Positions 1-64,000 of a stretch of DNA of 64,000 bases are shown here, piece after piece. Under the pieces are notes generated by a model, which was given only the letters and a program-made list of their open reading frames with translations, was not told the DNA's origin and did not search any database. The position numbers and the translations under genes are program-made. Position 1 is the first letter of the stretch, and each line of letters starts with the position of its first letter. Source of the stretch: Clostridia bacterium. Lineage in GTDB: Bacteria > Bacillota > Clostridia > UMGS1840. The stretch is taken from the NCBI GenBank assembly GCA_045661305.1, contig JAZRFJ010000036.1:2379-66378 (forward strand). The letters are read 5' to 3'.

Positions 1-40
1 TTTTATTATTATATTCTTTAATTAATTCGGTTTTGTTCAT
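1..40 (-). CDS. 5' end of an unidentified CDS running off the left edge (MNKTELIKEYNNK...)
   Basis: ATG at 40-38 with AGAGG about 10 nt upstream. Only 13 codons are visible, so no product can be assigned. Confidence 0.25.
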   Translation of the reverse strand, partial: MNKTELIKEYNNK

Positions 41-151
41 AACAGATAGACCTCTTTTTTAGTATTTTCTCTATTATAAACCATTTTCTGTCATTTTTCA
101 AGCTTATTTTACATTTTTATTAAAAAATTTAGAATTATAAATTAACACAAA

Positions 152-180
152 TAAAAAGAACTCCAAAATTGAAGTTCTTT
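152..180 (-). terminator. Rho-independent terminator after glnS
   Basis: Minus-strand hairpin AAGAACTTC/GGAGTTCTT followed by a T-run, about 10 nt after the glnS stop. Confidence 0.5.
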
Positions 181-189
181 CTATTAGTA

Positions 190-1851
190 TTATAACTTAA
201 AACTGTCTTTAAGGTTTACGATAAGATTAAATCTGTTTTCTTCCTTTGAATCCTTAATAAAGTATCCGTTTCTTACAAACTGGAATCTTTCGTCCGTAGT
301 AGCATCTTTTAATGATGGCTCTACTATTGCATCTTTAACTTCTACAGATTCGGAGTTTAGGTAATCATCATAAGTTTTATCTTCAGGCATATCGTTCATA
401 TTTTCCATTGTGAAAAGCTTATTGAACATAAATGCCTTTACAGGAATACCGTATTTTGCACTTACCCAATGTATTGTTCCTTTAACCTTTCTTCCGTCAG
501 GAGCATTACCTGAAAAAGTATCAGGGTCATAAGTGCAGTGAAGTTCAACTACATTGCCATTTTCATCTTTTATAACTTCATTACAGGTAATAAAATATGT
601 TCCTGTAAGTCTTACTTCACTTCCAGGTTTTAAACGATGGAATTTAGATGGAGCATCCTCCATAAAGTCAGACCTTTCAACATATATTTCTTTTGTAATC
701 GGAACTTCACGATATGTCGTTTCTTCATTCTGTGGATAATCAGGAACTTTTACATACTCCACCTTATCTTCAGGATAATTTGTAATTACCACTTTAAGCG
801 GGTCTAAAACTGCAAGCTTTCTCTTTGAAGATTTGTTTAGCTCGTCACGGATACAAAATTCTAAAAGTCCTACATCAACAAGGCTGTTCGCTTTTGCGAC
901 ACCAGCTTTTTTAACAAATTCAAAGATTGATGAAGGTGTGTAACCTCTTCTTCTTAGTCCGCAAAGAGTTGGCATTCTTGGGTCATCCCAACCGTCAACA
1001 ATTTTTTCCTCAACAAGCTTTCTTAAATATCTTTTAGACATAACTGTATGTGTAACATTAAGTCTTGCAAACTCTATCTGTCTTGGCTTTTGTTCAAAGC
1101 CGATATTTTCAATTACCCAATCGTAAAGAGGTCTATGGTTTTCAAATTCCAAAGAGCAAAGTGAAAAGCTTATTCCCTCTAAAGCGTCCTGAATAGGATG
1201 TGCATAATCGTAAAGCGGATAAATGCACCATTTATCGCCTTGTCTGTGGTGAGATGTATGAACAATTCGATATATTGCAGGGTCTCTCATATTCATATTT
1301 GAGGATGCCATATCAATTTTTGCTCTTAATGTTTTTTCACCGTCTTTAAATTCGCCGTTTTTCATTCTTTCAAACAAATCGAGATTTTCCTCAACGCTTC
1401 TGTCACGGTATGGTGAATTTTTTCCCGGTTCTGTGAGTGTTCCTCTGTATTCACGCATTTCTTCAGAGGTAAGGTCACACACATATGCTTTACCATCTTT
1501 TATAAGCTTGCAGGCAAACTCATAGCATTTATCAAAATAGTCTGAGCCGTAAAAAATTCCGCCATCAGGCTCAGCACCGAGCCATTTTAAATCTTCATAG
1601 ATTGACTGAACATATTCGTCATCTTCCTTTGCAGGATTTGTATCATCATATCTTAAATTGAATTTACCGCCATATTTTTTTGCAGTCATATAGTTAATCC
1701 ATATAGCCTTTGCAGAGCCGATATGAAGATATCCATTTGGCTCAGGCGGAAAACGGGTATGCACCTTAGTAGCTTTACCCTCTTTTAAATCTTCATCAAT
1801 AAATTCATGTATAAAATTGTTTTCAATTTCACAAATATTTTCTATACCCAT
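190..1851 (-). CDS. glnS: Glutaminyl-tRNA synthetase
   Basis: 553-aa ORF. Class I HIGH-type motif (PEPNGYLHIGSAKA), KMSKS-type VMSKR, and a GlnRS-like C-terminal anticodon-binding region. Confidence 0.9.
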   Translation of the reverse strand: MGIENICEIENNFIHEFIDEDLKEGKATKVHTRFPPEPNGYLHIGSAKAIWINYMTAKKYGGKFNLRYDDTNPAKEDDEYVQSIYEDLKWLGAEPDGGIFYGSDYFDKCYEFACKLIKDGKAYVCDLTSEEMREYRGTLTEPGKNSPYRDRSVEENLDLFERMKNGEFKDGEKTLRAKIDMASSNMNMRDPAIYRIVHTSHHRQGDKWCIYPLYDYAHPIQDALEGISFSLCSLEFENHRPLYDWVIENIGFEQKPRQIEFARLNVTHTVMSKRYLRKLVEEKIVDGWDDPRMPTLCGLRRRGYTPSSIFEFVKKAGVAKANSLVDVGLLEFCIRDELNKSSKRKLAVLDPLKVVITNYPEDKVEYVKVPDYPQNEETTYREVPITKEIYVERSDFMEDAPSKFHRLKPGSEVRLTGTYFITCNEVIKDENGNVVELHCTYDPDTFSGNAPDGRKVKGTIHWVSAKYGIPVKAFMFNKLFTMENMNDMPEDKTYDDYLNSESVEVKDAIVEPSLKDATTDERFQFVRNGYFIKDSKEENRFNLIVNLKDSFKL

Positions 1852-3482
1852 TTCTCAATTCTCTCTTTCACTTTATCTTTACCAAGCACCTTAAATACAT
1901 CATACATATCAGGTGTATTCATTCTTCCGCACACAGCTACTCTTATTACTGTACTTACATGTGCAATATTTCCTTTGAAATCCTGCGGATTTTTTTTGTA
2001 TTCCTTCATATTTGTTGTATAGCCGTATTTTTCGCTTATCTGTTTTATTTTATTAAACCATTCGCCCGAATCATCATTTTCATCATAAGTGCTTAAATAA
2101 TCAGCTAAAATATTTTTTCTGTCGTCTTCTAAAACTTCTTTGGGGAATGTATAATCAGGCTCATAAATTTCATCGAAGAAGTATGAAATATAATCCTTTA
2201 TCTGAGAAAGCCTTGCAATATCCTTTCTTGGTTTTGCACCACCTCTTCCGATATTAAGGATTGCTATTGTCTTTTCCTTATTTTCTAAAAGAAGTTTATA
2301 AAAATCAGCATCATAATTCTTCGCATATTCCAAAACAAGTTCATAAACATCTTCTGCTTTCATTAAAGAAATATAATTCTTTGAAACATCATCTAACTTA
2401 ACCAAGTCAAAAAGTGCACCTGAAACTGACATTTTCTTAGGTGAAAACGGAAATTCCTTATATGATTTATCAGGATTTTTATCTGCCCATTCTTCAAAAT
2501 TTGAATTAAGGAGCGTCATAAGATAATTAAGCACACAAACAGGAACATAGCCTTCTTTTTTATAATACTCGAGTGCAAGCTCAGGGTCTTTTCTTTTGGT
2601 AAGCTTTCTCTTTGTATCCCCGTCCATTTTCATAAGCGGTGAAATGTGCATATATTTAGGAGCTTTTAGTTCCAATGCTCTGAATAACTGTAAATGTATC
2701 GGCAATGTTGCAAGCCACTCGTCACCTCTTACAACATGGGTTGTCCCCATAAGATAGTCATCTACTACATGGGCAAAATGATATGTCGGTATTCCGTCTG
2801 ATTTTAAAATAACAATATCCATATCATTTTCAGTAAGCTCTAAATCACCTTTTACAAGGTCTGTAAACTTGAATTTATTATTAACATTCCCCTCGCTTTT
2901 AAATCTTACAACATAAGGAACATTATTATTAATTTTTTCTTCAATTTCTTCTAAAGAAAGCTCACGGCATCTCGCCCATTTTCCGCGATAACCGATATTG
3001 TCTTCTTTTTCTTCCTCTTGTTTTTTTCTTAAATCATTGAGGTCTTCCTCACTGCAAAAGCAAGGATATGCTTTACCTAAAAGCATAAGTTTTTTTACAA
3101 ATGCCTTATAAATATTCTCACGCTGTCGTTGCTTATATGGACCATATATTCCGTTTTCCCCGTCTATCGTTGCACCCTCATCAAATGTAATGTCAAAATC
3201 TCCGAGTGCCTTAATAATAGCCTCAACACCGCCCTCAACCTCTCTTTTCTGGTCGGTATCTTCTATTCTTAAATATAAAGTACCGTCTCCTAAATGAGCA
3301 AGTCTTTCGTTTGTAAGAGCAGCATAAAGATTTCCAAGATGCATAAACCCTGTTGGGCTTGGTGCCATTCTTGTAACCTTACTTCCCTCTTTTAATTCTC
3401 TTTTAGGGTATTTCTCAAAAATTTCTTCCAATGACGGAAGCGGTTTATCAAAAATTAAGTCAGTAAGTTTTTTATAATCCAT
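1842..3482 (-). CDS. gltX: Glutamyl-tRNA synthetase
   Basis: 546-aa ORF with RMAPSPTGFMHLGN (HIGH motif) and a GluRS catalytic core. Its stop overlaps the glnS start by 10 nt. Confidence 0.9.
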   Translation of the reverse strand: MDYKKLTDLIFDKPLPSLEEIFEKYPKRELKEGSKVTRMAPSPTGFMHLGNLYAALTNERLAHLGDGTLYLRIEDTDQKREVEGGVEAIIKALGDFDITFDEGATIDGENGIYGPYKQRQRENIYKAFVKKLMLLGKAYPCFCSEEDLNDLRKKQEEEKEDNIGYRGKWARCRELSLEEIEEKINNNVPYVVRFKSEGNVNNKFKFTDLVKGDLELTENDMDIVILKSDGIPTYHFAHVVDDYLMGTTHVVRGDEWLATLPIHLQLFRALELKAPKYMHISPLMKMDGDTKRKLTKRKDPELALEYYKKEGYVPVCVLNYLMTLLNSNFEEWADKNPDKSYKEFPFSPKKMSVSGALFDLVKLDDVSKNYISLMKAEDVYELVLEYAKNYDADFYKLLLENKEKTIAILNIGRGGAKPRKDIARLSQIKDYISYFFDEIYEPDYTFPKEVLEDDRKNILADYLSTYDENDDSGEWFNKIKQISEKYGYTTNMKEYKKNPQDFKGNIAHVSTVIRVAVCGRMNTPDMYDVFKVLGKDKVKERIEKWV

Positions 3483-3551
3483 AATAACCTGTCTCCTGTG
3501 AATATAGCATTATATTATATTTTATTATACTACCAATAAGCTTATTTGTCA

Positions 3552-3584
3552 ATAAAAAAGAGGCACTTTTTTACAAAGTGCCTC
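3552..3584 (-). terminator. Rho-independent terminator after eda-like gene
   Basis: 10-bp stem GAGGCACTTT/AAAGTGCCTC with a 5-nt loop, followed by a T-run on the minus strand. Confidence 0.7.
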
Positions 3585-3601
3585 GAAGAAAACATTTAAA
3601 A

Positions 3602-4564
3602 TTATTTTGTTATAAGATGAACAGCAAATCCGCCAATTTCATCTTTAAGATAAACAAACTTCAAATTGCCTTTATCGTCATATTTTTTAGTTTCTTCCAA
3701 AAATTCAACGCCCATTCTCTTAAGATATGAATATGCTCTTGGAACAGAATTTGTGCTTATTGCAATATGACCGTTTGTGCCAGCTCCCATCATATACATA
3801 GCTTCAATAGGCTTTCCTGCAAATGCTGATGATTCACCTATTTTGGTTTCAAAACCAAAAATAGATGAAAATGCTGTTGCAACAGCTATTCCGTCTTCTT
3901 TTGATTTTGTATTGATACCTATATGCTTAAGGTCAAAACCAAGCATAGTATGAACAGCTTCTTTTGTAAGCTTTGTTATTTCATCAAATTTCTTTTCGTT
4001 TATAAGTTCACCCTTAACCATCCAGCTTCCGCCGCAAGCAAGGATTTTAGAAAACCCAAGATATTCATTAAGGTTTTTCGCACTTATTCCGCCTGTTGGC
4101 ATGAATTTAATATTACCGTAAGGTGCTGACATAGCCTTTATCATATTAAGACCGCCTGCCGCTTCTGCAGGAAAGAATTTAACAACACTAAGACCAAGCT
4201 CAATAGCCTGTTCAATGTCAGATGGATTTGCACAGCCAGGTGTAACAGGAATGTTTTTATCAACGCAATATTTTACAACCTTAGGGTTAAGTCCAGGACT
4301 TACAATAAATTTTGCACCTGCATTTACAGCTTTATCAACCTGTTCACAAGTAAGAACTGTTCCTGCACCTACAAACATTTCAGGGCAATTTTCGGAAATA
4401 AGTCTGATTGCTTCTTCAGCCGCATCAGTTCTGAAAGTAACCTCCGCAACAGGAAGACCGCCTGCAATAAGTGCTTTAGCCAAAGGCACTGCGTCATTAG
4501 CATCATCGATTTTTACAACAGGTACTATACCATAATCACCGATTTGTTTTAAAACTTCATTCAT
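3602..4564 (-). CDS. eda: KDPG/KHG aldolase (Eda family) with a C-terminal VOC/glyoxalase-like extension
   Basis: The first ~210 aa of the 320-aa ORF match Eda-family aldolases (GIVPVV, AEVTFRT, VKFFPA). The last ~105 aa form an extra domain (KHIGINT...GGFAVHL). Confidence 0.75.
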   Translation of the reverse strand: MNEVLKQIGDYGIVPVVKIDDANDAVPLAKALIAGGLPVAEVTFRTDAAEEAIRLISENCPEMFVGAGTVLTCEQVDKAVNAGAKFIVSPGLNPKVVKYCVDKNIPVTPGCANPSDIEQAIELGLSVVKFFPAEAAGGLNMIKAMSAPYGNIKFMPTGGISAKNLNEYLGFSKILACGGSWMVKGELINEKKFDEITKLTKEAVHTMLGFDLKHIGINTKSKEDGIAVATAFSSIFGFETKIGESSAFAGKPIEAMYMMGAGTNGHIAISTNSVPRAYSYLKRMGVEFLEETKKYDDKGNLKFVYLKDEIGGFAVHLITK

Positions 4565-4677
4565 ATTTTAATACCTCTCCTATGTATTTTAATAGTTTAA
4601 TTTTAGCAGAAAATTTTAAAAATTTCAACTTATCAAAAAATACATATCAATTAATAACATAAAACTATCAAAATATG

Positions 4678-7600
4678 CTACATCATATCAAAAATTGATA
4701 TTTGCGGAGAATCAGGAAGTCCCTCTAAACACCCGAGTGCTGTAAGCTGTTCAATATGTGTTTTTGAAAGCTTGGTACGGGATAGAAGCTCCTCTTTTGA
4801 TGAAAATACACCGTTTTGTCTTGCCTCAACAATTGTTTCTGCAGCAGCCGCACCAAGTCCTTTGATTGCAGTAAAAGGCAATCTCAGACAATTATTATCA
4901 ACGATAAACTTCTGTGCATCCGACTTATAAAGGTCAACAGGTGCAAATGAAATACCACGCTTTTGCATTTCGTTACACATTCCAAGAAGTGTGATAATAT
5001 TTTTATCCTTTTGCTTTAAGTCACTCATATTATTATACTGCTCTATATAATGCTCAACCTTATCTCCAACCATCATATCTATATCAAAGTCATCTGCTCT
5101 TATAGAAAAATATGTTGCATAATATTCAAGCGGGTAATGCACTTTAAAATATGCGATTCTAAATGCCATCATAACATAAGCAACAGCATGTGCTTTAGGG
5201 AACATATACTGTATTTTTTCACAGCTGTTAATATACCACTGAGGAACATTATTTGCTCTCATTTCCTCCTGATATTTTTCCCATTTATCTTCTTTTCCTT
5301 TCGCCACCTTTCCCTTACGCACAGATTCCATAATCGAAAAAGCATTTTTAGGCTCAACACCCATATGAATAAGATAAATCATAATATCGTCTCTGGTACA
5401 AATAGCATCTTTAAGGGTACAAATCCCATTTACAATCAAATCCTGAGCATTACCAAGCCAAACATCAGTACCGTGAGAAAGTCCTGCAATACGGACAAGC
5501 TCTGCAAAGGTTGTAGGTTTGGTATCAATAAGCATCTGTCTTGTAAAGCCTGTACCAAATTCAGGGAGTCCGAGAGTTCCTACCTTAGACCCGATATCTT
5601 CTTCTGTTACACCGAGTGCATCCGTATTTAAGAAAAGTGACATTGTTTTTTCATCGTCAAGAGGAATGCTTTTCGGGTCTTTTCCTGTCAAATCCTGAAG
5701 CATTCTTATCATAGCAGGGTCGTCGTGACCAAGCAGGTCGAGCTTTAATAAACAATCGTGAAGATATGTATACTGGAAGTGTGTTGTTATTATATCACTT
5801 TGGGGGTCATCGGCAGGATGTGCAATAGGTGTAAATTCATAAACCTCGTATTCTTTAGGCACAATCATAACACCGCCGGGGTGCTGACCTGTTGTTTTCT
5901 TTACACCGTTACATCCGATAGATAAACGCATCATTTCTGCATTGTTATATGAAATGCCTTTTTCCTCACAATACTTTTTAACATAACCAAAAGCATTCTT
6001 TTCAGCAATAGTACCTATCGTTCCTGCTCTAAAAACATGCCCCTCACCAAAAAGCTCTTCTGTGTATTTATGAATTGTCGGCTGATATTCACCCGCAAAG
6101 TTAAGGTCAATATCAGGCTCTTTATCACCTGCAAAACCAAGAAAGGTTTCAAATGGTATATCGTGTCCGTCCCGTATCATATCAGTATTACAGTTCGGAC
6201 AATTTTTCGGTGGCATATCACAGCCTGAACTGTATGAGCCGTCCTCTATAAATTCGCTGTGCTTACAATTCGGGCATACATAGTGTGGACAAAGTGAATT
6301 AACCTCTGTAATATCAGATAAAAACGCAACAAATGATGAGCCGACAGAACCTCTTGAGCCAACAAGGTAGCCATCATCAAGTGATTTTTTTACAAGCTTT
6401 TGTGCAATTATATACATAACGGCATATCCGTTTGAAATAATGGAATCAAGCTCTCTGTCCATTCTTTTCTGCACAAGCTCAGGAAGTGGGTCACCATATA
6501 TTCTTTTAGCCTTTGCAACTGACATTTCTCTTAACTCCTCGTCAGAGCCTGGAATTGACGGAGGACATTTTTTCTCAGGGATAGGAACAATCATATCATC
6601 TATCATATCACAGATAGCATTAGGATTTGTGATTACAATTTCTCTTTTTATGTCATCATCAAGATAGTAAAACTCATCTAACATTTCCTCAGTTGTACGC
6701 AAATAAAGCGGTGCCTGATTATCAGCATCAGAAAAACCGTGTCCATACATTATTATTTTCCTAAATACACTGTCTGTTGGATTTAAGAAATGAACATCGC
6801 CTGTTGCGACAGTCATTTTCCCTAATTTTCTTCCGAGGTCAATTATCTTCTTATTTATATTTATAAGCTCATCTGTTGAGTTTACTGTGCCGTTTTCAAG
6901 CATAAAATTATTGTTGCCAAGGGGCTGAATTTCAAGGTAATCATAGAAATTTGCTATTTTTTCAATATCCTCTTCCTTTGCACCTGAAAGTATTGCCTGA
7001 TAAAGCTCGCCCGCCTCACAAGCACTTCCGTAAATAAGTCCCTCTCGCATACTATGAAGCTCGCTTTTTAACATTCTCGGTCTCTTTTTATAGAAGTGTT
7101 TCAAGTTTGAATTTGAAATAAGCTTATACAGATTCACAAGTCCTGTTTGATTTTTAACAAGGATTATTGCATGATACGGATTGTTCTTATAAGCATTATT
7201 TGGTAAAGCAGCATTAAGCTCCTTAAAAGTTTTAATTCCTTTTTCTCTTGCTTTTTCGATAAGTACATTAAAAATTCCAAACAGACATTCTGTGTCATTA
7301 ACAGCTCTGTGTGCACCCTCTAAAGAAATATTTAGTTCTTTTGCAATTGTACCAAGCTTATGGTTTTTAAAATCAGTAAAAATTCTTCGCGAAAAATCAA
7401 GCGTGTCAAGATAAGGATTTTTCATCTCTAATCCAAGTCTTTTACATGCCATATTCAAAAAACCGACATCAAACGAGGCATTATGTGCAACTAATATACT
7501 ATCCCCTATAAAATCAAGAAATTCAGGTATAATTTCTCTTTCTGTCGGCTCATTTTCCACCATATCCTGAGTTATATTTGTAAGCTGTGTGATTTTGCCA

Positions 7601-9027
7601 GGGATAGAACGCTCGGGATTAACAAATTTTGAAAATCTGTCAATAATTTTTCCGTTTTTACACTTTACTGCACCTATCTCAATAATTCTGTCATTTTCAG
7701 CAGCAACACCCGTAGTTTCAAAGTCAAAAACAGTAATTTCGGCATCTGAAAAATCATAGTCCTTTTCACCAACATATATTTGGGCAAAATCGTCAACCAA
7801 ATATGCCTCTACACCGTATATAACTTTTATCCCTAACTTTTTCCCAAGAGCATATGCCTCAGGATATGCCTGCAAGACTCCATGGTCAGTTACAGCTATT
7901 GCTTTATGTCCCCATTTATGTGCCTGCTTTATTAAATCTTTAACATCGCTCATACCATCGGTGGCAGACATTGTTGTATGTAAATGAAGCTCTATTCTTT
8001 TTTCTTCACTTTCGTCTTTTCTTACTTTTTTATCTATCTGTTGAATAGAAAACGGCTGAACAACAACGTCTTTTAAATAATCATCAAATTTTGCTACACC
8101 TGTCATCTTTATACAAGTGCCAACAGTAAGTCTTCCTTTTACAAGATTATATGCTTCTTTATTCTTAAAAAATTTCTTTACCATTATAGATGATGTACCG
8201 TCTGTTACATACATCATAAAAATAACCGATTCATTTTTTGTGACCTTGTCCTCGGTAAAGAAAATTTCCCCCTCAACCAAAACATTGCCTGTATTTTGAT
8301 TGATATATTGCATTTGTGTGATTTCTCCACCCTCAATCAAATTACCTATTATAACACTTTCAAGCTTTTTCTTTTCCTCGGGATGTTCTTCTAAATATTT
8401 TTTATATTCTTCCTTTTCTCTCTTTTTTTCAGCTCGTTCTTCTCTTTTTTTCTCTTTAATCTGCTCTGCTCTTTCAAGTGCAAGTTTGCCTTCTTCTTCT
8501 ATTATTTCAGCAAGCTCTTCATCCCTTTTTAAGATATATTCATCTATATCTGCATTAAATTCAACAGTATCCTTAAACACAACTTTAATATCAAGTGAAA
8601 ACTCACTCTTAATAAGCTTTTCTATTTCTTCTGCTACTTTATTAGCAGTAAGCATATCAGCTCCGTGTGTTCTTAAATACACTGTAAATAAATCATCATT
8701 AAGCTCTGCATATGAACCCTCGATAAATGTTTTTAACGCAGGAAATTTAAGAGAAAGATATGTAAGAATATGAATATAGTAATTTTCATCAAACAAGTCC
8801 GCATCATATTTTGTATATATTTTTATGAAATTCAAATTATACACTCTTTTTATATCACCTGCTATTGCCATAATAGCATTTTTATCAATTATTTTTTTTG
8901 AGCGTACAGTTATTTCAAGCTTTCTGTCTTCTTTTATAAAGTTTTTTTCCTCTATAACACACTCCGAAAAAACATCAGCATATTTTTTTACTTGTTCTGA
9001 CTCCGAAAAAAGCTCCAAAAATGTCAT
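4678..9027 (-). CDS. polC: DNA polymerase III PolC-type (Gram-positive replicative polymerase with 3'-5' exonuclease)
   Basis: PHP domain, DnaQ-like exonuclease (FDFETTG, HNASFD, HRAVNDT) and the PolIII alpha core. Start placed at MTFLELF (GAGGTG RBS) rather than the longest ORF start at 9087. Confidence 0.95.
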   Translation of the reverse strand: MTFLELFSESEQVKKYADVFSECVIEEKNFIKEDRKLEITVRSKKIIDKNAIMAIAGDIKRVYNLNFIKIYTKYDADLFDENYYIHILTYLSLKFPALKTFIEGSYAELNDDLFTVYLRTHGADMLTANKVAEEIEKLIKSEFSLDIKVVFKDTVEFNADIDEYILKRDEELAEIIEEEGKLALERAEQIKEKKREERAEKKREKEEYKKYLEEHPEEKKKLESVIIGNLIEGGEITQMQYINQNTGNVLVEGEIFFTEDKVTKNESVIFMMYVTDGTSSIMVKKFFKNKEAYNLVKGRLTVGTCIKMTGVAKFDDYLKDVVVQPFSIQQIDKKVRKDESEEKRIELHLHTTMSATDGMSDVKDLIKQAHKWGHKAIAVTDHGVLQAYPEAYALGKKLGIKVIYGVEAYLVDDFAQIYVGEKDYDFSDAEITVFDFETTGVAAENDRIIEIGAVKCKNGKIIDRFSKFVNPERSIPGKITQLTNITQDMVENEPTEREIIPEFLDFIGDSILVAHNASFDVGFLNMACKRLGLEMKNPYLDTLDFSRRIFTDFKNHKLGTIAKELNISLEGAHRAVNDTECLFGIFNVLIEKAREKGIKTFKELNAALPNNAYKNNPYHAIILVKNQTGLVNLYKLISNSNLKHFYKKRPRMLKSELHSMREGLIYGSACEAGELYQAILSGAKEEDIEKIANFYDYLEIQPLGNNNFMLENGTVNSTDELININKKIIDLGRKLGKMTVATGDVHFLNPTDSVFRKIIMYGHGFSDADNQAPLYLRTTEEMLDEFYYLDDDIKREIVITNPNAICDMIDDMIVPIPEKKCPPSIPGSDEELREMSVAKAKRIYGDPLPELVQKRMDRELDSIISNGYAVMYIIAQKLVKKSLDDGYLVGSRGSVGSSFVAFLSDITEVNSLCPHYVCPNCKHSEFIEDGSYSSGCDMPPKNCPNCNTDMIRDGHDIPFETFLGFAGDKEPDIDLNFAGEYQPTIHKYTEELFGEGHVFRAGTIGTIAEKNAFGYVKKYCEEKGISYNNAEMMRLSIGCNGVKKTTGQHPGGVMIVPKEYEVYEFTPIAHPADDPQSDIITTHFQYTYLHDCLLKLDLLGHDDPAMIRMLQDLTGKDPKSIPLDDEKTMSLFLNTDALGVTEEDIGSKVGTLGLPEFGTGFTRQMLIDTKPTTFAELVRIAGLSHGTDVWLGNAQDLIVNGICTLKDAICTRDDIMIYLIHMGVEPKNAFSIMESVRKGKVAKGKEDKWEKYQEEMRANNVPQWYINSCEKIQYMFPKAHAVAYVMMAFRIAYFKVHYPLEYYATYFSIRADDFDIDMMVGDKVEHYIEQYNNMSDLKQKDKNIITLLGMCNEMQKRGISFAPVDLYKSDAQKFIVDNNCLRLPFTAIKGLGAAAAETIVEARQNGVFSSKEELLSRTKLSKTHIEQLTALGCLEGLPDSPQISIFDMM

Positions 9028-9100
9028 ATTCTCACCTCTTTTAAAGACATATAAAACAGCCTTGATATAAGGCTGTTCTACATTCATTATAAACTATTTT

Positions 9101-9631
9101 TTAAATTATGTCAATATCATCATTCCACAAAATAACACTATTTTTTTCTATACTTTTTTTCACATCAATTATTCTTTGGTTTTCCGAGCCTTTGAAACGA
9201 AGATTTTCTTTAAAGTATTTTTTTTCAAATCTTCCGTCAACCAAAACATCGCAATATGAAAGTAAGCATTTTTTCTTTTCATCTGCCATTATTTCTTCAA
9301 AAGTATAGCCCGAATAAATCCATATTGTTTTATTTGTGTTACTTTTTATATACTCTGACAATCTGATAAGTCCGTCTGCCTGACAAAAGGGCTCACCGCC
9401 GCTGTATGTAATATTTGTAAAACTACTTTTGGTAAGCTTTTTATAAATTTCATCTAAGCTTTCCATATGCCCGTTCTTTTCTTCCCATGTTTCAGGGTTA
9501 TGACATCCATCACAATGATGAGGACAAAAGCATACAAAAAGCACATCACGAAAACCTTCTCCGTCAACCGAAGAGCTGTATGTTATATCAACAATATTCA
9601 AAAAAGTATTTTTTAATTTAAGTTCTTCCAT
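9101..9631 (-). CDS. nrdG: Anaerobic ribonucleoside-triphosphate reductase activating protein (radical SAM)
   Basis: 176 aa with a Cys cluster (CPHHCDGCHNPETW). Lies immediately downstream of nrdD. Confidence 0.85.
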   Translation of the reverse strand: MEELKLKNTFLNIVDITYSSSVDGEGFRDVLFVCFCPHHCDGCHNPETWEEKNGHMESLDEIYKKLTKSSFTNITYSGGEPFCQADGLIRLSEYIKSNTNKTIWIYSGYTFEEIMADEKKKCLLSYCDVLVDGRFEKKYFKENLRFKGSENQRIIDVKKSIEKNSVILWNDDIDII

Positions 9632-9639
9632 TTTTTCTC

Positions 9640-11847
9640 TTAAACTTCATGTGTTACACGGTCTTTGAGTTCAGCTTTTTTAGCATTATTCCAGTTATTA
9701 ACACTTCCTACTAAGTAGCCTGTTATTCTCTGTATAACATCAATGTTTTTGCTCTTACATACAGGGCATTCCTCTAAATTATGTTCAGCATTTTCAAATC
9801 CGCAATCCAGACATCTGTTTCTTGTGTGGTTTACTGAACCGTATCCCATATTAAGCTTGTCCATAAGCTCAACTGTTTGCATAATACATGCGGGATTATG
9901 TGTTGCGTCCCCATCAAGCTCAACATAGAAAATATGACCGCCAAGCTCATATTTATGGTATGGTGCTTCAACTTCAGCCTTATGTTCAACACTACATTTA
10001 TACCATACAGGAACATGTGAGCTGTTTGTATAATACTCTTTGTCTGTTATATCTTTAATAATTCCGAACTGTTCGCGGTCATTTCTTGTAAATTTACCTG
10101 AAAGTCCCTCAGCAGGAGTTGCAAGCAAGCTGAAATTAAGATTCTTTTCTTCTGCAATATCTCTTATCTGTTTGTACATATATTCAACAATCTTAAGTCC
10201 AAGCTCTTGTGATTTTTCATCTTCGCCATGATGCTTGCCTGTAAGTGCAATAAGAGTTTCAGCAAGTCCTATAAATCCTATGCCGAGTGTTCCTGTCTTT
10301 AAAATATCTTTAACAGTATCGTTAGGACCATATTTTTCACTGTTTTCCCACATACCATTCATAAGCATCGGGAACTGTTTTTTTAGTGCAGTTCTCTGGA
10401 AATTATAACGGTCACAAAGCTGTTGTGCAGTCACTTCTATACATCTTTGTAATTTAGAGAAAAATTCCTTTATGCGTTCTTCTTGGTTTTCAATTTCTCT
10501 GCATTCTAAAGCAAGTTTAACTATATTTATAGTAGAGAATGAAAGGTTTCCTCTGCCGATTGAAGTTTTCTCTCCATGTCTGTCTTCAAAAACTCGTGTT
10601 CTGCATCCCATTGTTGCAACTTCATATTTATATCTCTCGGGGTCGTTTGCATCCCATTTTTCATGCTGATTAAAAGTAGCATCAAGATTTAAGAAGTTAG
10701 GGAAAAATCTTTTTGCAGTTACTTTACAAGCAAGCTTATAAAGGTCATAGTTTCTGTCGCCCTCACAGAAATTAACGCCTCTCTTTTTCTTCCAGATCTG
10801 AATTGGGAAAATAGGTGTTTCACCGTTTCCTACACCCTTATATGTTGAGTTAAGAATTTCTCTCATTACGCAACGACCTTCAGCAGATGTATCTGTTCCG
10901 TAGTTAATTGATGAAAATACAACCTGATTTCCGCCTCTTGAATGGATTGTGTTCATATTATGAATAAACGATTCCATAGACTGATGAACACGGTTAACTG
11001 TCAAATTCATTGCATGTTGGAAGTAGCGTTCCTTTCCTGTTAAACCGCTAAGGTCTTTTATTAAATAATCATCAATTTCTTTTTCTTTATATTCTGATAA
11101 ATCAATACCTTCGAGTGCTTCAATTTTTTCAAGTTCTTCTATAAAAGTGAGCTTAACATAAGGAGCAAGATAAAAATCAAATGCAGGGATAGCCTGTCCG
11201 CCATGCATTTCATTCTGGATTGATTCCATTGAAATACAAGCTAAAATAGCGGCTGTTTCAATTCTTTTTGCAGGACGGGATGAGCCGTGACCTGCTCTGA
11301 ATCCATCGCCTAAAACTCTGTCTAAAGGATGCTGAAGGCATGTAAGAGATTTTGTAGGATAATAATCTGCATCGTGAATATGTATGTAATTACTCTTAAC
11401 ATAGTCTCTTGTTATATCAGAAACGAGCATATCATTAACAAATGAACGCGAGGTTACACTTGCAAACTTCATCATCATACCCGCAGGTGTTTCAGCATTC
11501 ATGTTTGCATTTTCTTTTGTTACATCATTTGCAATAGTATTTACAATACTCATATATGTATCGTATGTTTTTCTTCCTCTTGCAATGTTTCTTTTATCTC
11601 TGTACAAAATATATGATTTTGCAACATTCTTATACTGAGATTTCATAAGCTCAATTTCAACAAGGTTCTGAATTTCTTCAACATCTGCAATATCCTTGTT
11701 AAGATTGTATATTGTTTCCGCAATACTCTCAGCACATTTTACATCATTGATAAAATCATGATTCATTGCCTTTAATATAGCAAGTGTAATCTTCTCCTTA
11801 TCAAAATTTTCTATTCTTCCATCTCTTTTTCTTATGTTAAGTATCAT
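9640..11847 (-). CDS. nrdD: Anaerobic ribonucleoside-triphosphate reductase
   Basis: N-terminal ATP-cone (MILNIRKRDGR), C-terminal zinc ribbon CLDCGF...CPVC and glycyl-radical tail RITGYL. Start placed at the internal ATG with a GGGAGAG RBS; the longest ORF starts at 11880. Confidence 0.9.
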   Translation of the reverse strand: MILNIRKRDGRIENFDKEKITLAILKAMNHDFINDVKCAESIAETIYNLNKDIADVEEIQNLVEIELMKSQYKNVAKSYILYRDKRNIARGRKTYDTYMSIVNTIANDVTKENANMNAETPAGMMMKFASVTSRSFVNDMLVSDITRDYVKSNYIHIHDADYYPTKSLTCLQHPLDRVLGDGFRAGHGSSRPAKRIETAAILACISMESIQNEMHGGQAIPAFDFYLAPYVKLTFIEELEKIEALEGIDLSEYKEKEIDDYLIKDLSGLTGKERYFQHAMNLTVNRVHQSMESFIHNMNTIHSRGGNQVVFSSINYGTDTSAEGRCVMREILNSTYKGVGNGETPIFPIQIWKKKRGVNFCEGDRNYDLYKLACKVTAKRFFPNFLNLDATFNQHEKWDANDPERYKYEVATMGCRTRVFEDRHGEKTSIGRGNLSFSTINIVKLALECREIENQEERIKEFFSKLQRCIEVTAQQLCDRYNFQRTALKKQFPMLMNGMWENSEKYGPNDTVKDILKTGTLGIGFIGLAETLIALTGKHHGEDEKSQELGLKIVEYMYKQIRDIAEEKNLNFSLLATPAEGLSGKFTRNDREQFGIIKDITDKEYYTNSSHVPVWYKCSVEHKAEVEAPYHKYELGGHIFYVELDGDATHNPACIMQTVELMDKLNMGYGSVNHTRNRCLDCGFENAEHNLEECPVCKSKNIDVIQRITGYLVGSVNNWNNAKKAELKDRVTHEV

Positions 11848-11876
11848 TTTCTTACTCTCCCTCGCATTAAGCTCAA

Positions 11877-11966
11877 ACACTATATCTTGTGTTGGCGTTT
11901 TCTATTATACACTATATTTTGTGAAAAATCAAGTGTTTTTTTACTTTTTTTCACAACATCTTGTGT
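11877..11966 (-). promoter_or_regulatory. Three NrdR-box palindromes (11877-11892, 11909-11924, 11951-11966)
   Basis: ACACTATATCTTGTGT matches 15/16, ACACTATATTTTGTGA 14/16 and TCACAACATCTTGTGT 12/16 positions of the NrdR consensus acaCwAtATaTwGtgt. Box centres are 32 and 42 bp apart, and the middle box fills the promoter spacer. Confidence 0.75.
11904..11932 (-). promoter_or_regulatory. Sigma-70-type promoter of nrdDG (TTGATT-17-TATAAT)
   Basis: On the minus strand, -35 TTGATT (11932-11927), an exact 17-nt spacer and -10 TATAAT (11909-11904). Confidence 0.65.
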
Positions 11967-12030
11967 TTATATTTTTTTATTTTCAAAAAACACATGTATA
12001 TCAAGGGATTTTAGAAATATTACATTTTTG

Positions 12031-12285
12031 TTACAATTTTTCATCGTATTCTACAAGAATAATGTCATCACCGATTTTTTTTATTTTGTCATAAGATATA
12101 ATATATTCTTCATTCTTTGAAAAAAAGCTGAACAGACCAAAAAATCTTGTTTTCCCAGGAACAATTATTGAGCCTATTCTCCCTTTTTCCAAATCAATCT
12201 CTATATCATATAAAAATCCAAGTCGCCTACCGTCTGAAATATTTATAACTTCTTTTTTTTGTAAATCAATAAGTCTGTCAAGCAA
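12031..12285 (-). CDS. YlmC/YmxH-family sporulation protein (PRC-barrel)
   Basis: 84 aa with VINISDGRRLGFLYDIEIDL...G.I..IIVPG, typical of this family. TTG start with a GGAGG RBS. Confidence 0.7.
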   Translation of the reverse strand: MLDRLIDLQKKEVINISDGRRLGFLYDIEIDLEKGRIGSIIVPGKTRFFGLFSFFSKNEEYIISYDKIKKIGDDIILVEYDEKL

Positions 12286-12331
12286 AAAATCAACCTCCGC
12301 ACATATAGCTTTATACTAATATATGCGGAGG
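12286..12331 (-). terminator. Terminator after the hydrogenase gene
   Basis: Hairpin CCTCCGCA(C)ATAT/ATATGCGGAGG followed by a T-run on the minus strand. Confidence 0.6.
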
Positions 12332-12338
12332 TATTAAA

Positions 12339-13793
12339 TTAAATGTTTTTTATGTTTTGGAAATCTTTTATTGATTGGGTTATAGTTTTTTTCTCTGCTT
12401 CCACTGCATATTTATCTACACTTTTTTTATTTATATCTGCATGAGTAAGACAACCGGCACCGCCTATGCAACCACCTTCACAAGCCATTCCTTCAATAAA
12501 GTTAACATCCAATATTCCCTTTTTGGCTTTTAAAAGTGCAAGCTTACACTCCTCTATTCCATTACAGGTAACAGGCTTAAACTCAAACTCATCACAGCCA
12601 TTTTCCTTAAGTCCCTCTCTTATAGCCTCTGTAAGCCCACCACTTCTTGCAAAAATTCTTCCAAAATATGAAGCATTATCAAGACTTATTTCAGAAAGCT
12701 CAGAAATTTCAATATCACGGCTGTCAAAAAGTGCCTGAAGCTCCACAAATGTTATTGCGTAATCAATATAAGGTTTTACTTCCTCACGCTGAAATTCAGC
12801 TTTTTTTGCTGTACAAGGTCCGATAAACACAACTTTTGCATTTTCATCGAGTTCTTTTATTTTCTTTCCTATCATAGCCATAGGTGAAGGATTTTTGGAT
12901 ATATGCTCTTTTAATTGCGGTTGATTTTTTTCAATATATGAAACAAAAGCAGGACAACATGAGCTTGTAACAAAACTTTTCGTTTCACTTACCTCTTTTG
13001 CCTCATCAATCGAAACCATATCAGCACCTAAAGCAACCTCAACAATGTCATAAAATCCAAGTTCCTTTATTCCTGCTAAAATCTGTCCCGATTTTGCATA
13101 TGAGAACTGACCTGCAATAGATGGAGCAACGGCTGCATAAACCTTATACTTTGTATTATTTTCACTTTCCTTTATTATATCAATAACATCTAAAATATAA
13201 GACCTGTCAACAACAGCACCGAAAGGACACTGATATACGCATGCACCGCATGAAGTACATTTATCATAATCTATTTCTGCCTCTCCTGTTTTGGACATAC
13301 TTATCGCACCGATTTTACAAGCATTTTCACACGGTCTTTTTTTATTCACAATAGCACTGTAAGGACATACTTTTGCACAAGCACCGCAGTTTTTACATTT
13401 TTGTTTATCTATAACTGCCCTTTGGTTTTCGTCATAAGAAATTGCACCAAATTTACAAACATCCTCACACCTGTGTGCCATGCATCCTCTGCATGTGTCT
13501 GTAACGCTGTAACCACTGTGCGGACATTCATCACAGGCTATTGAAATAACCTGAATAACATTCTTATTCTTTTCATCATTCGCACCGATTGCAATTTTTA
13601 TTCTTTCCTGAATAATAGCTCTGTCCTTATATATACAACAACGCATCGGTGATTCATTTTTAGCTATAATATCTGATGGGATAGAATTAATTTTATGAAG
13701 AAGCTTATCATTCCATAAAGCTCTTGCGAGTTCTCTTAAAACTCTGTACTCAATATACTGAACTTTAGTATCAAACTTTCTTATCTTTGGCAT
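12339..13793 (-). CDS. Monomeric [FeFe] hydrogenase-like protein (H-cluster domain plus N-terminal ferredoxin-like 4Fe-4S domains)
   Basis: H-cluster motifs are present: TSSCCPAFV (L1), GPCTAKKAE (L2) and MACEGGCIGGAG (L3), plus several CxxCxxCxxxCP clusters. Start placed at MPKIRKF with an AGGAGAG RBS. Confidence 0.8.
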   Translation of the reverse strand: MPKIRKFDTKVQYIEYRVLRELARALWNDKLLHKINSIPSDIIAKNESPMRCCIYKDRAIIQERIKIAIGANDEKNKNVIQVISIACDECPHSGYSVTDTCRGCMAHRCEDVCKFGAISYDENQRAVIDKQKCKNCGACAKVCPYSAIVNKKRPCENACKIGAISMSKTGEAEIDYDKCTSCGACVYQCPFGAVVDRSYILDVIDIIKESENNTKYKVYAAVAPSIAGQFSYAKSGQILAGIKELGFYDIVEVALGADMVSIDEAKEVSETKSFVTSSCCPAFVSYIEKNQPQLKEHISKNPSPMAMIGKKIKELDENAKVVFIGPCTAKKAEFQREEVKPYIDYAITFVELQALFDSRDIEISELSEISLDNASYFGRIFARSGGLTEAIREGLKENGCDEFEFKPVTCNGIEECKLALLKAKKGILDVNFIEGMACEGGCIGGAGCLTHADINKKSVDKYAVEAEKKTITQSIKDFQNIKNI

Positions 13794-13892
13794 TTTTACT
13801 CTCCTTTTTGCTTTTTTAAAAAAACTACACAATATTCGACTCACAAATTTTTTAATAAAACCTGTGAGCCGTGTATCGTATAATTTTATGAC

Positions 13893-15158
13893 TTATTTAA
13901 AGAATATAATAAGGAACTGTGAAGCAAGAACTACTGCGATAAGTGCAATAGGATATGTAGCCGCATAAGCTGCAGCAACTTCCTCTGTTTTTGCTACATT
14001 TATAAGAGTTCCGAGTGCAGGTGTACTTGTCATACCGCCTGTAAGTGAACCGAGATTGTTAAGCAAGCAAAGCTTAAGAACATATTTTGCAAACAAGAAT
14101 CCTATAATCATTGGGAATATTGTCATAATTACGCCGTAAACAAAATACATAGGGTCAAAGAATTTTACAAAATCTGCACCGCCAGGGATACCAGCTCCAA
14201 CTAGGAAAAGCACTAATCCGAGTTCTCTGAACAGTTTTAAAAGTGATTGTTCAGGCATAATATTCATTTTTCCTACATTTCTGAAGTGTCCCATAACAAG
14301 TGAAACAAGTAAGCATCCGCCTGTTTCTGTAAGTGAGAAGCATGTTCCTGTAAGTCCTGCAGAAGAAAGAGGAATTTTAATTTTTCCTACGATAATTCCC
14401 AAAACAACAGCTATTGCAAACGCTGCAATTCCGTGGTCATCAAGATTGAATACCTTTTTCTCTGTTTTATTTTCAACAGCTTCATCTTTTGAAGAAGTGA
14501 GTTTTTCTCTTTCTTCAGCCATATTAGCTTTTGAAAGCTTAGGAACAAGCTGTACAAAAAGAACAACACCAATAACACCGAAAATATATGCAATACCATG
14601 TCCAACTGAAACAAGGCTTTCATACTGTGGGTTAACAGTTGCTTTTGCTGCTGAAAATGCAGGGGTTGATGTAAGTGAGCCTGATAAAAGTCCAACAATC
14701 ATAGCTGTGAAGCCTTCTGAATTTCCTGCTGTACCATAGCCGATTACTTTTCCCATCATTATACATGCGATTGCAGAAACTGCACCTGCAAGTATAATAA
14801 TGAAACCTAAAAGTACATAAGATTTAAAATTCTTTTTCATATTTCCGAAAAACTTAGGACCTGCAATAAATCCAACAGATGTTACAAAAAGAAGAAGTCC
14901 GAGTTTTTCTACAATGCTAAGAGCATTGTCTAAATATGAAAGTGTTACATTATCGCCTTTTAATAAAAGCTGTGCCTCTAAAGGATTAAAAAGTGTAGCA
15001 CCGAATATAAGTGCAATAATAAATACGCCCGCATCTCCTAAAGATACACCTTTTATTGTAATTCTGCCTAAAGCATAACCAAAAAATAAAATACCAAAAA
15101 TACAAAGCATCAAAAATGAAATTCCCGTAACAGGAATAACTCCGCCAAATAGTGTCAT
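13893..15158 (-). CDS. AAE-family (AspT/YidE/YbjL/SucE-type) permease, duplicated membrane domain without TrkA-C domains
   Basis: 421 aa with two homologous hydrophobic halves (LGRITIKGVSLGDAGVF... and VGKIKIPLSS...TETGGCLL) joined by a short charged linker. Confidence 0.65.
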   Translation of the reverse strand: MTLFGGVIPVTGISFLMLCIFGILFFGYALGRITIKGVSLGDAGVFIIALIFGATLFNPLEAQLLLKGDNVTLSYLDNALSIVEKLGLLLFVTSVGFIAGPKFFGNMKKNFKSYVLLGFIIILAGAVSAIACIMMGKVIGYGTAGNSEGFTAMIVGLLSGSLTSTPAFSAAKATVNPQYESLVSVGHGIAYIFGVIGVVLFVQLVPKLSKANMAEEREKLTSSKDEAVENKTEKKVFNLDDHGIAAFAIAVVLGIIVGKIKIPLSSAGLTGTCFSLTETGGCLLVSLVMGHFRNVGKMNIMPEQSLLKLFRELGLVLFLVGAGIPGGADFVKFFDPMYFVYGVIMTIFPMIIGFLFAKYVLKLCLLNNLGSLTGGMTSTPALGTLINVAKTEEVAAAYAATYPIALIAVVLASQFLIIFFK

Positions 15159-15204
15159 AATAATCGCCTTTCCAAAAATTGTTTTTATATTATTTTTTAC
15201 ATTG

Positions 15205-15241
15205 TTTCAGGCAGATATTAATAAATAAAATCTGCCTGAAA
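15205..15241 (-). terminator. 12-bp perfect stem-loop after the frdA-like gene (terminator-like; weak T-tract on the minus strand)
   Basis: TTTCAGGCAGAT/ATCTGCCTGAAA with a 13-nt loop, 6 nt after the stop codon. Confidence 0.4.
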
Positions 15242-15246
15242 TTAAA

Positions 15247-16851
15247 TTATTTATCTTTTCTTCTGTAATCCGGTAAAAGCTTAGGTGAAACAACATCTGT
15301 TTTTATGCCTGCTTCTTTAGCTTCCTGAGCATATTTCTTAACATGGTCTAAAGTTAATTTGCCAACCTTAACAGATTTGAACTTATCTCCGGCACTCTTT
15401 CCTGCGTTTCTTCCGAATACGATAATATCCAAAAGTGAGTTACCCATAAGTCTGTTTCTTCCGTGAATACCTCCAACAGCTTCGCCTGCAACATAGAGGT
15501 TTTCAATATCACTCATACCGTCATCAGTAATTTTGATACCACCGTTCTGGTAATGAAGTGTAGGATAAATGAGGATAGGCTCTTTACGGATATCAATTCC
15601 GTATTTACCAAACATTCTCATCATAGCAGGAATTCTCTTTTCGATTGTTCCCTCTCCGCCTTTTAATTCAATCATAGGAGTATCAAGCCAGATTCCGTAA
15701 CCGTTAGGTGTAGGAACACCGTTACCTCTGTCTGAACATTCTCTGATAACTGAAGAAGCACAAACATCTCTTGTCTCTAACGGATGCATAAATACTTCTC
15801 CGTTTACATTTACAAGCTTAGCACCGAGTGAACGAACTTTTTCAGTAACGAGTGCACCGAAAATCTGTTCAGGGAATGCTGCACCTGTTGGGTGATACTG
15901 TAATGTATCCTGATATAAGAGTCTTGCACCTGCTCTGTAAGCAAGAACAAGTCCGTCTGCAGTTGCACCATAGTGGTTAGATGTTGGGAAGCCCTGATAG
16001 TGCATTCTTCCTGCACCGCCTGTTGCAATAATAACTGTTTTTGCTTTTGCAACAAGGTATTCACCTGTTTCCATGTTAAGAAGAACTGCACCTGCAGCTG
16101 CACCCTTATCGTCTAAAATAAGTTCAACTGCTGCTGTGAAATCTACAACAGGAATTTCACGGTTCAAAACTTCGTCACGAAGTGTTCTCATGATTTCAGC
16201 ACCGCTATAATCCTTTGCAGCGTGCATTCTTTTTCTTGATGTACCACCACCGTGTGTTGTGACCATTGTACCATCAGGCATTTTATCAAATTCAACACCA
16301 AGCTCATTAAGCCATTTTATAGCTTCAGGGGCATCGTTTACGAGTTTATAAAGAAGGTCTTTCTGTGCTGCAAAATGACCGCCACCGAATGCGTCAATAA
16401 AGTGAATATAAGGTGAATCGTTTGGCTTATCAGCAGCCTGAATACCGCCTTCTGCCATCATTGTATTGGCATCACCTATTCTTAATTTTGTAACAATCAT
16501 TACATTTGCACCCTTGTTATGTGCTTCGATAGCGGCAGATGAACCTGCACCGCCTCCGCCTATAACAAGAACATCTACATCATAGTCAGGATTTTTAAGG
16601 TCAATTTTTTCTTTTGCAATTCTTGAATTACCCTGTAAGAGTGCAACAAGCTCTTTAGGTGCTTTCTGTCCTTTATTTGGCCCGATTTTGATTTCATCAA
16701 ATTCTTCTTCTCTGTAGTCAGGGTGATATGTTTTTAAAAGTTCAGATTTTTCATCTGCTGTCATTCTTTTTGGTTCTAAAGCCGCGTTTGCAGCTCTTGC
16801 AGCCTCAACCTTTTTGATTGATTCCTGCATTTCAACTGAATATGCTGACAT
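15247..16851 (-). CDS. Soluble fumarate reductase/succinate dehydrogenase-type flavoprotein (FrdA/SdhA/TfrA-like) with a ~90-aa N-terminal extension
   Basis: FAD fold VLVIGGGGAGSSAAIEA, active-site-type LQYHPTG and HGRNRLMGNSLLD. No membrane-anchor gene is nearby. Confidence 0.75.
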   Translation of the reverse strand: MSAYSVEMQESIKKVEAARAANAALEPKRMTADEKSELLKTYHPDYREEEFDEIKIGPNKGQKAPKELVALLQGNSRIAKEKIDLKNPDYDVDVLVIGGGGAGSSAAIEAHNKGANVMIVTKLRIGDANTMMAEGGIQAADKPNDSPYIHFIDAFGGGHFAAQKDLLYKLVNDAPEAIKWLNELGVEFDKMPDGTMVTTHGGGTSRKRMHAAKDYSGAEIMRTLRDEVLNREIPVVDFTAAVELILDDKGAAAGAVLLNMETGEYLVAKAKTVIIATGGAGRMHYQGFPTSNHYGATADGLVLAYRAGARLLYQDTLQYHPTGAAFPEQIFGALVTEKVRSLGAKLVNVNGEVFMHPLETRDVCASSVIRECSDRGNGVPTPNGYGIWLDTPMIELKGGEGTIEKRIPAMMRMFGKYGIDIRKEPILIYPTLHYQNGGIKITDDGMSDIENLYVAGEAVGGIHGRNRLMGNSLLDIIVFGRNAGKSAGDKFKSVKVGKLTLDHVKKYAQEAKEAGIKTDVVSPKLLPDYRRKDK

Positions 16852-16863
16852 TTTTATTCCCTC

Positions 16864-17538
16864 CTATGCTTCAATTTCTCTGTTATTATAGAGTTCTTTC
16901 ATTTCTTCGATAGGCTTCTGCATGAGTTCCTCTAAAAGTTCTTTGAAAGTACCGTCATTAATTTCCTTTACTCTGTCCTCAAGATGCTGTGTCTTTGGAG
17001 CAAGGTATTTTCCGTTTAATCTTCTTGCCAACAAAGAAACCTGTGGATGAGAAATACCAGCCGGACATCTTGATGAACAACAGCCGCACATTACGCAGTC
17101 AAATGATTCTTCAGCACATTTTTCATATTCGCCTCTCTGTGCATAAGCAATATACTGCATAACATTAAGTCCCTGAGTACAGCTGTTTGTACAAGCATTA
17201 CAGCCGATACAAGCATATATTTCAGGATAAAGCTGCATCATAATCTGCTCTGTCGGAGCGATTTTTTCAATATCATAAATTTCTTTAACAAGCGGGAAGA
17301 AAGGTAAGGTTGCAACATACATATCGTTCTCAACCTTTGTTGAGCATGCAAGACAAACCTTGAGCTCTTTATCGCCTTTAATTCTGTAAATTGTTGCACA
17401 GGCACCGCAGAAACCGTTACGGCAACCGCAACCTCTGACTAACTGATAGCCTGCATATTCCATAGCGCCCATAATTGTAAGGCTTTCAGGAACTTCGTAT
17501 TTTTTTCCGAATAAATATACATTAACCATGTTTTCCAT
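16864..17538 (-). CDS. FrdB/SdhB-like iron-sulfur subunit (2Fe-2S plus 4Fe-4S/3Fe-4S)
   Basis: N-terminal CGCRNGFCGACA...CLAC and C-terminal CIGCNACTNSC ... CVMCGCCSSRCP. Lies 12 nt upstream of the flavoprotein gene. Confidence 0.75.
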   Translation of the reverse strand: MENMVNVYLFGKKYEVPESLTIMGAMEYAGYQLVRGCGCRNGFCGACATIYRIKGDKELKVCLACSTKVENDMYVATLPFFPLVKEIYDIEKIAPTEQIMMQLYPEIYACIGCNACTNSCTQGLNVMQYIAYAQRGEYEKCAEESFDCVMCGCCSSRCPAGISHPQVSLLARRLNGKYLAPKTQHLEDRVKEINDGTFKELLEELMQKPIEEMKELYNNREIEA

Positions 17539-17585
17539 GTTACGCTACTCCTTTTTTAAATTTTCAATTTAAGATAAACTGCTTT

Positions 17586-18422
17586 TTAATATTCGTTTGG
17601 TAATTCATCAAGCTGATCACAACGGAAAACAGGACCGTCTTTACAAACATATTTTGAACCTATGTTACATCTTCCGCATTTTCCAACGCCGCATTTCATT
17701 CTTAATTCCATAGTTGTGAATACCTGAGTTTTATTAAATCCAAGCTCCTGCAAGCCTGCAAGAGTAAACTTAATCATGATAGGTGGTCCGCAGATAATAA
17801 CTGTTTTATCTGTTGAGAAGTTAAGCTCCTTAACATAGTTAGGAACAAAACCTACATGACCGTCCCAGCCTTCCTGTTCACGGTCTATTGTAAGGTGAAC
17901 ATTTATTCCGTCCTCCTTGCACCACTCATTTATAATTTCATTGTAGTCTACAAGGTCATCCTTACTTCTTGAGCCGTAAACTATATCAACCTTTCCGTAA
18001 TTTCCTCTGTTTGCTCTTACATAGTTGATTACACTTCTTAAAGGAGCAAGTCCGATACCGCCGGCAACAAAGAGTAAATCTTTGCCCTTAAAGTCAGCTT
18101 CAACAGGAAAACCGTTTCCATATGGTCCTCTTATTGTAACCTGCTGTCCTACCTCCATCTGATGAAGCCATTCAGTAAGACAACCGCATTTTTTAATTGA
18201 AAATTCCATAAAAGCGGTATTTGTAGGTGAAGATGTTATAGAAAACATCGCCTCTCCTACTCCAGGAATTGAGAGCATAGCACACTGTCCCGGAATATGT
18301 TTGAAAACAACGCCACCGTCCAAAGCTTCAACTCTGAATGTTTTTACATCAGGAGTATCAATTCTTATGTCTGTTACAACACCAAGATGCGGTATAAGCG
18401 CTTCATTTGTAAGTTGTGCCAT
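17586..18422 (-). CDS. FAD/NAD(P)H-binding oxidoreductase with C-terminal 2Fe-2S (FlxA / AsrB / HydG-gamma-like)
   Basis: Ferredoxin-reductase-type fold (FVAGGIGLAPL) and a C-terminal CGVGKCGRC...C motif. Confidence 0.7.
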   Translation of the reverse strand: MAQLTNEALIPHLGVVTDIRIDTPDVKTFRVEALDGGVVFKHIPGQCAMLSIPGVGEAMFSITSSPTNTAFMEFSIKKCGCLTEWLHQMEVGQQVTIRGPYGNGFPVEADFKGKDLLFVAGGIGLAPLRSVINYVRANRGNYGKVDIVYGSRSKDDLVDYNEIINEWCKEDGINVHLTIDREQEGWDGHVGFVPNYVKELNFSTDKTVIICGPPIMIKFTLAGLQELGFNKTQVFTTMELRMKCGVGKCGRCNIGSKYVCKDGPVFRCDQLDELPNEY

Positions 18423-19444
18423 TATTTATTCACCCCCAAAGTTTTTGCTACTTTAACAATATTCATGGAAATCGGGCATTTGCTTAAGCATCTTCCACAA
18501 CCTACGCAACCGTATTCACCGTTGTTGTTTGCAGGGAAATACACAAGCTTGTGCATAAATCTTTGTCTGAATCTTTCTAACTGACTTGTTCTCGGATTTC
18601 CGTGTGCCATTTTTGTAAAATCACTGTACATACATGAATCCCAGCATCTGAATCTCTGTACACCGTTTCCTGTGTCAAAATCTTTTATGTCATAACACTG
18701 GCATGTAGGACAAACAAAAGTACAGGTTCCGCATCCTAAACAAGCTTTATAAAGCTCTTTCCATTTTTCTGAATTGAAAAGCTCATTAAGATGTTCACCG
18801 TCAAAGCCCTCAAGATTAAGGTCAGATAAAGGAAGCTTTCCGATAATTGCTTTAATATCTTCTTTCAAAGCTTCTACAACCTTTTCATCGCCTTTTTCAA
18901 AAACATCTTTAACCTTATCTGTAAGCTCTTCACCTTTTTTGGTGTTAGCCTTCCAGTAAAGATAACCATCTTTTACCCATGTTGAAATATCACCTAAGCC
19001 ATCAGATGCATCAATGCCGAAAGCACTGCAGAAGCAGGTTTCTTCAGGCTCATTACAAGCCATTGAAATAATAACACCTTTTTCTCTTTTAGCTTTATAG
19101 TATGAGTCAACAGGGTCAGATAAAAATACCTTGTCTAAAATATCAAAGCTTCTTACATCACAAGCTTTAACACCGAAAATAACAAATTCTTTTACATCAA
19201 CATCAGGACTTTCTATTGAGATGTTCTTACCCTCAACCTTAAAAGAAACAAGGTCTTCAGTCTGTGGGAAGAATAAATCCTTTGCAGATTTATTTGTGTT
19301 AAGGCAATCAATTCTTACTTCACTTCCGTCTTCCCATTTGTAAAATTCAACTTTTCCTCCCTTTTCGATAGGAGCATAAATATTATCAAAAGAATTTATT
19401 TTTTCAAATAATTTGTTTAAACTGTTTACAGAAAGTTTTAACAT
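18422..19444 (-). CDS. 4Fe-4S dicluster protein (FlxB / AsrA / HydB-beta-like)
   Basis: CLGCGTCTFVCPTCQC and CVGCGRCLSKCP motifs. Start and stop overlap the neighbouring genes. Confidence 0.6.
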   Translation of the reverse strand: MLKLSVNSLNKLFEKINSFDNIYAPIEKGGKVEFYKWEDGSEVRIDCLNTNKSAKDLFFPQTEDLVSFKVEGKNISIESPDVDVKEFVIFGVKACDVRSFDILDKVFLSDPVDSYYKAKREKGVIISMACNEPEETCFCSAFGIDASDGLGDISTWVKDGYLYWKANTKKGEELTDKVKDVFEKGDEKVVEALKEDIKAIIGKLPLSDLNLEGFDGEHLNELFNSEKWKELYKACLGCGTCTFVCPTCQCYDIKDFDTGNGVQRFRCWDSCMYSDFTKMAHGNPRTSQLERFRQRFMHKLVYFPANNNGEYGCVGCGRCLSKCPISMNIVKVAKTLGVNK

Positions 19445-20424
19445 TATGCATTTCCCCTTTCCATAACAATACTTGGCTCAGCATCTTCTTTTGTATAAGA
19501 TGTGAGTGGTCCTTTTGCCTCAGCATCTTCTCCTGCCTGATATTCACCGTAAAGCTCATTTGCATCTTTGATGAATTTTCTGTTAAGAAGATGAAGCGGT
19601 ATATTCTGCGGACATACTCTTGAACATTCTCCGCAGTCTGTACAACGACCTGCAACATGGAATGCTCTTATAATGTGGAACATGTTTTCTTCAAATGTAT
19701 CAGCATTAGCCTTAGAATTTACGCCAACCTGTTCGTTGTCAAAAATACATTTTGTGCATGAACAAGCAGGACAAACATTTCTGCATGCGTTACAACGGAT
19801 ACATTTTGAAAGCTGTTCTCTCCAGAATTCATATCTTTCGTCTGCAGTCATATTTTCAAGCTTTTCAACTTCTGAAAATTTATCGTTTTCAGTGTTCAAT
19901 TCGCCTTCATCACCAACCAATTCGTCATAAACAAAATGCTTTTTACCCTTACAGGAGATACATTTTTCAAGTAACACTTCACTTTTTTTGCATTTTTTCT
20001 CACCATAAATTGTTTCAACGGTTACATCATCACCGTCAACTTTAACATCTGTGATACCTTTAATGCCGAGTGCTCTTATTTTTTCAATATCAATCATGCC
20101 ATCGCAAGGAATGCCTACAACATGGATATTTTCTCTTATAATTCTGTGTTCCTTTAAAAGCTCATTAAAGCTATAAGTGTCGCAAGGCTTTAAAAGAACA
20201 GCAACTTTTCCCTCATTTTTGGAGTCTAAGATAAGATATTTGCTCAAATTTGCTGCACAAAAATCGTCATAGCAAAAATCTGCTGCATTTTCCTTTGTGA
20301 AAACATATGGAGTTTTATCATAAAAGAATTCGCCGTTTTTCCAGCCGATAACTCTTGCTACCGCTTCACTTTCGAGCAAAGAATTTACTTTTTCAATAAT
20401 TAATTCTTTTTGCATCATTTGCAC
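19444..20424 (-). CDS. 4Fe-4S cluster protein (FlxC-like, FrhB-like N-terminus)
   Basis: CIRCNACRNVCPACSC and CTDCGECSRVCP motifs. Translationally coupled to both neighbouring genes. Confidence 0.55.
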   Translation of the reverse strand: MQMMQKELIIEKVNSLLESEAVARVIGWKNGEFFYDKTPYVFTKENAADFCYDDFCAANLSKYLILDSKNEGKVAVLLKPCDTYSFNELLKEHRIIRENIHVVGIPCDGMIDIEKIRALGIKGITDVKVDGDDVTVETIYGEKKCKKSEVLLEKCISCKGKKHFVYDELVGDEGELNTENDKFSEVEKLENMTADERYEFWREQLSKCIRCNACRNVCPACSCTKCIFDNEQVGVNSKANADTFEENMFHIIRAFHVAGRCTDCGECSRVCPQNIPLHLLNRKFIKDANELYGEYQAGEDAEAKGPLTSYTKEDAEPSIVMERGNA

Positions 20425-20852
20425 CTCAAATCCTCCAATCTCTTGTTTTCTCCGAGCTCACAGATTGTTTCTGCAAATTCGTTCATAGTGTTTGAAAATT
20501 TAACACCCTCAGCAGCACTAATCCATTCAACTCTTGTTCTTTCTCTTTCAATACCAAGATAATCAAGCATACTAAAGAGTAATGTCATTCTTCTTCTTGC
20601 AAAATAGTTTCCTGAAGTATAGTGGCAATCCCCAGGATGACAGCCGGCAATGATAACACCGTCAGCACCTCTCTGGAACGCTCTTAAAATAAAAAGCGGA
20701 TTAACACGGCATGAGCATGGTACTCTTATTACCTTTACATTTGCAGGATATGCAAGTCTGCTTGTTCCTGCCAAGTCAGCACCGGCATAACTACACCAGT
20801 TACAGCAGAAAGCAACTATTAATGGTTTATGTTCTTTATTATTTATCGACAT
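20415..20852 (-). CDS. mvhD: MvhD/FlxD-type hydrogenase iron-sulfur subunit D
   Basis: 145 aa with FCCNWCSYAGADLAG...RVPCSCRV...GCHPGDCHY, typical of MvhD (FlpD family). Confidence 0.85.
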   Translation of the reverse strand: MSINNKEHKPLIVAFCCNWCSYAGADLAGTSRLAYPANVKVIRVPCSCRVNPLFILRAFQRGADGVIIAGCHPGDCHYTSGNYFARRRMTLLFSMLDYLGIERERTRVEWISAAEGVKFSNTMNEFAETICELGENKRLEDLRCK

Positions 20853-22828
20853 ATTGCATCTACCTCCGCTATAATCTGTTTTGTTGAGAAGCCTTTAAGG
20901 TCCATAGCACTTGATGGACAAGTAACTGTACAAGCACCGCAACCCTGACATACAGCTTCATTTACAACTGCAACTCTTCTTGTTTCAACACCGCCAGGAA
21001 TTCTATATTCTTTATAAGCATATTCAATAGCACCGTAAGGACAAACCTTAGCACAATTTGAACATCCGTTACAAAGCATTTCGTCACTGTGTGCAACACA
21101 TGGGTTACATGAAAGCTTATCTTTCGCAAGAAGTCCGATAACCTTAGCTGCAGCGGCACTTGCCTGTGCAACTGTTTCAGGAATATCTTTCGGTCCCTGG
21201 CATACACCTGACAAGAACACACCTGCTGTTGGGCTTTCAACCGGTTTTAATTTCGGATGTGCTTCTGTCAAGAAGTTATTTGTATCAATACTTGCTGTAA
21301 GGAGTGTCGCAATATCTTTTGCTGATGGGTCCGGCTCAATAGCAGCAGCCAAAACAACGAGGTCAGCTTCAATATTAATCTGTTCATTTGAAATAAGGTC
21401 TGAACCCTGTACTAAAAGCTTATCGCCTTTTTGAGCAACCTTACCAACCATACCTTTGATATAGTCTACGCCATACTGTTCAACAGCTCTTCTGTAAAAC
21501 TCGTCAAAGTTTTTACCTGGTGTACGAACATCAATATAAAATACATGAACTTCGGTATCAGGATATTTTTCTCTGATAAGCATAGCATGTTTAGCTGTGT
21601 ACATACAGCAGATTTTTGAACAATAAGGCTTACCGCAGCCTGAAGTATCACGGGAGCCTACACACTGAACAAATACGATAGTGTGCGGATGCTTTCCGTC
21701 ACTTGGACGAAGAAGTGTTCCCTTTGTAGGGCCTGCAGCATTCATAAGTCTTTCAAGCTCTAAAGATGTTACAACATCAGGACACATTGAATATGAAAAT
21801 TCATCAAAATTCTCAAGTGAGATAGGATTATATCCTGTTGCAACAACGATAGCACCGTACTGTCTTTCTAAAATTTCATCTTTCTGTTCAAAATCAATAG
21901 CACCTACTCCGCAGTTCATCTGACAAAGTCCGCATTTTCCTGTTTTAAATTTGATACAAGCCTTTGTATCAATTACAGGAACATTAGGAATAGCCTGAGC
22001 AAACGGAATATAAATAGCGCCTCTTGTATTAAGACCTAAGTTAAATTCGTTTTTATTTTTCTTTGAAGGACATTTTTCAGTACAGATACCACAGCCTGTA
22101 CAAATATCCTCTTTAACATATCTTGCTTTTCTTCTTATATTTACATTGAAGTTACCAACGAAGCCTTTAACAGCGTCAACTTCACTCCAAGTATAAATAT
22201 TGATATTTTCGTGCTGAGCAGCTTCAACCATTTTAGGTGTTAAGATACAAGCAGCACAGTCGAGTGTCGGGAAGGTTTTATCAAGCTGAGCCATCTTTCC
22301 GCCGATTGTCGGAGATTTTTCAACAATATCAACCTCAAAGCCTGCATCAGCTATATCAAGAGCTGACTGAATACCTGCAATACCGCCGCCAATAACTAAA
22401 GCTCTTTTTATAACAGGACTTTCGCCTTCCTGAAGCGGAGCATTAAGCTTTACTTTCGCAATCGCTGTTCTTGCGAGTATAACTGCTTTTTCAGTTCCCT
22501 CTTCCACATCTTTATGAATCCATGAGCATTGTTCACGGATGTTTGCGATTTCAACCATATAAGGATTAAGTCCTGCAGCTTTAGCAGCTTTTCTGAAAGT
22601 AGCTTCATGCATTCTTGGAGAACAGGAGCATATTACAACTCCTGTAAGACCGTATTCCTCAATAGCTGTTCTTACTTTTACCTGACCGGCTTCTGAACAC
22701 ATATACTGATAATCCTCAGCATATACTACACCGGGTTCTTTTTTTATTGCTTCAACAACAGCCTTAACATCAACAGTAGCGGCAATGTTGGTTCCGCAAT
22801 GACATACAAATACACCAATTTTATGCAA
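20843..22828 (-). CDS. hdrA: Heterodisulfide reductase subunit A-like flavoprotein
   Basis: 661 aa with N-terminal GVFVCHCGTNI, FAD fold VIGGGIAGIQSA and multiple 4Fe-4S motifs. Confidence 0.9.
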   Translation of the reverse strand: MHKIGVFVCHCGTNIAATVDVKAVVEAIKKEPGVVYAEDYQYMCSEAGQVKVRTAIEEYGLTGVVICSCSPRMHEATFRKAAKAAGLNPYMVEIANIREQCSWIHKDVEEGTEKAVILARTAIAKVKLNAPLQEGESPVIKRALVIGGGIAGIQSALDIADAGFEVDIVEKSPTIGGKMAQLDKTFPTLDCAACILTPKMVEAAQHENINIYTWSEVDAVKGFVGNFNVNIRRKARYVKEDICTGCGICTEKCPSKKNKNEFNLGLNTRGAIYIPFAQAIPNVPVIDTKACIKFKTGKCGLCQMNCGVGAIDFEQKDEILERQYGAIVVATGYNPISLENFDEFSYSMCPDVVTSLELERLMNAAGPTKGTLLRPSDGKHPHTIVFVQCVGSRDTSGCGKPYCSKICCMYTAKHAMLIREKYPDTEVHVFYIDVRTPGKNFDEFYRRAVEQYGVDYIKGMVGKVAQKGDKLLVQGSDLISNEQINIEADLVVLAAAIEPDPSAKDIATLLTASIDTNNFLTEAHPKLKPVESPTAGVFLSGVCQGPKDIPETVAQASAAAAKVIGLLAKDKLSCNPCVAHSDEMLCNGCSNCAKVCPYGAIEYAYKEYRIPGGVETRRVAVVNEAVCQGCGACTVTCPSSAMDLKGFSTKQIIAEVDAICR

Positions 22829-22842
22829 TTATCTCACTTCCT

Positions 22843-23235
22843 TTACTTAACAAATTTTCTAAATGCACTCACGATAGCCTGCTGAGGTAATTTCTCGTTA
22901 AGCTTTTCGGGTACATCTTCTACTTTCATATGATTAAGTCCCTGCTGTCTTACAACTGCAAGCCTTACAGCCTCAACCAATTTTCCTGGCTGAACATCAC
23001 GAGGGCATCTTTCAACACAAGCCATGCATGAAAGACAATTCCAGATTGCATTTGACTTCATAAGCTTTTCAATCTGTCCCTTTTCCACCATAGAAACGAA
23101 CTGATGCGGATGATATTCCATTTCATCGTATGCAGGGCAAGCACCTGAGCATTTGCCGCATTTCATACATTTTTTAGGTTCAACTCCGCTTATTCTCTTT
23201 AAGTTTTCTTTTGTTTCAATTTTAAATTCCTGCAT
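22843..23235 (-). CDS. hdrC: HdrC-like 4Fe-4S dicluster subunit
   Basis: 130 aa with CMKCGKCSGACP and CLSCMACVERCP. Confidence 0.75.
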   Translation of the reverse strand: MQEFKIETKENLKRISGVEPKKCMKCGKCSGACPAYDEMEYHPHQFVSMVEKGQIEKLMKSNAIWNCLSCMACVERCPRDVQPGKLVEAVRLAVVRQQGLNHMKVEDVPEKLNEKLPQQAIVSAFRKFVK

Positions 23236-23248
23236 TTTTTCTCCTCCC

Positions 23249-24040
23249 TTACTTTACACCAAGGGCTTCTGCAAGAAGCTGGGTGAAATAATAAATAGGA
23301 AGCTTATTATCTGTTGCATTAGCATCAAGATTATACATACAAAGCGGGCAAGCTGTAATTATTGCTTCAGCACCCATTTGGGTTGCTGACTCTAATATAA
23401 CATCAACCTTTTTCTTTGCAAGCTCCTCATTTTCCATAGCAATATATCCGCCGCAACATTCATTACGGTATGGGAATATTACAGGTGTTGCTCCTATTGC
23501 CTTTATAAAATCCTCAATAATTGTAGGATTTTCAGGATTATCAAACTGCATAACCTTTCCCGGTCTTAATAAAAGACAACCGTAATAAGCTGCAATTTTT
23601 CTTCCTGTAAGCGGATTTACAACTTTCTTCTTAAGTTCATCAAATCCAACCTTATCTCTTAGCATTTCAAGATAATGGATAATATTTGTTTCGCCGGTGT
23701 AAGGAACTTCGGGTTTAAGATAATTATTTGCTCTTAAACACATATCCTCATTTGTTGCGATTTCGTTATTTACTCTTTTTAATACATTATGACAGGCTGA
23801 ACAAAGTGTTAGAAGGTCCTGACCTTTTTCTCTTGCACTGATAAGAGCACGAACTGAAGAAAGCTTTGAAGCAATTTCGTCTGATGCTGTTGAATAAACA
23901 CCGCCGCAACACTGCCAGTCAGGAATTTCTTCCATTGTAATTCCTAAGACTTCAGCTGATTTTCTTGCATAATCGTCAAGCTCTTTAGCCTTGGTTTTTA
24001 ATGTACAACCCGGATAATAACTGAAAACCATTTTTTTCAT
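23249..24040 (-). CDS. hdrB: HdrB-like subunit with two CCG domains
   Basis: YYPGC..., WQCCGG and NECCGGY motifs. The true start may be the ATG at 24031 (MVFSYYPGC), which has better RBS spacing. Confidence 0.85.
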   Translation of the reverse strand: MKKMVFSYYPGCTLKTKAKELDDYARKSAEVLGITMEEIPDWQCCGGVYSTASDEIASKLSSVRALISAREKGQDLLTLCSACHNVLKRVNNEIATNEDMCLRANNYLKPEVPYTGETNIIHYLEMLRDKVGFDELKKKVVNPLTGRKIAAYYGCLLLRPGKVMQFDNPENPTIIEDFIKAIGATPVIFPYRNECCGGYIAMENEELAKKKVDVILESATQMGAEAIITACPLCMYNLDANATDNKLPIYYFTQLLAEALGVK

Positions 24041-24104
24041 TCCTTTCTTTGTTGTTTATAATGACGACTGCAAAATGCAGTCCAGATTATTTACATTTAT
24101 ATAA

Positions 24105-25469
<1,365 letters not shown>

Positions 25470-25520
25470 AATTTTTTCCTTTCATATCTTTCATTATATA
25501 TAAGTAAATTTTAAACAACA

Positions 25521-26915
25521 TTATTTATTCATTATATCGTTATCAATTGCTTCTGCTGCAGTTTTTCCTGCTCCCATAGCAAGAATAACTGTTGCCGCAC
25601 CTGTTACAGCGTCTCCGCCTGCATAAACTCTCCTTTTAGAAGTACGGCCGTTTTCATCTGCAATAATACCGCCCCACTTCTCAGTATCAAGACCATCAGT
25701 TGTAGATTTTATAAGTGGATTTGGTGAAGTTCCTATTGACATAATCACGCAATCTGCATCAATTTCAAACTCACTGCCTTTTATTTCAACAGGTCTTCTT
25801 CTTCCCGATTCATCAGGCTCAGTAAGCTCCATCTTTATACATCTTACGCCTTTTACCCAGCCGTTTTCATCACCTAATATCTCGACAGGATTATTAAGAA
25901 GCATAAATTTTATATCTTCTTCTTTTGCATGCTCAATTTCTTCTTTTCTTGCAGGAAGCTCTTCTTCGCCTCTTCTGTATACAATATATACATTATCAGC
26001 ACCAAGTCTTTTTGCACTTCTTGCAGCATCCATAGCAACATTACCGCCGCCTACAATAACAGCATTTTTTGCTTTTATAACAGGAGTCAAGCTGTCGTCA
26101 CGATATGCTTTCATTAAATTTATTCTTGTTAAAAATTCGTTAGCACTGTAAACAGCTTTCAAGTTTTCGCCCGGAATACTCATAAATTTAGGAAGTCCTG
26201 CACCTGAGCCGATGAATACTGCTTCAAATCCTTCTTCAAAAAGCTCATCAACAGAAAGTGTTTTTCCTATTACCATATTCGTTTCGATTTTTACACCAAG
26301 CTGTTTTAGGGAATTAATTTCCTTTTCAACAATCTTCTTCGGTAATCTGAATTCAGGTATTCCATAAACCAAAACTCCGCCTGCAGTGTGAAACGCTTCA
26401 AATATTGTTACCTCATAGCCTTTTTTAGCAAGGTCTCCTGCACAGGCAAGTCCGGCAGGTCCTGAGCCTACAACAGCCACCTTATGACCGTTTGACTGAG
26501 GTTTTGTTTGTTCTGCTTTAACATTTTCGTTATGATAGTCTGCTACAAATCTTTCAAGTCTTCCTATTGCAACAGGCTCACCTTTTTTCCCTCTTACACA
26601 AAGCATTTCACATTGTGATTCCTGGGGACAAACTCTTCCGCAAACTGCAGGAAGTGAGCTTGACTTCGCAATAACCTGATACGCTTCTTCAAATTCGCCT
26701 TTTTTTACAAACTCTAAAAATTCAGGTATATCTATTCTTACAGGACACCCTGCAACGCATGACCTGTTCTTACAGCCAAGACATCTGTCTGCCTCGCTCA
26801 TAGCTTGCTCGGGAGTATAACCAAGTGCAACCTCAGAAAAGTTACTGTTTCTTACATGAGGGTCCTGCAGCGGCATTTCATTTTTTAAAAGTGACATATT
26901 AGCCATTAAACTCAT
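25521..26915 (-). CDS. nfnB: NfnB / GltD-like NADPH-dependent FAD-FeS oxidoreductase large subunit
   Basis: 464 aa with N-terminal Cys clusters (CLGCKNRSCVAGCP), VAVVGSGPAGLACA and VGGGNVAMD. The start is possibly at 26906. Confidence 0.8.
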   Translation of the reverse strand: MSLMANMSLLKNEMPLQDPHVRNSNFSEVALGYTPEQAMSEADRCLGCKNRSCVAGCPVRIDIPEFLEFVKKGEFEEAYQVIAKSSSLPAVCGRVCPQESQCEMLCVRGKKGEPVAIGRLERFVADYHNENVKAEQTKPQSNGHKVAVVGSGPAGLACAGDLAKKGYEVTIFEAFHTAGGVLVYGIPEFRLPKKIVEKEINSLKQLGVKIETNMVIGKTLSVDELFEEGFEAVFIGSGAGLPKFMSIPGENLKAVYSANEFLTRINLMKAYRDDSLTPVIKAKNAVIVGGGNVAMDAARSAKRLGADNVYIVYRRGEEELPARKEEIEHAKEEDIKFMLLNNPVEILGDENGWVKGVRCIKMELTEPDESGRRRPVEIKGSEFEIDADCVIMSIGTSPNPLIKSTTDGLDTEKWGGIIADENGRTSKRRVYAGGDAVTGAATVILAMGAGKTAAEAIDNDIMNK

Positions 26916-27750
26916 CCCCCATTTTTAATAAATTACACACTTCCTCGTTACGCTGTTTTTCAAATGAGGAATATGTTGAGCTTCTTCTGATAGCCTCGTC
27001 AAAATCAACCTCATGTCCGTCAAAATCAGGACCGTCAACACAAGCAAATTTGATTTTTCCGCCAACTGTAAGACGACAACCTCCGCACATTCCTGTTCCG
27101 TCTATCATAATCGGATTCATGCTTACAGTTGTTTTTATATTATATTCTTTGGTAAGCTTACAAACAAACTTCATCATAACAAGAGGCCCTATAACGATAA
27201 CTTCATCGTATTTGTTACCATCTTCAATAAGCTTTTTAAGTGCATCTGTAACAAGACCTTTTTCGCCTTTACTTCCGTCATCTGTCATAACAATAAGCTT
27301 ATCACTAACTTCTAAAAATTCATCTTCAAGTATAATTAAATCTTTATTTCTGAAACCTACAATACTGTGCACTTCTGCACCAAGTTTACAGAGTTTTTTA
27401 GCAATAGGAAAGGCTATTGCACAGCCTACACCACCACCAACTACTGCAACCTTTTTAAGCCCGTCAACATCTGAAGGTACCCCGAGTGGTCCGACAAAAT
27501 CGCGGATATACTCTCCTTCATTTTTACAACTCATAACCCTTGTTGTTGCACCAACAATCTGGAAAATAATGGTTACTGTCCCTTTTTTGCGGTCAAAATC
27601 TGCAATAGTAAGAGGAATTCTTTCTCCATTATCATCAACTCTTAAAATAATAAACTGACCCGGTTCAGCTTTTTTTGCAACATAAGGAGCTTCAATTTCC
27701 ATAAGCATAACCGTTGGATTAAGTTCTTCTTTTCTTACAATTTTGTACAT
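26899..27750 (-). CDS. nfnA: NfnA / sulfide-dehydrogenase-alpha-like FAD/NAD and 2Fe-2S subunit
   Basis: 283 aa, PyrK-like fold, C-terminal CGGCRL...C. Overlaps nfnB. Confidence 0.8.
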   Translation of the reverse strand: MYKIVRKEELNPTVMLMEIEAPYVAKKAEPGQFIILRVDDNGERIPLTIADFDRKKGTVTIIFQIVGATTRVMSCKNEGEYIRDFVGPLGVPSDVDGLKKVAVVGGGVGCAIAFPIAKKLCKLGAEVHSIVGFRNKDLIILEDEFLEVSDKLIVMTDDGSKGEKGLVTDALKKLIEDGNKYDEVIVIGPLVMMKFVCKLTKEYNIKTTVSMNPIMIDGTGMCGGCRLTVGGKIKFACVDGPDFDGHEVDFDEAIRRSSTYSSFEKQRNEEVCNLLKMGDEFNG

Positions 27751-27776
27751 TGGTTAAATTCCTTTCAAATCAAAGC

Positions 27777-27794
27777 TTGTTAAATATTTAACAT
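27777..27794 (-). promoter_or_regulatory. Rex-type operator in the nfnA leader
   Basis: TTGTTAA-ATAT-TTAACAt matches 17/18 positions of the clostridial Rex consensus TTGTTAAnnnnTTAACAA. Lies 27 nt upstream of the nfnA ATG. Confidence 0.55.
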
Positions 27795-27838
27795 TCTTGT
27801 GTATTAAAATACACATACTTCTTCTTTATAACATTAAC

Positions 27839-27867
27839 ATTATACAACTTTATGTATCAAAAGTCAA
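27839..27867 (-). promoter_or_regulatory. Sigma-70-type promoter of the nfnA-led operon (TTGACT-17-TATAAT)
   Basis: On the minus strand, -35 TTGACT (27867-27862), a 17-nt spacer and -10 TATAAT (27844-27839). Confidence 0.6.
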
Positions 27868-27985
27868 GTAAATAATACAATTAGTTTGATTTTTTTCCTG
27901 ATTTTTTTGCATTTTTTTTGCAAAAAATATAATATTCTTTAAATACATAAAAATATGACTTTTTACAGTTTTATTTTTTTACACA

Positions 27986-28038
27986 AATAAAAAAACAAGC
28001 TCCCTAAAACGATTGTTTCAAGGGGCTTGTTTTTTTTA
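27986..28038. terminator. Bidirectional terminator hairpin
   Basis: ACAAGC(T)CCCT/AGGGGCTTGT stem flanked by an A-run and a T-run, downstream of the 85-aa gene. Confidence 0.6.
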
Positions 28039-28062
28039 TACTTATCCGAACTTTTTTAAAAG

Positions 28063-28320
28063 CTAAATTGCCTTTTGTGTTTGCTTATATTCTCTTGCTT
28101 CTTTTAATTTAAGCTCATACTTTTTTCTTGCAAGATTTAAGTTCATTATTGCAACATCAATATAATCATCTTCTGTTGTTTCGTTAAATGACCTCATCGC
28201 ACACTCAAGTTCTTTTTTCAAAACACCTATATCTGCAAGCATTTCTTCCTCAGAACAGTCCTTTTTAAAGTTTTTTTTCAATCTTTCAAGCTTTGTTATA
28301 ATTTTTTCCATATTGACCAC
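28063..28320 (-). CDS. Small coiled-coil protein, YaaL/DUF2508-like
   Basis: 85 aa. The pattern DDYIDVAIMNLNLARKKYELKLKEAR resembles the YaaL family, recalled from memory only. Confidence 0.4.
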   Translation of the reverse strand: MVNMEKIITKLERLKKNFKKDCSEEEMLADIGVLKKELECAMRSFNETTEDDYIDVAIMNLNLARKKYELKLKEAREYKQTQKAI

Positions 28321-28380
28321 TCTTTTCTTTCAAAAATCCTTTTTATATATTATATTATTTATTCTGGAAAAATATACATA

Positions 28381-28548
28381 GTCGAAATCAATAATACTGA
28401 AAACGATTTTAAACGAGCATAATTTTGAGCAGATTTTGGTGCGGAAGATGCGATAAGGCTTTGTGCCTTATAAAGAAGACAAGCCGAAATGTGCCAAAAT
28501 TATGCTGTTTAAGACGTATGCAAGTGTTGTTGGTTTCGGCTGTTACTT
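28381..28548. repeat. Copy B of a structured repeat element (inverted relative to copy A)
   Basis: The 67-nt core 28422-28488 is about 73 percent identical to the reverse complement of 30240-30305. It is enclosed by a 16-bp stem (28410-28426 / 28496-28511). The outer boundaries are approximate. Confidence 0.5.
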
Positions 28549-29157
28549 CGTTTCTATGATTTTTAAATTCTGTGGAAAAATACCGCCTACATCTTTGAGG
28601 ACATCTCTGATTTTAGCTAAATCTCCCTCGTTAAGACCGTCAGTTTTAACACTTACAGTTGCACCTGGTGTATTAAGATATACACTTACATTTTCATAGC
28701 CTTTATCTTTAAGAACTTCCTTTACAACAGCTTCTTTTTCAATATCATTTGCTATTCTTATAATTTCTCCCTGTGCCTCAGCTTTTTTATCTGCCGTAGA
28801 ATTTTCATCTTCTGAAACTTCTTTAAGTAAGCTTACTGCCTCACTTCTTGATTTTTCTATTGCGTTGTCTTCTTCTGATATTTCCTCTTCATAAACTATC
28901 GTTTCTTCAGCTGTGCCTTCATCGGAATTTACATATTTCGCCTCACCATAAACTATATTTTCATCATATTCTTCACTTGGCTTTGGTAAATCAAGATTTA
29001 CATGCTGAACTCTGTTTGAGCTTATGTAACTTGTAACCCCTGCTGTTGCAAGAAGTGCAGTACATATAACGGCAGCAATTTTCTTTTTTGAAAGTATCAT
29101 AAGCTTTTTTTTGATATTTTCACCTTTTAATTTTCTTTCTTTTCTTTCCTTTTGCAT
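28543..29157 (-). CDS. spoIIIAH: Stage III sporulation protein AH
   Basis: Last gene of the spoIIIA operon by order. N-terminal TM helix followed by an acidic linker and a C-terminal domain. Confidence 0.7.
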   Translation of the reverse strand: MQKERKERKLKGENIKKKLMILSKKKIAAVICTALLATAGVTSYISSNRVQHVNLDLPKPSEEYDENIVYGEAKYVNSDEGTAEETIVYEEEISEEDNAIEKSRSEAVSLLKEVSEDENSTADKKAEAQGEIIRIANDIEKEAVVKEVLKDKGYENVSVYLNTPGATVSVKTDGLNEGDLAKIRDVLKDVGGIFPQNLKIIETK

Positions 29158-29177
29158 TTTTTATTTTCCTTTCCTTG

Positions 29178-29744
29178 TCATTTTGTAAGAACTATTTCAA
29201 TTTTATGGCTTTCTGTCCCGAGTGCCCCCTTTGCTGCACGAAACAGTCTGTCACGAGTAGTTTTATTATCATCTCCTTTATAAAATATACATACTCCTGA
29301 AATTGTAGGAGAATGTCGTTTTTTTACAACAGTATTTTTATCATTATTATATACGGGGTTTTTCTCTGTTTCAAATTCGCTGACAGAGCTTATGTTTTCA
29401 TTTTTTTTCATAACGGTTTTTTCATCGTTTAAAACCTCTATATAACCGTTATCTGAATATGTTATTATTACCTGGGCTTTCTCAACACCTACTATATCGG
29501 AAAAAATGTCACTTAATCTTCTTTCTTCATTTTCTCTGTAAGAAATTATGTCAAGCTCATATGTTGTATTTTCTTTTCCCAAACCTTTTTTATAATTTTG
29601 GGTAGGAAAAACCAAAATAATAAGTCCGACTATTAAAAGAAAAAATACGGGCAAAAATTTTTTCTTTGAATTTTCTTTTTCTTCTGCTTTTTCGCCATTT
29701 TTATTATTCCTAAAAAAATCAATCAGTTGTTTTAGCAATTTCAT
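29178..29744 (-). CDS. spoIIIAG: Stage III sporulation protein AG
   Basis: Operon position, a single N-terminal TM helix and a C-terminal beta-rich domain. Confidence 0.75.
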   Translation of the reverse strand: MKLLKQLIDFFRNNKNGEKAEEKENSKKKFLPVFFLLIVGLIILVFPTQNYKKGLGKENTTYELDIISYRENEERRLSDIFSDIVGVEKAQVIITYSDNGYIEVLNDEKTVMKKNENISSVSEFETEKNPVYNNDKNTVVKKRHSPTISGVCIFYKGDDNKTTRDRLFRAAKGALGTESHKIEIVLTK

Positions 29745-30174
29745 AGTTTTTTATACCCGCTCCTTCTGTAACGGTAATTATCTTCTTTATTTCTTTATCT
29801 TGTACTTCGTTATTCACATAGATTTTCAAAGATACTACATTATATTTATCATCTGCCTTTGTTATGACATTTAGAACAGAAAATATATTGTTTCGTCTAT
29901 ATTTTTCCATTAATTCCCCGCTTACATTCTTTTCATATTCTGCTATTATTTTATTTTCGTATTCAGATGTGCCATAAATATAAATATCCGAATTAAATTC
30001 ATACTCTGAAAAATCAAGTCCCAGAATTTGAAAAAAAAGATATGAAAGAATAAGCAGATTAATGCAAATACCTACATATTTTTTATATTTTTTGTTGCAC
30101 ATGAAATTTTTAAGAAATTCCGCAACAACAATTATAAGAACAGTGCTTTTTAAATTAAATAAAATTTCATTCAT
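29719..30174 (-). CDS. spoIIIAF: Stage III sporulation protein AF
   Basis: Operon position and two N-terminal TM helices. Start placed at MNEILFNLK with an AGGAG RBS; the longest ORF starts at 30207. Confidence 0.7.
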   Translation of the reverse strand: MNEILFNLKSTVLIIVVAEFLKNFMCNKKYKKYVGICINLLILSYLFFQILGLDFSEYEFNSDIYIYGTSEYENKIIAEYEKNVSGELMEKYRRNNIFSVLNVITKADDKYNVVSLKIYVNNEVQDKEIKKIITVTEGAGIKNYEIAKTTD

Positions 30175-30185
30175 AATAAATCTCC

Positions 30186-30463
30186 TAGCCTGATAGTAGT
30201 TATCCAAACCCCGCCTGAAAGGGCGTTATTCCGGCTTTTTTCGACTTGTCGTTCTCGTAGGGCGACAGCCCAACTTCAAACTCCGCATCAAAAACTGCTC
30301 AAAATCCCATCCCTTTCAGGTTCTCAGAATTTTTTGCAAGCTATTTTTATGCCAATACAAGAAAAAAACGCAACCAATACTGTCGTATTGGTAAGGCTTT
30401 TGACGCAGTAGTGGCGAAAAAGAGGAAGCAAAAAACGAGTTTCGGATAGCTTCTGTCAGGCTA
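30186..30463. mobile_element. MITE-like non-coding insertion (copy A) between spoIIIAE and spoIIIAF
   Basis: Imperfect terminal inverted repeats TAGCCTGATAGTAGTTATCCAAAC (30186-30209) and GTTTCGGATAGCTTCTGTCAGGCTA (30439-30463), about 20/24 matching. Flanked by a TA dinucleotide on each side, noticeably more GC-rich than its surroundings, and without a credible ORF. Confidence 0.55.
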
Positions 30464-31513
30464 AACAAGAAGAACTATACTTATCACGGCTACAGTCGCA
30501 ACTGTACCCGTAATAGCTGAAAGTAATACCAATGTATCGGAAAGCTCACCAAAAAGAACTGTAATTTTTTCATTCCCAAAAAAACCACACATTATTTCAA
30601 GAGTTTTAAAAACAATAATTCCACATAGTAGTTTAACAATAGGTACTGCAAGTACGGCTATTATAGCAATCGTTGCAATTATTCCTGCCTGTGATTTTAA
30701 AAGCTGTACTGAAGCTAATACATTATCAGCAGATTTGGCAAGAATATTCCCCAAAAAAGGAACGCTTACTGACATAAGATTTTTCGTAGTCTTTAATAAA
30801 AAATCATCATTATATGATGAGGTTTTTAAAAATAATCCAAGAACAGAAGTATAAATTCCTACAATAAACGGTAACGATATTTTAATTAAATTTATAACCG
30901 CTTTTTTTACTGATTTAAAAATATCATTCTCTATTACCGAAGATGCTATTGCTAAAATATAATATATGTATATCATTAGAAGAAAAAAATTTTCCATAAG
31001 ATAGCAAAGTATATTTGTACTTCCAAGTGTTATAAGGGCGCCCTTAGCTGCAGAAAGCGTTTTTCCAGCTGAGGCGAGAAGTGAACAGAGATAAGGAAAG
31101 GACAAAAACATAAAATCTCCAAGCTGAAAAATACATTCCTTAGAATTTTCAAAAAGGCTTGTCATGAGTTTTGTGGACAGAAGAATACATGCACAGCTTA
31201 TAAGTGCACCTACTGCTAAGGAAATCTCTTCCGAAAGAGAAAAACACTCCTTAACTGACGAAATTACAACAATCCAGAAAAGTGACATAAAAACACTTTT
31301 CATAACAGAAAACTCGTCTATAAAAATTCTTTTAAAATATTCTTTTATGTAATTAAAATCAAAATTTTCCTCGGATGATGAAACCGCAAACTCGCTCAGT
31401 TCTCCTGCACTCGAAATAATTTCCTCAAAAGCTTCTTCGCAATAACACTTAGATGGTAAAATTAAAAAAATTAAAAAAATCAGACACAATATTTTTAACA
31501 AATATTTTTTCAT
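30461..31513 (-). CDS. spoIIIAE: Stage III sporulation protein AE
   Basis: Signal peptide plus a polytopic membrane protein at the right operon position. Start at MKKYLLK, 1 nt after the spoIIIAD stop. Confidence 0.85.
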   Translation of the reverse strand: MKKYLLKILCLIFLIFLILPSKCYCEEAFEEIISSAGELSEFAVSSSEENFDFNYIKEYFKRIFIDEFSVMKSVFMSLFWIVVISSVKECFSLSEEISLAVGALISCACILLSTKLMTSLFENSKECIFQLGDFMFLSFPYLCSLLASAGKTLSAAKGALITLGSTNILCYLMENFFLLMIYIYYILAIASSVIENDIFKSVKKAVINLIKISLPFIVGIYTSVLGLFLKTSSYNDDFLLKTTKNLMSVSVPFLGNILAKSADNVLASVQLLKSQAGIIATIAIIAVLAVPIVKLLCGIIVFKTLEIMCGFFGNEKITVLFGELSDTLVLLSAITGTVATVAVISIVLLV

Positions 31514-31514
31514 T

Positions 31515-31901
31515 TTAAAACACACTTCTTATATTCTCAATTACAGCAATAACAATAGGAAGAGTATATGCAAAAATTATTATTTTTGATGAAAGCTCAA
31601 GCTTTTTTGCAACAGCCGTTTCTCCTGCGTCTGCAATAATACTGCAAAAATATTCCGAAAGTATGCCTATCGCACATACTTTCATAACATTTTCTGCTAT
31701 CTTTCCGTCAAGTCCTGAACGCAAAAATATATCCTCTATAATATAAATTACCTTAGCAAGCGAAGTAGCAATAACAAAAAATATAAGCGTGCAGGTAACA
31801 AGAGAAACTGCCACACTGATTTCAGGAGAATTTTTCTTTAAAATTATTGCGACAACTGTACCGCACAAGCCTATAGCTATAATTTTCTTAAGTTCGTCCA
31901 T
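31515..31901 (-). CDS. spoIIIAD: Stage III sporulation protein AD
   Basis: 128-aa membrane protein; operon position. Confidence 0.85.
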   Translation of the reverse strand: MDELKKIIAIGLCGTVVAIILKKNSPEISVAVSLVTCTLIFFVIATSLAKVIYIIEDIFLRSGLDGKIAENVMKVCAIGILSEYFCSIIADAGETAVAKKLELSSKIIIFAYTLPIVIAVIENIRSVF

Positions 31902-32116
31902 CAGAAACCAAAAATTCCTTTTATCATTTCAAATAATTCTGCAACCTCACGCACAACTACAACCATAACAACAATCAGTCCTGCAAGTGTTACCATTGTC
32001 GCCTGCTCATCTCTCCCCGATTTTGAAAGAAGCTGATTTAAAACTGTAACGATTATTCCGATTGCAGCTATTTTGAATATAAGTTCGACATCCATTTCTA
32101 CATCCATTCCTTTCAT
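31901..32116 (-). CDS. spoIIIAC: Stage III sporulation protein AC
   Basis: IFKIAAIGIIVTVLNQLLSKSGRDEQATMVTLAGLIVV is typical of SpoIIIAC. Confidence 0.85.
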   Translation of the reverse strand: MKGMDVEMDVELIFKIAAIGIIVTVLNQLLSKSGRDEQATMVTLAGLIVVMVVVVREVAELFEMIKGIFGF

Positions 32117-32641
32117 TTAAAGTAAAACAAGAATTGTAACGCTTGCTATTGCATAAGTTATCGTTCTGGTTAATTTAATATTTTTTTTACATTCTTCTTT
32201 TATATTAAAAATTATATTTTCACAATCTTTCAGAACTAAATTAAAATTCTCCAGCGATGTTTTTTTATCCACCAATCCCAGAATAGCTATATAGCTTACT
32301 GCATTTTCTAAAATTTCAGGATTACAATCTATAAAATAATCTTTCATAAAATCTATTATAATCTCTCTTTGATTATAGTTATTAAGAGCCTCGCTGTCTT
32401 TTTTTAATTTTAAATATTCTTCCAAAAAAGTATCAATATATTTTGAAATACGGCCTTTTGTTCCGAAAAAAGCATCTGCTAAAACTATTTTTTTCTCTAA
32501 AACATTCATATTTACAAGTTGAAGAAGTCTGAGTAGATTTTCATTTTTTTTGATTTTTTCTTTTTCTTCGTTGTTATATGTATAAACAAAAAAAGCACTT
32601 CCAAGAGCAAAAAATAAACTCCCAATAAGCTTTAACATCAC
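32117..32641 (-). CDS. spoIIIAB: Stage III sporulation protein AB
   Basis: 174 aa with an N-terminal TM helix; operon position. Confidence 0.8.
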   Translation of the reverse strand: MMLKLIGSLFFALGSAFFVYTYNNEEKEKIKKNENLLRLLQLVNMNVLEKKIVLADAFFGTKGRISKYIDTFLEEYLKLKKDSEALNNYNQREIIIDFMKDYFIDCNPEILENAVSYIAILGLVDKKTSLENFNLVLKDCENIIFNIKEECKKNIKLTRTITYAIASVTILVLL

Positions 32642-33522
32642 TCTCTCCCTTTTTTTCTAAATACATCTGCCCTGCTGTCAATAATACATTTTCGTTCATA
32701 TGTACCATCTTTTTTTAGTGTAACAAAAAAGTCGAAAACATTTTCTTTAATAAGAGTAGATAAATTTCCAAAAACATCATCTATACTCTCACCGTGTACA
32801 GATGCTATAATTTTAACACCGCTGTAAAAGCATTTTTTAATAGCATCCACATCTTCTTTACTTCCAATTTCATCTACCACAATTACGCTCGGTGACATTG
32901 ACCTTAGCGCTCTCATTATCCCATCATATTTTTTGTAACCGCAAAAAACATCTGTTCGGAGTCCCACATCATTTTGTGTATTTCCCATAAAGCTTGCAGA
33001 AATTTCGTTTCTCTCATCAATAAGAGCTAGCCTTGTCTTTTCAATATTATCGGAAATAAGTCTTGTAATATCACGAAGAAGTGTTGTTTTTCCAATTCCT
33101 GGCGGAGCTATAACAAGTGTGTTTCCTATATTCTTATTATCAGTTATTTTTGAAAAAACTCCCTCACCTATTCCTTTCATTTCCTTTGCAATACGGATAT
33201 TAATACCTGTAATATCTCGAAGTGATTTTAATTTTTCGTTTTCATAAACTGCATCTCCGCAAAGACCTACTCTGTGTCCGCCTGTTACTGTTATAAATCC
33301 GTTTGCAATATCATCATAATATGAATATATTGAGCTTTGTGTTATTTTTTCCAAAAATTCATTTATATCATTTCTGTAAAAAATTTTTTTTGTTATAATT
33401 TCCCTCTCAGGATATAAAAAAATCACAGGCTTGTTTTTTCTTATACGGATTTCTTCTAATGTATTTGTAAAATACTCTGTTAAATCTTCAGGTAAAATTT
33501 TTGCTATAAAGCTATCTTTCAT
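32638..33522 (-). CDS. spoIIIAA: Stage III sporulation protein AA (secretion-type ATPase)
   Basis: Walker A APPGIGKTTLLRD and Walker B VIVVDEIG. First gene of the operon. Confidence 0.9.
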   Translation of the reverse strand: MKDSFIAKILPEDLTEYFTNTLEEIRIRKNKPVIFLYPEREIITKKIFYRNDINEFLEKITQSSIYSYYDDIANGFITVTGGHRVGLCGDAVYENEKLKSLRDITGINIRIAKEMKGIGEGVFSKITDNKNIGNTLVIAPPGIGKTTLLRDITRLISDNIEKTRLALIDERNEISASFMGNTQNDVGLRTDVFCGYKKYDGIMRALRSMSPSVIVVDEIGSKEDVDAIKKCFYSGVKIIASVHGESIDDVFGNLSTLIKENVFDFFVTLKKDGTYERKCIIDSRADVFRKKGRE

Positions 33523-33557
33523 ATATTATTACATTCCCTTCATTAATTTCTTATTAA

Positions 33558-33584
33558 AATATATGACAAGCCTTTTTTTAATAT
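33558..33584 (-). promoter_or_regulatory. Possible sigma-E-type promoter of spoIIIA (ATATT-14-CATATATT)
   Basis: Reading the minus strand gives ATATT, a 14-nt spacer and CATATATT, about 35 nt upstream of the spoIIIAA ATG. The sigma-E consensus is recalled from B. subtilis. Confidence 0.35.
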
Positions 33585-33741
33585 TACCTTTATTTTATTA
33601 TTTAAAATGGAAAAAATTTAAAAAGTTATTTTTGAATATAAAAAAAATATATTGATAAAAATACTACTGTCAACAAAAGAATGTTGATAAAAATAAAAAT
33701 TTGTAAAAACAAAAAAGAAAAAGATTAAGGAGATTTTAATT

Positions 33742-33933
33742 ATGTCTAAAAGCAAAAACTTAGTACCAGAAGCTAGAGAAGCTCTCAACAGATTCAAAAT
33801 GGAAGCTGCTAATGATGTAGGAGTTAACCTTAAACAGGGTTACAACGGTGACTTAACATCAAGACAGGCTGGTTCAATCGGCGGTCAGATGGTTAAGAAA
33901 ATGATTCACGAATACGAAAGCAACATGAAATAA
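33742..33933 (+). CDS. Alpha/beta-type small acid-soluble spore protein
   Basis: 63 aa with LVPEAREALNRFKMEAANDVGV...RQAGSIGGQMVKKM, a canonical SASP signature. Confidence 0.9.
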   Translation: MSKSKNLVPEAREALNRFKMEAANDVGVNLKQGYNGDLTSRQAGSIGGQMVKKMIHEYESNMK

Positions 33934-33980
33934 GTATCCTAAAAAAATAATTTTAGAATACTAACAAAAAGCAAAAAAAC

Positions 33981-34029
33981 AAAAAAACCGTTACAGAATT
34001 TTTTCAATAATATTCTGTAACGGTTTTTG
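33981..34029. terminator. Bidirectional terminator between the SASP gene and pckG
   Basis: 13-bp stem ACCGTTACAGAAT/ATTCTGTAACGGT flanked by an A-run and a T-run. Confidence 0.75.
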
Positions 34030-34055
34030 TTAAATTATATTATATTAAAATACAA

Positions 34056-35813
34056 TTAAGCAAGTCTGTTTTTCAAGCCTTCAAGTTCAGAAGCAAGTTC
34101 TTTTGGAAGCTTATCGCCAAATTTAGCAAAGAATTCGCCAATTCCTGCAATTTCTTCTGACCATACTGCTTTATCAACGCTTAAGAGTTCTGTCAATGTT
34201 TCATCAGAAATATCCAAGCCTTCAACATTGATATCAGCTTTCTTTGGAAGATATCCGATAGCTGTTTCTACAGCATCAACTTTATCGTCGCATCTGTCTA
34301 AAATCCAGTTAAGAACTCTGATGTTATCACCAAATCCAGGCCACATAAATTTGCCCTCAGCGTTTGTTCTGAACCAGTTTACATGGAAAATTTTCGGTGG
34401 GTTAGGAATTTTCTTGCCCATTTCTAACCAATGTCCGAAATAGTCACCCATGTTATATCCGCAGAATGGAATCATAGCCATAGGGTCTCTTCTTACTACA
34501 CCAACTGCACCTGCAGCTGCAGCAGTAGTTTCTGACGCCATTGTAGCACCGATGAATACACCGTGCTGCCAGTTAAATGACTGATATACGAGTGGAGCTG
34601 TTTTTGCTCTTCTTCCACCAAATACGATAGCTGAAAGCGGAACACCTTTAACTGATTCAAACTCTGAAGAAATACATGGACACTGACAAGCAGGAGCTGT
34701 AAATCTTGAGTTTGGATGTGCACCTTTTATACCGCTGTCTTTTGTCCAACGGTTGCCGAGCCAGTCTGTACCCTCTTCAGGAACTTCACCGTCAGCACCT
34801 TCCCACCAAACTGTATTATCATCTTTAACAAATACATTTGTGAAGATTGTATTTTTCATAGTTGTAGCAAGAGCGTTGTAATTTGTCTTGCTGCTTGTTC
34901 CAGGAGCAACACCGAAGAAACCTGCTTCTGGGTTTACTGCCCAAAGTCTGCCGTCTTCGCCTATTCTTAACCAAGCGATATCATCACCAACTGTGTGAAC
35001 CTTATAGCCTTTAAGCATTGCAGGCGGAATAAGCATAGCGAGATTTGTTTTACCGCATGCACTTGGGAAAGCAGCAGCGATATATTTGATTTCTCCCTGT
35101 GGGTTTTCCAAACCGAGAATAAGCATATGTTCAGCCATCCAGCCTTCTTTTTTACCAAGATAACTTGCTATACGAAGAGCCAAACATTTTTTACCAAGAA
35201 GAACATTTCCGCCGTAAGCAGAGTTGATTGACCAAATTGTATTGTCTTCTGGGAAATGAACGATATATCTTTCTTCAGGATTTACATCTTTTTTAGCATG
35301 TAAGCATTTTGTAAAGTCAGATGTATCTTTCTGGCTTTCAAGCTGTTTAATAGCCTGTGTACCAATTCTTGTCATAATAGCCATGTTAAGAACAACATAG
35401 ATACTGTCTGTAAGCTCAATACCAACTTTTGAGAATGGTGAGCCATACACACCCATAATAAACGGAATAACATACATTGTTCTTCCCTTCATTGAGCCAT
35501 CATATAATTTAGAAAGCTTTGCATACGCATCAGCCGGTGCCATCCAGTTATTTGTAGGACCTGCATCTATTTCATTTGAAGTACAAATAAATGTTCTGTC
35601 TTCAACACGCGCAACATCGTTCTGAGCTGTTCTGTGATAAAAACAACCCGGTAATTTTTCCTGATCAAGACGAATCATTTCACCTGTTCTTACTGATTCT
35701 TCTCTCAATTCATTAAGCTGCTCTTCTGAACCGTCAATCCAAACAACATTGTCAGGCTTAACGAGAGCTTTCATTTCTTCAATCCATGATAATACACTTT
35801 TGTTATCTGTCAT
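34056..35813 (-). CDS. pckG: Phosphoenolpyruvate carboxykinase (GTP)
   Basis: 585 aa with the kinase-1a motif FPSACGKTNLAML and a GTP-PEPCK family core. Confidence 0.9.
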   Translation of the reverse strand: MTDNKSVLSWIEEMKALVKPDNVVWIDGSEEQLNELREESVRTGEMIRLDQEKLPGCFYHRTAQNDVARVEDRTFICTSNEIDAGPTNNWMAPADAYAKLSKLYDGSMKGRTMYVIPFIMGVYGSPFSKVGIELTDSIYVVLNMAIMTRIGTQAIKQLESQKDTSDFTKCLHAKKDVNPEERYIVHFPEDNTIWSINSAYGGNVLLGKKCLALRIASYLGKKEGWMAEHMLILGLENPQGEIKYIAAAFPSACGKTNLAMLIPPAMLKGYKVHTVGDDIAWLRIGEDGRLWAVNPEAGFFGVAPGTSSKTNYNALATTMKNTIFTNVFVKDDNTVWWEGADGEVPEEGTDWLGNRWTKDSGIKGAHPNSRFTAPACQCPCISSEFESVKGVPLSAIVFGGRRAKTAPLVYQSFNWQHGVFIGATMASETTAAAAGAVGVVRRDPMAMIPFCGYNMGDYFGHWLEMGKKIPNPPKIFHVNWFRTNAEGKFMWPGFGDNIRVLNWILDRCDDKVDAVETAIGYLPKKADINVEGLDISDETLTELLSVDKAVWSEEIAGIGEFFAKFGDKLPKELASELEGLKNRLA

Positions 35814-35877
35814 TTCAGAAATCCTCCTTTTAATTATAAGTATATATTTTATATTTTATCCAAAATAAGCCAAGTGA

Positions 35878-35895
35878 ATGTTAATTTTTTAACAA
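35878..35895 (-). promoter_or_regulatory. Rex-type operator overlapping the pckG transcription start region
   Basis: aTGTTAA-TTTT-TTAACAA matches 17/18 positions of TTGTTAAnnnnTTAACAA. Lies 10-27 nt downstream of the putative -10. Confidence 0.5.
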
Positions 35896-35904
35896 AACCT
35901 TGTG

Positions 35905-35933
35905 AAAATATGAGACCTTTTTACAAGTGTCAA
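35905..35933 (-). promoter_or_regulatory. Putative pckG promoter (TTGACA-17-TATTTT)
   Basis: On the minus strand, -35 TTGACA (35933-35928), a 17-nt spacer and -10 TATTTT. Confidence 0.45.
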
Positions 35934-36003
35934 TTTATTATACACCATATAAGGCAAAAATGCAAGAGGAAAAACAAAAAAATTCATTTTTTTCGTCTTT
36001 TTT

Positions 36004-36810
36004 TTATTTTTTTGCCATTTTGTATATAAAATCACTTATTTTTTTGAAATCTTGTAGTGATAATGTTTCACCGCGAGCCATAATATCTATACCACATGAA
36101 GTAATAACATTGTTAGCTTCTTCTCTTGTGAAACCATAACTTCCCATAAGGCAATTGGCAAAAGTCTTTCTTCTGTTTGAAAAAGCAGCCTTTACAACTC
36201 TGAAAAATTCTTTTTCGTCAATAGGTTTTACTCTCGGTTCAGGCAAAAAGTCCATTTTTACAACAGCAGAAGTAACTTTAGGTACAGGGTCAAAACAAAA
36301 TCTGTCAACAACAAACTGTATTTCACAGTCGCAATAATATCTGCAAAGAACTGACAATGCACCGTAATCCTTTGATTTTTCGTCAGCACAAATTCTCTTT
36401 GCTACCTCATGCTGTACCATAACTGTCATTGATTTTAAGTTATATCTGCTCTCCAAAATATTTGTTATTATAGGTGTTGTTATATAATATGGTAAATTTG
36501 CAACAATAATTGTATTATCCGTGATAAACTCACTTATATCAGTTTTTAAAATATCCTGCTTTATAAGACGGAAATTTTCAAAACAAGAAAACGAATTTTC
36601 AAGATTTTCATATAATCTTTCATCAATTTCAACTGCAGTAAGTGATTTACCCACTTTCACAAGATACTTTGTAACTGCTCCAAGACCGGGACCGATTTCA
36701 ATAATATCAGTTTCTTTATTTGCGCCTGAAGAGTCTACAATATTTTCTATTACACTTTCATCTTTTAAAAAATTTTGTCCCAAAGATTTTTTTGCAGCAA
36801 TTTTCTTCAT
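36004..36810 (-). CDS. rsmA: 16S rRNA (adenine1518/1519-N6)-dimethyltransferase
   Basis: KKSLGQNFL, SAM motif IIEIGPGLGAVT and NLPYYITTP. Start placed at MKKIAAKK; the longest ORF starts at 36852. Confidence 0.9.
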   Translation of the reverse strand: MKKIAAKKSLGQNFLKDESVIENIVDSSGANKETDIIEIGPGLGAVTKYLVKVGKSLTAVEIDERLYENLENSFSCFENFRLIKQDILKTDISEFITDNTIIVANLPYYITTPIITNILESRYNLKSMTVMVQHEVAKRICADEKSKDYGALSVLCRYYCDCEIQFVVDRFCFDPVPKVTSAVVKMDFLPEPRVKPIDEKEFFRVVKAAFSNRRKTFANCLMGSYGFTREEANNVITSCGIDIMARGETLSLQDFKKISDFIYKMAKK

Positions 36811-36888
36811 ATATACTCTTGTACCTTTCTTCCTATATATGAGTAATGCCAAGGATCACCGAAAAAAATCCCTGGCATTTTTCACTTT

Positions 36889-37944
36889 TTACTCTAAAAT
36901 ATAAACATTTACGCTTCTTCTGCCAAATTGCAGACATTCGCTTCTTGTATCCATAAATAAGTCAATTTTATTTCCGCGAATTGCACCGCCTCTGTCGCCT
37001 GCTACTGCATATCCATATGTGAAACTTCCGTCTGTTGACTCAATATAAAGTCTTGTTCCAAGCGGAATTACAGATGTATCAACAGCAACAACGCCTCTTC
37101 TTGCACGCATACCTGAAGCTGTTATACCATATGCCGGATGGTCCGGATGTTTACCACAGCTTTCATAGCTTAAGTCGTAAGCCGTCGCGGTCATTCTGAT
37201 AACATTCTTATATCTGAAAGATGCTCCGGCATCACGGGATGCAAGTTTTACGCCTGTTGTGCCATATTTTTTCACCTGATTTACAGGCTCTCGAAGAACG
37301 GTTTCTTCAGCGATTTCTTTTGAAATAACTTCATTATTTCTTTTAACAACCTTGTAGCAAACCTCTCTCAAACCGTCTTTTCCCTCGTTTGTTATCTTAC
37401 TCTCTCCTGCCTTGGAAGAATAATCAGGAACTAAAACAGTTTTAAAAGGCATTACTTCAGTAACAGTTTCATAAGTTACTTCTGCTGTCTGTAAGCTGAG
37501 CTTTGCTCCGCTTTCAAGACGTGCTGTAAGCGGCAGAGATAAAACATCATATTCGCCTACACTTAATTTGTTTTCATAAAGAAAATCATTAACGGTTGTT
37601 TTTGTAGTATAAATCTTTTTCTTCTCACCATTAAGCTCAAATTCAATTTCAAACGCTTTTGTAATTGCCAATGTCTGATTATTGTAAATCTTACTTTCAG
37701 GCAAAGCAGAAATTTCATCATACTTGCAAAAGTCAATATCGTAAGTATCGATTACGCCAGCAACAGTAGAATTAAAAACAAACAACTCTGTTTTTTCCCC
37801 GTCAATATCAATCACAATGTTCTTTCCGAATACTGATGCTGAAAACAAAATTAAAAAGACTACGACGGTTAGTAGTACTGCCGATACAGACAACTGTTCT
37901 TTTGCAGCATAAGCCTTATAATTGGCTATTCCCGTTTTTATCAA
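36889..37944 (-). CDS. YabE-like cell-wall protein (DUF348 repeats, G5 domain, C-terminal 3D domain)
   Basis: N-terminal TM helix, a G5-like segment and a 3D domain (TASGMRARRGVVAVD...GDRGGAIRGNKIDLFMD). The yabE-rsmA synteny is as in Bacillus. Confidence 0.75.
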   Translation of the reverse strand: MIKTGIANYKAYAAKEQLSVSAVLLTVVVFLILFSASVFGKNIVIDIDGEKTELFVFNSTVAGVIDTYDIDFCKYDEISALPESKIYNNQTLAITKAFEIEFELNGEKKKIYTTKTTVNDFLYENKLSVGEYDVLSLPLTARLESGAKLSLQTAEVTYETVTEVMPFKTVLVPDYSSKAGESKITNEGKDGLREVCYKVVKRNNEVISKEIAEETVLREPVNQVKKYGTTGVKLASRDAGASFRYKNVIRMTATAYDLSYESCGKHPDHPAYGITASGMRARRGVVAVDTSVIPLGTRLYIESTDGSFTYGYAVAGDRGGAIRGNKIDLFMDTRSECLQFGRRSVNVYILE

Positions 37945-38290
37945 ATTGTTTCCCCCTATTTTTTATTAGCAACTTTGTTTTTCTTTAAAATCAAAGAAAT
38001 TTTCTTTATAAATTGCTTGTTATTTTTTCGGATTGTCATCAATTATAACACAATTCCCCATTTTTGTCAAGTTTTTTTTGCTTTTGATGACATTATTTTG
38101 TAAATTCTTTGTAATTTTTTTGTCACAATTCCTCGTAATATCAATAATTTCGGACAAAAATTCATTTTTAGAAAAATTAACAAAAATAAGAAAATCTATT
38201 ATCATATTACACATTGAATTAAAAAAATATACCTGTTCATTCCATAAAATTCCTTGTGTTAAAAAAAAATTTATTTTTTACCAAAAAAGC

Positions 38291-38319
38291 TTGACAAACA
38301 TTAAACTATCTGCTATAAT
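38291..38319 (+). promoter_or_regulatory. Consensus sigma-70 promoter of tRNA-Leu (TTGACA-17-TATAAT)
   Basis: Exact -35 and -10 hexamers with a 17-nt spacer, 29 nt upstream of the tRNA. Confidence 0.7.
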
Positions 38320-38347
38320 ATCATTCGTTGGTAAAAATTAAATATAT

Positions 38348-38431
38348 GCGAGTGTGCTGGAATCGGCAGACAGGCACGTTTGAGGGGCGTGTGTCTTTGG
38401 CGTATGGGTTCAAGTCCCATCACTCGCACCA
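38348..38431 (+). tRNA. tRNA-Leu(GAG), type II with long variable arm, CCA encoded
   Basis: Acceptor GCGAGTG/CACTCGC, anticodon stem CACGT/GCGTG with loop TTGAGGG, T-arm ATGGG-TTCAAGT-CCCAT. A terminator hairpin follows. Confidence 0.85.
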
Positions 38432-38546
38432 GAAAAAGAACATCTTACAGGTGTTCTTTTTTGTATAACTAAAATTCAACATTTGACAATTACATTAATA
38501 TATGTTAAAATCATTATATAATATATAATGAAAGGAAAATATAAAA

Positions 38547-39053
38547 ATGACAGTAAAAGAAGCTATATTAAAAAGAAGAAGTATAAGAAGATATAAAGAA
38601 AACGAAATTATACCTGATGAACATATAAAAGAAATACTCACATCTGCAATGCACGCACCGAGTGCATGTAACACTCGCCCCTGGGAATTTATTGTTTTGA
38701 AAAGTAAAGAGGCAAGAGAAAAGGCAGCAGAAATCCATCCTTATGCTCATTTTGTGCGTTACGGGTCTTTAGGTATTATTGTGTCTGCTGATGAAGAATG
38801 TCAGGAAGGTATTGCAAAAGGATATTTCCCACAGGACTGCGGCGCTGCTATCCAAAATATGCTCCTTTGTGCATTAGAGCTTGGCTATGGCTCATGTTGG
38901 TGCGGACTTTATCCGCAAGAACAAAGAGTAAAAGATTTTAAAGAGGTATTTGACATTAAAGGAACACCTGTTGCACTCGTTGTTATAGGTGTTGCAGACC
39001 AGGAACCTGAAGCGAGAGGCTATTATGATGAAAGTAAGGTTAAAGTAATATGA
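38547..39053 (+). CDS. Nitroreductase-family protein
   Basis: 168 aa with RRSIRRY...APSACNTRPWEF, typical of the FMN nitroreductase fold. Confidence 0.8.
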   Translation: MTVKEAILKRRSIRRYKENEIIPDEHIKEILTSAMHAPSACNTRPWEFIVLKSKEAREKAAEIHPYAHFVRYGSLGIIVSADEECQEGIAKGYFPQDCGAAIQNMLLCALELGYGSCWCGLYPQEQRVKDFKEVFDIKGTPVALVVIGVADQEPEARGYYDESKVKVI

Positions 39054-39523
39054 AAGAAAAGAGCTTAAATAAAATAAAAATAATGTTTGTCTGCTACGGA
39101 AATATTTGTAGAAGTCCTATGGCAGAGTTTGTTTTTAAAGATATTTTAACGAAAAATAATGCACAAGATAAATTTTTTGTTGCCTCATCTGCAACAAGTC
39201 CTTACGAGGCAGGAATGTCCGTTCATCATGGCACAAAAAACAAGCTCAATTCACTTGGAATTTCAACAGAAGAAAAATTTTCTGTCCCCTTTAAAAAGTC
39301 TGATTATGAAGAATACGATTATATAATTGGAATGGACGATATGAATATTAAAAGCATTATTAAAATAGTTGGCGAAGACAAGGAAAATAAAATTCACAAA
39401 ATGATGAGCTTTGCCAATTCAGATGAAGATGTTGCAGACCCTTGGTATACAGGTGATTTTGATAAAACCTATGATGATATTTTTCTCGGTTGTACAAGGC
39501 TTTTTGAAAAGCTGATAAAATAA
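39050..39523 (+). CDS. Low-molecular-weight protein-tyrosine phosphatase
   Basis: P-loop VCYGNICRSPMAE (CX5R-S) and a DPWY-type Asp loop. ATGA overlap with the upstream gene. Confidence 0.85.
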   Translation: MKEKSLNKIKIMFVCYGNICRSPMAEFVFKDILTKNNAQDKFFVASSATSPYEAGMSVHHGTKNKLNSLGISTEEKFSVPFKKSDYEEYDYIIGMDDMNIKSIIKIVGEDKENKIHKMMSFANSDEDVADPWYTGDFDKTYDDIFLGCTRLFEKLIK

Positions 39524-39536
39524 GTACGAAGAATTA

Positions 39537-39584
39537 TAAAAAGCTGTGAAAACGATTATAAAATCGACATTTCACAGCTTTTAA
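39537..39584. terminator. Bidirectional terminator between the PTP gene and pfkA
   Basis: 11-bp outer stem AAGCTGTGAAA/TTTCACAGCTT. Confidence 0.6.
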
Positions 39585-39597
39585 GTTTTAATATTGA

Positions 39598-40689
39598 TTA
39601 ATCGCCAAAGCAAATACCGATTGATTTAGCTGCTTCAACAAGCTCAGAGTCGGGCTCAACTGCTTTGTTTGCACCGATAACATCCTCTAATGAAGCATAG
39701 CTCATAGCATTATCTTTAAGGCAAACCATATTCCCGAATTTTCCTGCAACAGCAAGTTCTACTGCGGCATAACCGTATCTTGTAGATAAAATTCTATCTG
39801 CTGCTGAAGGAGTACCGCCTCTCTGAATATGTCCAAGAACTGTTGCTCTTGCTTCCAAGCCAACCATTTTCTCAAGGTCTTCTGCAACCTTTGCAGCAAT
39901 TCCGCCAAGACGGATTGGGTCAGGGCTTCCTTCAATAACTTTAAGAACACTCACTTCACCTGTTACTGATTTTGCACCTTCAGCAACAGCAATAACAGAA
40001 AATTCTTTTCCATGTTTGATTCTGTTTTTCACATGTTCTGCAACTTTGTTAATATCATAAGGAATTTCAGGAATAAGAATAGCGTCCGCACCACCTGCAA
40101 CACCTGAATAAAGTGCTAAAAAGCCTGCATATCTTCCCATGATTTCAACAGTAATAATTCTGTGATGGGATTCTGCTGTTGTATGAAGTCTGTCCATACA
40201 TTCAGATGCAACACCAATAGCTGTATCAAAACCAAATGTTGTATCTGTTGATGATAAGTCATTATCTATTGTCTTAGGAACACCTATTATAGGAACACCA
40301 AGTCTTGAAAAATCTCTTCCGCTTGTTAATGTTCCGTCTCCGCCGATGATAATCATTGCATCAATATTATTTTTCTTAATATTTTCTATGCCTACATGAG
40401 AAACATTCTTTTTTACCATATTTCCGTTTTCATCCGGAACAAGATAATCAAACAAATTATCTTTGTTTGAACTGTAAAGAATAGTTCCCCCTCTATGAAG
40501 GATACCGGAAGTGTTCTCTAAAGTAAGTTCTACTGTTTCATTGTCATAAAGACCTTTATAACCGTTTTTAAAACCTACAACAGTCATTCCGTATTTTCCT
40601 ATTGCAGTTTTAACTACGGCTCTTATTACCGGATTAAGCCCGGGACAATCCCCGCCACCTGTTAAAATACCTATCCTCTTAATTGCCAT
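39598..40689 (-). CDS. pfkA: 6-phosphofructokinase (PfkA family)
   Basis: IGILTGGGDCPGLN, GGDGT and PKTIDND motifs. Start placed at MAIKRIG with a GAGGT RBS; the longest ORF starts at 40725. Confidence 0.85.
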   Translation of the reverse strand: MAIKRIGILTGGGDCPGLNPVIRAVVKTAIGKYGMTVVGFKNGYKGLYDNETVELTLENTSGILHRGGTILYSSNKDNLFDYLVPDENGNMVKKNVSHVGIENIKKNNIDAMIIIGGDGTLTSGRDFSRLGVPIIGVPKTIDNDLSSTDTTFGFDTAIGVASECMDRLHTTAESHHRIITVEIMGRYAGFLALYSGVAGGADAILIPEIPYDINKVAEHVKNRIKHGKEFSVIAVAEGAKSVTGEVSVLKVIEGSPDPIRLGGIAAKVAEDLEKMVGLEARATVLGHIQRGGTPSAADRILSTRYGYAAVELAVAGKFGNMVCLKDNAMSYASLEDVIGANKAVEPDSELVEAAKSIGICFGD

Positions 40690-40872
40690 TTTCATTACCT
40701 CTAATTTCAGAATTTTACATAGCATTACTACCTACCATATTTTATATTATTTTTGCAAAAAAATCAAGTGTTTTTGACAAAATAATAATAAAAAATGATA
40801 CTATATGCATATTTTTCAAAAATCCACCTAAAAATGTTGTAATTTGTGTACTTTCTTTTTTTAAAAAAACTG

Positions 40873-40901
40873 TTGACATAACCTTAAAAATATTATAAAA
40901 T
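40873..40901 (+). promoter_or_regulatory. Putative tex promoter (TTGACA-17-TAAAAT)
   Basis: The hexamers and spacing were read directly, 31 nt upstream of the tex ATG. Confidence 0.5.
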
Positions 40902-40931
40902 ATTTTTATATAACATTAATGGAGGAAAAAC

Positions 40932-43082
40932 ATGGATTTTGTAAAAATTTTATCTTCGGAATTCAATATAAATGAAAAATATGTTAAGAATATTATTACT
41001 CTTATTGAAGGAAATAATACTATTCCTTTTATCGCGCGTTACCGTAAAGAATTGACAGGCTCGTGTGATGACCAGGTTTTAAGAGAGTTAAATGACAGAC
41101 TTACATATTTAAAAAATTTAGAGGAAAGAAAAAACGAAATTATAAACAGTATTACCGAACAAGGTAAAATGACAGATGAGCTTTTAAAAGCAATTGATGA
41201 AGCACTTACTCTTGCATCAGTTGAAGATATATACCGTCCTTACAAACAAAAAAAGAAAACAAGAGCTTCCGTAGCAAAAGAAAGAGGTTTAGAGCCGCTT
41301 TATGATATTTTAATTTTGCAAAATGAAAAAACAGGAGATGTAAATGATTTTGCAAAAGATTTTATAACAGAAGATGTTCCTGATTGTGAAAGTGCAATTT
41401 CTGGTGCCATGGATATTTTGGCCGAAGCTATAAGCGATGATGCGAATGCAAGAAAAGAAATAAAGGGAATTTTTTCAAAAACAGGTCTTCTTACTTCAAC
41501 AGCAAAAGACAATGATGCCGAGTCTGTTTACGAGATGTATTATGATTATTCTGAAAGTATATCAAAAATCCCTTCACACAGAATACTTGCAATAAACAGA
41601 GGTGAAAAAGAAGATTTTCTTAAAGTATCAATCGCAGTTTCGGAAGATGACTGTATAAATGCACTTGAAAAACTCTATTTAAAAGAGGTTTCTATATGGA
41701 CAGAATATGTGAAAGCATCAGTTAAAGACAGCTACAAAAGACTTATTGAGCCATCTGTTGAAAGAGAATTTCGTTCACTTCTTACTGATAACGCAAACGA
41801 GCAAGCAATGAAAATCTTCTCACTTAATTTAAAAGCACTTCTTATGCAGCCTCCAATTAAAGGAAAAACTGTTCTTGCACTTGACCCGGCTTACAGAACC
41901 GGATGTAAAACAGCCATATGTGATAAAACAGGAAAAGTTCTTGATACAGCAGTAGTATATCCTACACCGCCGCAAAATAAAATTGATGAAGCTAAAAAAA
42001 TAATAAAAGCTCTTATTGATAAACATAATGTTGAAATTATTTCTATCGGGAACGGAACTGCTTCAAAAGAAACTGAAATGTTTGTAGTTGAACTATTAAA
42101 AGAAACCCAACAAAAGCCTTCATATATGGTTGTATCTGAAGCTGGTGCATCTGTTTACAGCGCTTCTAAGCTTGCTGCAAAAGAATTCCCACAATTCGAT
42201 GTCTCTCTGAGAAGTGCAGTTTCAATCGGAAGAAGATTACAGGACCCACTTTCAGAGCTTGTAAAAATTGACCCCAAAGCTGTTGGTGTCGGTCAATATC
42301 AACACGATATGCCACAATCAAGACTTAACGAAAATTTATGCGGTGTAGTTGAAGATTGCGTTAATAAGGTCGGCGTTGATCTCAATACTGCCTCCCCATC
42401 ACTTTTATCTTATGTTTCAGGTTTGAGTGCAACAGTAGCACAAAACATTGTTACATACCGTGAAGAAAACGGAGCTTTTACAAAAAGAAATCAGCTTATG
42501 AAAGTACCTAAGTTAGGTCCTAAGGCATATACACAATGTGCGGGATTTTTAAGAATTTCAGAGGGAGAAAATATACTTGATAATACAGGTGTACACCCTG
42601 AAAGCTATGAAGCCTGTGAAAAAATGCTTGAAATTTTAGGATATACAAAAGAAGATATAGCATCAGGTAAGGCTACACTTCTTTTTGAAAAAATAAAGCT
42701 CATAGGTGAAGATAAGCTTGCAGAACAAATAGGGATAGGTGTACCTACACTCCATGATATTATAACAGAGCTAAAAAAACCGGGCCGCGATATAAGAGAT
42801 GAGCTTCCTCCTCCGCTTTTAAGGAGTGATGTTCTTGATATAAAAGACTTAAAAGAGGGAATGGAAATAAAAGGCACTGTACGAAATGTTGTTGACTTCG
42901 GTGCATTTGTCGACATAGGAGTACACCATGACGGACTTGTTCATATTTCACAGATTTCAGATAAATATATAAAACACCCGTCTGAAATACTTAAAGTAGG
43001 ACAGGTTATAAAAACAAAGATCCTTTCTGTTGACGAAAAAACAAACAGAATTGCACTCACTATGAAGGGAGTAAACAATTAA
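40932..43082 (+). CDS. tex: Tex-like transcription accessory protein (YqgF/RuvC-like, HhH, C-terminal S1 domain)
   Basis: 716 aa with TIPFIARYRKE at the N-terminus and a C-terminal S1 domain (GTVRNVVDFGAFVDIG...GLVHISQ). Confidence 0.9.
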   Translation: MDFVKILSSEFNINEKYVKNIITLIEGNNTIPFIARYRKELTGSCDDQVLRELNDRLTYLKNLEERKNEIINSITEQGKMTDELLKAIDEALTLASVEDIYRPYKQKKKTRASVAKERGLEPLYDILILQNEKTGDVNDFAKDFITEDVPDCESAISGAMDILAEAISDDANARKEIKGIFSKTGLLTSTAKDNDAESVYEMYYDYSESISKIPSHRILAINRGEKEDFLKVSIAVSEDDCINALEKLYLKEVSIWTEYVKASVKDSYKRLIEPSVEREFRSLLTDNANEQAMKIFSLNLKALLMQPPIKGKTVLALDPAYRTGCKTAICDKTGKVLDTAVVYPTPPQNKIDEAKKIIKALIDKHNVEIISIGNGTASKETEMFVVELLKETQQKPSYMVVSEAGASVYSASKLAAKEFPQFDVSLRSAVSIGRRLQDPLSELVKIDPKAVGVGQYQHDMPQSRLNENLCGVVEDCVNKVGVDLNTASPSLLSYVSGLSATVAQNIVTYREENGAFTKRNQLMKVPKLGPKAYTQCAGFLRISEGENILDNTGVHPESYEACEKMLEILGYTKEDIASGKATLLFEKIKLIGEDKLAEQIGIGVPTLHDIITELKKPGRDIRDELPPPLLRSDVLDIKDLKEGMEIKGTVRNVVDFGAFVDIGVHHDGLVHISQISDKYIKHPSEILKVGQVIKTKILSVDEKTNRIALTMKGVNN

Positions 43083-43486
43083 TGGCAGAAAAAATTGATG
43101 CTCATAGAATTTATTCATCTCTTTCGCTTGCGTATATAGGAGATGCTATTTACGAAGCATTTATACGCTCACAATTACTTAAAAACGGAGATATGAGAGT
43201 AAAAGATTTACATAAAAAAGCAAAGAATTATGTAAGTGCAAAATCACAGTACCTTATTTTCGATAAACTTGAAGAATTTCTTAGAGAAGATGAAATTAAT
43301 GTATATAAAAGAGGAAGAAACACAAAAGTACACACTAAAGCCAAAAACGCAAATGCAAATGAGTATCATGTTGCAACGGGATTAGAGGCATTAATAGGTT
43401 ATCTTTATTTATCAGAGCAAAAAGAGCGTCTTAATGAAATACTCACAAAATGTTACGATATTGCAAATAATCTTAAAAATGAGTAA
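43082..43486 (+). CDS. mrnC: Mini-ribonuclease III
   Basis: 134 aa with LAYIGDAIYE...ATGLEALIGYLY, an RNase III-like catalytic signature without a dsRBD. Confidence 0.85.
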   Translation: MAEKIDAHRIYSSLSLAYIGDAIYEAFIRSQLLKNGDMRVKDLHKKAKNYVSAKSQYLIFDKLEEFLREDEINVYKRGRNTKVHTKAKNANANEYHVATGLEALIGYLYLSEQKERLNEILTKCYDIANNLKNE

Positions 43487-43509
43487 TAAGCACTAAAGGA
43501 GAAAAATAA

Positions 43510-44457
43510 ATGTCAAAAGAAAAAGAAGCTCTCATTTTCCATAACAGAGAACTCATATACATAAGTCCCGCGTCCCTTGTTTTCTTTGGCGGTAATGCAT
43601 TTTCACTTAAAGAAAAATCTTTTTATGAAATTTTTAAAACTGATTGCGGTTATCTTAATAAAATAATAGAAAACAAGAAAACAAAAGTTACCTTAAAAAC
43701 CTTTGAAGACTGCATTATTGACGCAGAAATTACAAAAAGCACAATAGATTCCAACGAAATAGTATGCGTGTACTTCAAAGCTGATTTATCAAAGGTTTCA
43801 TACAAAAAAACATACAAAGACAAAGGAATTTATCAGGAAACAGTTGAAGAAAACATGACCGAACTTTTAAATCGAATTAATTCTCTTAAAAACACTCGTA
43901 ACGCAGACACAATTTTACAAATTAAAAGAAAGCTTATGTCGTTTTCTCTTGATGTTTATGATATTTTAAAAGCTAAAGTCACAAACAATCTCACAACTTT
44001 TGATGTGTCTTATGTTTATACAGATGTATCAGAATTTATTAAAGAATGTGTGTCTGAAATAAAGGAAGAAAATCCTGATTTGAGTATAATACTTACTCCG
44101 CCTGTTATGACAATATTTGGTGTGAATACAAACAAAGAATACTTAAGGGAATTTTTAAAAAAGGCTACTTATTATATCGGGAAAAATTCAGATGACAAAA
44201 AGGTTTATTTTGAAATTAATCAGAAAAAAGATACCTTGTCATTAACAATAATGGGAACAAGCCTTTATGTTGATTTTCTCAAAGCTTCAAACAAGAATAA
44301 TGTCACAAACATTGATGAATTTTCCGATATTCTCATATTAAACGATTTAGCGAAAAAATCCGGTGCAGAGTTTTCCTGCACTCAGGAAGAAAACACAATC
44401 GACTCGTTGAGAATTACTTTCCAAAGACAGGAAAGACGCCGTTTCATAGAAGACTAA
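43510..44457 (+). CDS. Hypothetical protein
   Basis: 315-aa ORF with an AGGAG RBS, co-oriented with tex-mrnC. No motif was recognised. Confidence 0.5.
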   Translation: MSKEKEALIFHNRELIYISPASLVFFGGNAFSLKEKSFYEIFKTDCGYLNKIIENKKTKVTLKTFEDCIIDAEITKSTIDSNEIVCVYFKADLSKVSYKKTYKDKGIYQETVEENMTELLNRINSLKNTRNADTILQIKRKLMSFSLDVYDILKAKVTNNLTTFDVSYVYTDVSEFIKECVSEIKEENPDLSIILTPPVMTIFGVNTNKEYLREFLKKATYYIGKNSDDKKVYFEINQKKDTLSLTIMGTSLYVDFLKASNKNNVTNIDEFSDILILNDLAKKSGAEFSCTQEENTIDSLRITFQRQERRRFIED

Positions 44458-44460
44458 TAT

Positions 44461-44501
44461 AAAAAGTGCTGCGAGAATTAAAATTCTCACAGCACTTTTT
44501 T
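44461..44501. terminator. Bidirectional terminator
   Basis: Stem GTGCTG(C)GAGAATT/AATTCTC(A)CAGCAC flanked by an A-run and a T-run. Confidence 0.7.
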
Positions 44502-44513
44502 AAAAACAAAACC

Positions 44514-45158
44514 TTATTTTTGTCTTTTTAACATCCACTCTTCCTTATTTACCTGTCTTTCTCTTGCTATTGCAAGTGCATTGTCAGGAACATCATCTGT
44601 AATAGTAGAGCCTGCTGCAGTATAGGCGTTTTCACCAACTATAACAGGTGAAACAAGATTTGTATTACAACCTATAAAGGCATTATCTTTTATTGTAGTT
44701 CTGTGTTTCTTCTTTCCATCATAGTTAACAATAACCGTTCCACAACCAAAGTTTACATTCTCACCTACATCACAATCACCAACATAAGTAAGATGTGAAA
44801 TTTTAGTCTTATCACCAATAGAAGAATTTTTGATTTCAACAAAATCTCCGATTTTAACATTCTTTCCAACCTTACTTGATGGTCTTAAATAAGCAAAAGG
44901 CCCTATAGTTGTACCATCATCAATTTCACTTTCTGTTATATATGAATGTTTTATAGTTACATTGTTCCCTATTTTAGAGTCTGAAATCTCCGTAGAAAAT
45001 CCTATAAGACAATTCTCGCCTATAACGCAATTACCTTTTATATACACACAAGGCTCTATAACAGTTCCTTTTCCGATAATTGCTCTTTCATCAATGTACG
45101 CGGTTTTTTCATCAATGAAAATAACACCATTTGAAATATGTTTCTTTATTATATCCAT
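44514..45158 (-). CDS. glmU: Stand-alone left-handed beta-helix acetyltransferase equivalent to the GlmU C-terminal domain
   Basis: 214 aa that is collinear with GlmU residues ~236 to the end (GPFAYLRP..., HLTYVGD..., NYDG.KKH.T.I). No uridyltransferase domain is encoded upstream. Confidence 0.7.
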   Translation of the reverse strand: MDIIKKHISNGVIFIDEKTAYIDERAIIGKGTVIEPCVYIKGNCVIGENCLIGFSTEISDSKIGNNVTIKHSYITESEIDDGTTIGPFAYLRPSSKVGKNVKIGDFVEIKNSSIGDKTKISHLTYVGDCDVGENVNFGCGTVIVNYDGKKKHRTTIKDNAFIGCNTNLVSPVIVGENAYTAAGSTITDDVPDNALAIARERQVNKEEWMLKRQK

Positions 45159-45191
45159 GTTATCTCTCCTTTCCAAACGCAACAGTAGTTG

Positions 45192-46541
45192 TTACGATAA
45201 CCTTGCCTCAATAAGCTTTGCAAGGTAATTCGCTTTTTTGGCAATATAATCCTTATCGTTACCTTCGAGCATTACTCTTACTTTAGGCTCTGTACCTGAA
45301 GGACGGATAAGAACTCTCCCACTTTCGGAAAATTCTTTTTCAAGTGCATTTATTTCAGCCATAATTATCTCATCATCTACATAGCTGTATTTCTTAGCAT
45401 TGCTCACTTTTGCATTAACCATTACTTGTGGAAGCGGTTTGAAAACATCTGAAAGCTCACTTAATTTTTTTCCTGATTTTTTTATAATTGAAAGAAGCTG
45501 GAGTGCTGAAACAAGCCCATCACCTGTTGTATTGTGGTCAAGAAATATTATATGTCCGGATTGTTCACCACCAAGAGAATAACCATGATTAAGCATTTCC
45601 TCTAAAACATATCTGTCGCCCACTTTTGTTTGAGCAATATTTATACCTTCCTCTTTTGCACTCAAAACAAGTCCTAAATTCGTCATAACTGTGGTTACAA
45701 GTGTACTTTTATTCAGCTTCCCGTCAGCATTAAGACTCTTAGCACAGATAAGCATAATTTTATCTCCGTCAACAAGCTCACCGTTTTCATCTATGACAAG
45801 CAATCTGTCTGCATCTCCGTCAAAAGAAAGACCTATATCAACATCAATATTTTTAACATATTTCGCAAAGTCTTTAGTATTAGTTGAACCACAGTTAAGA
45901 TTTATATTTACACCATTTGGATGGTTTGAAACAACATACACCTCTGCTCCAAGACCTGCAATAACCTCAACAGCAGTTTTATAGGAAGCACCGTTTGCAC
46001 AGTCAATAGCAATTTTCATACCGCTAAGGTCGCCCTCTATTGTCTTTTTTGCAAATTCAATATAATCTTCAAGTGCATTCTGGGAGTCATGACTTCTTCC
46101 CACATTATCTCCTGTAGGAAGTTTTATTTCATTATCATTTTCTAAAATAAGCTTTTCTATTTCTTCCTCTATTTCATCACTCAGCTTATATCCGTTTGTA
46201 TTAAATATCTTTATGCCGTTATATTCAGCACTGTTATGCGAAGCTGAAATAACAACACCTGCATCAGCTTCGTATTTTCTTGTTAAATATGCTACCGCCG
46301 GTGTAGGAATAACACCAAGCTTCACAACATCAGCACCTACTGAACACATACCTGCCAGTAACGATGCTTCAAGCATATCGCCTGATATTCTTGTGTCTTT
46401 ACCTATAAGTATTTTAGGCTTGTGTTTTATTTTTGATGTTAGTACATAAGCTGCACATTGTCCGATTTTAAACGCAAGCTCACAGGTGAGTTCCTCATTG
46501 GCAACTCCCCTTACACCGTCTGTTCCAAACAGTTTTCCCAT
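45192..46541 (-). CDS. glmM: Phosphoglucosamine mutase
   Basis: 449 aa with [12 protein letters not shown] and the active-site motif [13 protein letters not shown]. Confidence 0.9.
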
Positions 46542-46635
46542 ATTTTTTTATCCTCTCTTTTTCATTTTTTCTTTTCTCTTTTTTTCTTTTTTGCGGTTTT
46601 TATACTTGTTGTACTTTTTCTAATTTTTCCGATGT

Positions 46636-48492
46636 TTATTCAACAGTTACTGATTTTGCAAGATTTTTAGGTTTATCTATATCATTTCCCCTTTTTCTTG
46701 CTACATAATATGCTAAAAGCTGAAGCGGTATTACAGATAAAAGCGGTGAAAGAAGACTTGTTTCAAACGGCAATACAATAAGCTCATCAGCATTTTTGTG
46801 AATATCTTTTGTATCTTCATTACAAACAACTATTGTATATGCTCCTCTCGTTGCCACTTCTTTTAAGTTGCTTTGCAATTTTTCGCATATTTTTTTATCT
46901 GTACTTACTGCTATAACAGGAGTCCCTTTTTCAATCAGTGCAATAGGTCCATGCTTAAGTTCCCCTGCTGCATAACTCTCAGAATGAATATACGAAATCT
47001 CTTTGAGCTTTAAAGAACCTTCCATGCTTACTGCATAATCAAGCAATCTTCCTATATAATAAACATCGTTCTTATTATATATCTTTTCTGCAATTTTTTT
47101 GATTTTTTCTTCCTGTAAAAACACCTCCTCAATTTTTTTGTGAATATTATAAAGTTCTCTTTTTACGGTATCAGAAATTTCTGAAATAGTTGTTTTTTTT
47201 GTATCTTTTTCTTCTTTACTTTTTATTTCACAAAAACGCACTGCAAACAAATACAACATCGTGAGCTGTGTCAGATATGCTTTTGTTGAAGCAACTGAAA
47301 TTTCAGGGCCTGCCTGTGTATAAAAAACAAAGTCTGCTTCTCTCGAAACTGTACTTCCAACAACATTTGTTATTGCAAAAACCTTAGAGCCTTTCTCTTT
47401 TGCAAGTCTTATTCCAGCTAAAGTATCTGCCGTTTCACCTGACTGACTTACTGCAATAACAAGAGTATTTTCATCTAAAAGCGGCTCAGAATATCTGAAT
47501 TCAGATGCTATTTCAACACATACGGGGATGCCACTTAATTTTTCTATCGCATATTTACCTACTAAGCCCGCATGATACGCTGTTCCGCAAGCAACAATAT
47601 AAATCTTATTTACATCTTTTACTGCATCCTCATCAAATACATTTGTTTCAAAATTGTCAAAAAGCCTTCCTCTTAATGTATCCAGAACTGCTCTTGGCTG
47701 TTCGTGAATTTCTTTTAACATAAAGTGTTCATAACCGCCTTTTTCAGCAGTATCCTGCGAAAAAGTTATATTATGAAGTTCTCTTTCTATTTCGTTTCCA
47801 AAAGCATCCGAAACAGAAACACTGTCCTTTGTAATAACACAAAAATCTCCGTCCGAAAGGAAATAAACTTTCTTTGTTTCAGAAAGTATTGCAGGTATAT
47901 CTGAAGCTATAAAATTCTCATTTTCACCTACACCAACTATCAAAGGACTATCTTTCCTTGCGGCAAAAAGCTTATCAGGCTCATATTCGCTCAAAAGTCC
48001 AAGAGCATAGCTTCCTTTTAACATTTTAACTGCATTTTTAAACGCAGAAAATACATCTCCATTGTAAAAATACTCAACAAGATGAACAATAACCTCTGTA
48101 TCGGTTTCAGATATAAACTCAAAACCTGAATTTTTAAGAAATTCCCTTAGCTCCTGGTAATTTTCAATAATACCATTATGAACCAAAGAAAACTTTTTGT
48201 TTTGCGAAAAATGAGGATGTGAATTTATTCTGCTTGCCTCACCGTGAGTTGCCCAGCGTGTATGCCCTATCCCTATTTTCCCTTTTAAAGCATTATCAGG
48301 ATTTTCAAAAAGCAAGCCTCTTAAATTTTTTAGTTTACCTTTTTCTTTGCATACACAGAGCTTTTTTCCGTCCTCCACTATACATACACCAGCAGAATCA
48401 TATCCTCTGTACTCTAATTTTTCAAGTCCGTTCAACAAAATTTCAACAGCTTTTCTGTTGCCAACATATCCAACTATTCCACACATAGTCAT
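46636..48492 (-). CDS. glmS: Glutamine--fructose-6-phosphate aminotransferase
   Basis: Nucleophile at MCGIVGY, two SIS domains and a C-terminal KSVTVE. Confidence 0.95.
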   Translation of the reverse strand: MTMCGIVGYVGNRKAVEILLNGLEKLEYRGYDSAGVCIVEDGKKLCVCKEKGKLKNLRGLLFENPDNALKGKIGIGHTRWATHGEASRINSHPHFSQNKKFSLVHNGIIENYQELREFLKNSGFEFISETDTEVIVHLVEYFYNGDVFSAFKNAVKMLKGSYALGLLSEYEPDKLFAARKDSPLIVGVGENENFIASDIPAILSETKKVYFLSDGDFCVITKDSVSVSDAFGNEIERELHNITFSQDTAEKGGYEHFMLKEIHEQPRAVLDTLRGRLFDNFETNVFDEDAVKDVNKIYIVACGTAYHAGLVGKYAIEKLSGIPVCVEIASEFRYSEPLLDENTLVIAVSQSGETADTLAGIRLAKEKGSKVFAITNVVGSTVSREADFVFYTQAGPEISVASTKAYLTQLTMLYLFAVRFCEIKSKEEKDTKKTTISEISDTVKRELYNIHKKIEEVFLQEEKIKKIAEKIYNKNDVYYIGRLLDYAVSMEGSLKLKEISYIHSESYAAGELKHGPIALIEKGTPVIAVSTDKKICEKLQSNLKEVATRGAYTIVVCNEDTKDIHKNADELIVLPFETSLLSPLLSVIPLQLLAYYVARKRGNDIDKPKNLAKSVTVE

Positions 48493-48689
48493 TTTCCTTT
48501 CTTACGGTATCATAAAATTAAACAATACATAAAAAAGGACTGAAAAAAACATCACATAAATACAGCACTGTTACAGTCCTTATTTTATGATACCGTTTTT
48601 TTCAAATTTATAAACATTAATATATTAAATATGCAAATTATCTTTGTTCACAAATTACTCTGTGTTTTTTAATAAATTGCTAACGATTA

Positions 48690-48865
48690 TTCTAGTCATC
48701 GGAGAACCAAACTGTTTGTGGTTCAAAAAGGAAAATTTAGCAAGTATAAGGCGTAAAAAGTTCAATTCTCCAATGACTAAAAGCCAACCGTGAGACATCC
48801 GCCGAATCTTTCGATAATCTCAATCCTCGTCAACCACCTTTGCCGATATGTGGTCCCGGCGCTGT
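48690..48865 (-). ncRNA. glmS ribozyme/riboswitch in the glmS leader
   Basis: The minus strand reads AGCGCCGGGAC...GGTGGTTGACGAGGA..ATCGAA..TTCGGCGGATG..CGGTTGGC, matching the conserved glmS ribozyme core. The P4 pairing TAGTCATTGGAGAA/TTCTCCGATGACTA is also present. Confidence 0.85.
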
Positions 48866-48931
48866 AAATATGACACTTCCTATACTCTCCTTTCCTATTT
48901 ATTATCGGTAATGAGTATCATATCTTTTTAC

Positions 48932-48960
48932 ATTATATTACAATTTCACAATTTTGTCAA
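48932..48960 (-). promoter_or_regulatory. Consensus promoter of the glmS unit (TTGACA-17-TATAAT)
   Basis: Exact hexamers on the minus strand, about 65 nt upstream of the ribozyme 5' end. Confidence 0.7.
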
Positions 48961-48971
48961 CATTTTTAAAA

Positions 48972-49007
48972 AATAACATGCAGAAAAAAATAATTCTGCA
49001 TGTTATT
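48972..49007 (-). terminator. Terminator after the GerM-like gene
   Basis: Stem AATAACATGCAG/CTGCATGTTATT followed by a T-run on the minus strand. Confidence 0.6.
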
Positions 49008-49016
49008 TAATATATT

Positions 49017-49544
49017 TTACCACTCTTCTTTAAAAACTATATCCTGATTATCAAAAAAAGCATCCTCTAAAACAAAATGGCCTCCAAACTCTGCATCAGT
49101 TTTACCCTCAATGTTTATCTTCACCTGGTCAACATTATCAAGCTCGCACAATGAATTTACAACTGAATAAATAGCAAACATTTCCTTAGTTGAGCCACCT
49201 GTATTATGCTTTAAAAATTCTTCTGACAAATCAATGGTACATATTCCATCTTCTGTATTTACAGATAAAACATCAACATCTCCAAAAACACCATCAGTAA
49301 GTCTGTCATTTTCAGGCCCGTCAAAAAGTTCATCTAAAATAAGTTCTTCCATCTTACCCCGTCCGCGTTCTTCAAATCTTTTTTCTTTGTGCAGGTATCT
49401 GCCGTCTTTATCAGGGAAATAAAGAATTATTTCCACTTCTTCCTCTCCTGATGGCTTTCGCTCTATCGTATCTCTACAACTACATAAGGAAAACAAAATA
49501 CAAAACATGATAATTGCAAAAGTAATTTTTTTCATATTTTTCAT
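49017..49544 (-). CDS. GerM/GerMN-domain-like lipoprotein
   Basis: Signal peptide with lipobox LCSC. Its size and acidic beta-rich domain resemble the GerMN domain, a weak assignment from memory. Confidence 0.45.
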   Translation of the reverse strand: MKNMKKITFAIIMFCILFSLCSCRDTIERKPSGEEEVEIILYFPDKDGRYLHKEKRFEERGRGKMEELILDELFDGPENDRLTDGVFGDVDVLSVNTEDGICTIDLSEEFLKHNTGGSTKEMFAIYSVVNSLCELDNVDQVKINIEGKTDAEFGGHFVLEDAFFDNQDIVFKEEW

Positions 49545-49620
49545 ATTACCACAACCGTTTCAAATTTATTTTTTTATTAATTTATATTATAGACATAATA
49601 TGCAATTTAAAAACATTTTT

Positions 49621-50499
49621 CTAAGGCTTACAGCTTCCGCACGGAGTGAAGTTTTTATTTATAGCCTCATCTCTGGTACAAGTTAGATATTTTTTGTTTT
49701 TTTCTTTAATTGAGTCAACACTCTGACAATCAGGAATATGGAAAATTTTTGAATTCTTATTTGCTATAAATGTTACTTTATCTTCCTTCATATCAGTTTT
49801 TTTATAGGAATTCTCTGCTAATGAATTACTTCCGTCAGAATAATCAATTTCTACCCCCGGCTGAACATTATAGCAATAAACATTAAAGCATATACCCTCC
49901 CCATTATCCTCGACCGATTTTGCTTCAATAAGAACACCTGATGCAATAAGATTTTCACCTTCAAAAACAGGAGTAACTCTGTAAAGAACATGATTTTTGC
50001 TTTCCTTTATGTAATCAGCAACCATATTTTCAAACGGTAACATTCCATAAATATTCAAGTAACGAGTTCCTGTTATTAAATTTTTTTCATTCGCGTTTTC
50101 ACCAGTAAGCTGAAAGGCAATAAGATGACATCTGTTATATAAATATTTACCATCAATAAAATCATATTTCGAGATTTGCCACCCTGAAGGCTTCACTTGT
50201 CCTATGTATTCCCTTTCTTCTGTTGGCATAAGCTCAATTCCGATATTTGAAAAAGCAACTCCGCATCTGTTAAGTTGGTCAGGCTCACTATATTTTTCAA
50301 AGCTCGTTGATGTATAATCCTCGTCAGTAAAAAAAGGAATATTTCCATTTATTTCTATATAGGCACTATCTGTATACTCAGGAATATCCGCCACACTAAC
50401 AGGATAGTGTTTATTATAGTTATTCTCTTGCGTACATACAACGAAGATAAGAATAAGAACGGATAGAATATATAAAACACTGTATTTTTTAATTTTCAT
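49621..50499 (-). CDS. Secreted/membrane-anchored DNA/RNA non-specific endonuclease (NucA/EndA-like) with a C-terminal Ada-type Cys4 zinc module
   Basis: N-terminal TM helix or signal peptide, NRCHLIAFQLTGENANEKNLITGTRYLN (the RGH-type active-site region) and a C-terminal FHIPDCQS...CGSC. Confidence 0.7.
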   Translation of the reverse strand: MKIKKYSVLYILSVLILIFVVCTQENNYNKHYPVSVADIPEYTDSAYIEINGNIPFFTDEDYTSTSFEKYSEPDQLNRCGVAFSNIGIELMPTEEREYIGQVKPSGWQISKYDFIDGKYLYNRCHLIAFQLTGENANEKNLITGTRYLNIYGMLPFENMVADYIKESKNHVLYRVTPVFEGENLIASGVLIEAKSVEDNGEGICFNVYCYNVQPGVEIDYSDGSNSLAENSYKKTDMKEDKVTFIANKNSKIFHIPDCQSVDSIKEKNKKYLTCTRDEAINKNFTPCGSCKP

Positions 50500-50623
50500 A
50501 GTATAACTCCACTTTTTTGTCTTTAGTCGATACTTTATACACTATAATTATAAGATATACAAACCTTTTTGTCAATCATAATAAACAAATAAGAGAAATT
50601 TAAAAGTTTTTTTTCAAAAAGTA

Positions 50624-50652
50624 TTGACAAATAAAAAATGTTATGCTATAAT
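50624..50652 (+). promoter_or_regulatory. Consensus promoter of the tRNA-Ser pair (TTGACA-17-TATAAT)
   Basis: Exact hexamers with a 17-nt spacer, 19 nt upstream of the first tRNA. Confidence 0.7.
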
Positions 50653-50670
50653 ACCAAATGTTCGTGGCGT

Positions 50671-50757
50671 GGAGAGATGTCCGAGTGGTTTAAGGAGCTA
50701 GTCTTGAAAACTAGTGACTCGAAAGAGCCCAGAGTTCGAATCTCTGTCTCTCCGCCA
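50671..50757 (+). tRNA. tRNA-Ser(UGA), CCA encoded
   Basis: Acceptor GGAGAGA/TCTCTCC, anticodon loop CTTGAAA, long variable arm and T-loop TTCGAATC. Confidence 0.9.
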
Positions 50758-50810
50758 TTTTTCTTTTTATGGAGAACTTTTTAATTGAATATGTTAAAGA
50801 GTTCGGTCCT

Positions 50811-50901
50811 GGAGAAGTACTCAAGAGGCCGAAGAGGCGCCCCTGCTAAGGGTGTAGGGCGGGCAACCGTCGCGAGGGTTCAAATCCCTCCTTCTCCGCC
50901 A
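50811..50901 (+). tRNA. tRNA-Ser(GCU), CCA encoded; 3' end is the island attachment site
   Basis: Acceptor GGAGAAG/CTTCTCC, anticodon loop CTGCTAA, long variable arm and T-loop TTCAAAT. Confidence 0.9.
50889..50901. repeat. Left 13-bp direct repeat (attL core) TCCTTCTCCGCCA
   Basis: An identical 13-mer recurs at 63396-63408. Confidence 0.6.
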
Positions 50902-50923
50902 TTTATGCGCACAATTGCATAGC

Positions 50924-50957
50924 AAAAAAGAACAGCAAATTCGCTGTTCTTTTTTTG
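50924..50957. terminator. Bidirectional terminator between the tRNA and the recombinase gene
   Basis: Stem GAACAGC/GCTGTTC flanked by A6 and T8 runs. Confidence 0.7.
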
Positions 50958-50962
50958 TACCC

Positions 50963-52576
50963 TTATGTACGCTCAACATTATTCTTAAGGGTAAAAACTT
51001 CAGCAATGTTAAGTTCTATAACGATTCTGTCTTTGTAAACAGTTACGCACTTAACGTACTTATCAATCAACAACTTTTTGTTTTTCAAAGTGCCTTCTTC
51101 AAGCATTTTCTTTGCCTCTCTAAATAATACTTTCAGTCTTTTCTCATCTATTGATAACGAATCTAATTTTTTCTTAAGTTCATCACTATTAGCTTCCAGT
51201 AAAGCTTTTTTTATTTCCAGATCTCTCAATTTTTCTTTCAACGTAGGCGATTGCACATCCATAAGTAAATCGACTATGTGATTTATGTCTCGAACGCATT
51301 TTTTCACTTCTGCTGAGTTAACTTCAAGTTGATGTGCCGTTTCAACATTCTTAGTGCGGACATATTCATTATACCTATCAACAAGCAAAGGCACTGTTTT
51401 TTCATCGAAGATTATATCTGATAACTTTTTAAGTACAATTGCTTCAATTAGTTCTCTTCTGACCTCAGGATTCTTACACTTCATATTGCGATTCCGTTTA
51501 CTGCATCGGTAAGATACATAAAGAGGATGAGTCTCGTTTGCTTTTCTTGAACACCCATTAAACGTACTTCCACACTCACCGCAAACAATTTTATTCGACA
51601 GCAGATAATCCTGTTTAGCAGTGTAACTACCTGCCTTATTTTTACGACTCATTAGTTTCTTTTGAACCTCGTCAAAATCTTCTTTTGATATGATTGCAGG
51701 TACACCTCCTTCAACCCTTATAATTTCGCTGTCGGGTTTAGTTTTATGCCTGTTAAACTTTCCTTCAAAGTTCTTTGATGCTGATTTGTTGTAAGTGTAT
51801 ACACCAGTATATTTCTCATTGTGCAAAATCTCATATAAAGAGTTCTTGCCAAAAGGAAGGCCTCTCTTTGTTGTGTAACCTTTGCTGTTAAGTTCCTTAT
51901 TTATAGAAGTGTAGCTTTCGCCTTCAAGATAACGCTTAAAGATTATACGGACTGCTTCTGCTTCAAATTCATTGATTACTAATTTCATTGTTTGTGGGTC
52001 TACATCGTATCCTAAGCAAGGTTTTCCACCCGTGTGAAGACATTTTGAAGCATTAACACGTAAACCTTTCATAACCTCTCGAGCTAAATTTTTCGAGTAG
52101 TATTCGTTCATTCCCAAGATAACGCTTTCAAGAATAATAGACTCCGGGTCATCGGTCAAATGTTCAACCACAGATAAAAGTGAAACTCCAAACTTTTTAA
52201 GTGCATTTTTTGCAGTTAAAGAAAGGTTTCTGTCTCTCGCAAACCTGTCAAATTTATGCACAATAACTGCGTCAAATTCCTGATTTCTTGAATCAAACAT
52301 CATTCTTCTAAACTCAGGTCTGTTATCCGTTGTGCCTGTAATTGCTTTATCAATATAAGCTCTTGTAACAACATAACCGTTGCTCTCTGCATATGATTTG
52401 ATAGCTATAAGCTGAGCCTCGATGGATTCTTCTCTCTGCATATCAGACGAAAATCTTGCATATGCCACCGCTCTTTTTAGACCGCAATTCTCGTCATACT
52501 GAGCATCCATTATCTGTCTGTAAATATCTGTTTCTTCTATCGGTGTGTTAATAATGTTTATTGTATCTTCGCTCAT
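50963..52576 (-). CDS. Large serine recombinase (resolvase domain, recombinase domain, zinc ribbon, coiled coil)
   Basis: 537 aa with AYARFSSDMQ (catalytic Ser), DRFARD, a recombinase domain, the Cys motif CGECGS...C..C and a long C-terminal coiled coil. Confidence 0.9.
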   Translation of the reverse strand: MSEDTINIINTPIEETDIYRQIMDAQYDENCGLKRAVAYARFSSDMQREESIEAQLIAIKSYAESNGYVVTRAYIDKAITGTTDNRPEFRRMMFDSRNQEFDAVIVHKFDRFARDRNLSLTAKNALKKFGVSLLSVVEHLTDDPESIILESVILGMNEYYSKNLAREVMKGLRVNASKCLHTGGKPCLGYDVDPQTMKLVINEFEAEAVRIIFKRYLEGESYTSINKELNSKGYTTKRGLPFGKNSLYEILHNEKYTGVYTYNKSASKNFEGKFNRHKTKPDSEIIRVEGGVPAIISKEDFDEVQKKLMSRKNKAGSYTAKQDYLLSNKIVCGECGSTFNGCSRKANETHPLYVSYRCSKRNRNMKCKNPEVRRELIEAIVLKKLSDIIFDEKTVPLLVDRYNEYVRTKNVETAHQLEVNSAEVKKCVRDINHIVDLLMDVQSPTLKEKLRDLEIKKALLEANSDELKKKLDSLSIDEKRLKVLFREAKKMLEEGTLKNKKLLIDKYVKCVTVYKDRIVIELNIAEVFTLKNNVERT

Positions 52577-52694
52577 AAATTACACCTCATAAACTATTTT
52601 ATTCTAACTGTCCATAAGTCTTTGGTACAGGTGCATTAGTTTTCTATGGTAAGTATGAGGTTTTATCATTGGTGCAAATATGAGCAAATATGTA

Positions 52695-52808
52695 TTATGC
52701 TGCTTTTTCTTCTGTATACTTGTTATCTACGGAGTAGATAGCTTCAAGCAAAGCTTCAATATCATTTGTTGAGATGTTTACGATAAACTCTGTCTCTCGC
52801 TCTTTCAT
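52695..52808 (-). CDS. Possible 37-codon ORF (MKERETEFIVNISTNDIEALLEAIYSVDNKYTEEKAA)
   Basis: Its ATG overlaps the TGA of the upstream gene (ATGA). It is below the ORF-track cutoff and no homology was recognised. Confidence 0.25.
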   Translation of the reverse strand: MKERETEFIVNISTNDIEALLEAIYSVDNKYTEEKAA

Positions 52809-53200
52809 ATTTTAGTCTCCTTTCTCGATTCTGCATATTTAGCCATTTCAAGAATAACCATTTTTAAAATGGGAGTCAGATTTAAATCTATAATATGGAT
52901 ATCGATGTTGTTTTCAACCGCCAATTCCATAAGTTCCCTATTTTTTCTCGTGTTGCGACTAATCCTATCCATAGATTTTAAAGTTACTGATTTAACATAA
53001 CCTGCTTCCATCAAAATCTTCAAGGATTCTAAAACGGGCTTGTTTGCACCAAACTGTAGCTCGTTTAAAACAACAATGTTTTCTATAATTCCTTCTTTGG
53101 CTAAATACTTTCTGCAAATGTGCTCTTGTTCTCTTAGATTAGTTAAAGCATCTTTGGCAATAGCTTTGGCTGATGTATAAATAACATTTGTTTCCTTCAT
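52805..53200 (-). CDS. Resolvase-catalytic-domain-only protein that appears to lack the Ser nucleophile
   Basis: 131 aa from MKETNVIY (GGAGG RBS). It is collinear with the N-terminal domain of the large recombinase (..MDRISRN.. versus ..FDRFARD..), but YTSAKA replaces YARFSS and there is no DNA-binding domain. Confidence 0.55.
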   Translation of the reverse strand: MKETNVIYTSAKAIAKDALTNLREQEHICRKYLAKEGIIENIVVLNELQFGANKPVLESLKILMEAGYVKSVTLKSMDRISRNTRKNRELMELAVENNIDIHIIDLNLTPILKMVILEMAKYAESRKETKI

Positions 53201-53919
53201 TATTATTTCCTCCAAGTTTTAAGTTTTATAAATGCTTTTGGTGTTTCAGGGTTTTTCTTAAGAACTTGTAGATTTTATCCTATGTATTTTATTTATTAAA
53301 TCTTGCACCTCGCTTTCTTTTAAGTATTGAAGAGCTATAAACTCTGCTCGTGCTTAAAATGATGAATATCTATCGAAACTACAGATTTACGTCCAATTGT
53401 AATGAATTTGTGATATATAACCTGTCGATACCATGCTATATTTTTAACACAACATTCTAAAATTTTCATCAACAGTAGAACGCTCTCAAAAACTTACTTT
53501 TGACAAAATCGCTGTTGCAACATCTTACAGAAATCATATTTGGAGCTTCTTTGACATTACATTTATAACCCTCGATGTTCGAGCGAAACTTACATTATAC
53601 AACAATCCCTGACAAACTATATTATTAACTATGTATCAACTAATTAAACGCTTTTTATCTAATTTAGAAGCATCTAATTGACCAACCTATTAGGAATTTA
53701 GATAGTTTTATTTAGTAACGCCCGTCCCTATTTCTATTATATCCACTCAATAATCATTTTGTGCCACCATTTATTTTTTCTTCAAAACCTTAGGTTTTAA
53801 CCCCTTTTATCCCCAATTATATATTACTTATTTCAGAAATTGATTATAGGAAGCCCATTTTTATATTACGGAATTTCCCCCTTAGGAAAATCGAACCTTA
53901 GGAATCTTAACATAAAAAT

Positions 53920-53984
53920 ATCCACAGTTGGCATTAGTGTGTAGTGCTTTGACAGTTTTGCACACCAGTCCGCCAACTGTGGAT
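53920..53984. terminator. Long hairpin terminator after the 342-aa gene
   Basis: 13-bp outer stem ATCCACAGTTGGC/GCCAACTGTGGAT with T-runs on both strands, 16 nt after the stop codon. Confidence 0.65.
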
Positions 53985-53999
53985 TTTTATATCGACTAA

Positions 54000-55028
54000 T
54001 TATAAATTGAAATCAAGTTTTTCAAATTTTAAGTCATCCCTTCGTTCCACACCAAAAGAATCATCTTTTAATGTATATTCAAATCTTGCAGGCTTTTTAC
54101 AATCACCAGGTATCTCTTTTTCTGCCAAAATGGTGTTATTATAATAGGATGTTTCATCTACTGTTCTAATTGCTATCGTGTTCACAGCCTTGTTACCAAC
54201 AGAGTAAAGCATCTCCTCTACAATGTCGTAATCATTATCATATATAAGAATATAAGCATCCTGATTAGCTAAGATTTTATCCCTTATGTAAGACAAATTC
54301 TTTTTATTGACAAACAACAGTTGTTGTGGCTCGAGCTCTACATTTTCAAGGGTAACCTGATTTATAGCAGTTATTTTTAATGTTCCTTTGTCAGCCGATT
54401 TCTTCAAATCGCGCATCAATGCCTTTTTCTGGAATGTAGAATCAGCTATAATATTAGTCTTGACAGTTGAAAACCATAAATTATAAGATGTGTTATTCCT
54501 GCAAAAGCTGATGTTTGTTTCTGCTGAAAGTCCAAAATCATTAATGCCACTGCTTTCAAAGGCATATTTAAATACAATGTCTCCAAGTATATATATCTGT
54601 GGCTCGTCATTTATCTGAACCTCTGTACGAATATCTCGCCAACTTTCTGCAAAAAACTCAAACCGCAAGAATACACTGATATTCAGCTTTTCTGCCAACA
54701 TTAATGCTTCATTCAATTTCTTACCTGTACGGTCAAGGCAGACAACATAATCAGCGAACATAAAATCGCTTATAAAATTCATTACTATTTTTAGCTTCGT
54801 CATAAACGATAGGTCTTTAATTGTAAAGTTTCCATATTTCGTCTCGAGCCTTTCTCCATCAAGTTTCAGCACACCCTTTTCCTCTGCAATCAGTGCTTTG
54901 ATGTTGTCGTCAAACTCATAAAGTCCTTCTTTTACAGCATTGACGATGTCGATATCATAGAACTGCTCCGGTTCTATCAGTTTCAGATTGTTTAGATGTT
55001 TTTTGTGAGTATATATTTTCACACTCAT
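54000..55028 (-). CDS. Hypothetical 342-aa protein (orphan, island cargo)
   Basis: Clean ORF with an AGGAGG RBS at MSVKIYTHKK and its own terminator. Divergent from the HTH-RM unit. No catalytic motif was recognised. Confidence 0.6.
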   Translation of the reverse strand: MSVKIYTHKKHLNNLKLIEPEQFYDIDIVNAVKEGLYEFDDNIKALIAEEKGVLKLDGERLETKYGNFTIKDLSFMTKLKIVMNFISDFMFADYVVCLDRTGKKLNEALMLAEKLNISVFLRFEFFAESWRDIRTEVQINDEPQIYILGDIVFKYAFESSGINDFGLSAETNISFCRNNTSYNLWFSTVKTNIIADSTFQKKALMRDLKKSADKGTLKITAINQVTLENVELEPQQLLFVNKKNLSYIRDKILANQDAYILIYDNDYDIVEEMLYSVGNKAVNTIAIRTVDETSYYNNTILAEKEIPGDCKKPARFEYTLKDDSFGVERRDDLKFEKLDFNL

Positions 55029-55447
55029 ATAAATTACCTCCTTGTACATTTACCTTATACTAGATAAACGCTAAAATATCAGTTCAGTTATCTTTTTGAA
55101 AAGCTTTTTACCTATATAACCAGTATCACAAACGCACCCATTCAACAGCCTTGAAATTCGATGCGACTTCCTATACAAACATATCTCTACACCTCGAAAT
55201 ATGAATTTTCAAATTTTATTTTTTATAAAAATTTATACTTTGGAATGTACATGATTCTGTATCGTGATTTTTATGTCTACGGATAGGCGTTTTTTCTTTT
55301 GTACATTTTTTTGTTAGGCAGTTGTTGTTAAATATAGATTTAGATAATCAAACAAAATTGAAGTTGAACATTATCTTTATGTTACTCATCATAACAAGAA
55401 TGTACTAAGTGATTTATTACATTATTTTAACAAAATGCAGTTTTATA

Positions 55448-55476
55448 TTGACTTTTTGGGGTATTTATTGTAATAT
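55448..55476 (+). promoter_or_regulatory. Promoter of the HTH-RM unit (TTGACT-17-TAATAT)
   Basis: The hexamers and spacing were read directly. AGTAA/TTACT repeat motifs (55477-55505) follow before the RBS. Confidence 0.6.
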
Positions 55477-55519
55477 AGTAAAGTAGTTAGCTTACTTATT
55501 TACTTTTGGAGGTGATTGA

Positions 55520-55846
55520 GTGGCAAAAAAAGAATACGTAGAAGGAAGTTTCGGTGCATATTTTGTAAAGCTTATTAAAGACCACGATTATTCACAAGCG
55601 AAATTTGCTTCAGATTTAGGTGTATCAAAGACATATCTATTTGATGTGTTCAACGGACGAGTAAAGCCACCCACTCCCGATATGCAAGAACGCATTGTTG
55701 AGCTATTACGCCTGACTGATGAAGAAAAGAATGTTTTTTACAGTAAGGCTGCTGATGGACGGCATGAACTACCCAAAGATATTGTCGAGTATCTTACAAA
55801 TAACCGAGCTGAGATTGATGGTCTCAGAGAAAGAATGAGGGCGTAA
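55520..55846 (+). CDS. XRE-family HTH protein, probable controller (C) protein of the RM gene
   Basis: 108 aa with YSQAKFASDLGVSKTYLFDVFNG (helix-turn-helix). GTG start with a GGAGG RBS. Its stop abuts the RM gene start (TAAGTGATG). Confidence 0.75.
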   Translation: MAKKEYVEGSFGAYFVKLIKDHDYSQAKFASDLGVSKTYLFDVFNGRVKPPTPDMQERIVELLRLTDEEKNVFYSKAADGRHELPKDIVEYLTNNRAEIDGLRERMRA

Positions 55847-58800
55847 GTGATGAAAATAAGTAAGGATAGTATAAAAGAATTAATAGCAATAATGGGATAT
55901 ATACCCGAAGATGGAACTGACAATATTTTCTATAAGAAGTATTCGCAACACAAAGATTATGTTATTCGGGTTAATTTCAACACTTCAAAAATTGAATATC
56001 GCGAGAGTGATATAAAGCCAGAGGATGGCATCCAATGGGGAGATTTAACTACAAGTAATTTTGAAAATTCTGAGAACTTTGTTGTACTTGAGTGCATAGA
56101 CAGGCTGTTAGAAAAAGGCTATGCTCCCAAAAATTTGTATTTAGAATACAAATTTCCATTAGGAAGAAATGAAAAGGGGAAACTAGATATCCTTGTTTTT
56201 GACAATGATGGTAAAGCTTACTTGATGATTGAATGCAAAACCTGGGGTGTTGAATTCGCAAAAGAAGAAAAGAAAATGCTTAAGGATGGTGGTCAACTTT
56301 TCTCGTATTTTGTTCAAGATAAGGCTACTAAGTATTTATGTCTCTATACTTCTCAAAAGAATGAGACAGATATTGAATATAAAAATAATATCATTAAAGT
56401 TGATGAAGCATGGACTGAGTTAACTAACCAAAAAGAGATTCATGATCATTGGAATAAAAACACCAAAGATAATGGAATCTTTGAGGAATGGGCAAATGCT
56501 TATGACGTTGAAATAAAGGCGTTAGTTCGTAGCAGATTGTTACCGCTTACTAAAGATGATAGTGGTAGGATTTTTAACCAATTTGCAGAAATTCTCCGAC
56601 ACAATGTTGTTTCTGACAAACCTAATGCTTTTAACAAGATTCTTAATCTATTTATATGCAAAATCATTGACGAAGATAAGAATGATAACGAACAGGTTGA
56701 ATTTCAATGGTTAGAAGATGATACTGATGAAAGCTTACAAATTAGATTAAATGACCTTTACAAGCAAGGTATGCACAGATTTTTGGATATTGATGTTACT
56801 GACTTTTCAGAAAATGATATTGCCAGTACCTTAGCTGATGTTTCTGATAGCAATGCTCAAAAAGTAATTCGAGATATGTTTGTGAAACTTCGTTTGCAGA
56901 AAAATCCTGAGTTTGCTTTTATTGAAGTTTATGACGATACATCTTTTAAATTAAATGCAAGAGTTGTTCGCGAGGTTGTCGAATTGCTCCAACCATATCA
57001 ATTTAGATACGGACATAAGCAACAGTTTTTAGGCGATTTTTTTGAATTGCTGTTAAATACAAGTATCAAGCAAGAAGCTGGACAGTATTTTACACCTGTT
57101 CCAATTACAAGATATATTGTATCTTCTTTGCCTATAAAAGAGTTGATTGAGCGCAAATTAAAGGCAAATGAAGCTGAAATGTTGCCGTCGGTAATTGATT
57201 TTGCCTGCGGTACAGGACATTTTCTTACCGAGTATATGGATAGAGTTCAATCAATCATAGAAAATGAAATTGATATTAGTAAAGCTAAACCAATAGCCCG
57301 AAAAAAATTGCAGGGATGGATTGACTATGATAAATTTGGTTGGGCTGGTGATTATGTATACGGTATTGATGCTGACTATCGACTTGTCAAATCTTCAAAA
57401 GTAAGTTCATTTCTTAATGGTGACGGAGAAGCGAACATCATTAGAGCAAATGGCCTTGACAATTTTGAAAATTCAAAGGAATATAAGGGGAAACTGAGAC
57501 TTACAAGCAACGAGGACCACAAAGATAATGCACAGTTTGATATTTTAATTGCGAATCCACCATATTCTGTAAATTCTTTTAAATCTACTATAAAAAATGG
57601 CGAAGAATCATTTGAATTATTCAACAAGTTCACAGATAAGAGTTCCGAAATAGAATGTTTATTTATTGAACGAATGAAACAATTGCTTAAAGTTGGAGGA
57701 TATGCTGCAATCATTTTACCAATTACAGTCTTGAGCAATTCAGGAGTATGCATAGCCACAAGAGAACTTTTGCTGAAATATTTTAAAATAGTTGCTATAA
57801 CTGAATTTGGTACTAAAACATTTATGGCAACAAATTCAAATACAGTTGCACTTTTCTTAGAACGTAGAGCAAATACAGACCACAAACTCATACAAAATGC
57901 AGTAAATTCTTTTTTTGACAAACCTAAAGAAAGCACTGTTTTAGGAATTGAAAAGGCATTTAGTAAATATGTTTTAAGTGTATATGAGGATATTTCACTT
58001 GAGGATTATATTTCCTTCGTTCAAAGAACTCCAAACGAAGTGTTCAAAGAACAGGAATTATACAAAGACTATAAGAAATGGTTTGAATCTCAGAGCTTTT
58101 TAAAGAAATTAAAAACAAGCAAAACCTTTATACAAAAAAGCAAAGACGAGCAAGATGATATTATTACTAATTTGTTCTTCGAAAAAATCTTTGAGCTTGA
58201 AAAGGATAGAATGCAATACTTCTTACTTTCGTATGGGCAAAATGTACTTGTTACAAAAGCAAGCAATAAGAAGATAGAAAAACGAATACTCGGCTATGAG
58301 TTTTCTACTCGCAGAGGACATGAAGGAATCAAAATGTTAAAATCGGGAACAAAATTATACGATATCAACAATCAATATAGTCCTGATAAACTAAACTATT
58401 ATGTATACAATGCCTATCTGAAGAATGTTATAGACAGCACAAAAGAATTACATAACATTGTTAGTTCTTCCACTTTAAATGATTTAATTAATTACAAGGC
58501 TGTAATTTTAGAAAAAACGATTAATATTAATGCAACCAAGAAGATAGCTTTAATAAGTAAGTATAAATCATTTCCTTTAGATACAATAGCAAAATTTCAG
58601 GATGGATTATGGAAGGGCGACAAGGGTGAAATGGTTTTAACCAAAGTGTTAAGAAATACGAATTTTAAATCTAATACTGGTCGTCTTGATTTTTCAGACA
58701 TTGCTGAAATTGATGTCGAAGTAGGTCAATTAGAAAGCAGAGTTTTAGAAGATGGAGATATTTTATTAGAAAAATCTGGTGGAAGCCCCACTCAACCTGT

Positions 58801-59131
58801 TGGACGCGTGCGATTTTTTGATGTTGAAGGAGCCGAACAGTATTCATATTCAAATTTCTGCTCTAGAGTACGCGTATTCAACAATGAGTATAATTCAGCT
58901 TATGTTTGGGTAATGCTTAACGAATTTTATTTGTTAGGTGGTACAATTCCATTACAAAATGGTGTAAGGCTATTAAATCTGAAAATGCCTGAATATAAAA
59001 AAGTTAGAATACCAAAGCCACCGATTGAAATTCAAGAAAAAATCGCGAGTCAAGTATTAGAGATTTATAGTGACGGAAAAAACGATGCTTTAGAACGTGC
59101 AAGGACTGTAATAAATAATTACTTGCTCTAG
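55847..59131 (+). CDS. Single-chain restriction-modification-specificity enzyme (Type IIG-like): PD-ExK nuclease, gamma-class N6-adenine methyltransferase, one HsdS-type TRD
   Basis: Nuclease motif D-x13-ECK (GKLDILVFDNDGKAYLMIECKTWG), GQYFTP, motif I VIDFACGTGHF, motif IV IANPPYS, and a C-terminal HsdS-like TRD (residues ~900-1094). The start could be the ATG at 55850. Confidence 0.8.
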   Translation: MMKISKDSIKELIAIMGYIPEDGTDNIFYKKYSQHKDYVIRVNFNTSKIEYRESDIKPEDGIQWGDLTTSNFENSENFVVLECIDRLLEKGYAPKNLYLEYKFPLGRNEKGKLDILVFDNDGKAYLMIECKTWGVEFAKEEKKMLKDGGQLFSYFVQDKATKYLCLYTSQKNETDIEYKNNIIKVDEAWTELTNQKEIHDHWNKNTKDNGIFEEWANAYDVEIKALVRSRLLPLTKDDSGRIFNQFAEILRHNVVSDKPNAFNKILNLFICKIIDEDKNDNEQVEFQWLEDDTDESLQIRLNDLYKQGMHRFLDIDVTDFSENDIASTLADVSDSNAQKVIRDMFVKLRLQKNPEFAFIEVYDDTSFKLNARVVREVVELLQPYQFRYGHKQQFLGDFFELLLNTSIKQEAGQYFTPVPITRYIVSSLPIKELIERKLKANEAEMLPSVIDFACGTGHFLTEYMDRVQSIIENEIDISKAKPIARKKLQGWIDYDKFGWAGDYVYGIDADYRLVKSSKVSSFLNGDGEANIIRANGLDNFENSKEYKGKLRLTSNEDHKDNAQFDILIANPPYSVNSFKSTIKNGEESFELFNKFTDKSSEIECLFIERMKQLLKVGGYAAIILPITVLSNSGVCIATRELLLKYFKIVAITEFGTKTFMATNSNTVALFLERRANTDHKLIQNAVNSFFDKPKESTVLGIEKAFSKYVLSVYEDISLEDYISFVQRTPNEVFKEQELYKDYKKWFESQSFLKKLKTSKTFIQKSKDEQDDIITNLFFEKIFELEKDRMQYFLLSYGQNVLVTKASNKKIEKRILGYEFSTRRGHEGIKMLKSGTKLYDINNQYSPDKLNYYVYNAYLKNVIDSTKELHNIVSSSTLNDLINYKAVILEKTININATKKIALISKYKSFPLDTIAKFQDGLWKGDKGEMVLTKVLRNTNFKSNTGRLDFSDIAEIDVEVGQLESRVLEDGDILLEKSGGSPTQPVGRVRFFDVEGAEQYSYSNFCSRVRVFNNEYNSAYVWVMLNEFYLLGGTIPLQNGVRLLNLKMPEYKKVRIPKPPIEIQEKIASQVLEIYSDGKNDALERARTVINNYLL

Positions 59132-59167
59132 TATTGATGTAAAACAGTAATAATTATATGGAAATAA

Positions 59168-59208
59168 AGAAAATACCGCCAAAGTGCAATTGCTTTGACG
59201 GTATTTTC
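59168..59208. terminator. Bidirectional terminator between the RM gene and the 117-aa gene
   Basis: Stem ATACCG(C)CAAAG/CTTTG(A)CGGTAT with T-rich flanks on both strands. Confidence 0.6.
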
Positions 59209-59235
59209 AATAAGGAGTATTTCCAATAAACTGTC

Positions 59236-59589
59236 TTAGCTGATTTGCCCGGTTGTGAGCATTTTGTGAAAGTCCTTTGCAGCCTTAGCCGCCTGACCTG
59301 TGGTTACGCCCAACCAAAATTCATTGACCACACCTTCAAGCACGACAAGCTTCACTGATTCATTCGCTTTCAGATAGTCAAGAATTCTTAACAACTGTTG
59401 AAATTCAGAATAGCAATCCGATAGGTTAGATATGTAGATTGTATCACCCTCAGATACAACAGTTGCAAGAAATTCTTCAAAGCTGTCTCCATTGCTTGCA
59501 TAAACAGTATCAAGCTCAACGTCTTGGAAAAGTTTATGCTTCTGTTCTCGTTGCTCATCAGTGTTGAACTTAAAATAACCTTTGCGCAT
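59236..59589 (-). CDS. Degenerate resolvase-catalytic-domain-only protein (Ser nucleophile replaced by Asn)
   Basis: 117 aa with a strong GGAGGTG RBS. MRKGYFKFNTDEQ...GDTIYISNLSDC aligns with MKIGYCRVSTPHQ...GDTIIVSEISRIARN of the adjacent recombinase. There is no HTH domain. Confidence 0.55.
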   Translation of the reverse strand: MRKGYFKFNTDEQREQKHKLFQDVELDTVYASNGDSFEEFLATVVSEGDTIYISNLSDCYSEFQQLLRILDYLKANESVKLVVLEGVVNEFWLGVTTGQAAKAAKDFHKMLTTGQIS

Positions 59590-59648
59590 ATTTTTTTCAC
59601 CTCCTCATATTCATAACATCCATAACTATATAAATGCTTATAAATTGG

Positions 59649-60206
59649 TTAACTACGCTGTTTTTCACGCACTCTCTTATACCACGAAGATTTGCTTATC
59701 CCCAAAATTGTCCACGCCTGTGTGGCAGTTATGGCTTTACGTTGCACTTGAGCGTACAATTTCTCAAAATCAGGGCACTCTTTTGGCTTACGCCCCTTAT
59801 AAACTCCATTTGCCTTAGCTATGGCAATACCTTCAGCCTGTCGAGATAAAATATATTCACGCTCTAGCTCAGATATGGCCCCGAAAATCGTAAGTATGAA
59901 TTTCCCCGTAGGGGTAGAAGTATCGATTGCTTCCTTCTGACTTACGAATTCTACTTCTTTTTGGGACAGTATCTCGATAATTTGAAGAAGGTCTTTCGTG
60001 TTCCTTGCTATTCTACTGATTTCTGAAACGATAATTGTATCGCCCTTTCTAGCAAAGTTCAACATTTCTTTAAGAGCAACTCTGTCAGCATTCTTTCCTG
60101 AACACCTGTCAATAAAAACTCGATCCACATCCAAACTTTTTAACAATGTCTCTTGCCGAGCACTATTTTGATGGGGTGTTGAAACCCTGCAGTAGCCAAT
60201 TTTCAT
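59649..60206 (-). CDS. Small serine recombinase (resolvase/invertase family)
   Basis: 185 aa with GYCRVSTPHQ (catalytic Ser), SRIARN and a C-terminal HTH (ITATQAWTILGISKSSWYKRV). Confidence 0.9.
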   Translation of the reverse strand: MKIGYCRVSTPHQNSARQETLLKSLDVDRVFIDRCSGKNADRVALKEMLNFARKGDTIIVSEISRIARNTKDLLQIIEILSQKEVEFVSQKEAIDTSTPTGKFILTIFGAISELEREYILSRQAEGIAIAKANGVYKGRKPKECPDFEKLYAQVQRKAITATQAWTILGISKSSWYKRVREKQRS

Positions 60207-60313
60207 AACTTACAACTCCTTATCTTCAGTATTCCAACACAAACTATTACAATGTCGTTTTATCTGCCGTACATTTGGACTATGAGCCATCCGCACTAAA
60301 ATTAATCGCAATA

Positions 60314-60385
60314 TGTCGTGCAGTTAGGTTTGCATTTCCAATAACCAAACGTGTTCGCAGAAAAAGCAAACCTAACTGCACGACA
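60314..60385. repeat. Perfect 20-bp inverted repeat with a 32-nt spacer
   Basis: TGTCGTGCAGTTAGGTTTGC (60314-60333) and GCAAACCTAACTGCACGACA (60366-60385), between the CHC2 gene stop and the recombinase promoter region. No adjacent T-run. Confidence 0.8.
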
Positions 60386-60393
60386 CACTGCTT

Positions 60394-60720
60394 CTATATG
60401 TAATCTTGTTTCAATTCATCATAAAGTTCTGTAACGGCTTGTTTGAAATCTATTTTTCTTCCGTTCTTGGCAGACCAATATGTGTGTAGGTCAATAACAT
60501 CCCCACCAATACCACAGCCAAAACACTTGAATCTGTTTTTCTGAGAATGATAGTAAAAAGACGGCTCTGTCTCGCTATGAAAAGGACATATAATCGGAGA
60601 ATTCTCTTTCAATGGTCTGTTGCTTCCTTTATAATTAATGCATGGCACAATGTGTTTGTTTACATATTTAAGTACACTATAATTTTCTTTCACATGGTCT
60701 TTCATACCCCAAACTGTCAT
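60394..60720 (-). CDS. CHC2 (DnaG-type) zinc-finger protein
   Basis: 108 aa with CPFHSETEPSFYYHSQKNRFKCFGCGIGGDVIDL, the primase zinc-binding-domain signature. AGGAGG RBS. Confidence 0.75.
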   Translation of the reverse strand: MTVWGMKDHVKENYSVLKYVNKHIVPCINYKGSNRPLKENSPIICPFHSETEPSFYYHSQKNRFKCFGCGIGGDVIDLHTYWSAKNGRKIDFKQAVTELYDELKQDYI

Positions 60721-60892
60721 ATCATCACCTCCTTAAGCCCATATTTTTATAAGTTTCATTTCTTCTCTTATTTCTCATTCTTATAGGTAGATTATAGATA
60801 TTAAGCCCATAAACACAACCTTTAAAAATCCCACCACATCAACACTTATCACCATTTTTACACCACTGTAACTACCACAAACTTTATATAAA

Positions 60893-60970
60893 ATTACAAC
60901 AAATCTTAGAAAAATCCATTCATATAGCAATGTAATCTACAACAATCTTTATAACATTACAACAGATATG
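60893..60970. repeat. Three iteron-like direct repeats (ATTACAACAAATCTT / ATCTACAACAATCTT / ATTACAACAGATATG)
   Basis: The TACAACA cores at 60895, 60938 and 60958 are spaced 43 and 20 bp apart, in the 280-bp gap downstream of the 489-aa gene. Confidence 0.45.
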
Positions 60971-61000
60971 AGAATTTTATAAATATGTCAGAACTAAAAA

Positions 61001-62470
61001 TCAGAAGCCCATATCTTTGAGAAATGCTTCTTCATCCCATTTGTTGCTCTGCTTTAAATTAATTCGTTTATCAAGACAGCTTGTAGTAACTTTGGGAATC
61101 TCGATGTCAAAAGATTGGTGTATCGTTGGAAATAAACTTGCTCCGCAAATGATTTCTTCCATTGCTTTCAGAGCCCTTTTAATGTAGGTGTTTCTTTCAT
61201 TTGCTGTTCTTAGCCCTTCAAGTTTGCTCCTAAACTGTGGTGTGCGTTCAATCAAGGATTTAACACTGATTCCGACATACTTTCGCAGTTCTCCTGCCCA
61301 CAAAAACGACTGCAACAGTTGTTCCGCTAACAGTTCTCCATAAAGATTTCCATTTGCAAACGCGTGTCCTTTCAGCATTAGATTGTGAGTGTGTTCTTTA
61401 GGTTCTGTATCATTTATATTTTCAAAGAGATTGCTTTTTAGCCAATTAAAGTATCTCCCTCCGTAAAGTATGGTTTTTCCATCAAGTGCATTTTTCATAG
61501 GATAGAACATTTCGTGTTCTCCGACTATTGCCACAAGATTTTCATAGCTCTCCAAAATGCTTTTTATTTTCCGCATGTTATTAGCATAAAAGTTTTGATG
61601 AAGAAATTCTGCGATACTCGCTACACTGACGGAGTATTCCTGTTTATTATGGTTCTTACAAACCGTTTTGCCTTTGCAGTGTAACGTGTAAACAGCCTTA
61701 AGTACAGAAAGGTCTATCTTGCTTATCTCATCGTCGAAATCCATATCCACCGGATTGCTGTCTTTTTTCAAGAGCCTTAAAGCAGTTTTAACTTTTGATT
61801 TAATTTGCCTATAAGTCGGCTCGTCAACAAGATTCAATGCATAAGAAAATCCTTTCGCTGTTGGCAACATAAGACTCTGTGCTACATACGGTTTGACCTC
61901 ACGCATTTTTTTAATAATTCGATCGTAAGCACCATAGATTTTTGCTTCAGAATAAAACTCGTCGCACAGAACTTCGGCATTAGTGCCACCAAAAATTACA
62001 CCCGATGTTGTTTTTACATTTTTATCAATCCCATATTTTTCCAATAGTTCAAGAAACATAGATTTGATTTCATCGGCTTTGTCCTGATTGGTGATTACAT
62101 CTTTCAGCACAAAAACAAGCCTAAAACGATTTCTGACCTTGCTACTGCTGAATGTGTCGTATACAATGTTTGGCACCAATCCGCATTTTTTTAAAGCCAA
62201 CAGGACACTTACCTTTGGAATGTGCTTTTCTCCTGCGTTATCAAAATCAAAGAAAAATGCCTGTATTTGAGCAAAGCCTGTTACAGAACAAGCAGGAAAG
62301 ATGATTCGCCCTTCTTCGATACGACCCAGTAAACCTCCAATCTGTATTGTTTCTTCTCTTTTGCCAAAGCCCATCTTCATATTATAAATTGTTTCTGCAA
62401 CCTCTTGATTTGTAGGTTTGCCTGGGAAACGCTTTTCTGATGTCAAAATTGAAATACTCGCCGTGTTCAT
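61001..62470 (-). CDS. Putative replication initiator / primase-polymerase-like protein
   Basis: 489 aa from MNTASISIL (AGGAGG RBS). It has an FFFDFDN acidic DxD-type motif in a beta-rich N-terminal domain and sits next to the iterons and the CHC2 gene. The function is inferred; only the ORF itself is solid. Confidence 0.4.
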   Translation of the reverse strand: MNTASISILTSEKRFPGKPTNQEVAETIYNMKMGFGKREETIQIGGLLGRIEEGRIIFPACSVTGFAQIQAFFFDFDNAGEKHIPKVSVLLALKKCGLVPNIVYDTFSSSKVRNRFRLVFVLKDVITNQDKADEIKSMFLELLEKYGIDKNVKTTSGVIFGGTNAEVLCDEFYSEAKIYGAYDRIIKKMREVKPYVAQSLMLPTAKGFSYALNLVDEPTYRQIKSKVKTALRLLKKDSNPVDMDFDDEISKIDLSVLKAVYTLHCKGKTVCKNHNKQEYSVSVASIAEFLHQNFYANNMRKIKSILESYENLVAIVGEHEMFYPMKNALDGKTILYGGRYFNWLKSNLFENINDTEPKEHTHNLMLKGHAFANGNLYGELLAEQLLQSFLWAGELRKYVGISVKSLIERTPQFRSKLEGLRTANERNTYIKRALKAMEEIICGASLFPTIHQSFDIEIPKVTTSCLDKRINLKQSNKWDEEAFLKDMGF

Positions 62471-62481
62471 GATTACTCCTC

Positions 62482-62721
62482 CTAATATAATAATAAATTT
62501 TCTGTACATTTAAATCTGCAAATGCCGTTGCGGAATTTTAATGTATTCAATACATATATCATATGTGGGAGTTCCTGCTCAAACGCTTGGGTAACGTATG
62601 CAACATTGTAAAATTTGTATTGCTCATAAATATCGAGCAATTTAATGTCAACATCAGGAGTCATAAGGGCATAAAAAAGCCCTGACAGCACAAAGTCTGT
62701 CAAGGCTTCAATATTGAGCAT
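62482..62721 (-). CDS. Hypothetical 79-aa protein
   Basis: ORF packed between two genes (6-nt and 11-nt gaps). Weak RBS and no recognised motif. Confidence 0.4.
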   Translation of the reverse strand: MLNIEALTDFVLSGLFYALMTPDVDIKLLDIYEQYKFYNVAYVTQAFEQELPHMIYVLNTLKFRNGICRFKCTENLLLY

Positions 62722-62727
62722 ATTATT

Positions 62728-63285
62728 TTACTTTTTCTTTATCTTACTTTTTTTACTCGGCTTTCCTTCTTTTTCAACCTGTTCCTGGGATGTGGGAATT
62801 TCGTTATCCACTTTATCATCTATTTTATCTTCTGCTTGTTCAATCGGTGTAGGTTCGTTATTGATTAACAACTCAAACCCCGAAAAATCCTCTTCATTTT
62901 TAACCTGTAAAGGATGTGTCGCACAAATATTTTCCATTTCTTCAATTGTTTCCGAATCGAGTAAACAAACAGCTTTTTCATCTGTTTTCAAGCCTTCGCT
63001 TACAACATGTGCAGTTTTTATAAGTTCTTCTACCGTTTTAGAATTCGATGTGTAATTTCCACGACTTTCAACGTTGACCAATTCATCCTTCTTTAAGAAA
63101 TAAAGTACGAACTGTAACTCCTTTTTCAACACTGTCGTTTTTTTATCACTCAGCACACGAGCCAGTTCCTCTGTGATAATCATACGACTTTCAGCCCCTT
63201 TAACGATGTCTGCATTTTTCTTTGCGGTATCGGATATTTCCAATAGTACCGCTAACTTCTCTTGTTCTTTTCTTAAGTTTGCCAT
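62728..63285 (-). CDS. Hypothetical 185-aa protein with a lysine-rich acidic tail
   Basis: Start placed at MANLRKEQEKL with a GGAGG RBS; the longest ORF starts at 63360. First gene of the minus-strand module next to attR. Confidence 0.55.
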   Translation of the reverse strand: MANLRKEQEKLAVLLEISDTAKKNADIVKGAESRMIITEELARVLSDKKTTVLKKELQFVLYFLKKDELVNVESRGNYTSNSKTVEELIKTAHVVSEGLKTDEKAVCLLDSETIEEMENICATHPLQVKNEEDFSGFELLINNEPTPIEQAEDKIDDKVDNEIPTSQEQVEKEGKPSKKSKIKKK

Positions 63286-63395
63286 TGTAATACCTCCTAA
63301 AATAGTGATTTCACCATATAATACCATAGAGCCAAAATACAATGAATCCACTAAAATCAAGAGATGTAGGCTGTTGAGAGCATATTCGGCAACGT

Positions 63396-63408
63396 TCCTT
63401 CTCCGCCA
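63396..63408. repeat. Right 13-bp direct repeat (attR core) TCCTTCTCCGCCA
   Basis: Identical to 50889-50901. Followed by CCATTT and a terminator hairpin. Confidence 0.6.
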
Positions 63409-63415
63409 CCATTTG

Positions 63416-63445
63416 GCAAGTCATTTTTAAATGACTTGCTTTTTG
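63416..63445 (+). terminator. Rho-independent terminator (probable original tRNA-Ser terminator)
   Basis: 10-bp stem GCAAGTCATT/AATGACTTGC, loop TTTA, followed by TTTTT. Confidence 0.7.
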
Positions 63446-63450
63446 TTGTA

Positions 63451-63495
63451 TAACAAAAAGGCTGTGACAAAAATAAAAATATTTTGTCACAGCCC
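63451..63495 (-). terminator. Terminator after the rubrerythrin gene
   Basis: 13-bp stem GGCTGTGACAAAA/TTTTGTCACAGCC followed by a T-run on the minus strand. Confidence 0.7.
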
Positions 63496-63545
63496 ATTAT
63501 TTTAATATTTTATCAATATCCTTAGGACAAAGTGAAAATAAAATT

Positions 63546-64000
63546 TTAGTAGTTCTCAGCCTTTATCATAAAATAGCTCTTCGGATGCTCACATACAGGA
63601 CAAATTTCAGGAGCTTTTTGTCCGACAACGATATGACCGCAGTTTGAACACTGCCAGATAACATCATTATCTTTAGAGAATACTACTCCACCCTCAATAT
63701 TTGAGATTAATTTTCTGTATCTTTCTTCATGTTCTTTTTCAATTTTAGCAACTTCAGAGAATAAGAATGCAATATGGTCGAAGCCTTCTTCCTTAGCTTC
63801 TTCTGCAAATTTTGCATACATATCTGTCCATTCATAGTTTTCGCCTGCTGCAGCATCTTCAAGGTTTGTTAATGTGTCAGGCATACCGTCGTGAAGAAGC
63901 TTAAACCAGATTTTTGCATGCTCCTTTTCGTTGTTAGCTGTTTCTTCAAAAAGCTGTGCAATCTGAACATATCCGTCCTTTTTAGCTTTTGACGCATAAT
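63546..64000 (-). CDS. rbr: Rubrerythrin (N-terminus beyond the window edge)
   Basis: The frame stays open to position 64000 (..[39 protein letters not shown]..). Diiron ExxH motifs and a C-terminal rubredoxin-like CSNCGH...CPVC are present. Confidence 0.85.

What the first reader, a model, noticed from the sequence alone, without database searches (positions are those of the whole stretch)
15247..24040. Nine-gene hdrBCA-mvhD-flxCBA-like-frdBA-like operon: candidate soluble, flavin-based electron-bifurcating NADH:fumarate reductase
The nine minus-strand genes are packed with 0-13-nt gaps or overlaps; the only larger gap is 47 nt. In order they encode HdrB (two CCG domains), HdrC, HdrA, MvhD/FlxD and two polyferredoxin-like proteins. 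These are followed by an NAD(P)H/FAD/2Fe-2S protein (FlxA/AsrB-like), an FrdB/SdhB-like Fe-S protein and an FrdA/SdhA-like flavoprotein with HPT and HGxNRLxxNSL active-site motifs. No membrane-anchor subunit is encoded. Established parallels exist: FlxABCD-HdrABC of Desulfovibrio (an NADH-linked Hdr), MetFV-HdrABC-MvhD of Moorella, thiol:fumarate reductase TfrAB of methanogens, and type-E SQRs that use an HdrB-like CCG subunit. Together these suggest that the FrdAB-like pair is the high-potential terminal module of an HdrA-centred bifurcating complex. The proposed reaction is 2 NADH + fumarate + oxidised ferredoxin giving succinate + reduced ferredoxin. Fumarase, NfnAB, PEPCK, an [FeFe] hydrogenase and an AAE transporter flank the operon. 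I am not aware of a biochemically characterised enzyme with this composition.
Basis: partly seen in the sequence, partly recalled or inferred. Interest (0 to 1): 0.7.

Follow-up and report, generated by a model that had tools for sequence, protein, structure and literature searches.

The report
Hdr-Flx-linked soluble fumarate reductase operon
This gut Clostridium carries a conserved operon that most likely makes succinate from fumarate using NADH while also charging ferredoxin, an energy-saving trick that others had already proposed from genomes but nobody has yet proven in the test tube.

Summary
Nine tightly packed minus-strand genes (15247-24040) encode HdrB, HdrC, HdrA, MvhD, FlxC, FlxB, FlxA, an FrdB-like Fe-S protein and an FrdA-like flavoprotein. 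None has a membrane-spanning segment. The conserved unit is larger: fumarate hydratase lies upstream and an AAE-family transporter downstream. The same gene order recurs in every related Clostridia locus long enough to show it, including cultured Blautia luti, B. schinkii and Anoxynatronum. The flavoprotein keeps all fumarate-binding and catalytic residues, lacks the histidine for covalent FAD and the C-terminal domain, and falls in a well-supported clade next to thiol:fumarate reductase TfrA, apart from NadB. Across many phyla the constant core is hdrC-hdrB-frdB-frdA, which ties the Frd pair specifically to HdrBC. It is not new. The same 'succinate operon' and hypothesis were published for Pseudoclostridium thermosuccinogenes (2019 preprint; BMC Microbiol 2020), and a similar idea for tubeworm symbionts (mSphere 2019). 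I found no biochemical proof in the searchable literature. This is a new member of a known, still uncharacterised kind, of moderate interest because it is so widespread in gut bacteria.

The parts
15247..16851 (-). FrdA-like flavoprotein, 534 aa. Residues 93-473 are the FAD_binding_2 domain. It has a 90-aa N-terminal extension and no Succ_DH_flav_C domain. Asn129 stands where the covalent-FAD His would be. Active-site residues are H320, T336, E337, R340, H433 and R467.
   Evidence: alignment to SdhA and FrdA structures; residue conservation; tree; predicted fold closest to E. coli FrdA.
16864..17538 (-). FrdB-like iron-sulfur subunit, 224 aa. It has an SdhB-type [2Fe-2S] motif (C39, C44, C47, C65) and two CxxCxxCxxxC motifs at C110-C120 and C148-C158, predicting 2x[4Fe-4S] and no 3Fe-4S motif.
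   Evidence: The 12 Cys are invariant in 221 homologues. A natural FrdB-FrdA fusion, P0122, exists.
17586..18422 (-). FlxA-like NAD(P)H-binding flavoprotein with a 2Fe-2S cluster (AsrB / sulfhydrogenase gamma type). Predicted electron entry point.
   Evidence: FAD_binding_6, NAD_binding_1, DHODB_Fe-S_bind; PRK08345 231 bits, AsrB 203 bits.
18422..19444 (-). FlxB-like Fe-S protein (AsrA / sulfhydrogenase beta type).
   Evidence: Fer4_22; ShyB 205 bits; P. furiosus sulfhydrogenase I beta, 9NEZ_B, E 9e-46.
19444..20424 (-). FlxC-like Fe-S protein with two CxxCxxCxxxC motifs and additional cysteines.
   Evidence: Co-linear in all related loci.
20415..20852 (-). MvhD/FlxD [2Fe-2S] electron-transfer subunit.
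   Evidence: PF02662, E 1.7e-55; matches the MvhD part of HdrA2, positions 642-774.
20843..22828 (-). HdrA, 661 aa, TTG start. FAD plus multiple [4Fe-4S] clusters. Predicted bifurcating flavoprotein.
   Evidence: HdrA2 797 bits over 3-659; 5ODC_A E 1.4e-203, full length; three CxxCxxCxxxC motifs, 34 Cys.
22843..23235 (-). HdrC, 130 aa, 2x[4Fe-4S].
23249..24040 (-). HdrB, 263 aa, with two complete CCG motifs (C12, C44, C45, C80, C83 and C155, C195, C196, C231, C234).
   Evidence: 8RVV_B E 2e-33; 10 Cys invariant in 102 homologues; these are the only CCG motifs in the 64-kb window.
24105..25469 (-). Class II fumarate hydratase (FumC), 64 nt upstream of hdrB. Part of the conserved unit in Oscillospiraceae-type loci.
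   Evidence: TIGR00979 744 bits, above the 665 cutoff; present in 52 of 61 loci of set A.
13893..15158 (-). AAE-family (AspT/YidE/YbjL) transporter with 9 hydrophobic segments, 88 nt downstream of frdA. Candidate succinate or C4-dicarboxylate carrier.
   Evidence: TIGR01625 131 bits, above the 72 cutoff; (frequently follows frdA).
25521..27750 (-). nfnA (26899-27750) and nfnB (25521-26915), the NADH-dependent ferredoxin:NADP oxidoreductase. Directly upstream of fumC and possibly the first genes of the transcription unit.
   Evidence: Also upstream of fumC in the closest relative L190. Not seen in the other Clostridia loci.
27839..27867 (-). Best sigma-70-like promoter match in the region (TTGACT-17-TATAAT, 11 of 12), about 90 nt upstream of nfnA and just after a terminator-like hairpin at 28002-28023.
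   Evidence: This is a consensus match only, and the number of promoter-like sites in the region is not above chance.
12339..13844 (-). Monomeric group B1 [FeFe] hydrogenase, 48 nt downstream of the transporter. A possible sink for the reduced ferredoxin.
   Evidence: TIGR04105 562 bits, above the 450 cutoff. Adjacent in only a few related loci.

Best explanation
The nine proteins form one soluble complex that reduces fumarate to succinate with NAD(P)H and at the same time reduces ferredoxin. The predicted overall reaction is 2 NADH + fumarate + oxidised ferredoxin -> 2 NAD+ + succinate + reduced ferredoxin.

Predicted electron path:
1. NADH is oxidised at FlxA (FAD and 2Fe-2S).
2. Electrons pass through the FlxB and FlxC clusters and the MvhD 2Fe-2S cluster to the FAD of HdrA.
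3. The HdrA flavin bifurcates. The low-potential electron leaves through the HdrA ferredoxin domains to ferredoxin.
4. The high-potential electron goes through HdrC and HdrB into the FrdB clusters (2x4Fe-4S, then 2Fe-2S).
5. It reaches the non-covalent FAD of FrdA, which reduces fumarate.

FumC supplies fumarate from malate (PEPCK and malate dehydrogenase route), and the AAE transporter probably exports succinate or exchanges C4-dicarboxylates. The reduced ferredoxin can be spent on H2 through the adjacent group B hydrogenase, on NADPH through NfnAB, or on ion pumping by Rnf elsewhere in the genome.

Shown here: subunit identities, cofactor-binding motifs, active-site conservation, absence of membrane anchors, and conserved synteny.

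Inferred: that the proteins form one complex, the order of electron transfer, NADH rather than NADPH as donor, ferredoxin as the second acceptor, and direct HdrB-to-FrdB wiring without a free thiol.
For: Domains and motifs of all nine subunits are as expected, and none has a membrane-spanning segment.

Fumarate is the likely substrate:
- FrdA active-site residues H320, T336, E337, R340, H433 and R467 are invariant in 227 homologues of 43-89% identity.
- The covalent-FAD His is Asn in 226 of 227. From established knowledge (E. coli FrdA H44 variants, Blaut et al. 1989), non-covalent FAD retains fumarate reduction but not succinate oxidation.
- The tree places FrdA in a 100%-supported Hdr-linked clade, sister to TfrA-like and SdhA-like proteins and separate from NadB.
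- The best structural matches are E. coli FrdA and M. smegmatis Sdh1.

Synteny links the modules:
- All 55 set-A loci and 65 set-D loci with enough sequence have all eight partner genes in the same order.
- The hdrC-hdrB-frdB-frdA core recurs in Bathyarchaeota, Asgard archaea, Thermoplasmata, Chloroflexota, Acidobacteriota and Planctomycetota.
- A natural FrdB-FrdA fusion exists.
- Methanogen TfrB spans FrdB-like, HdrC-like and HdrB-like regions in one chain. Window FrdB, HdrC and HdrB map to TfrB model positions 19-150, 120-233 and 261-487.
- The window holds a single CCG protein, so a disulfide-reducing site plus a separate thiol-oxidising site is not encoded here.

Physiology in relatives:
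- In P. thermosuccinogenes, an operon the authors describe with the same composition rises about 4-fold at low CO2, and H2 abolishes succinate formation (PMC7282089).
- B. luti, which carries this cluster (L274), makes 0.42 succinate per glucose, has 0.5-1 U/mg fumarate reductase activity, and transcribes frdAB highly (PMC12773636).

Thermodynamics (inference from E0' of +33 mV for fumarate and -320 mV for NADH): the net reaction is about -33 to -49 kJ/mol with ferredoxin at -500 to -420 mV.
Against: - No enzyme of this composition has been purified or assayed.
- Bifurcation is inferred only from the presence of HdrA. Some HdrA-containing systems are not established as bifurcating.
- The invariant CCG cysteines of HdrB are the signature of a disulfide-reducing site, so a thiol cofactor cannot be excluded.
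The match rests on the published gene-by-gene description.
- I did not verify that the frdAB amplified in the B. luti paper is the gene pair in L274.
- The AlphaFold model is only of moderate confidence (pLDDT 71.7, low in active-site loops).
- Promoter and terminator scans are not above chance.
Confidence: 0.6

Rival explanations
1. The complex is a non-bifurcating NAD(P)H:fumarate reductase. It forms as proposed, but HdrA acts only as an electron conduit, all electrons from NADH end on fumarate, and no ferredoxin is reduced.
For: - Fumarate reduction by NADH is strongly exergonic on its own (E0' values).
- A sister clade in Gammaproteobacteria pairs the same FrdBA type with a NuoF-like NADH module and no Hdr, so the Frd pair can work with a simple NADH input.
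- The 2026 B. luti energy model assumes a plain NADH-dependent fumarate reductase.
Against: - A full-length HdrA with all ferredoxin domains (E 1e-203 to the bifurcating enzyme) plus MvhD is an expensive addition if no second acceptor is served.
- Seven extra genes are strictly conserved across hundreds of species.
- In P. thermosuccinogenes, H2 abolishes succinate formation, as expected if ferredoxin reduction is coupled.
Confidence: 0.15
2. There is a thiol-mediated two-step system. Flx-HdrABC reduces a low-molecular-weight or protein disulfide with bifurcation, as proposed for D. vulgaris. A thiol:fumarate reductase activity of the TfrAB type then re-oxidises the thiols with fumarate.
For: - All ten CCG cysteines of HdrB are invariant.
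- The nearest named family of the flavoprotein is TfrA.
- The P. thermosuccinogenes paper describes Flx-Hdr as passing electrons to 'ferredoxin (and thiols)'.
- The hdrCB-frdBA unit stands alone in Acidobacteriota and Planctomycetota, like a split TfrAB.
Against: - Only one CCG protein is encoded in the window, and FrdB has no CCG domain. The same HdrB would have to both make and consume the thiol, which serves no purpose.
- CoM and CoB are not known in Clostridia (established knowledge).
- No thiol-carrier gene such as DsrC is conserved in the cluster.
Confidence: 0.12
3. The system runs in the reverse, confurcating direction. It oxidises succinate to fumarate, using reduced ferredoxin to pull electrons up to NAD+.
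For: - Hdr-type complexes are reversible in principle.
- Syntrophic propionate oxidisers face this thermodynamic problem (context from PMC5947623, listed but not read in detail).
Against: - The covalent-FAD His is replaced by Asn in 226 of 227 homologues. In E. coli FrdA this abolishes succinate oxidation (established knowledge).
- Carriers include succinate-producing fermenters such as B. luti and, per the published operon description, P. thermosuccinogenes.
- The neighbours are PEPCK, fumarase and a hydrogenase.
Confidence: 0.04
4. The flavoprotein acts on a substrate other than fumarate, for example L-aspartate (NadB-like) or another unsaturated carboxylate, as urocanate and other FAD_binding_2 reductases do.
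For: - The protein is below the curated cutoff of every named NCBIfam family and lacks the C-terminal domain.
- The adjacent transporter belongs to the aspartate:alanine exchanger family.
Against: - All dicarboxylate-binding and catalytic residues are invariant.
- It is paired with an SdhB-type Fe-S subunit, which NadB and urocanate reductase lack.
- It is separated from NadB with 99% support.
- The neighbour is a true FumC, not an aspartase (744 bits against a 665 cutoff for FumC, versus 463 bits against a 681 cutoff for AspA).
- B. luti extracts have high fumarate reductase activity.
Confidence: 0.05

Closest known systems
'Succinate operon' of Pseudoclostridium thermosuccinogenes (Koendjbiharie & van Kranenburg, Preprints 2019, doi 10.20944/preprints201912.0288.v1; Koendjbiharie et al., BMC Microbiol 2020, PMC7282089)
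   Same: The published composition matches the window's fumC to aae gene for gene: fumarate hydratase, seven Flx-Hdr genes, two fumarate reductase genes, and a putative succinate transporter. The hypothesis is the same (NADH to fumarate plus ferredoxin). The organism also uses a GTP-PEPCK route to succinate.
   Different: It is a different organism (a thermophile, versus a gut Oscillospiraceae relative here). nfnAB and a group B hydrogenase are attached in the window. Sequence-level orthology was not tested because I could not retrieve that genome.
FlxABCD-HdrABC NADH dehydrogenase/heterodisulfide reductase of Desulfovibrio vulgaris (Ramos et al. 2015, cited)
   Same: It has the same seven subunit types (FlxA, B, C, D=MvhD, HdrA, B, C). 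It is soluble, and NADH-driven bifurcation to ferredoxin is proposed.
   Different: The gene order is reversed here (hdrBCA-mvhD-flxCBA). In D. vulgaris the proposed high-potential acceptor is a disulfide (DsrC) and the system is tied to ethanol metabolism. Here an FrdAB module and fumarase are attached.
Thiol:fumarate reductase TfrAB of Methanothermobacter (Heim et al. 1998, cited)
   Same: TfrA is the nearest named family of the flavoprotein (best NCBIfam hit; 42% identity to a bona fide TfrA, P0199). TfrB unites FrdB-like, HdrC-like and HdrB-like parts, mirroring the hdrC-hdrB-frdB neighbourhood. It is soluble and has no quinone.
   Different: The score is far below the TfrA cutoff (338 versus 718 bits). 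The window protein lacks the C-terminal domain, has an N-terminal extension, and its Fe-S and CCG parts are split into three proteins. HdrA, MvhD and Flx are added. The CoM and CoB thiols are not expected in Clostridia.
MvhADG-HdrABC and Fdh-HdrABC bifurcating heterodisulfide reductases of methanogens (PDB 5ODC, 7BKB, 8RVU)
   Same: HdrA, HdrB, HdrC and MvhD are full-length homologues with all cluster ligands.
   Different: The electron donor module is Flx (NADH) instead of a hydrogenase or formate dehydrogenase. The proposed terminal acceptor is fumarate through FrdAB instead of CoM-S-S-CoB.
tfrAB / flxABCD-hdrABC genes in the rTCA clusters of tubeworm symbionts and Thioflavicoccus mobilis (Rubin-Blum et al. 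2019, PMC6315080; restated in PMC13147460)
   Same: The same idea has been published there: an AB-type fumarate reductase combined with Flx-Hdr would use NADH to reduce fumarate and ferredoxin together.
   Different: The setting is autotrophic (rTCA cycle) and includes 2-oxoglutarate:ferredoxin oxidoreductase. The FrdBA homologues I retrieved from these symbionts sit next to a NuoF-like gene and korAB, not next to Hdr. Their relation to the published tfrAB was not resolved.
Type E succinate:quinone reductase / methylmenaquinol:fumarate reductase SdhABE
   Same: The window's HdrB scores best against the SdhE model (NF042965, E 2.8e-46). This is a precedent for a CCG protein working with an SdhAB pair.
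   Different: SdhE is membrane-associated and quinol-linked. Those enzymes have no HdrA, MvhD or Flx. The score is far below the cutoff (158 versus 500 bits).

Membership tests
Flx-Hdr-linked soluble fumarate reductase ('succinate operon' type, as described for P. thermosuccinogenes) | FrdA-like flavoprotein with an intact fumarate active site, paired with an FrdB-like Fe-S subunit. | tested here: met
Flx-Hdr-linked soluble fumarate reductase ('succinate operon' type, as described for P. thermosuccinogenes) | A complete HdrA, HdrB, HdrC, MvhD, FlxA, FlxB and FlxC set in the same gene cluster. | tested here: met
   Synteny.
Flx-Hdr-linked soluble fumarate reductase ('succinate operon' type, as described for P. 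thermosuccinogenes) | Fumarate hydratase upstream and a transporter-like gene downstream. | tested here: met
   (fumC and aae flank the cluster in most loci).
Flx-Hdr-linked soluble fumarate reductase ('succinate operon' type, as described for P. thermosuccinogenes) | Sequence orthology to CDQ83_RS03315-03365. | not tested
   The P. thermosuccinogenes genome was not among the loci returned. The match rests on the published description.
Flx-Hdr-linked soluble fumarate reductase ('succinate operon' type, as described for P. thermosuccinogenes) | NADH- and fumarate-dependent ferredoxin reduction by one complex. | not testable with these tools
   This needs anaerobic purification and assay. No such report was found.
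Classical membrane-bound quinol:fumarate reductase / succinate:quinone reductase (types A-D) | Membrane anchor subunit(s). | tested here: not met
   No hydrophobic segment in any of the nine proteins. No anchor gene in the cluster.
Classical membrane-bound quinol:fumarate reductase / succinate:quinone reductase (types A-D) | Histidine for covalent 8-alpha-FAD, and the C-terminal Succ_DH_flav_C domain. | tested here: not met
   Asn129 aligns with the His of SdhA and is Asn in 226 of 227 homologues. There is no Succ_DH_flav_C hit. All SdhA and FrdA NCBIfam scores are below their cutoffs.
Classical membrane-bound quinol:fumarate reductase / succinate:quinone reductase (types A-D) | An SdhB with 2Fe-2S, 4Fe-4S and 3Fe-4S motifs. 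| tested here: not met
   The second motif is a full CxxCxxCxxxCP, with four Cys. TIGR00384 scores 27.5 bits against an 88 cutoff.
Thiol:fumarate reductase TfrAB | TfrA equivalog score. | tested here: not met
   NF004900 scores 338 bits against a 718 cutoff, although it is the best-scoring family. The tree places the window in a sister clade, not inside the TfrA-like group.
Thiol:fumarate reductase TfrAB | TfrB with the Fe-S part and two CCG domains in one polypeptide. | tested here: not met
   FrdB (224 aa) has no CCG domain. The CCG domains are on the separate HdrB.
Thiol:fumarate reductase TfrAB | CoM-SH plus CoB-SH as electron donors. | not testable with these tools
   This is a biochemical property.
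L-aspartate oxidase NadB | NadB equivalog score, and a stand-alone flavoprotein without an Fe-S partner. | tested here: not met
   TIGR00551 scores 265 bits against a 453 cutoff. The protein is separated from three bona fide NadB sequences with 99% bootstrap. It is always paired with FrdB.
HdrABC-MvhD electron-bifurcating module | Full-length HdrA with FAD and ferredoxin domains; HdrC with 2x[4Fe-4S]; HdrB with two CCG motifs; MvhD. | tested here: met
   The NCBIfam equivalog cutoffs for the methanogen enzymes are not reached (for example 797 versus 1100 bits), so this is a homologous module and not the methanogen enzyme itself.
HdrABC-MvhD electron-bifurcating module | Demonstrated flavin-based bifurcation. 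| not testable with these tools
   This is a biochemical property.

The most novel reading that the evidence does not exclude
The hdrC-hdrB-frdB-frdA unit is an ancient, portable 'split Tfr' module found from Asgard and Bathyarchaeota to Acidobacteriota and Clostridia. In it the non-cubane clusters of HdrB act as a wire into FrdB rather than as a disulfide reductase. Different electron-input modules have been grafted onto it: none, HdrA-MvhD, Flx, or (for the FrdBA pair alone) a NuoF-like protein. In gut Lachnospiraceae and Oscillospiraceae, the Flx-HdrA version would be the main, quinone-free, energy-conserving route to succinate. Current energy budgets for these bacteria, for example the one for Blautia luti, would then need revision.
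Probability: 0.4. Interest if true: 0.6.

Novelty: new member of a known kind. Interest (0 to 1): 0.42.

Why it matters
If the prediction holds, fumarate reduction in quinone-free Clostridia would conserve energy by charging ferredoxin, as butyryl-CoA dehydrogenase/Etf does for crotonyl-CoA. That would explain how these bacteria make succinate without a respiratory chain.

The gene cluster is extremely common. The protein search returned its maximum of 8000 scored clusters at 90% identity, all with E <= 1e-20; this threshold also admits more distant relatives. Carriers include abundant human-gut genera such as Blautia, Ruminococcus and Oscillospiraceae.

Succinate and H2 are key cross-feeding and host-signalling metabolites in the gut. 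A ferredoxin-coupled fumarate reductase sitting next to a group B [FeFe] hydrogenase links the two. The most recent physiological model of B. luti still assumes a plain NADH-dependent fumarate reductase, so the published hypothesis has not reached gut-microbiome energetics. Cultured carriers identified here (B. luti, B. schinkii, Anoxynatronum spp.) make the question directly testable.

Tried and rejected
- **Plasmid origin.** megablast of the operon against PLSDB gave no match.
- **Exact-protein look-up** of the window FrdA to identify the organism found nothing on record. The closest genome locus is an uncultured Oscillospiraceae MAG, L190, at 89-95% protein identity.
- **Retrieving the P. 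thermosuccinogenes locus** for a direct sequence comparison. Four genome scans did not return it, and the 2019 preprint is not in the held library.
- **Literature searches for a biochemically characterised enzyme.** 'electron-bifurcating fumarate reductase' gave 0 papers. The other combinations found only hypotheses.
- **Rfam scan** of 11800-28600 for riboswitches or leaders gave no hit.
- **Promoter and terminator scans.** Counts were no higher than in shuffled sequence, so they cannot define the transcript.
- **NadB-like or non-fumarate function.** Considered and rejected on active-site, partner-subunit and tree evidence.
- **Hdr linkage in the gammaproteobacterial FrdBA clade.** I expected it but found none within 10 kb. 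A NuoF-like gene is present instead.
- **AlphaFold model.** Only moderately confident, so I did not interpret the N-terminal extension structurally.

Full report
**1. What is in the sequence**

The minus strand between 15247 and 24040 carries nine ORFs. The gaps between them are 13, 14, -10, -10, -1, -1, 47 and 12 nt. Pfam and NCBIfam identify them, in order of transcription:

| Gene | Coordinates | Main evidence |
|---|---|---|
| HdrB | 23249-24040 | Two CCG stretches |
| HdrC | 22843-23235 | Two CxxCxxCxxxC motifs |
| HdrA | 20843-22828 | 797 bits to the HdrA2 model over residues 3-659 |
| MvhD/FlxD | 20415-20852 | PF02662, E 1.7e-55 |
| FlxC-like Fe-S protein | 19444-20424 | Two CxxCxxCxxxC motifs |
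| FlxB-like | 18422-19444 | AsrA / sulfhydrogenase beta type |
| FlxA-like | 17586-18422 | FAD_binding_6, NAD_binding_1, 2Fe-2S |
| FrdB-like | 16864-17538 | 2Fe-2S plus two 4Fe-4S motifs |
| FrdA-like flavoprotein | 15247-16851 | FAD_binding_2, E 4e-69 |

Comparison with solved structures agrees:
- HdrA aligns end to end with the bifurcating HdrA of the Mvh-Hdr complex (5ODC_A, E 1.4e-203).
- HdrB aligns with methanogen HdrB (8RVV_B, E 2e-33).
- FlxB aligns with the beta subunit of Pyrococcus sulfhydrogenase I.
- The N-terminal half of FrdB carries the SdhB 2Fe-2S motif.

None of the nine proteins has a hydrophobic stretch that could span a membrane.

**2.

- *Flavoprotein.* It lacks the C-terminal Succ_DH_flav_C domain. 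It has a 90-residue N-terminal extension that is conserved in homologues; matches start at residues 1-10. It has Asn129 where SdhA and FrdA have the histidine that binds FAD covalently (alignment to 7D6V_A and 1NEK_A).
- *FrdB.* It has two complete four-cysteine motifs, so 2x[4Fe-4S] is predicted rather than 4Fe-4S plus 3Fe-4S.
- *Extent of the unit.* A class II fumarate hydratase sits 64 nt upstream (TIGR00979 744 bits, above the cutoff). An AAE-family transporter with nine hydrophobic segments sits 88 nt downstream.
- *Wider flanks.* Further upstream are nfnAB. Further downstream is a group B1 [FeFe] hydrogenase. GTP-PEPCK lies at 34056-35813.
- *Transcription signals.* The best promoter-like site lies upstream of nfnA (27839-27867), just after a terminator-like hairpin. 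These scans are not above chance and do not define the transcript.

**3. Conservation elsewhere**

The 80 best (77-83% identity) are gut and rumen Clostridia, mostly Oscillospiraceae-type MAGs. In every locus that extends far enough, the order is fumC-hdrB-hdrC-hdrA-mvhD-flxC-flxB-flxA-frdB-frdA, usually followed by aae. Fifty-five of 61 loci with sufficient flank have all eight partners; from the listing, the others appear to be cut by contig ends.

*Set D (a 70%-identical query).* This scan brought in Lachnospiraceae, including cultured species: Blautia luti, B. schinkii, B. fusiformis, B. acetigignens, B. glucerasea and Mediterraneibacter agrestimuris. Sixty-five of 71 loci have the complete nine-gene cluster.

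*Closest relative of the window.* This is an uncultured Oscillospiraceae MAG (L190, 85-95% protein identity). It also has nfnB directly upstream of fumC.

*Protein database.* The search returned its maximum of 8000 scored clusters, all with E <= 1e-20, a threshold that also admits more distant relatives; the listed top hits are named 'FAD-dependent oxidoreductase' or 'succinate dehydrogenase/fumarate reductase flavoprotein subunit' by the sources.

**4. Deeper relatives show which parts belong together**

A 56%-identical representative (P0121) led to loci from Bathyarchaeota, Asgard archaea, Thermoplasmata, Chloroflexota, Acidobacteriota, Planctomycetota, Gemmatimonadota, Omnitrophota, Eisenbacteria and other Clostridia. 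The constant element is hdrC-hdrB-frdB-frdA:

| Lineage | Genes around the core |
|---|---|
| Acidobacteriota, Planctomycetota | Only the four core genes |
| Bathyarchaeota, Asgard, Eisenbacteria, Omnitrophota | Core plus hdrA-mvhD |
| Clostridia, including cultured Anoxynatronum (fumC-frdBA-hdrBCA-mvhD-flxCBA) | Core plus hdrA-mvhD plus flxCBA |

Thirty-six of 53 usable loci have frdB plus hdrB plus hdrC.

Two further observations tie the parts together. A natural FrdB-FrdA fusion exists (P0122). The methanogen TfrB model is matched in successive segments by the window's FrdB (model positions 19-150), HdrC (120-233) and HdrB (261-487). The three proteins therefore correspond to one polypeptide in thiol:fumarate reductase. 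This ties the Frd pair specifically to HdrBC.

A 48%-identical sister clade occurs in sulfur-oxidising Gammaproteobacteria, tubeworm symbionts, Nitrosomonas mobilis and Nitrotoga. It keeps frdB-frdA but has no Hdr or Flx within 10 kb. A NuoF-like NADH module and a 2-oxoacid:ferredoxin oxidoreductase follow instead.

**5. Is the flavoprotein a fumarate enzyme?**

- In 227 homologues of 43-89% identity, the residues equivalent to E. coli FrdA H232, T244, E245, R287, H355 and R390 are invariant. In the window these are H320, T336, E337, R340, H433 and R467.
- The covalent-FAD position is Asn in 226 of 227 homologues.
- The twelve cluster-binding cysteines of FrdB and the ten CCG cysteines of HdrB are likewise invariant.
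- The best NCBIfam family is TfrA (338 bits), followed by SdhA/FrdA and NadB. All are below their cutoffs, partly because the C-terminal domain is missing.
- In a neighbour-joining tree (395 columns, 100 bootstraps), the window falls in a 100%-supported clade of Hdr-linked proteins from bacteria and archaea. That clade sits inside a 100%-supported group of proteins lacking the C-terminal domain. The group is sister to TfrA, TfrA-like and mycobacterial Sdh1-type sequences and is separated from bona fide NadB with 99% support.
- The AlphaFold model is of moderate quality (pLDDT 71.7, pTM 0.78). Its best structural matches are E. coli FrdA, M. smegmatis Sdh1, NadB and SdhA.

The tree has limits: it is a distance tree with a limited reference set and includes no AprA, Fcc3 or urocanate reductase.

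**6. Most likely mechanism**

NAD(P)H is oxidised at FlxA. Electrons pass through FlxB, FlxC and MvhD to the HdrA flavin, which bifurcates. One electron goes through the HdrA ferredoxin domains to ferredoxin. The other goes through HdrC and HdrB into FrdB and the non-covalent FAD of FrdA, which reduces fumarate.

With E0' of +33 mV for fumarate/succinate and -320 mV for NADH (values quoted in PMC5861303), and ferredoxin at -420 to -500 mV, the net reaction 2 NADH + fumarate + Fd(ox) -> 2 NAD+ + succinate + Fd(red) is about -49 to -33 kJ/mol. This figure is my calculation.

Non-covalent FAD fits a one-way fumarate reductase. E. coli FrdA variants without the covalent link keep fumarate reduction but lose succinate oxidation (established knowledge, Blaut et al. 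1989).

Only one CCG protein is encoded in the 64-kb window, and FrdB has none. A scheme with one site making a thiol and another consuming it is therefore not encoded. This favours direct wiring, but it does not exclude a bound thiol cofactor.

What is shown: subunit identities, cofactor motifs, active-site conservation and synteny. What is inferred: complex formation, the order of electron transfer, the identity of the pyridine nucleotide, and bifurcation itself.

**7. Comparison with the literature**

- *P. thermosuccinogenes.* The hypothesis is already published. Koendjbiharie et al. (BMC Microbiol 2020, PMC7282089) describe a 'succinate operon' with fumarate hydratase, a seven-gene Flx-Hdr complex, a two-gene fumarate reductase and a putative succinate transporter. 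They report about 4-fold co-induction at 1% CO2. They also note that H2 abolishes succinate formation, which they read as evidence for a fumarate reductase coupled to ferredoxin reduction. [quoted passage not shown] The gene-by-gene composition equals the window's fumC-to-aae unit. I could not retrieve that genome to confirm orthology by sequence.
- *Tubeworm symbionts.* Rubin-Blum et al. (mSphere 2019, PMC6315080) proposed that tfrAB and flxABCD-hdrABC in the rTCA clusters of tubeworm symbionts form one electron-shuttling complex. A 2026 survey restates this as NADH reducing fumarate and ferredoxin simultaneously, and cites co-expression data (PMC13147460).
- *Biochemistry.* No paper in the searchable library reports purification or an assay of such a complex. 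By sequence, the PDB holds no Flx-type complex beyond sulfhydrogenase.
- *B. luti.* A January 2026 study shows succinate as a major product (0.42 per glucose), 0.5-1 U/mg methyl-viologen:fumarate reductase activity and high frdAB transcription. Its energy model assumes a plain NADH-dependent fumarate reductase and does not mention Hdr (PMC12773636). B. luti carries the full nine-gene cluster (L274, L275). I did not verify that the frdAB they amplified is this pair.

**8. Verdict**

It remains a prediction, and it is not new.

I rate this a new member of a known, still uncharacterised kind. Interest is moderate (0.42). A specialist would not be surprised by the idea. However, the very wide occurrence in abundant gut genera, the conserved hdrCB-frdBA core across archaea and bacteria, and the availability of cultured carriers make a decisive biochemical test both feasible and worthwhile.

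Noticed in passing
L107 9339-16736 (Escarpia spicata endosymbiont); the same pattern in L081-L160: A 46-48%-identical sister clade of the FrdBA pair occurs in sulfur-oxidising Gammaproteobacteria, tubeworm and clam symbionts, Thiomargarita, Nitrosomonas mobilis and Nitrotoga. It is followed by a NuoF-like protein (Complex1_51K plus NADH_4Fe-4S) and a two-subunit 2-oxoacid:ferredoxin oxidoreductase, with no Hdr or Flx within 10 kb. This looks like a different, simpler NADH-input module on the same Frd core, in an rTCA-like setting.
   Followed up: partly
L212-L222, L215, L216, L218 (Acidobacteriota, Planctomycetota, Gemmatimonadota): A four-gene unit, hdrC-hdrB-frdB-frdA, stands alone without hdrA, mvhD or flx genes nearby. 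This is a 'split TfrAB' whose electron donor is unknown.
   Followed up: partly
L174, L180, L194 (Anaerolineae/Chloroflexota); L204 (Dehalococcoidia): The frdBA pair is embedded among several HdrA-like, MvhD-like and NfnB-like genes on both sides. This suggests larger or alternative bifurcating assemblies in Chloroflexota.
   Followed up: no
P0122 (727 aa, from the representative library): A natural fusion of FrdB (residues 1-216, 39% identical to the window FrdB) directly onto the N-terminal extension of FrdA.
   Followed up: partly
P0163, P0167, P0172, P0186, P0192, P0196: A family of proteins of about 405 residues that contain only FAD_binding_2, with no N-terminal extension and no C-terminal domain. 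They form a 95%-supported clade next to the Hdr-linked flavoproteins. Their function and partners are unknown.
   Followed up: no
window 12339-13844: A monomeric group B1 [FeFe] hydrogenase lies 48 nt downstream of the AAE transporter. A 2025 paper listed (PMC12578642) reports group B [FeFe] hydrogenases as the main drivers of gut H2 production. Its position beside a predicted ferredoxin-reducing fumarate reductase may be functionally meaningful, but the adjacency is seen in only a few related loci.
   Followed up: partly
window 15170-15246, 24060-24085 and 13837-13871 (minus strand): Stable hairpins without a following U-run sit in the frdA-aae, fumC-hdrB and aae-hydrogenase spacers. An example is TTCAGGCAGAT...ATCTGCCTGAA after frdA. 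They may be mRNA processing or stability elements, or partial terminators within the operon.
   Followed up: no
window 50963-59131: A large serine recombinase (Resolvase + Recombinase + Zn_ribbon_recom, 50963-52576) and a 1094-aa N6_Mtase/Eco57I-type restriction-modification protein (55847-59131, plus strand) lie in a stretch where GC skew changes sign. This is possibly an integrated mobile element.
   Followed up: no
L274, L275 (Blautia luti); L267 (B. schinkii): Cultured human-gut Blautia species carry the complete hdrBCA-mvhD-flxCBA-frdBA cluster, without an adjacent fumC. The 2026 B. luti physiology paper models fumarate reduction as simply NADH-dependent.
   Followed up: partly

Follow-up and report, generated by a model that had tools for sequence, protein, structure and literature searches.

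Stand-alone serine-recombinase catalytic cores without a nucleophile in an integrative island of a Clostridia bacterium

Serine recombinases are textbook enzymes and important tools of genome engineering. In nature they are known to be controlled by accessory DNA sites, by proteins that bend DNA and by directionality factors, whose folds are unrelated to theirs. The directionality factors of large serine recombinases (LSRs), among them Bxb1 gp47, phiC31 gp3, SPbeta SprB and TP901-1 Orf7, are small, structurally diverse, non-catalytic accessory proteins. Those characterised structurally bind DBD2 and the coiled coil of the recombinase; we know of none among them that binds the catalytic domain, and no described directionality factor with a resolvase fold was found in the literature. 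Resolvase cores can have a non-catalytic role: at the accessory sites of the Tn3, gamma-delta and Sin synaptosomes they act as regulatory or architectural subunits via core-core contacts; there, one full-length protein, bound to DNA, supplies both the regulatory and the catalytic subunits. The Tn5 Inh protein and the KP repressor of the P element are truncated, DNA-binding-deficient transposase inhibitors; the gene of the enzyme itself encodes them, and their sequence does not differ from that of the enzyme.

The window analysed here is a stretch of 64,000 nucleotides from a Clostridia bacterium (contig JAZRFJ010000036.1). It contains a mobile island of 12.5 kb (50889-63408), bounded by 13-nt direct repeats, with two small resolvase-like proteins, A and B, and two larger serine recombinases:

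50811-50901, plus strand: tRNA-Ser(GCU), found by ARAGORN and as an Rfam tRNA
50889-50901: left direct repeat (direct repeat D14), TCCTTCTCCGCCA, the last 13 nt of tRNA-Ser(GCU)
50963-52576, minus strand: LSR, 537 aa, the last island gene, with intact catalytic motifs
52805-53200, minus strand: protein A, 131 aa, a stand-alone serine-recombinase catalytic core without nucleophile and DNA-binding domain
59236-59589, minus strand: protein B, 117 aa, a stand-alone resolvase catalytic core without nucleophile, catalytic Arg and HTH
59649-60206, minus strand: small serine recombinase of the resolvase/invertase type, 185 aa, with intact catalytic residues and C-terminal HTH
63396-63408, plus strand: right 13-nt direct repeat (direct repeat D14)

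Proteins A and B are backbone genes of a family of integrative islands of about 12 kb, which carry a replication module (primase-like and CHC2) and defence-type cargo: a Type IIG restriction-modification enzyme in this island and Fic, helicase and methylase genes in its relatives. The related loci used for comparison are metagenomic contigs, most of them short. The LSR matches the Pfam domains Resolvase, Recombinase and Zn_ribbon_recom and keeps the motifs ARFSS and DRFARD; its omega is 0.04 against the LSR of the related locus L028. The small resolvase (Pfam Resolvase, 1.1e-40; DNA invertase in PHROG) has the invariant residues R7, S9, R65 and R68 and keeps CRVST and SRIARN. Both neighbours thus appear to be active, as proposed in a preliminary description of this DNA, and each dead core shares an operon with an apparently active serine recombinase. 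The arrangement of A and the LSR resembles that of CcrA and CcrB in SCC elements, where two genes of the serine recombinase family likewise share an operon at one end of an island that replicates. However, CcrA and CcrB are both full-length and have the nucleophile, whereas A consists of the core only, and the best NCBIfam match of the LSR, CcrB, stays far below its cut-off (175.6 bits against 900).

The preliminary description had read A and B as resolvase domains that have lost the nucleophile, and both minus-strand reading frames were recovered at the coordinates given there. Gene A starts with an ATG at 53200, has a GGAGG 8 nt upstream and is the first gene of an operon that continues with a 37-aa ORF and the LSR. 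The protein matches the Pfam family Resolvase (PF00239) with 30.4 bits, over the gathering cut-off of 23.3; the match covers profile positions 15-118 only, and the nucleophile segment is therefore skipped. Its AF2 model has a pLDDT of 88.4, and the top Foldseek matches in the PDB are all serine-recombinase catalytic domains (IS607-type TnpA and the TP901-1, Bxb1 and SPbeta integrases). Aligning the A family profile to the TP901-1 integrase places Ser10 at the position of the Arg (R8) and Lys12 at that of the nucleophile, which reproduces the proposed pairing of YTSAKA with YARFSS and the loss of both residues. Across the A family the nucleophile column reads K/K/D/V/Q/R/D. The DRxxR-type motif is present as DRISR in the window allele, as claimed, and is kept in only three lineages, having been lost in 4/7. 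The proposed likeness of A to its own LSR needs correction: the identity is only about 26% (BLASTP E 0.39), and the N-terminal domains of unrelated LSRs are closer (38%). The A family is rare (7 clusters). Helix E has its full length in the window allele, where the segment ILKMVILEMAKY is close to ILESVILGMNEY of the LSR; some other alleles are only 116-121 aa long with a truncated helix E, of which P0029 and P0031 retain about 10 residues.

Gene B starts with an ATG at 59589, preceded by GAGGAGGTG, so that the strong ribosome-binding sites proposed for both genes are present. Its match to PF00239 is sub-threshold (13.1 bits, E 0.1); the profile search that had been suggested therefore identified A, and for B the fold was established by hhalign and Foldseek instead. 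BLASTP relates B to the neighbouring resolvase with an E of 3e-5, hhalign relates the B family to the partner resolvases with 93% probability (E 3.4e-7), and Foldseek matches 1-24 of the AF2 model (pLDDT 85.9) are all Sin, gamma-delta or Tn3 resolvase. Lys7 occupies the Arg position and Asn9 the Ser position, and Asp58 and Ser61 stand at the two later Arg positions, confirming the substitutions and the loss of DRxxR described before. In 23 homologues the nucleophile column reads N/H/G/S/Y. Helix E is largely missing by hhalign, and the AF2 model puts a C-terminal helix at residues 98-113. About 43 clusters make up the family; their proteins have 117-118 aa, and none of the clusters has a name.

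A and B share the PF00239 fold and the element order b1-aA-b2-aB-b3-aD-b4, with a homology that is detectable by sequence. B is like the gamma-delta, Tn3 and Sin resolvases and A like the N-terminal domains of LSRs, e.g. of the TP901-1 integrase (3bvp) and TnpX (2mhc). Unlike active serine recombinases, they are encoded by separate small genes, have no Ser nucleophile and no DNA-binding domain, and helix E is shortened in some A alleles and, by hhalign, largely deleted in B. Compared with R8, R68 and R71 of gamma-delta resolvase, B lacks all three arginines; A has Ser10 at the R8 position and keeps DRISR in the window allele. Since the nucleophile and activating arginines are gone, neither protein is predicted to be able to cut DNA. 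No Pfam domain beyond the core was found in A or B, and both end at or within helix E; as the preliminary description had noted, they have no sequence-specific DNA-binding domain.

The loss of all catalytic residues and of the DNA-binding domains might indicate that A and B are functionless, decaying remnants of duplicated recombinase genes, and the apparent relative P0037 does sit among LSR pseudogene fragments. However, the frames are open at conserved length in about 43 (B) and 7 (A) clusters down to 30-37% identity, B has an omega of 0.09-0.14 and A one of 0.19-0.42, the ribosome-binding sites are strong, and both proteins have confident AF2 folds. In A, the core strands are conserved, and the variation lies in the loops and helix E. 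Decay is very improbable on this evidence and close to refuted; the two genes are intact, under purifying selection, and encode stand-alone catalytic cores. No characterised example of an A-type or B-type protein was found in the open literature, in line with the preliminary description.

The resolvase-B operon is flanked by two further features:

59169-59208, minus strand: intrinsic terminator with a 16-bp stem and a T run, directly after gene B, at the end of the operon
60308-60391, no strand assigned: candidate res site, an inverted repeat (I1) with 30-nt arms and a third related motif pair towards the resolvase gene

The order is therefore res-like site, resolvase, B and terminator. The res-like repeat is also conserved in L001 and L032, where the differences are compensatory, and the window has no further copy of the motif. 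B directly follows the resolvase in all seven contexts (the window, L001, L002, L003, L028, L032 and L033), and its omega matches that of the resolvase (0.12). Among approximately 400 genomes of the class, an intact B was found only in G000 and G216, both of which bear the island with an intact resolvase-B pair; G163 has a partial B match only, cut by the contig end. No B-like gene was detected downstream of any of the 28 nearest out-group resolvases. B is thus adjacent to its resolvase, lies with it in one predicted operon and is restricted to its clade, which makes it a plausible dedicated partner of the adjacent resolvase.

The neighbourhood of A shows a different pattern. The operon and its upstream region contain the following features:

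52695-52808, minus strand: acidic ORF of 37 aa, with its start codon overlapping A's stop codon (ATGA)
53201-53999, minus strand: gene-free leader of about 0.8 kb upstream of A
54000-55049, minus strand: protein of 349 aa, without a function assigned by match; it lies next to A, on its upstream side, in every related island

The leader contains a promoter-like site (53299-53272) that is conserved before all A alleles, and a bidirectional hairpin at 53912-53992 (I6) is the probable terminator of the 349-aa gene. Every related island has a gap of 0.8-1.0 kb here. The 349-aa protein has no match in Pfam, PHROG or NCBIfam; in L004, L007-L010, L026 and L028 a homologue is found upstream of A, and eight contexts share the series 349-aa gene, gap, A, small ORF(s) and integrase. 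Within this constant frame the A alleles are exchanged: in islands with 96-97% identical LSRs, the A alleles are only 35-58% identical, with breakpoints at the edges of gene A. The window and L028 have 100% nucleotide identity over 53300-59750, and the 37-aa ORF and the LSR are 97% and 96% identical, whereas A has 45% amino acid identity. Likewise, L010 and L025 differ in A (35% identity) with LSRs that are 96.7% identical. In one lineage, A precedes a Xis-like gene and a tyrosine integrase, and A is absent from one LSR-bearing island with the same backbone (L032, the island of G216). On this comparative evidence, A is a hypervariable, exchangeable cassette before the integrase. The hypervariability could also come from old alleles that were shuffled by recombination under relaxed constraint, not from selection for new specificities.

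These patterns bear on the earlier proposal that both dead cores use the normal subunit interfaces to assemble with the recombinase next to them and then serve as directionality factors, dominant-negative inhibitors or decoys within the synaptic tetramer. The shared operons, the closeness of the helix-E segments of A and the LSR and the co-inheritance of B with its resolvase are consistent with this idea. Yet variation in A does not track that in the LSR, one lineage has A with a tyrosine integrase, and one LSR island is without A; helix E, the interface that a tetramer decoy needs, is cut in the shorter A alleles and mostly deleted in B by hhalign; and the binding sites of the known LSR directionality factors also count against it. 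We regard co-assembly of both cores as unlikely. What A has in common with LSR directionality factors is that it is a small protein encoded in the same element as an LSR; unlike them, it does not follow one cognate integrase and is dispensable in one lineage. The 37-aa ORF is 89-97% identical in L005, L006 and L028, has an omega of 0.06-0.08 and co-varies with the LSR, and is itself a candidate small directionality factor; other lineages carry ORFs of 63-68 aa in its place. The analogy to Tn5 Inh and KP is possible, as a version of the enzyme that does not bind DNA and could form mixed inactive oligomers; however, A and B have genes of their own that have diverged strongly, and the helix for oligomerisation appears to be shortened in B and in some A alleles. 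The recurrent pairing with an active recombinase, and the regulatory role proposed from it, are accordingly plausible for B, where the pairing is strict, and weakened for A, which is swapped or missing, at least as regards a dedicated LSR subunit or directionality factor.

Alternatively, the resolvase-like fold may have been re-used for a job unrelated to the recombinases of the island, the position of the genes merely reflecting their origin by duplication. Such a job might be the binding of phage or host proteins (in defence, anti-defence or inter-element competition) or the control of island replication. A is hypervariable and swapped as a cassette, like immunity and specificity genes, it is independent of the integrase type, and the island carries defence cargo; a role of A entirely outside recombination, in a protein missing from one lineage, could fit. 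The strict and clade-specific pairing of B with its resolvase is hard to explain without a functional link. For the two proteins together, we consider re-use, with any of these jobs, to be rather improbable.

The explanation that we tentatively prefer, and which we rate as possible but short of probable, draws on gene order and evolutionary pattern and takes B as an accessory subunit of the resolvase and A as an exchangeable cassette that is not a subunit of the cognate LSR. B would have arisen from the small resolvase of the island, keeping the core and a linker remnant (GVxxG...DFxKL) while losing the HTH and most of helix E. Translated from the resolvase transcript, it would act as a non-catalytic accessory subunit that touches the catalytic core of the resolvase and gates or shapes its action at the upstream res-like site, with multimer resolution of the excised, replicating island as the likely role. 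Without helix E (hhalign) the canonical dimer interface would be unavailable, and a core-core contact with the resolvase is a guess. In contrast to the accessory-site subunits of Tn3, gamma-delta and Sin, B would serve as a dedicated, non-DNA-binding paralogue. A, although the first gene of the integration operon, would be a fast-evolving specificity cassette in front of whichever integrase module the island has. It would most likely bind protein and thereby modulate the decision between excision and integration. Its partner would be diverse and lie outside the conserved integrase, and A may thus act as a sensor or anti-activator. The 37-aa ORF, or the 63-68-aa ORFs of other lineages, would be a better candidate for the directionality factor than A.

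A wider reading, which we think quite doubtful, would see in nucleophile-less stand-alone cores a class of protein regulators, recurrent and so far undescribed, that control the recombination of mobile elements in trans. B-type proteins would then be fixed gating subunits of small resolvases, and A-type proteins hypervariable sensors, following the logic of the SaPI Stl repressor at the protein level. A would keep integration and excision off until a particular phage or competitor protein binds, so that an allele swap would re-tune which trigger mobilises the island.

If A or B modulates recombinase activity, it would provide a compact, genetically encoded switch for serine-recombinase tools. 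B, a conserved, dead, core-only paralogue in a resolvase operon, would represent a new kind of protein-level control. The divergence of A, 40-65% between islands with near-identical integrases or with no other difference, suggests that diversifying selection acts on a specificity determinant in an island with defence cargo; A could show how these islands detect the time to move.

The two nucleophile-less resolvase-core proteins, A (131 aa) and B (117 aa), are both encoded in an island of 12.5 kb bounded by 13-nt direct repeats, TCCTTCTCCGCCA. The left copy of this repeat is the 3' end of tRNA-Ser(GCU). The host has a small genome (1.37 Mb, 34% G+C, 47 contigs). Related islands were found in other assemblies, mostly on short metagenomic contigs. 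The genes of the island are listed here in minus-strand order.

Features of the island
50889-63408: island, 12.5 kb
minus strand, first: 210-aa protein, then 79-aa protein
minus strand, next: 502-aa primase-like protein and CHC2 zinc-ribbon protein
60207-60393: res-like array upstream of the resolvase gene (L001 2162-2344; L032 8305-8489)
59649-60206, minus: small serine recombinase of 185 aa (resolvase)
59236-59589, minus: B, 117 aa
opposite strand, after B: cargo, an HTH controller and a 1094-aa Type IIG restriction-modification enzyme
54000-55049, minus: 349-aa protein without assigned family, conserved backbone gene
53201-53999: gene-free stretch (785 nt) before the integration operon (L010 4817-5872; L032 13078-13875)
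52805-53200, minus: A, 131 aa
52695-52808, minus: acidic 37-aa ORF, ATGA overlap with the A stop, just upstream of the LSR gene
50963-52576, minus: large serine recombinase of 537 aa (LSR)

In a genome of the same family (L072, G019:C5:132500-147500), a search for empty sites showed tRNA-Ser(GCU) to be occupied by another island, about 12.5 kb long; it carries genes for large secreted proteins and a tyrosine recombinase fragment, has a flanking repeat of about 50 nt and is uninformative on A or B. The tRNA-Ser(GCU) gene is an integration hot spot.

The preliminary description regarded A and B as dead, truncated paralogues of active recombinases encoded beside them. The catalytic motifs are intact in both neighbours, the LSR beside A and the resolvase beside B, and these are apparently active. 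The A gene starts with the ATG at 53200, preceded by a GGAGG ribosome-binding site. A matches the Pfam Resolvase family (PF00239) with 30.4 bits (gathering cut-off 23.3) at profile positions 15-118 only, a range that leaves out the nucleophile segment. Comparison of the A family profile with the TP901-1 integrase places Ser10 at the position of the catalytic Arg and Lys12 at that of the Ser nucleophile, showing that both residues are lost, as had been aligned before. The AlphaFold2 model of A is confident (pLDDT 88.4) with the element order b1-aA-b2-aB-b3-aD-b4-aE, and its Foldseek matches in the PDB at E <=0.001 are serine-recombinase catalytic domains, one of which (3lhk) was deposited as a putative DNA-binding protein. 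The stated collinearity of A with its own LSR is not seen by direct BLASTP (E 0.39) and is supported by the profile and fold evidence instead. A relationship between A and B was not detectable. No domain beyond the resolvase core was found in either protein, which agrees with the reported lack of a DNA-binding domain.

For B, Pfam by itself is insignificant (E 0.1), but the protein aligns with the adjacent resolvase (E 3e-5), and hhalign relates the B family to the partner-resolvase family with a probability of 93% (E 3.4e-7). The top 24 Foldseek matches of the AlphaFold2 model (pLDDT 85.9) are exclusively Sin, gamma-delta and Tn3 resolvases; a search of PDB sequences with the B profile found no resolvase, in contrast to hhalign and the fold search. 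Lys7 replaces the catalytic Arg and Asn9 the Ser, and Asp58 and Ser61 stand for the two later arginines, bearing out the substitutions described earlier. In the hhalign alignment the C-terminus of B, GVTTGQAAKAAKDFHKML, pairs with the resolvase linker just past helix E, GVYKGRKPKECPDFEKLY. On this alignment B resembles a resolvase copy from which the HTH and the greater part of helix E have gone, with some uncertainty on where the gap falls, as AlphaFold2 predicts a C-terminal helix at 98-113. The sequence upstream of the B start is GAGGAGGTG, and a strong terminator directly follows the gene. Omega is 0.19-0.42 for A and 0.09-0.14 for B, the latter the same as for the partner resolvase (about 0.12). 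The A and B genes are not debris.

An exhaustive phmmer search of 1.8 billion representative proteins yielded as relatives of A six short proteins and the window's own cluster only, together with a few full-length LSRs that share 38% identity with A in the N-terminal domain. A is much rarer than B, whose family of 117-118-aa proteins forms about 43 clusters at the 90% identity level and reaches down to about 30% identity, all of them unnamed and none with a Pfam call. In 25 genomes of the order and about 400 of the class no further short A proteins were found, only full-length LSRs. A seventh short phmmer match, P0037 (116 aa, with a Resolvase match), was dropped from the family since it lies among LSR pseudogene fragments: at L034 (1773-3622) it is one of four short ORFs bearing Resolvase and Recombinase fragments of a broken LSR. 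An ancestral tandem-LSR arrangement as the origin of A was considered; the locus of P0035, the LSR closest to A, gives no hint of it and belongs to an unrelated element that carries FtsK-like and DUF2637 genes. Conservation within A is highest in the core strands, and variability is greatest in helix E and the loops of the former active site.

What accompanies A most constantly is a member of the 349-aa family plus the long non-coding gap. The 349-aa protein is found in all related islands with 24-87% identity, always next to the gap and A on their upstream side; most relatives have a conserved 92-aa gene before it, and this gene is missing from the present island. The gene-free stretch follows the 349-aa-family gene in every related island, even in those without A, measures 0.8-1.0 kb, shows 100% identity in the comparison of the window with L028 and has no match in Rfam. 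On the other side, the 37-aa ORF shows translational coupling to A, with 89-97% identity in related islands and an omega of 0.06-0.08. It varies together with the LSR and is a better candidate than A for a small directionality factor; in other lineages its position is taken by a 63-aa ORF or an Xis-like 68-aa ORF.

Identity between islands, by segment
window and L028 (GCA_045655325.1, same tRNA-Ser site): DNA of 53300-59750, 100% nt; A, 45% aa (about 65% nt); 37-aa ORF, 97% aa; LSR, 96% aa (dS 0.44, dN 0.016)
window and L005: first 300 aa of LSR, 96.7% aa; A, 58% aa
L010 and L025: LSR, 96.7% aa; A, 35% aa

Between the window and L028 the drop in identity is confined exactly to the A gene, and identity is regained beyond it. 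In a second lineage, represented by L010 and L025 (order: A, 233 aa, 63 aa, LSR of 515 aa), DNA similarity is restored 25 nt past the A stop codon. The promoter-like region 5' of A is kept across alleles, so essentially only the A coding sequence has been exchanged. Furthermore, at L008 and L009 (two independent runs) an A protein of 43% identity precedes an Xis-like HTH protein of 68 aa and, after it, a tyrosine integrase matching Phage_int_SAM_3 (2.3e-13) and Arm-DNA-bind_4. The G216 island (L032) has the same backbone including B and no trace of A; the slot between its 349-like and 233-like genes is an 800-nt gap. Co-evolution of A and LSR was also considered from LSR amino-acid differences that, when islands carrying different A alleles are compared, cluster in the N-terminal 35-residue tail, a signal judged too weak.

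The contig of L028 (JAZOOY010000041.1) shares with the window (53300-59750) a block of 6.4 kb, about 100% identical, within which lie B, the 349-aa gene, the HTH gene and restriction-modification cargo, and the resolvase gene's 3' part; its flanks (5' half of the resolvase gene, A and LSR) are 73-98% or about 60% identical. In their sequence the islands are strongly mosaic. At L007 (4613-5102) an A allele of 47% identity (P0030) is directly followed by a fragment matching LSR residues 365-412 at 96%. Either a deletion has apparently taken out the 37-aa ORF and the N-terminal two thirds of the LSR, or this contig, present in two samples, is mis-assembled.

A is thus decoupled from the LSR sequence, can be paired with a tyrosine integrase and, in one lineage, is dispensable, which argues against a cognate LSR subunit, a decoy or a directionality factor; the proposal that it is a regulatory partner of the LSR is weakened. 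A may have a role outside recombination. Its cassette-like hypervariability is expected for a specificity or immunity determinant, and we therefore lean towards A being a protein-binding modulator of the excision/integration decision with a variable partner.

The same proposal fares better for B. In all seven contexts with enough sequence (the window, L001, L002, L003, L028, L032 and L033) the resolvase gene is followed by B at a spacing of about 35-60 nt, and the cargo 3' of B varies (Fic, helicase and methylase genes, or restriction-modification genes). A sample of about 400 genomes from the class has intact B in just two, G000 and G216, and these are the ones whose resolvase-B pair is intact; in G163 a partial match is cut by the contig end. 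No B-like ORF lies downstream of any of the 28 closest out-group resolvases. As the preliminary description had known of no characterised example, so stand-alone natural nucleophile-less resolvase cores acting with recombinases were not found described in the open literature (CC-licensed PubMed Central and bioRxiv, including recent LSR directionality-factor surveys).

Upstream of the resolvase gene lies the res-like array, an inverted repeat with 30-nt arms, GTGCMGTTAGGKTTGC in inverted orientation, and then a third related motif pair. The repeat is also present in L001 and L032, in the latter with matching differences in both arms. No other copy of the motif occurs within the 64-kb window, which makes a DNA-inversion switch unlikely; the array is more in keeping with a res site for multimer resolution and is probably the recombination site of the resolvase. 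Taken together, the constant adjacency, the clade restriction and the matching omega make a dedicated non-catalytic partner of the resolvase the most economical reading of B. We favour a mechanism in which B would contact the catalytic core of the resolvase and thereby gate its action at the res-like site.
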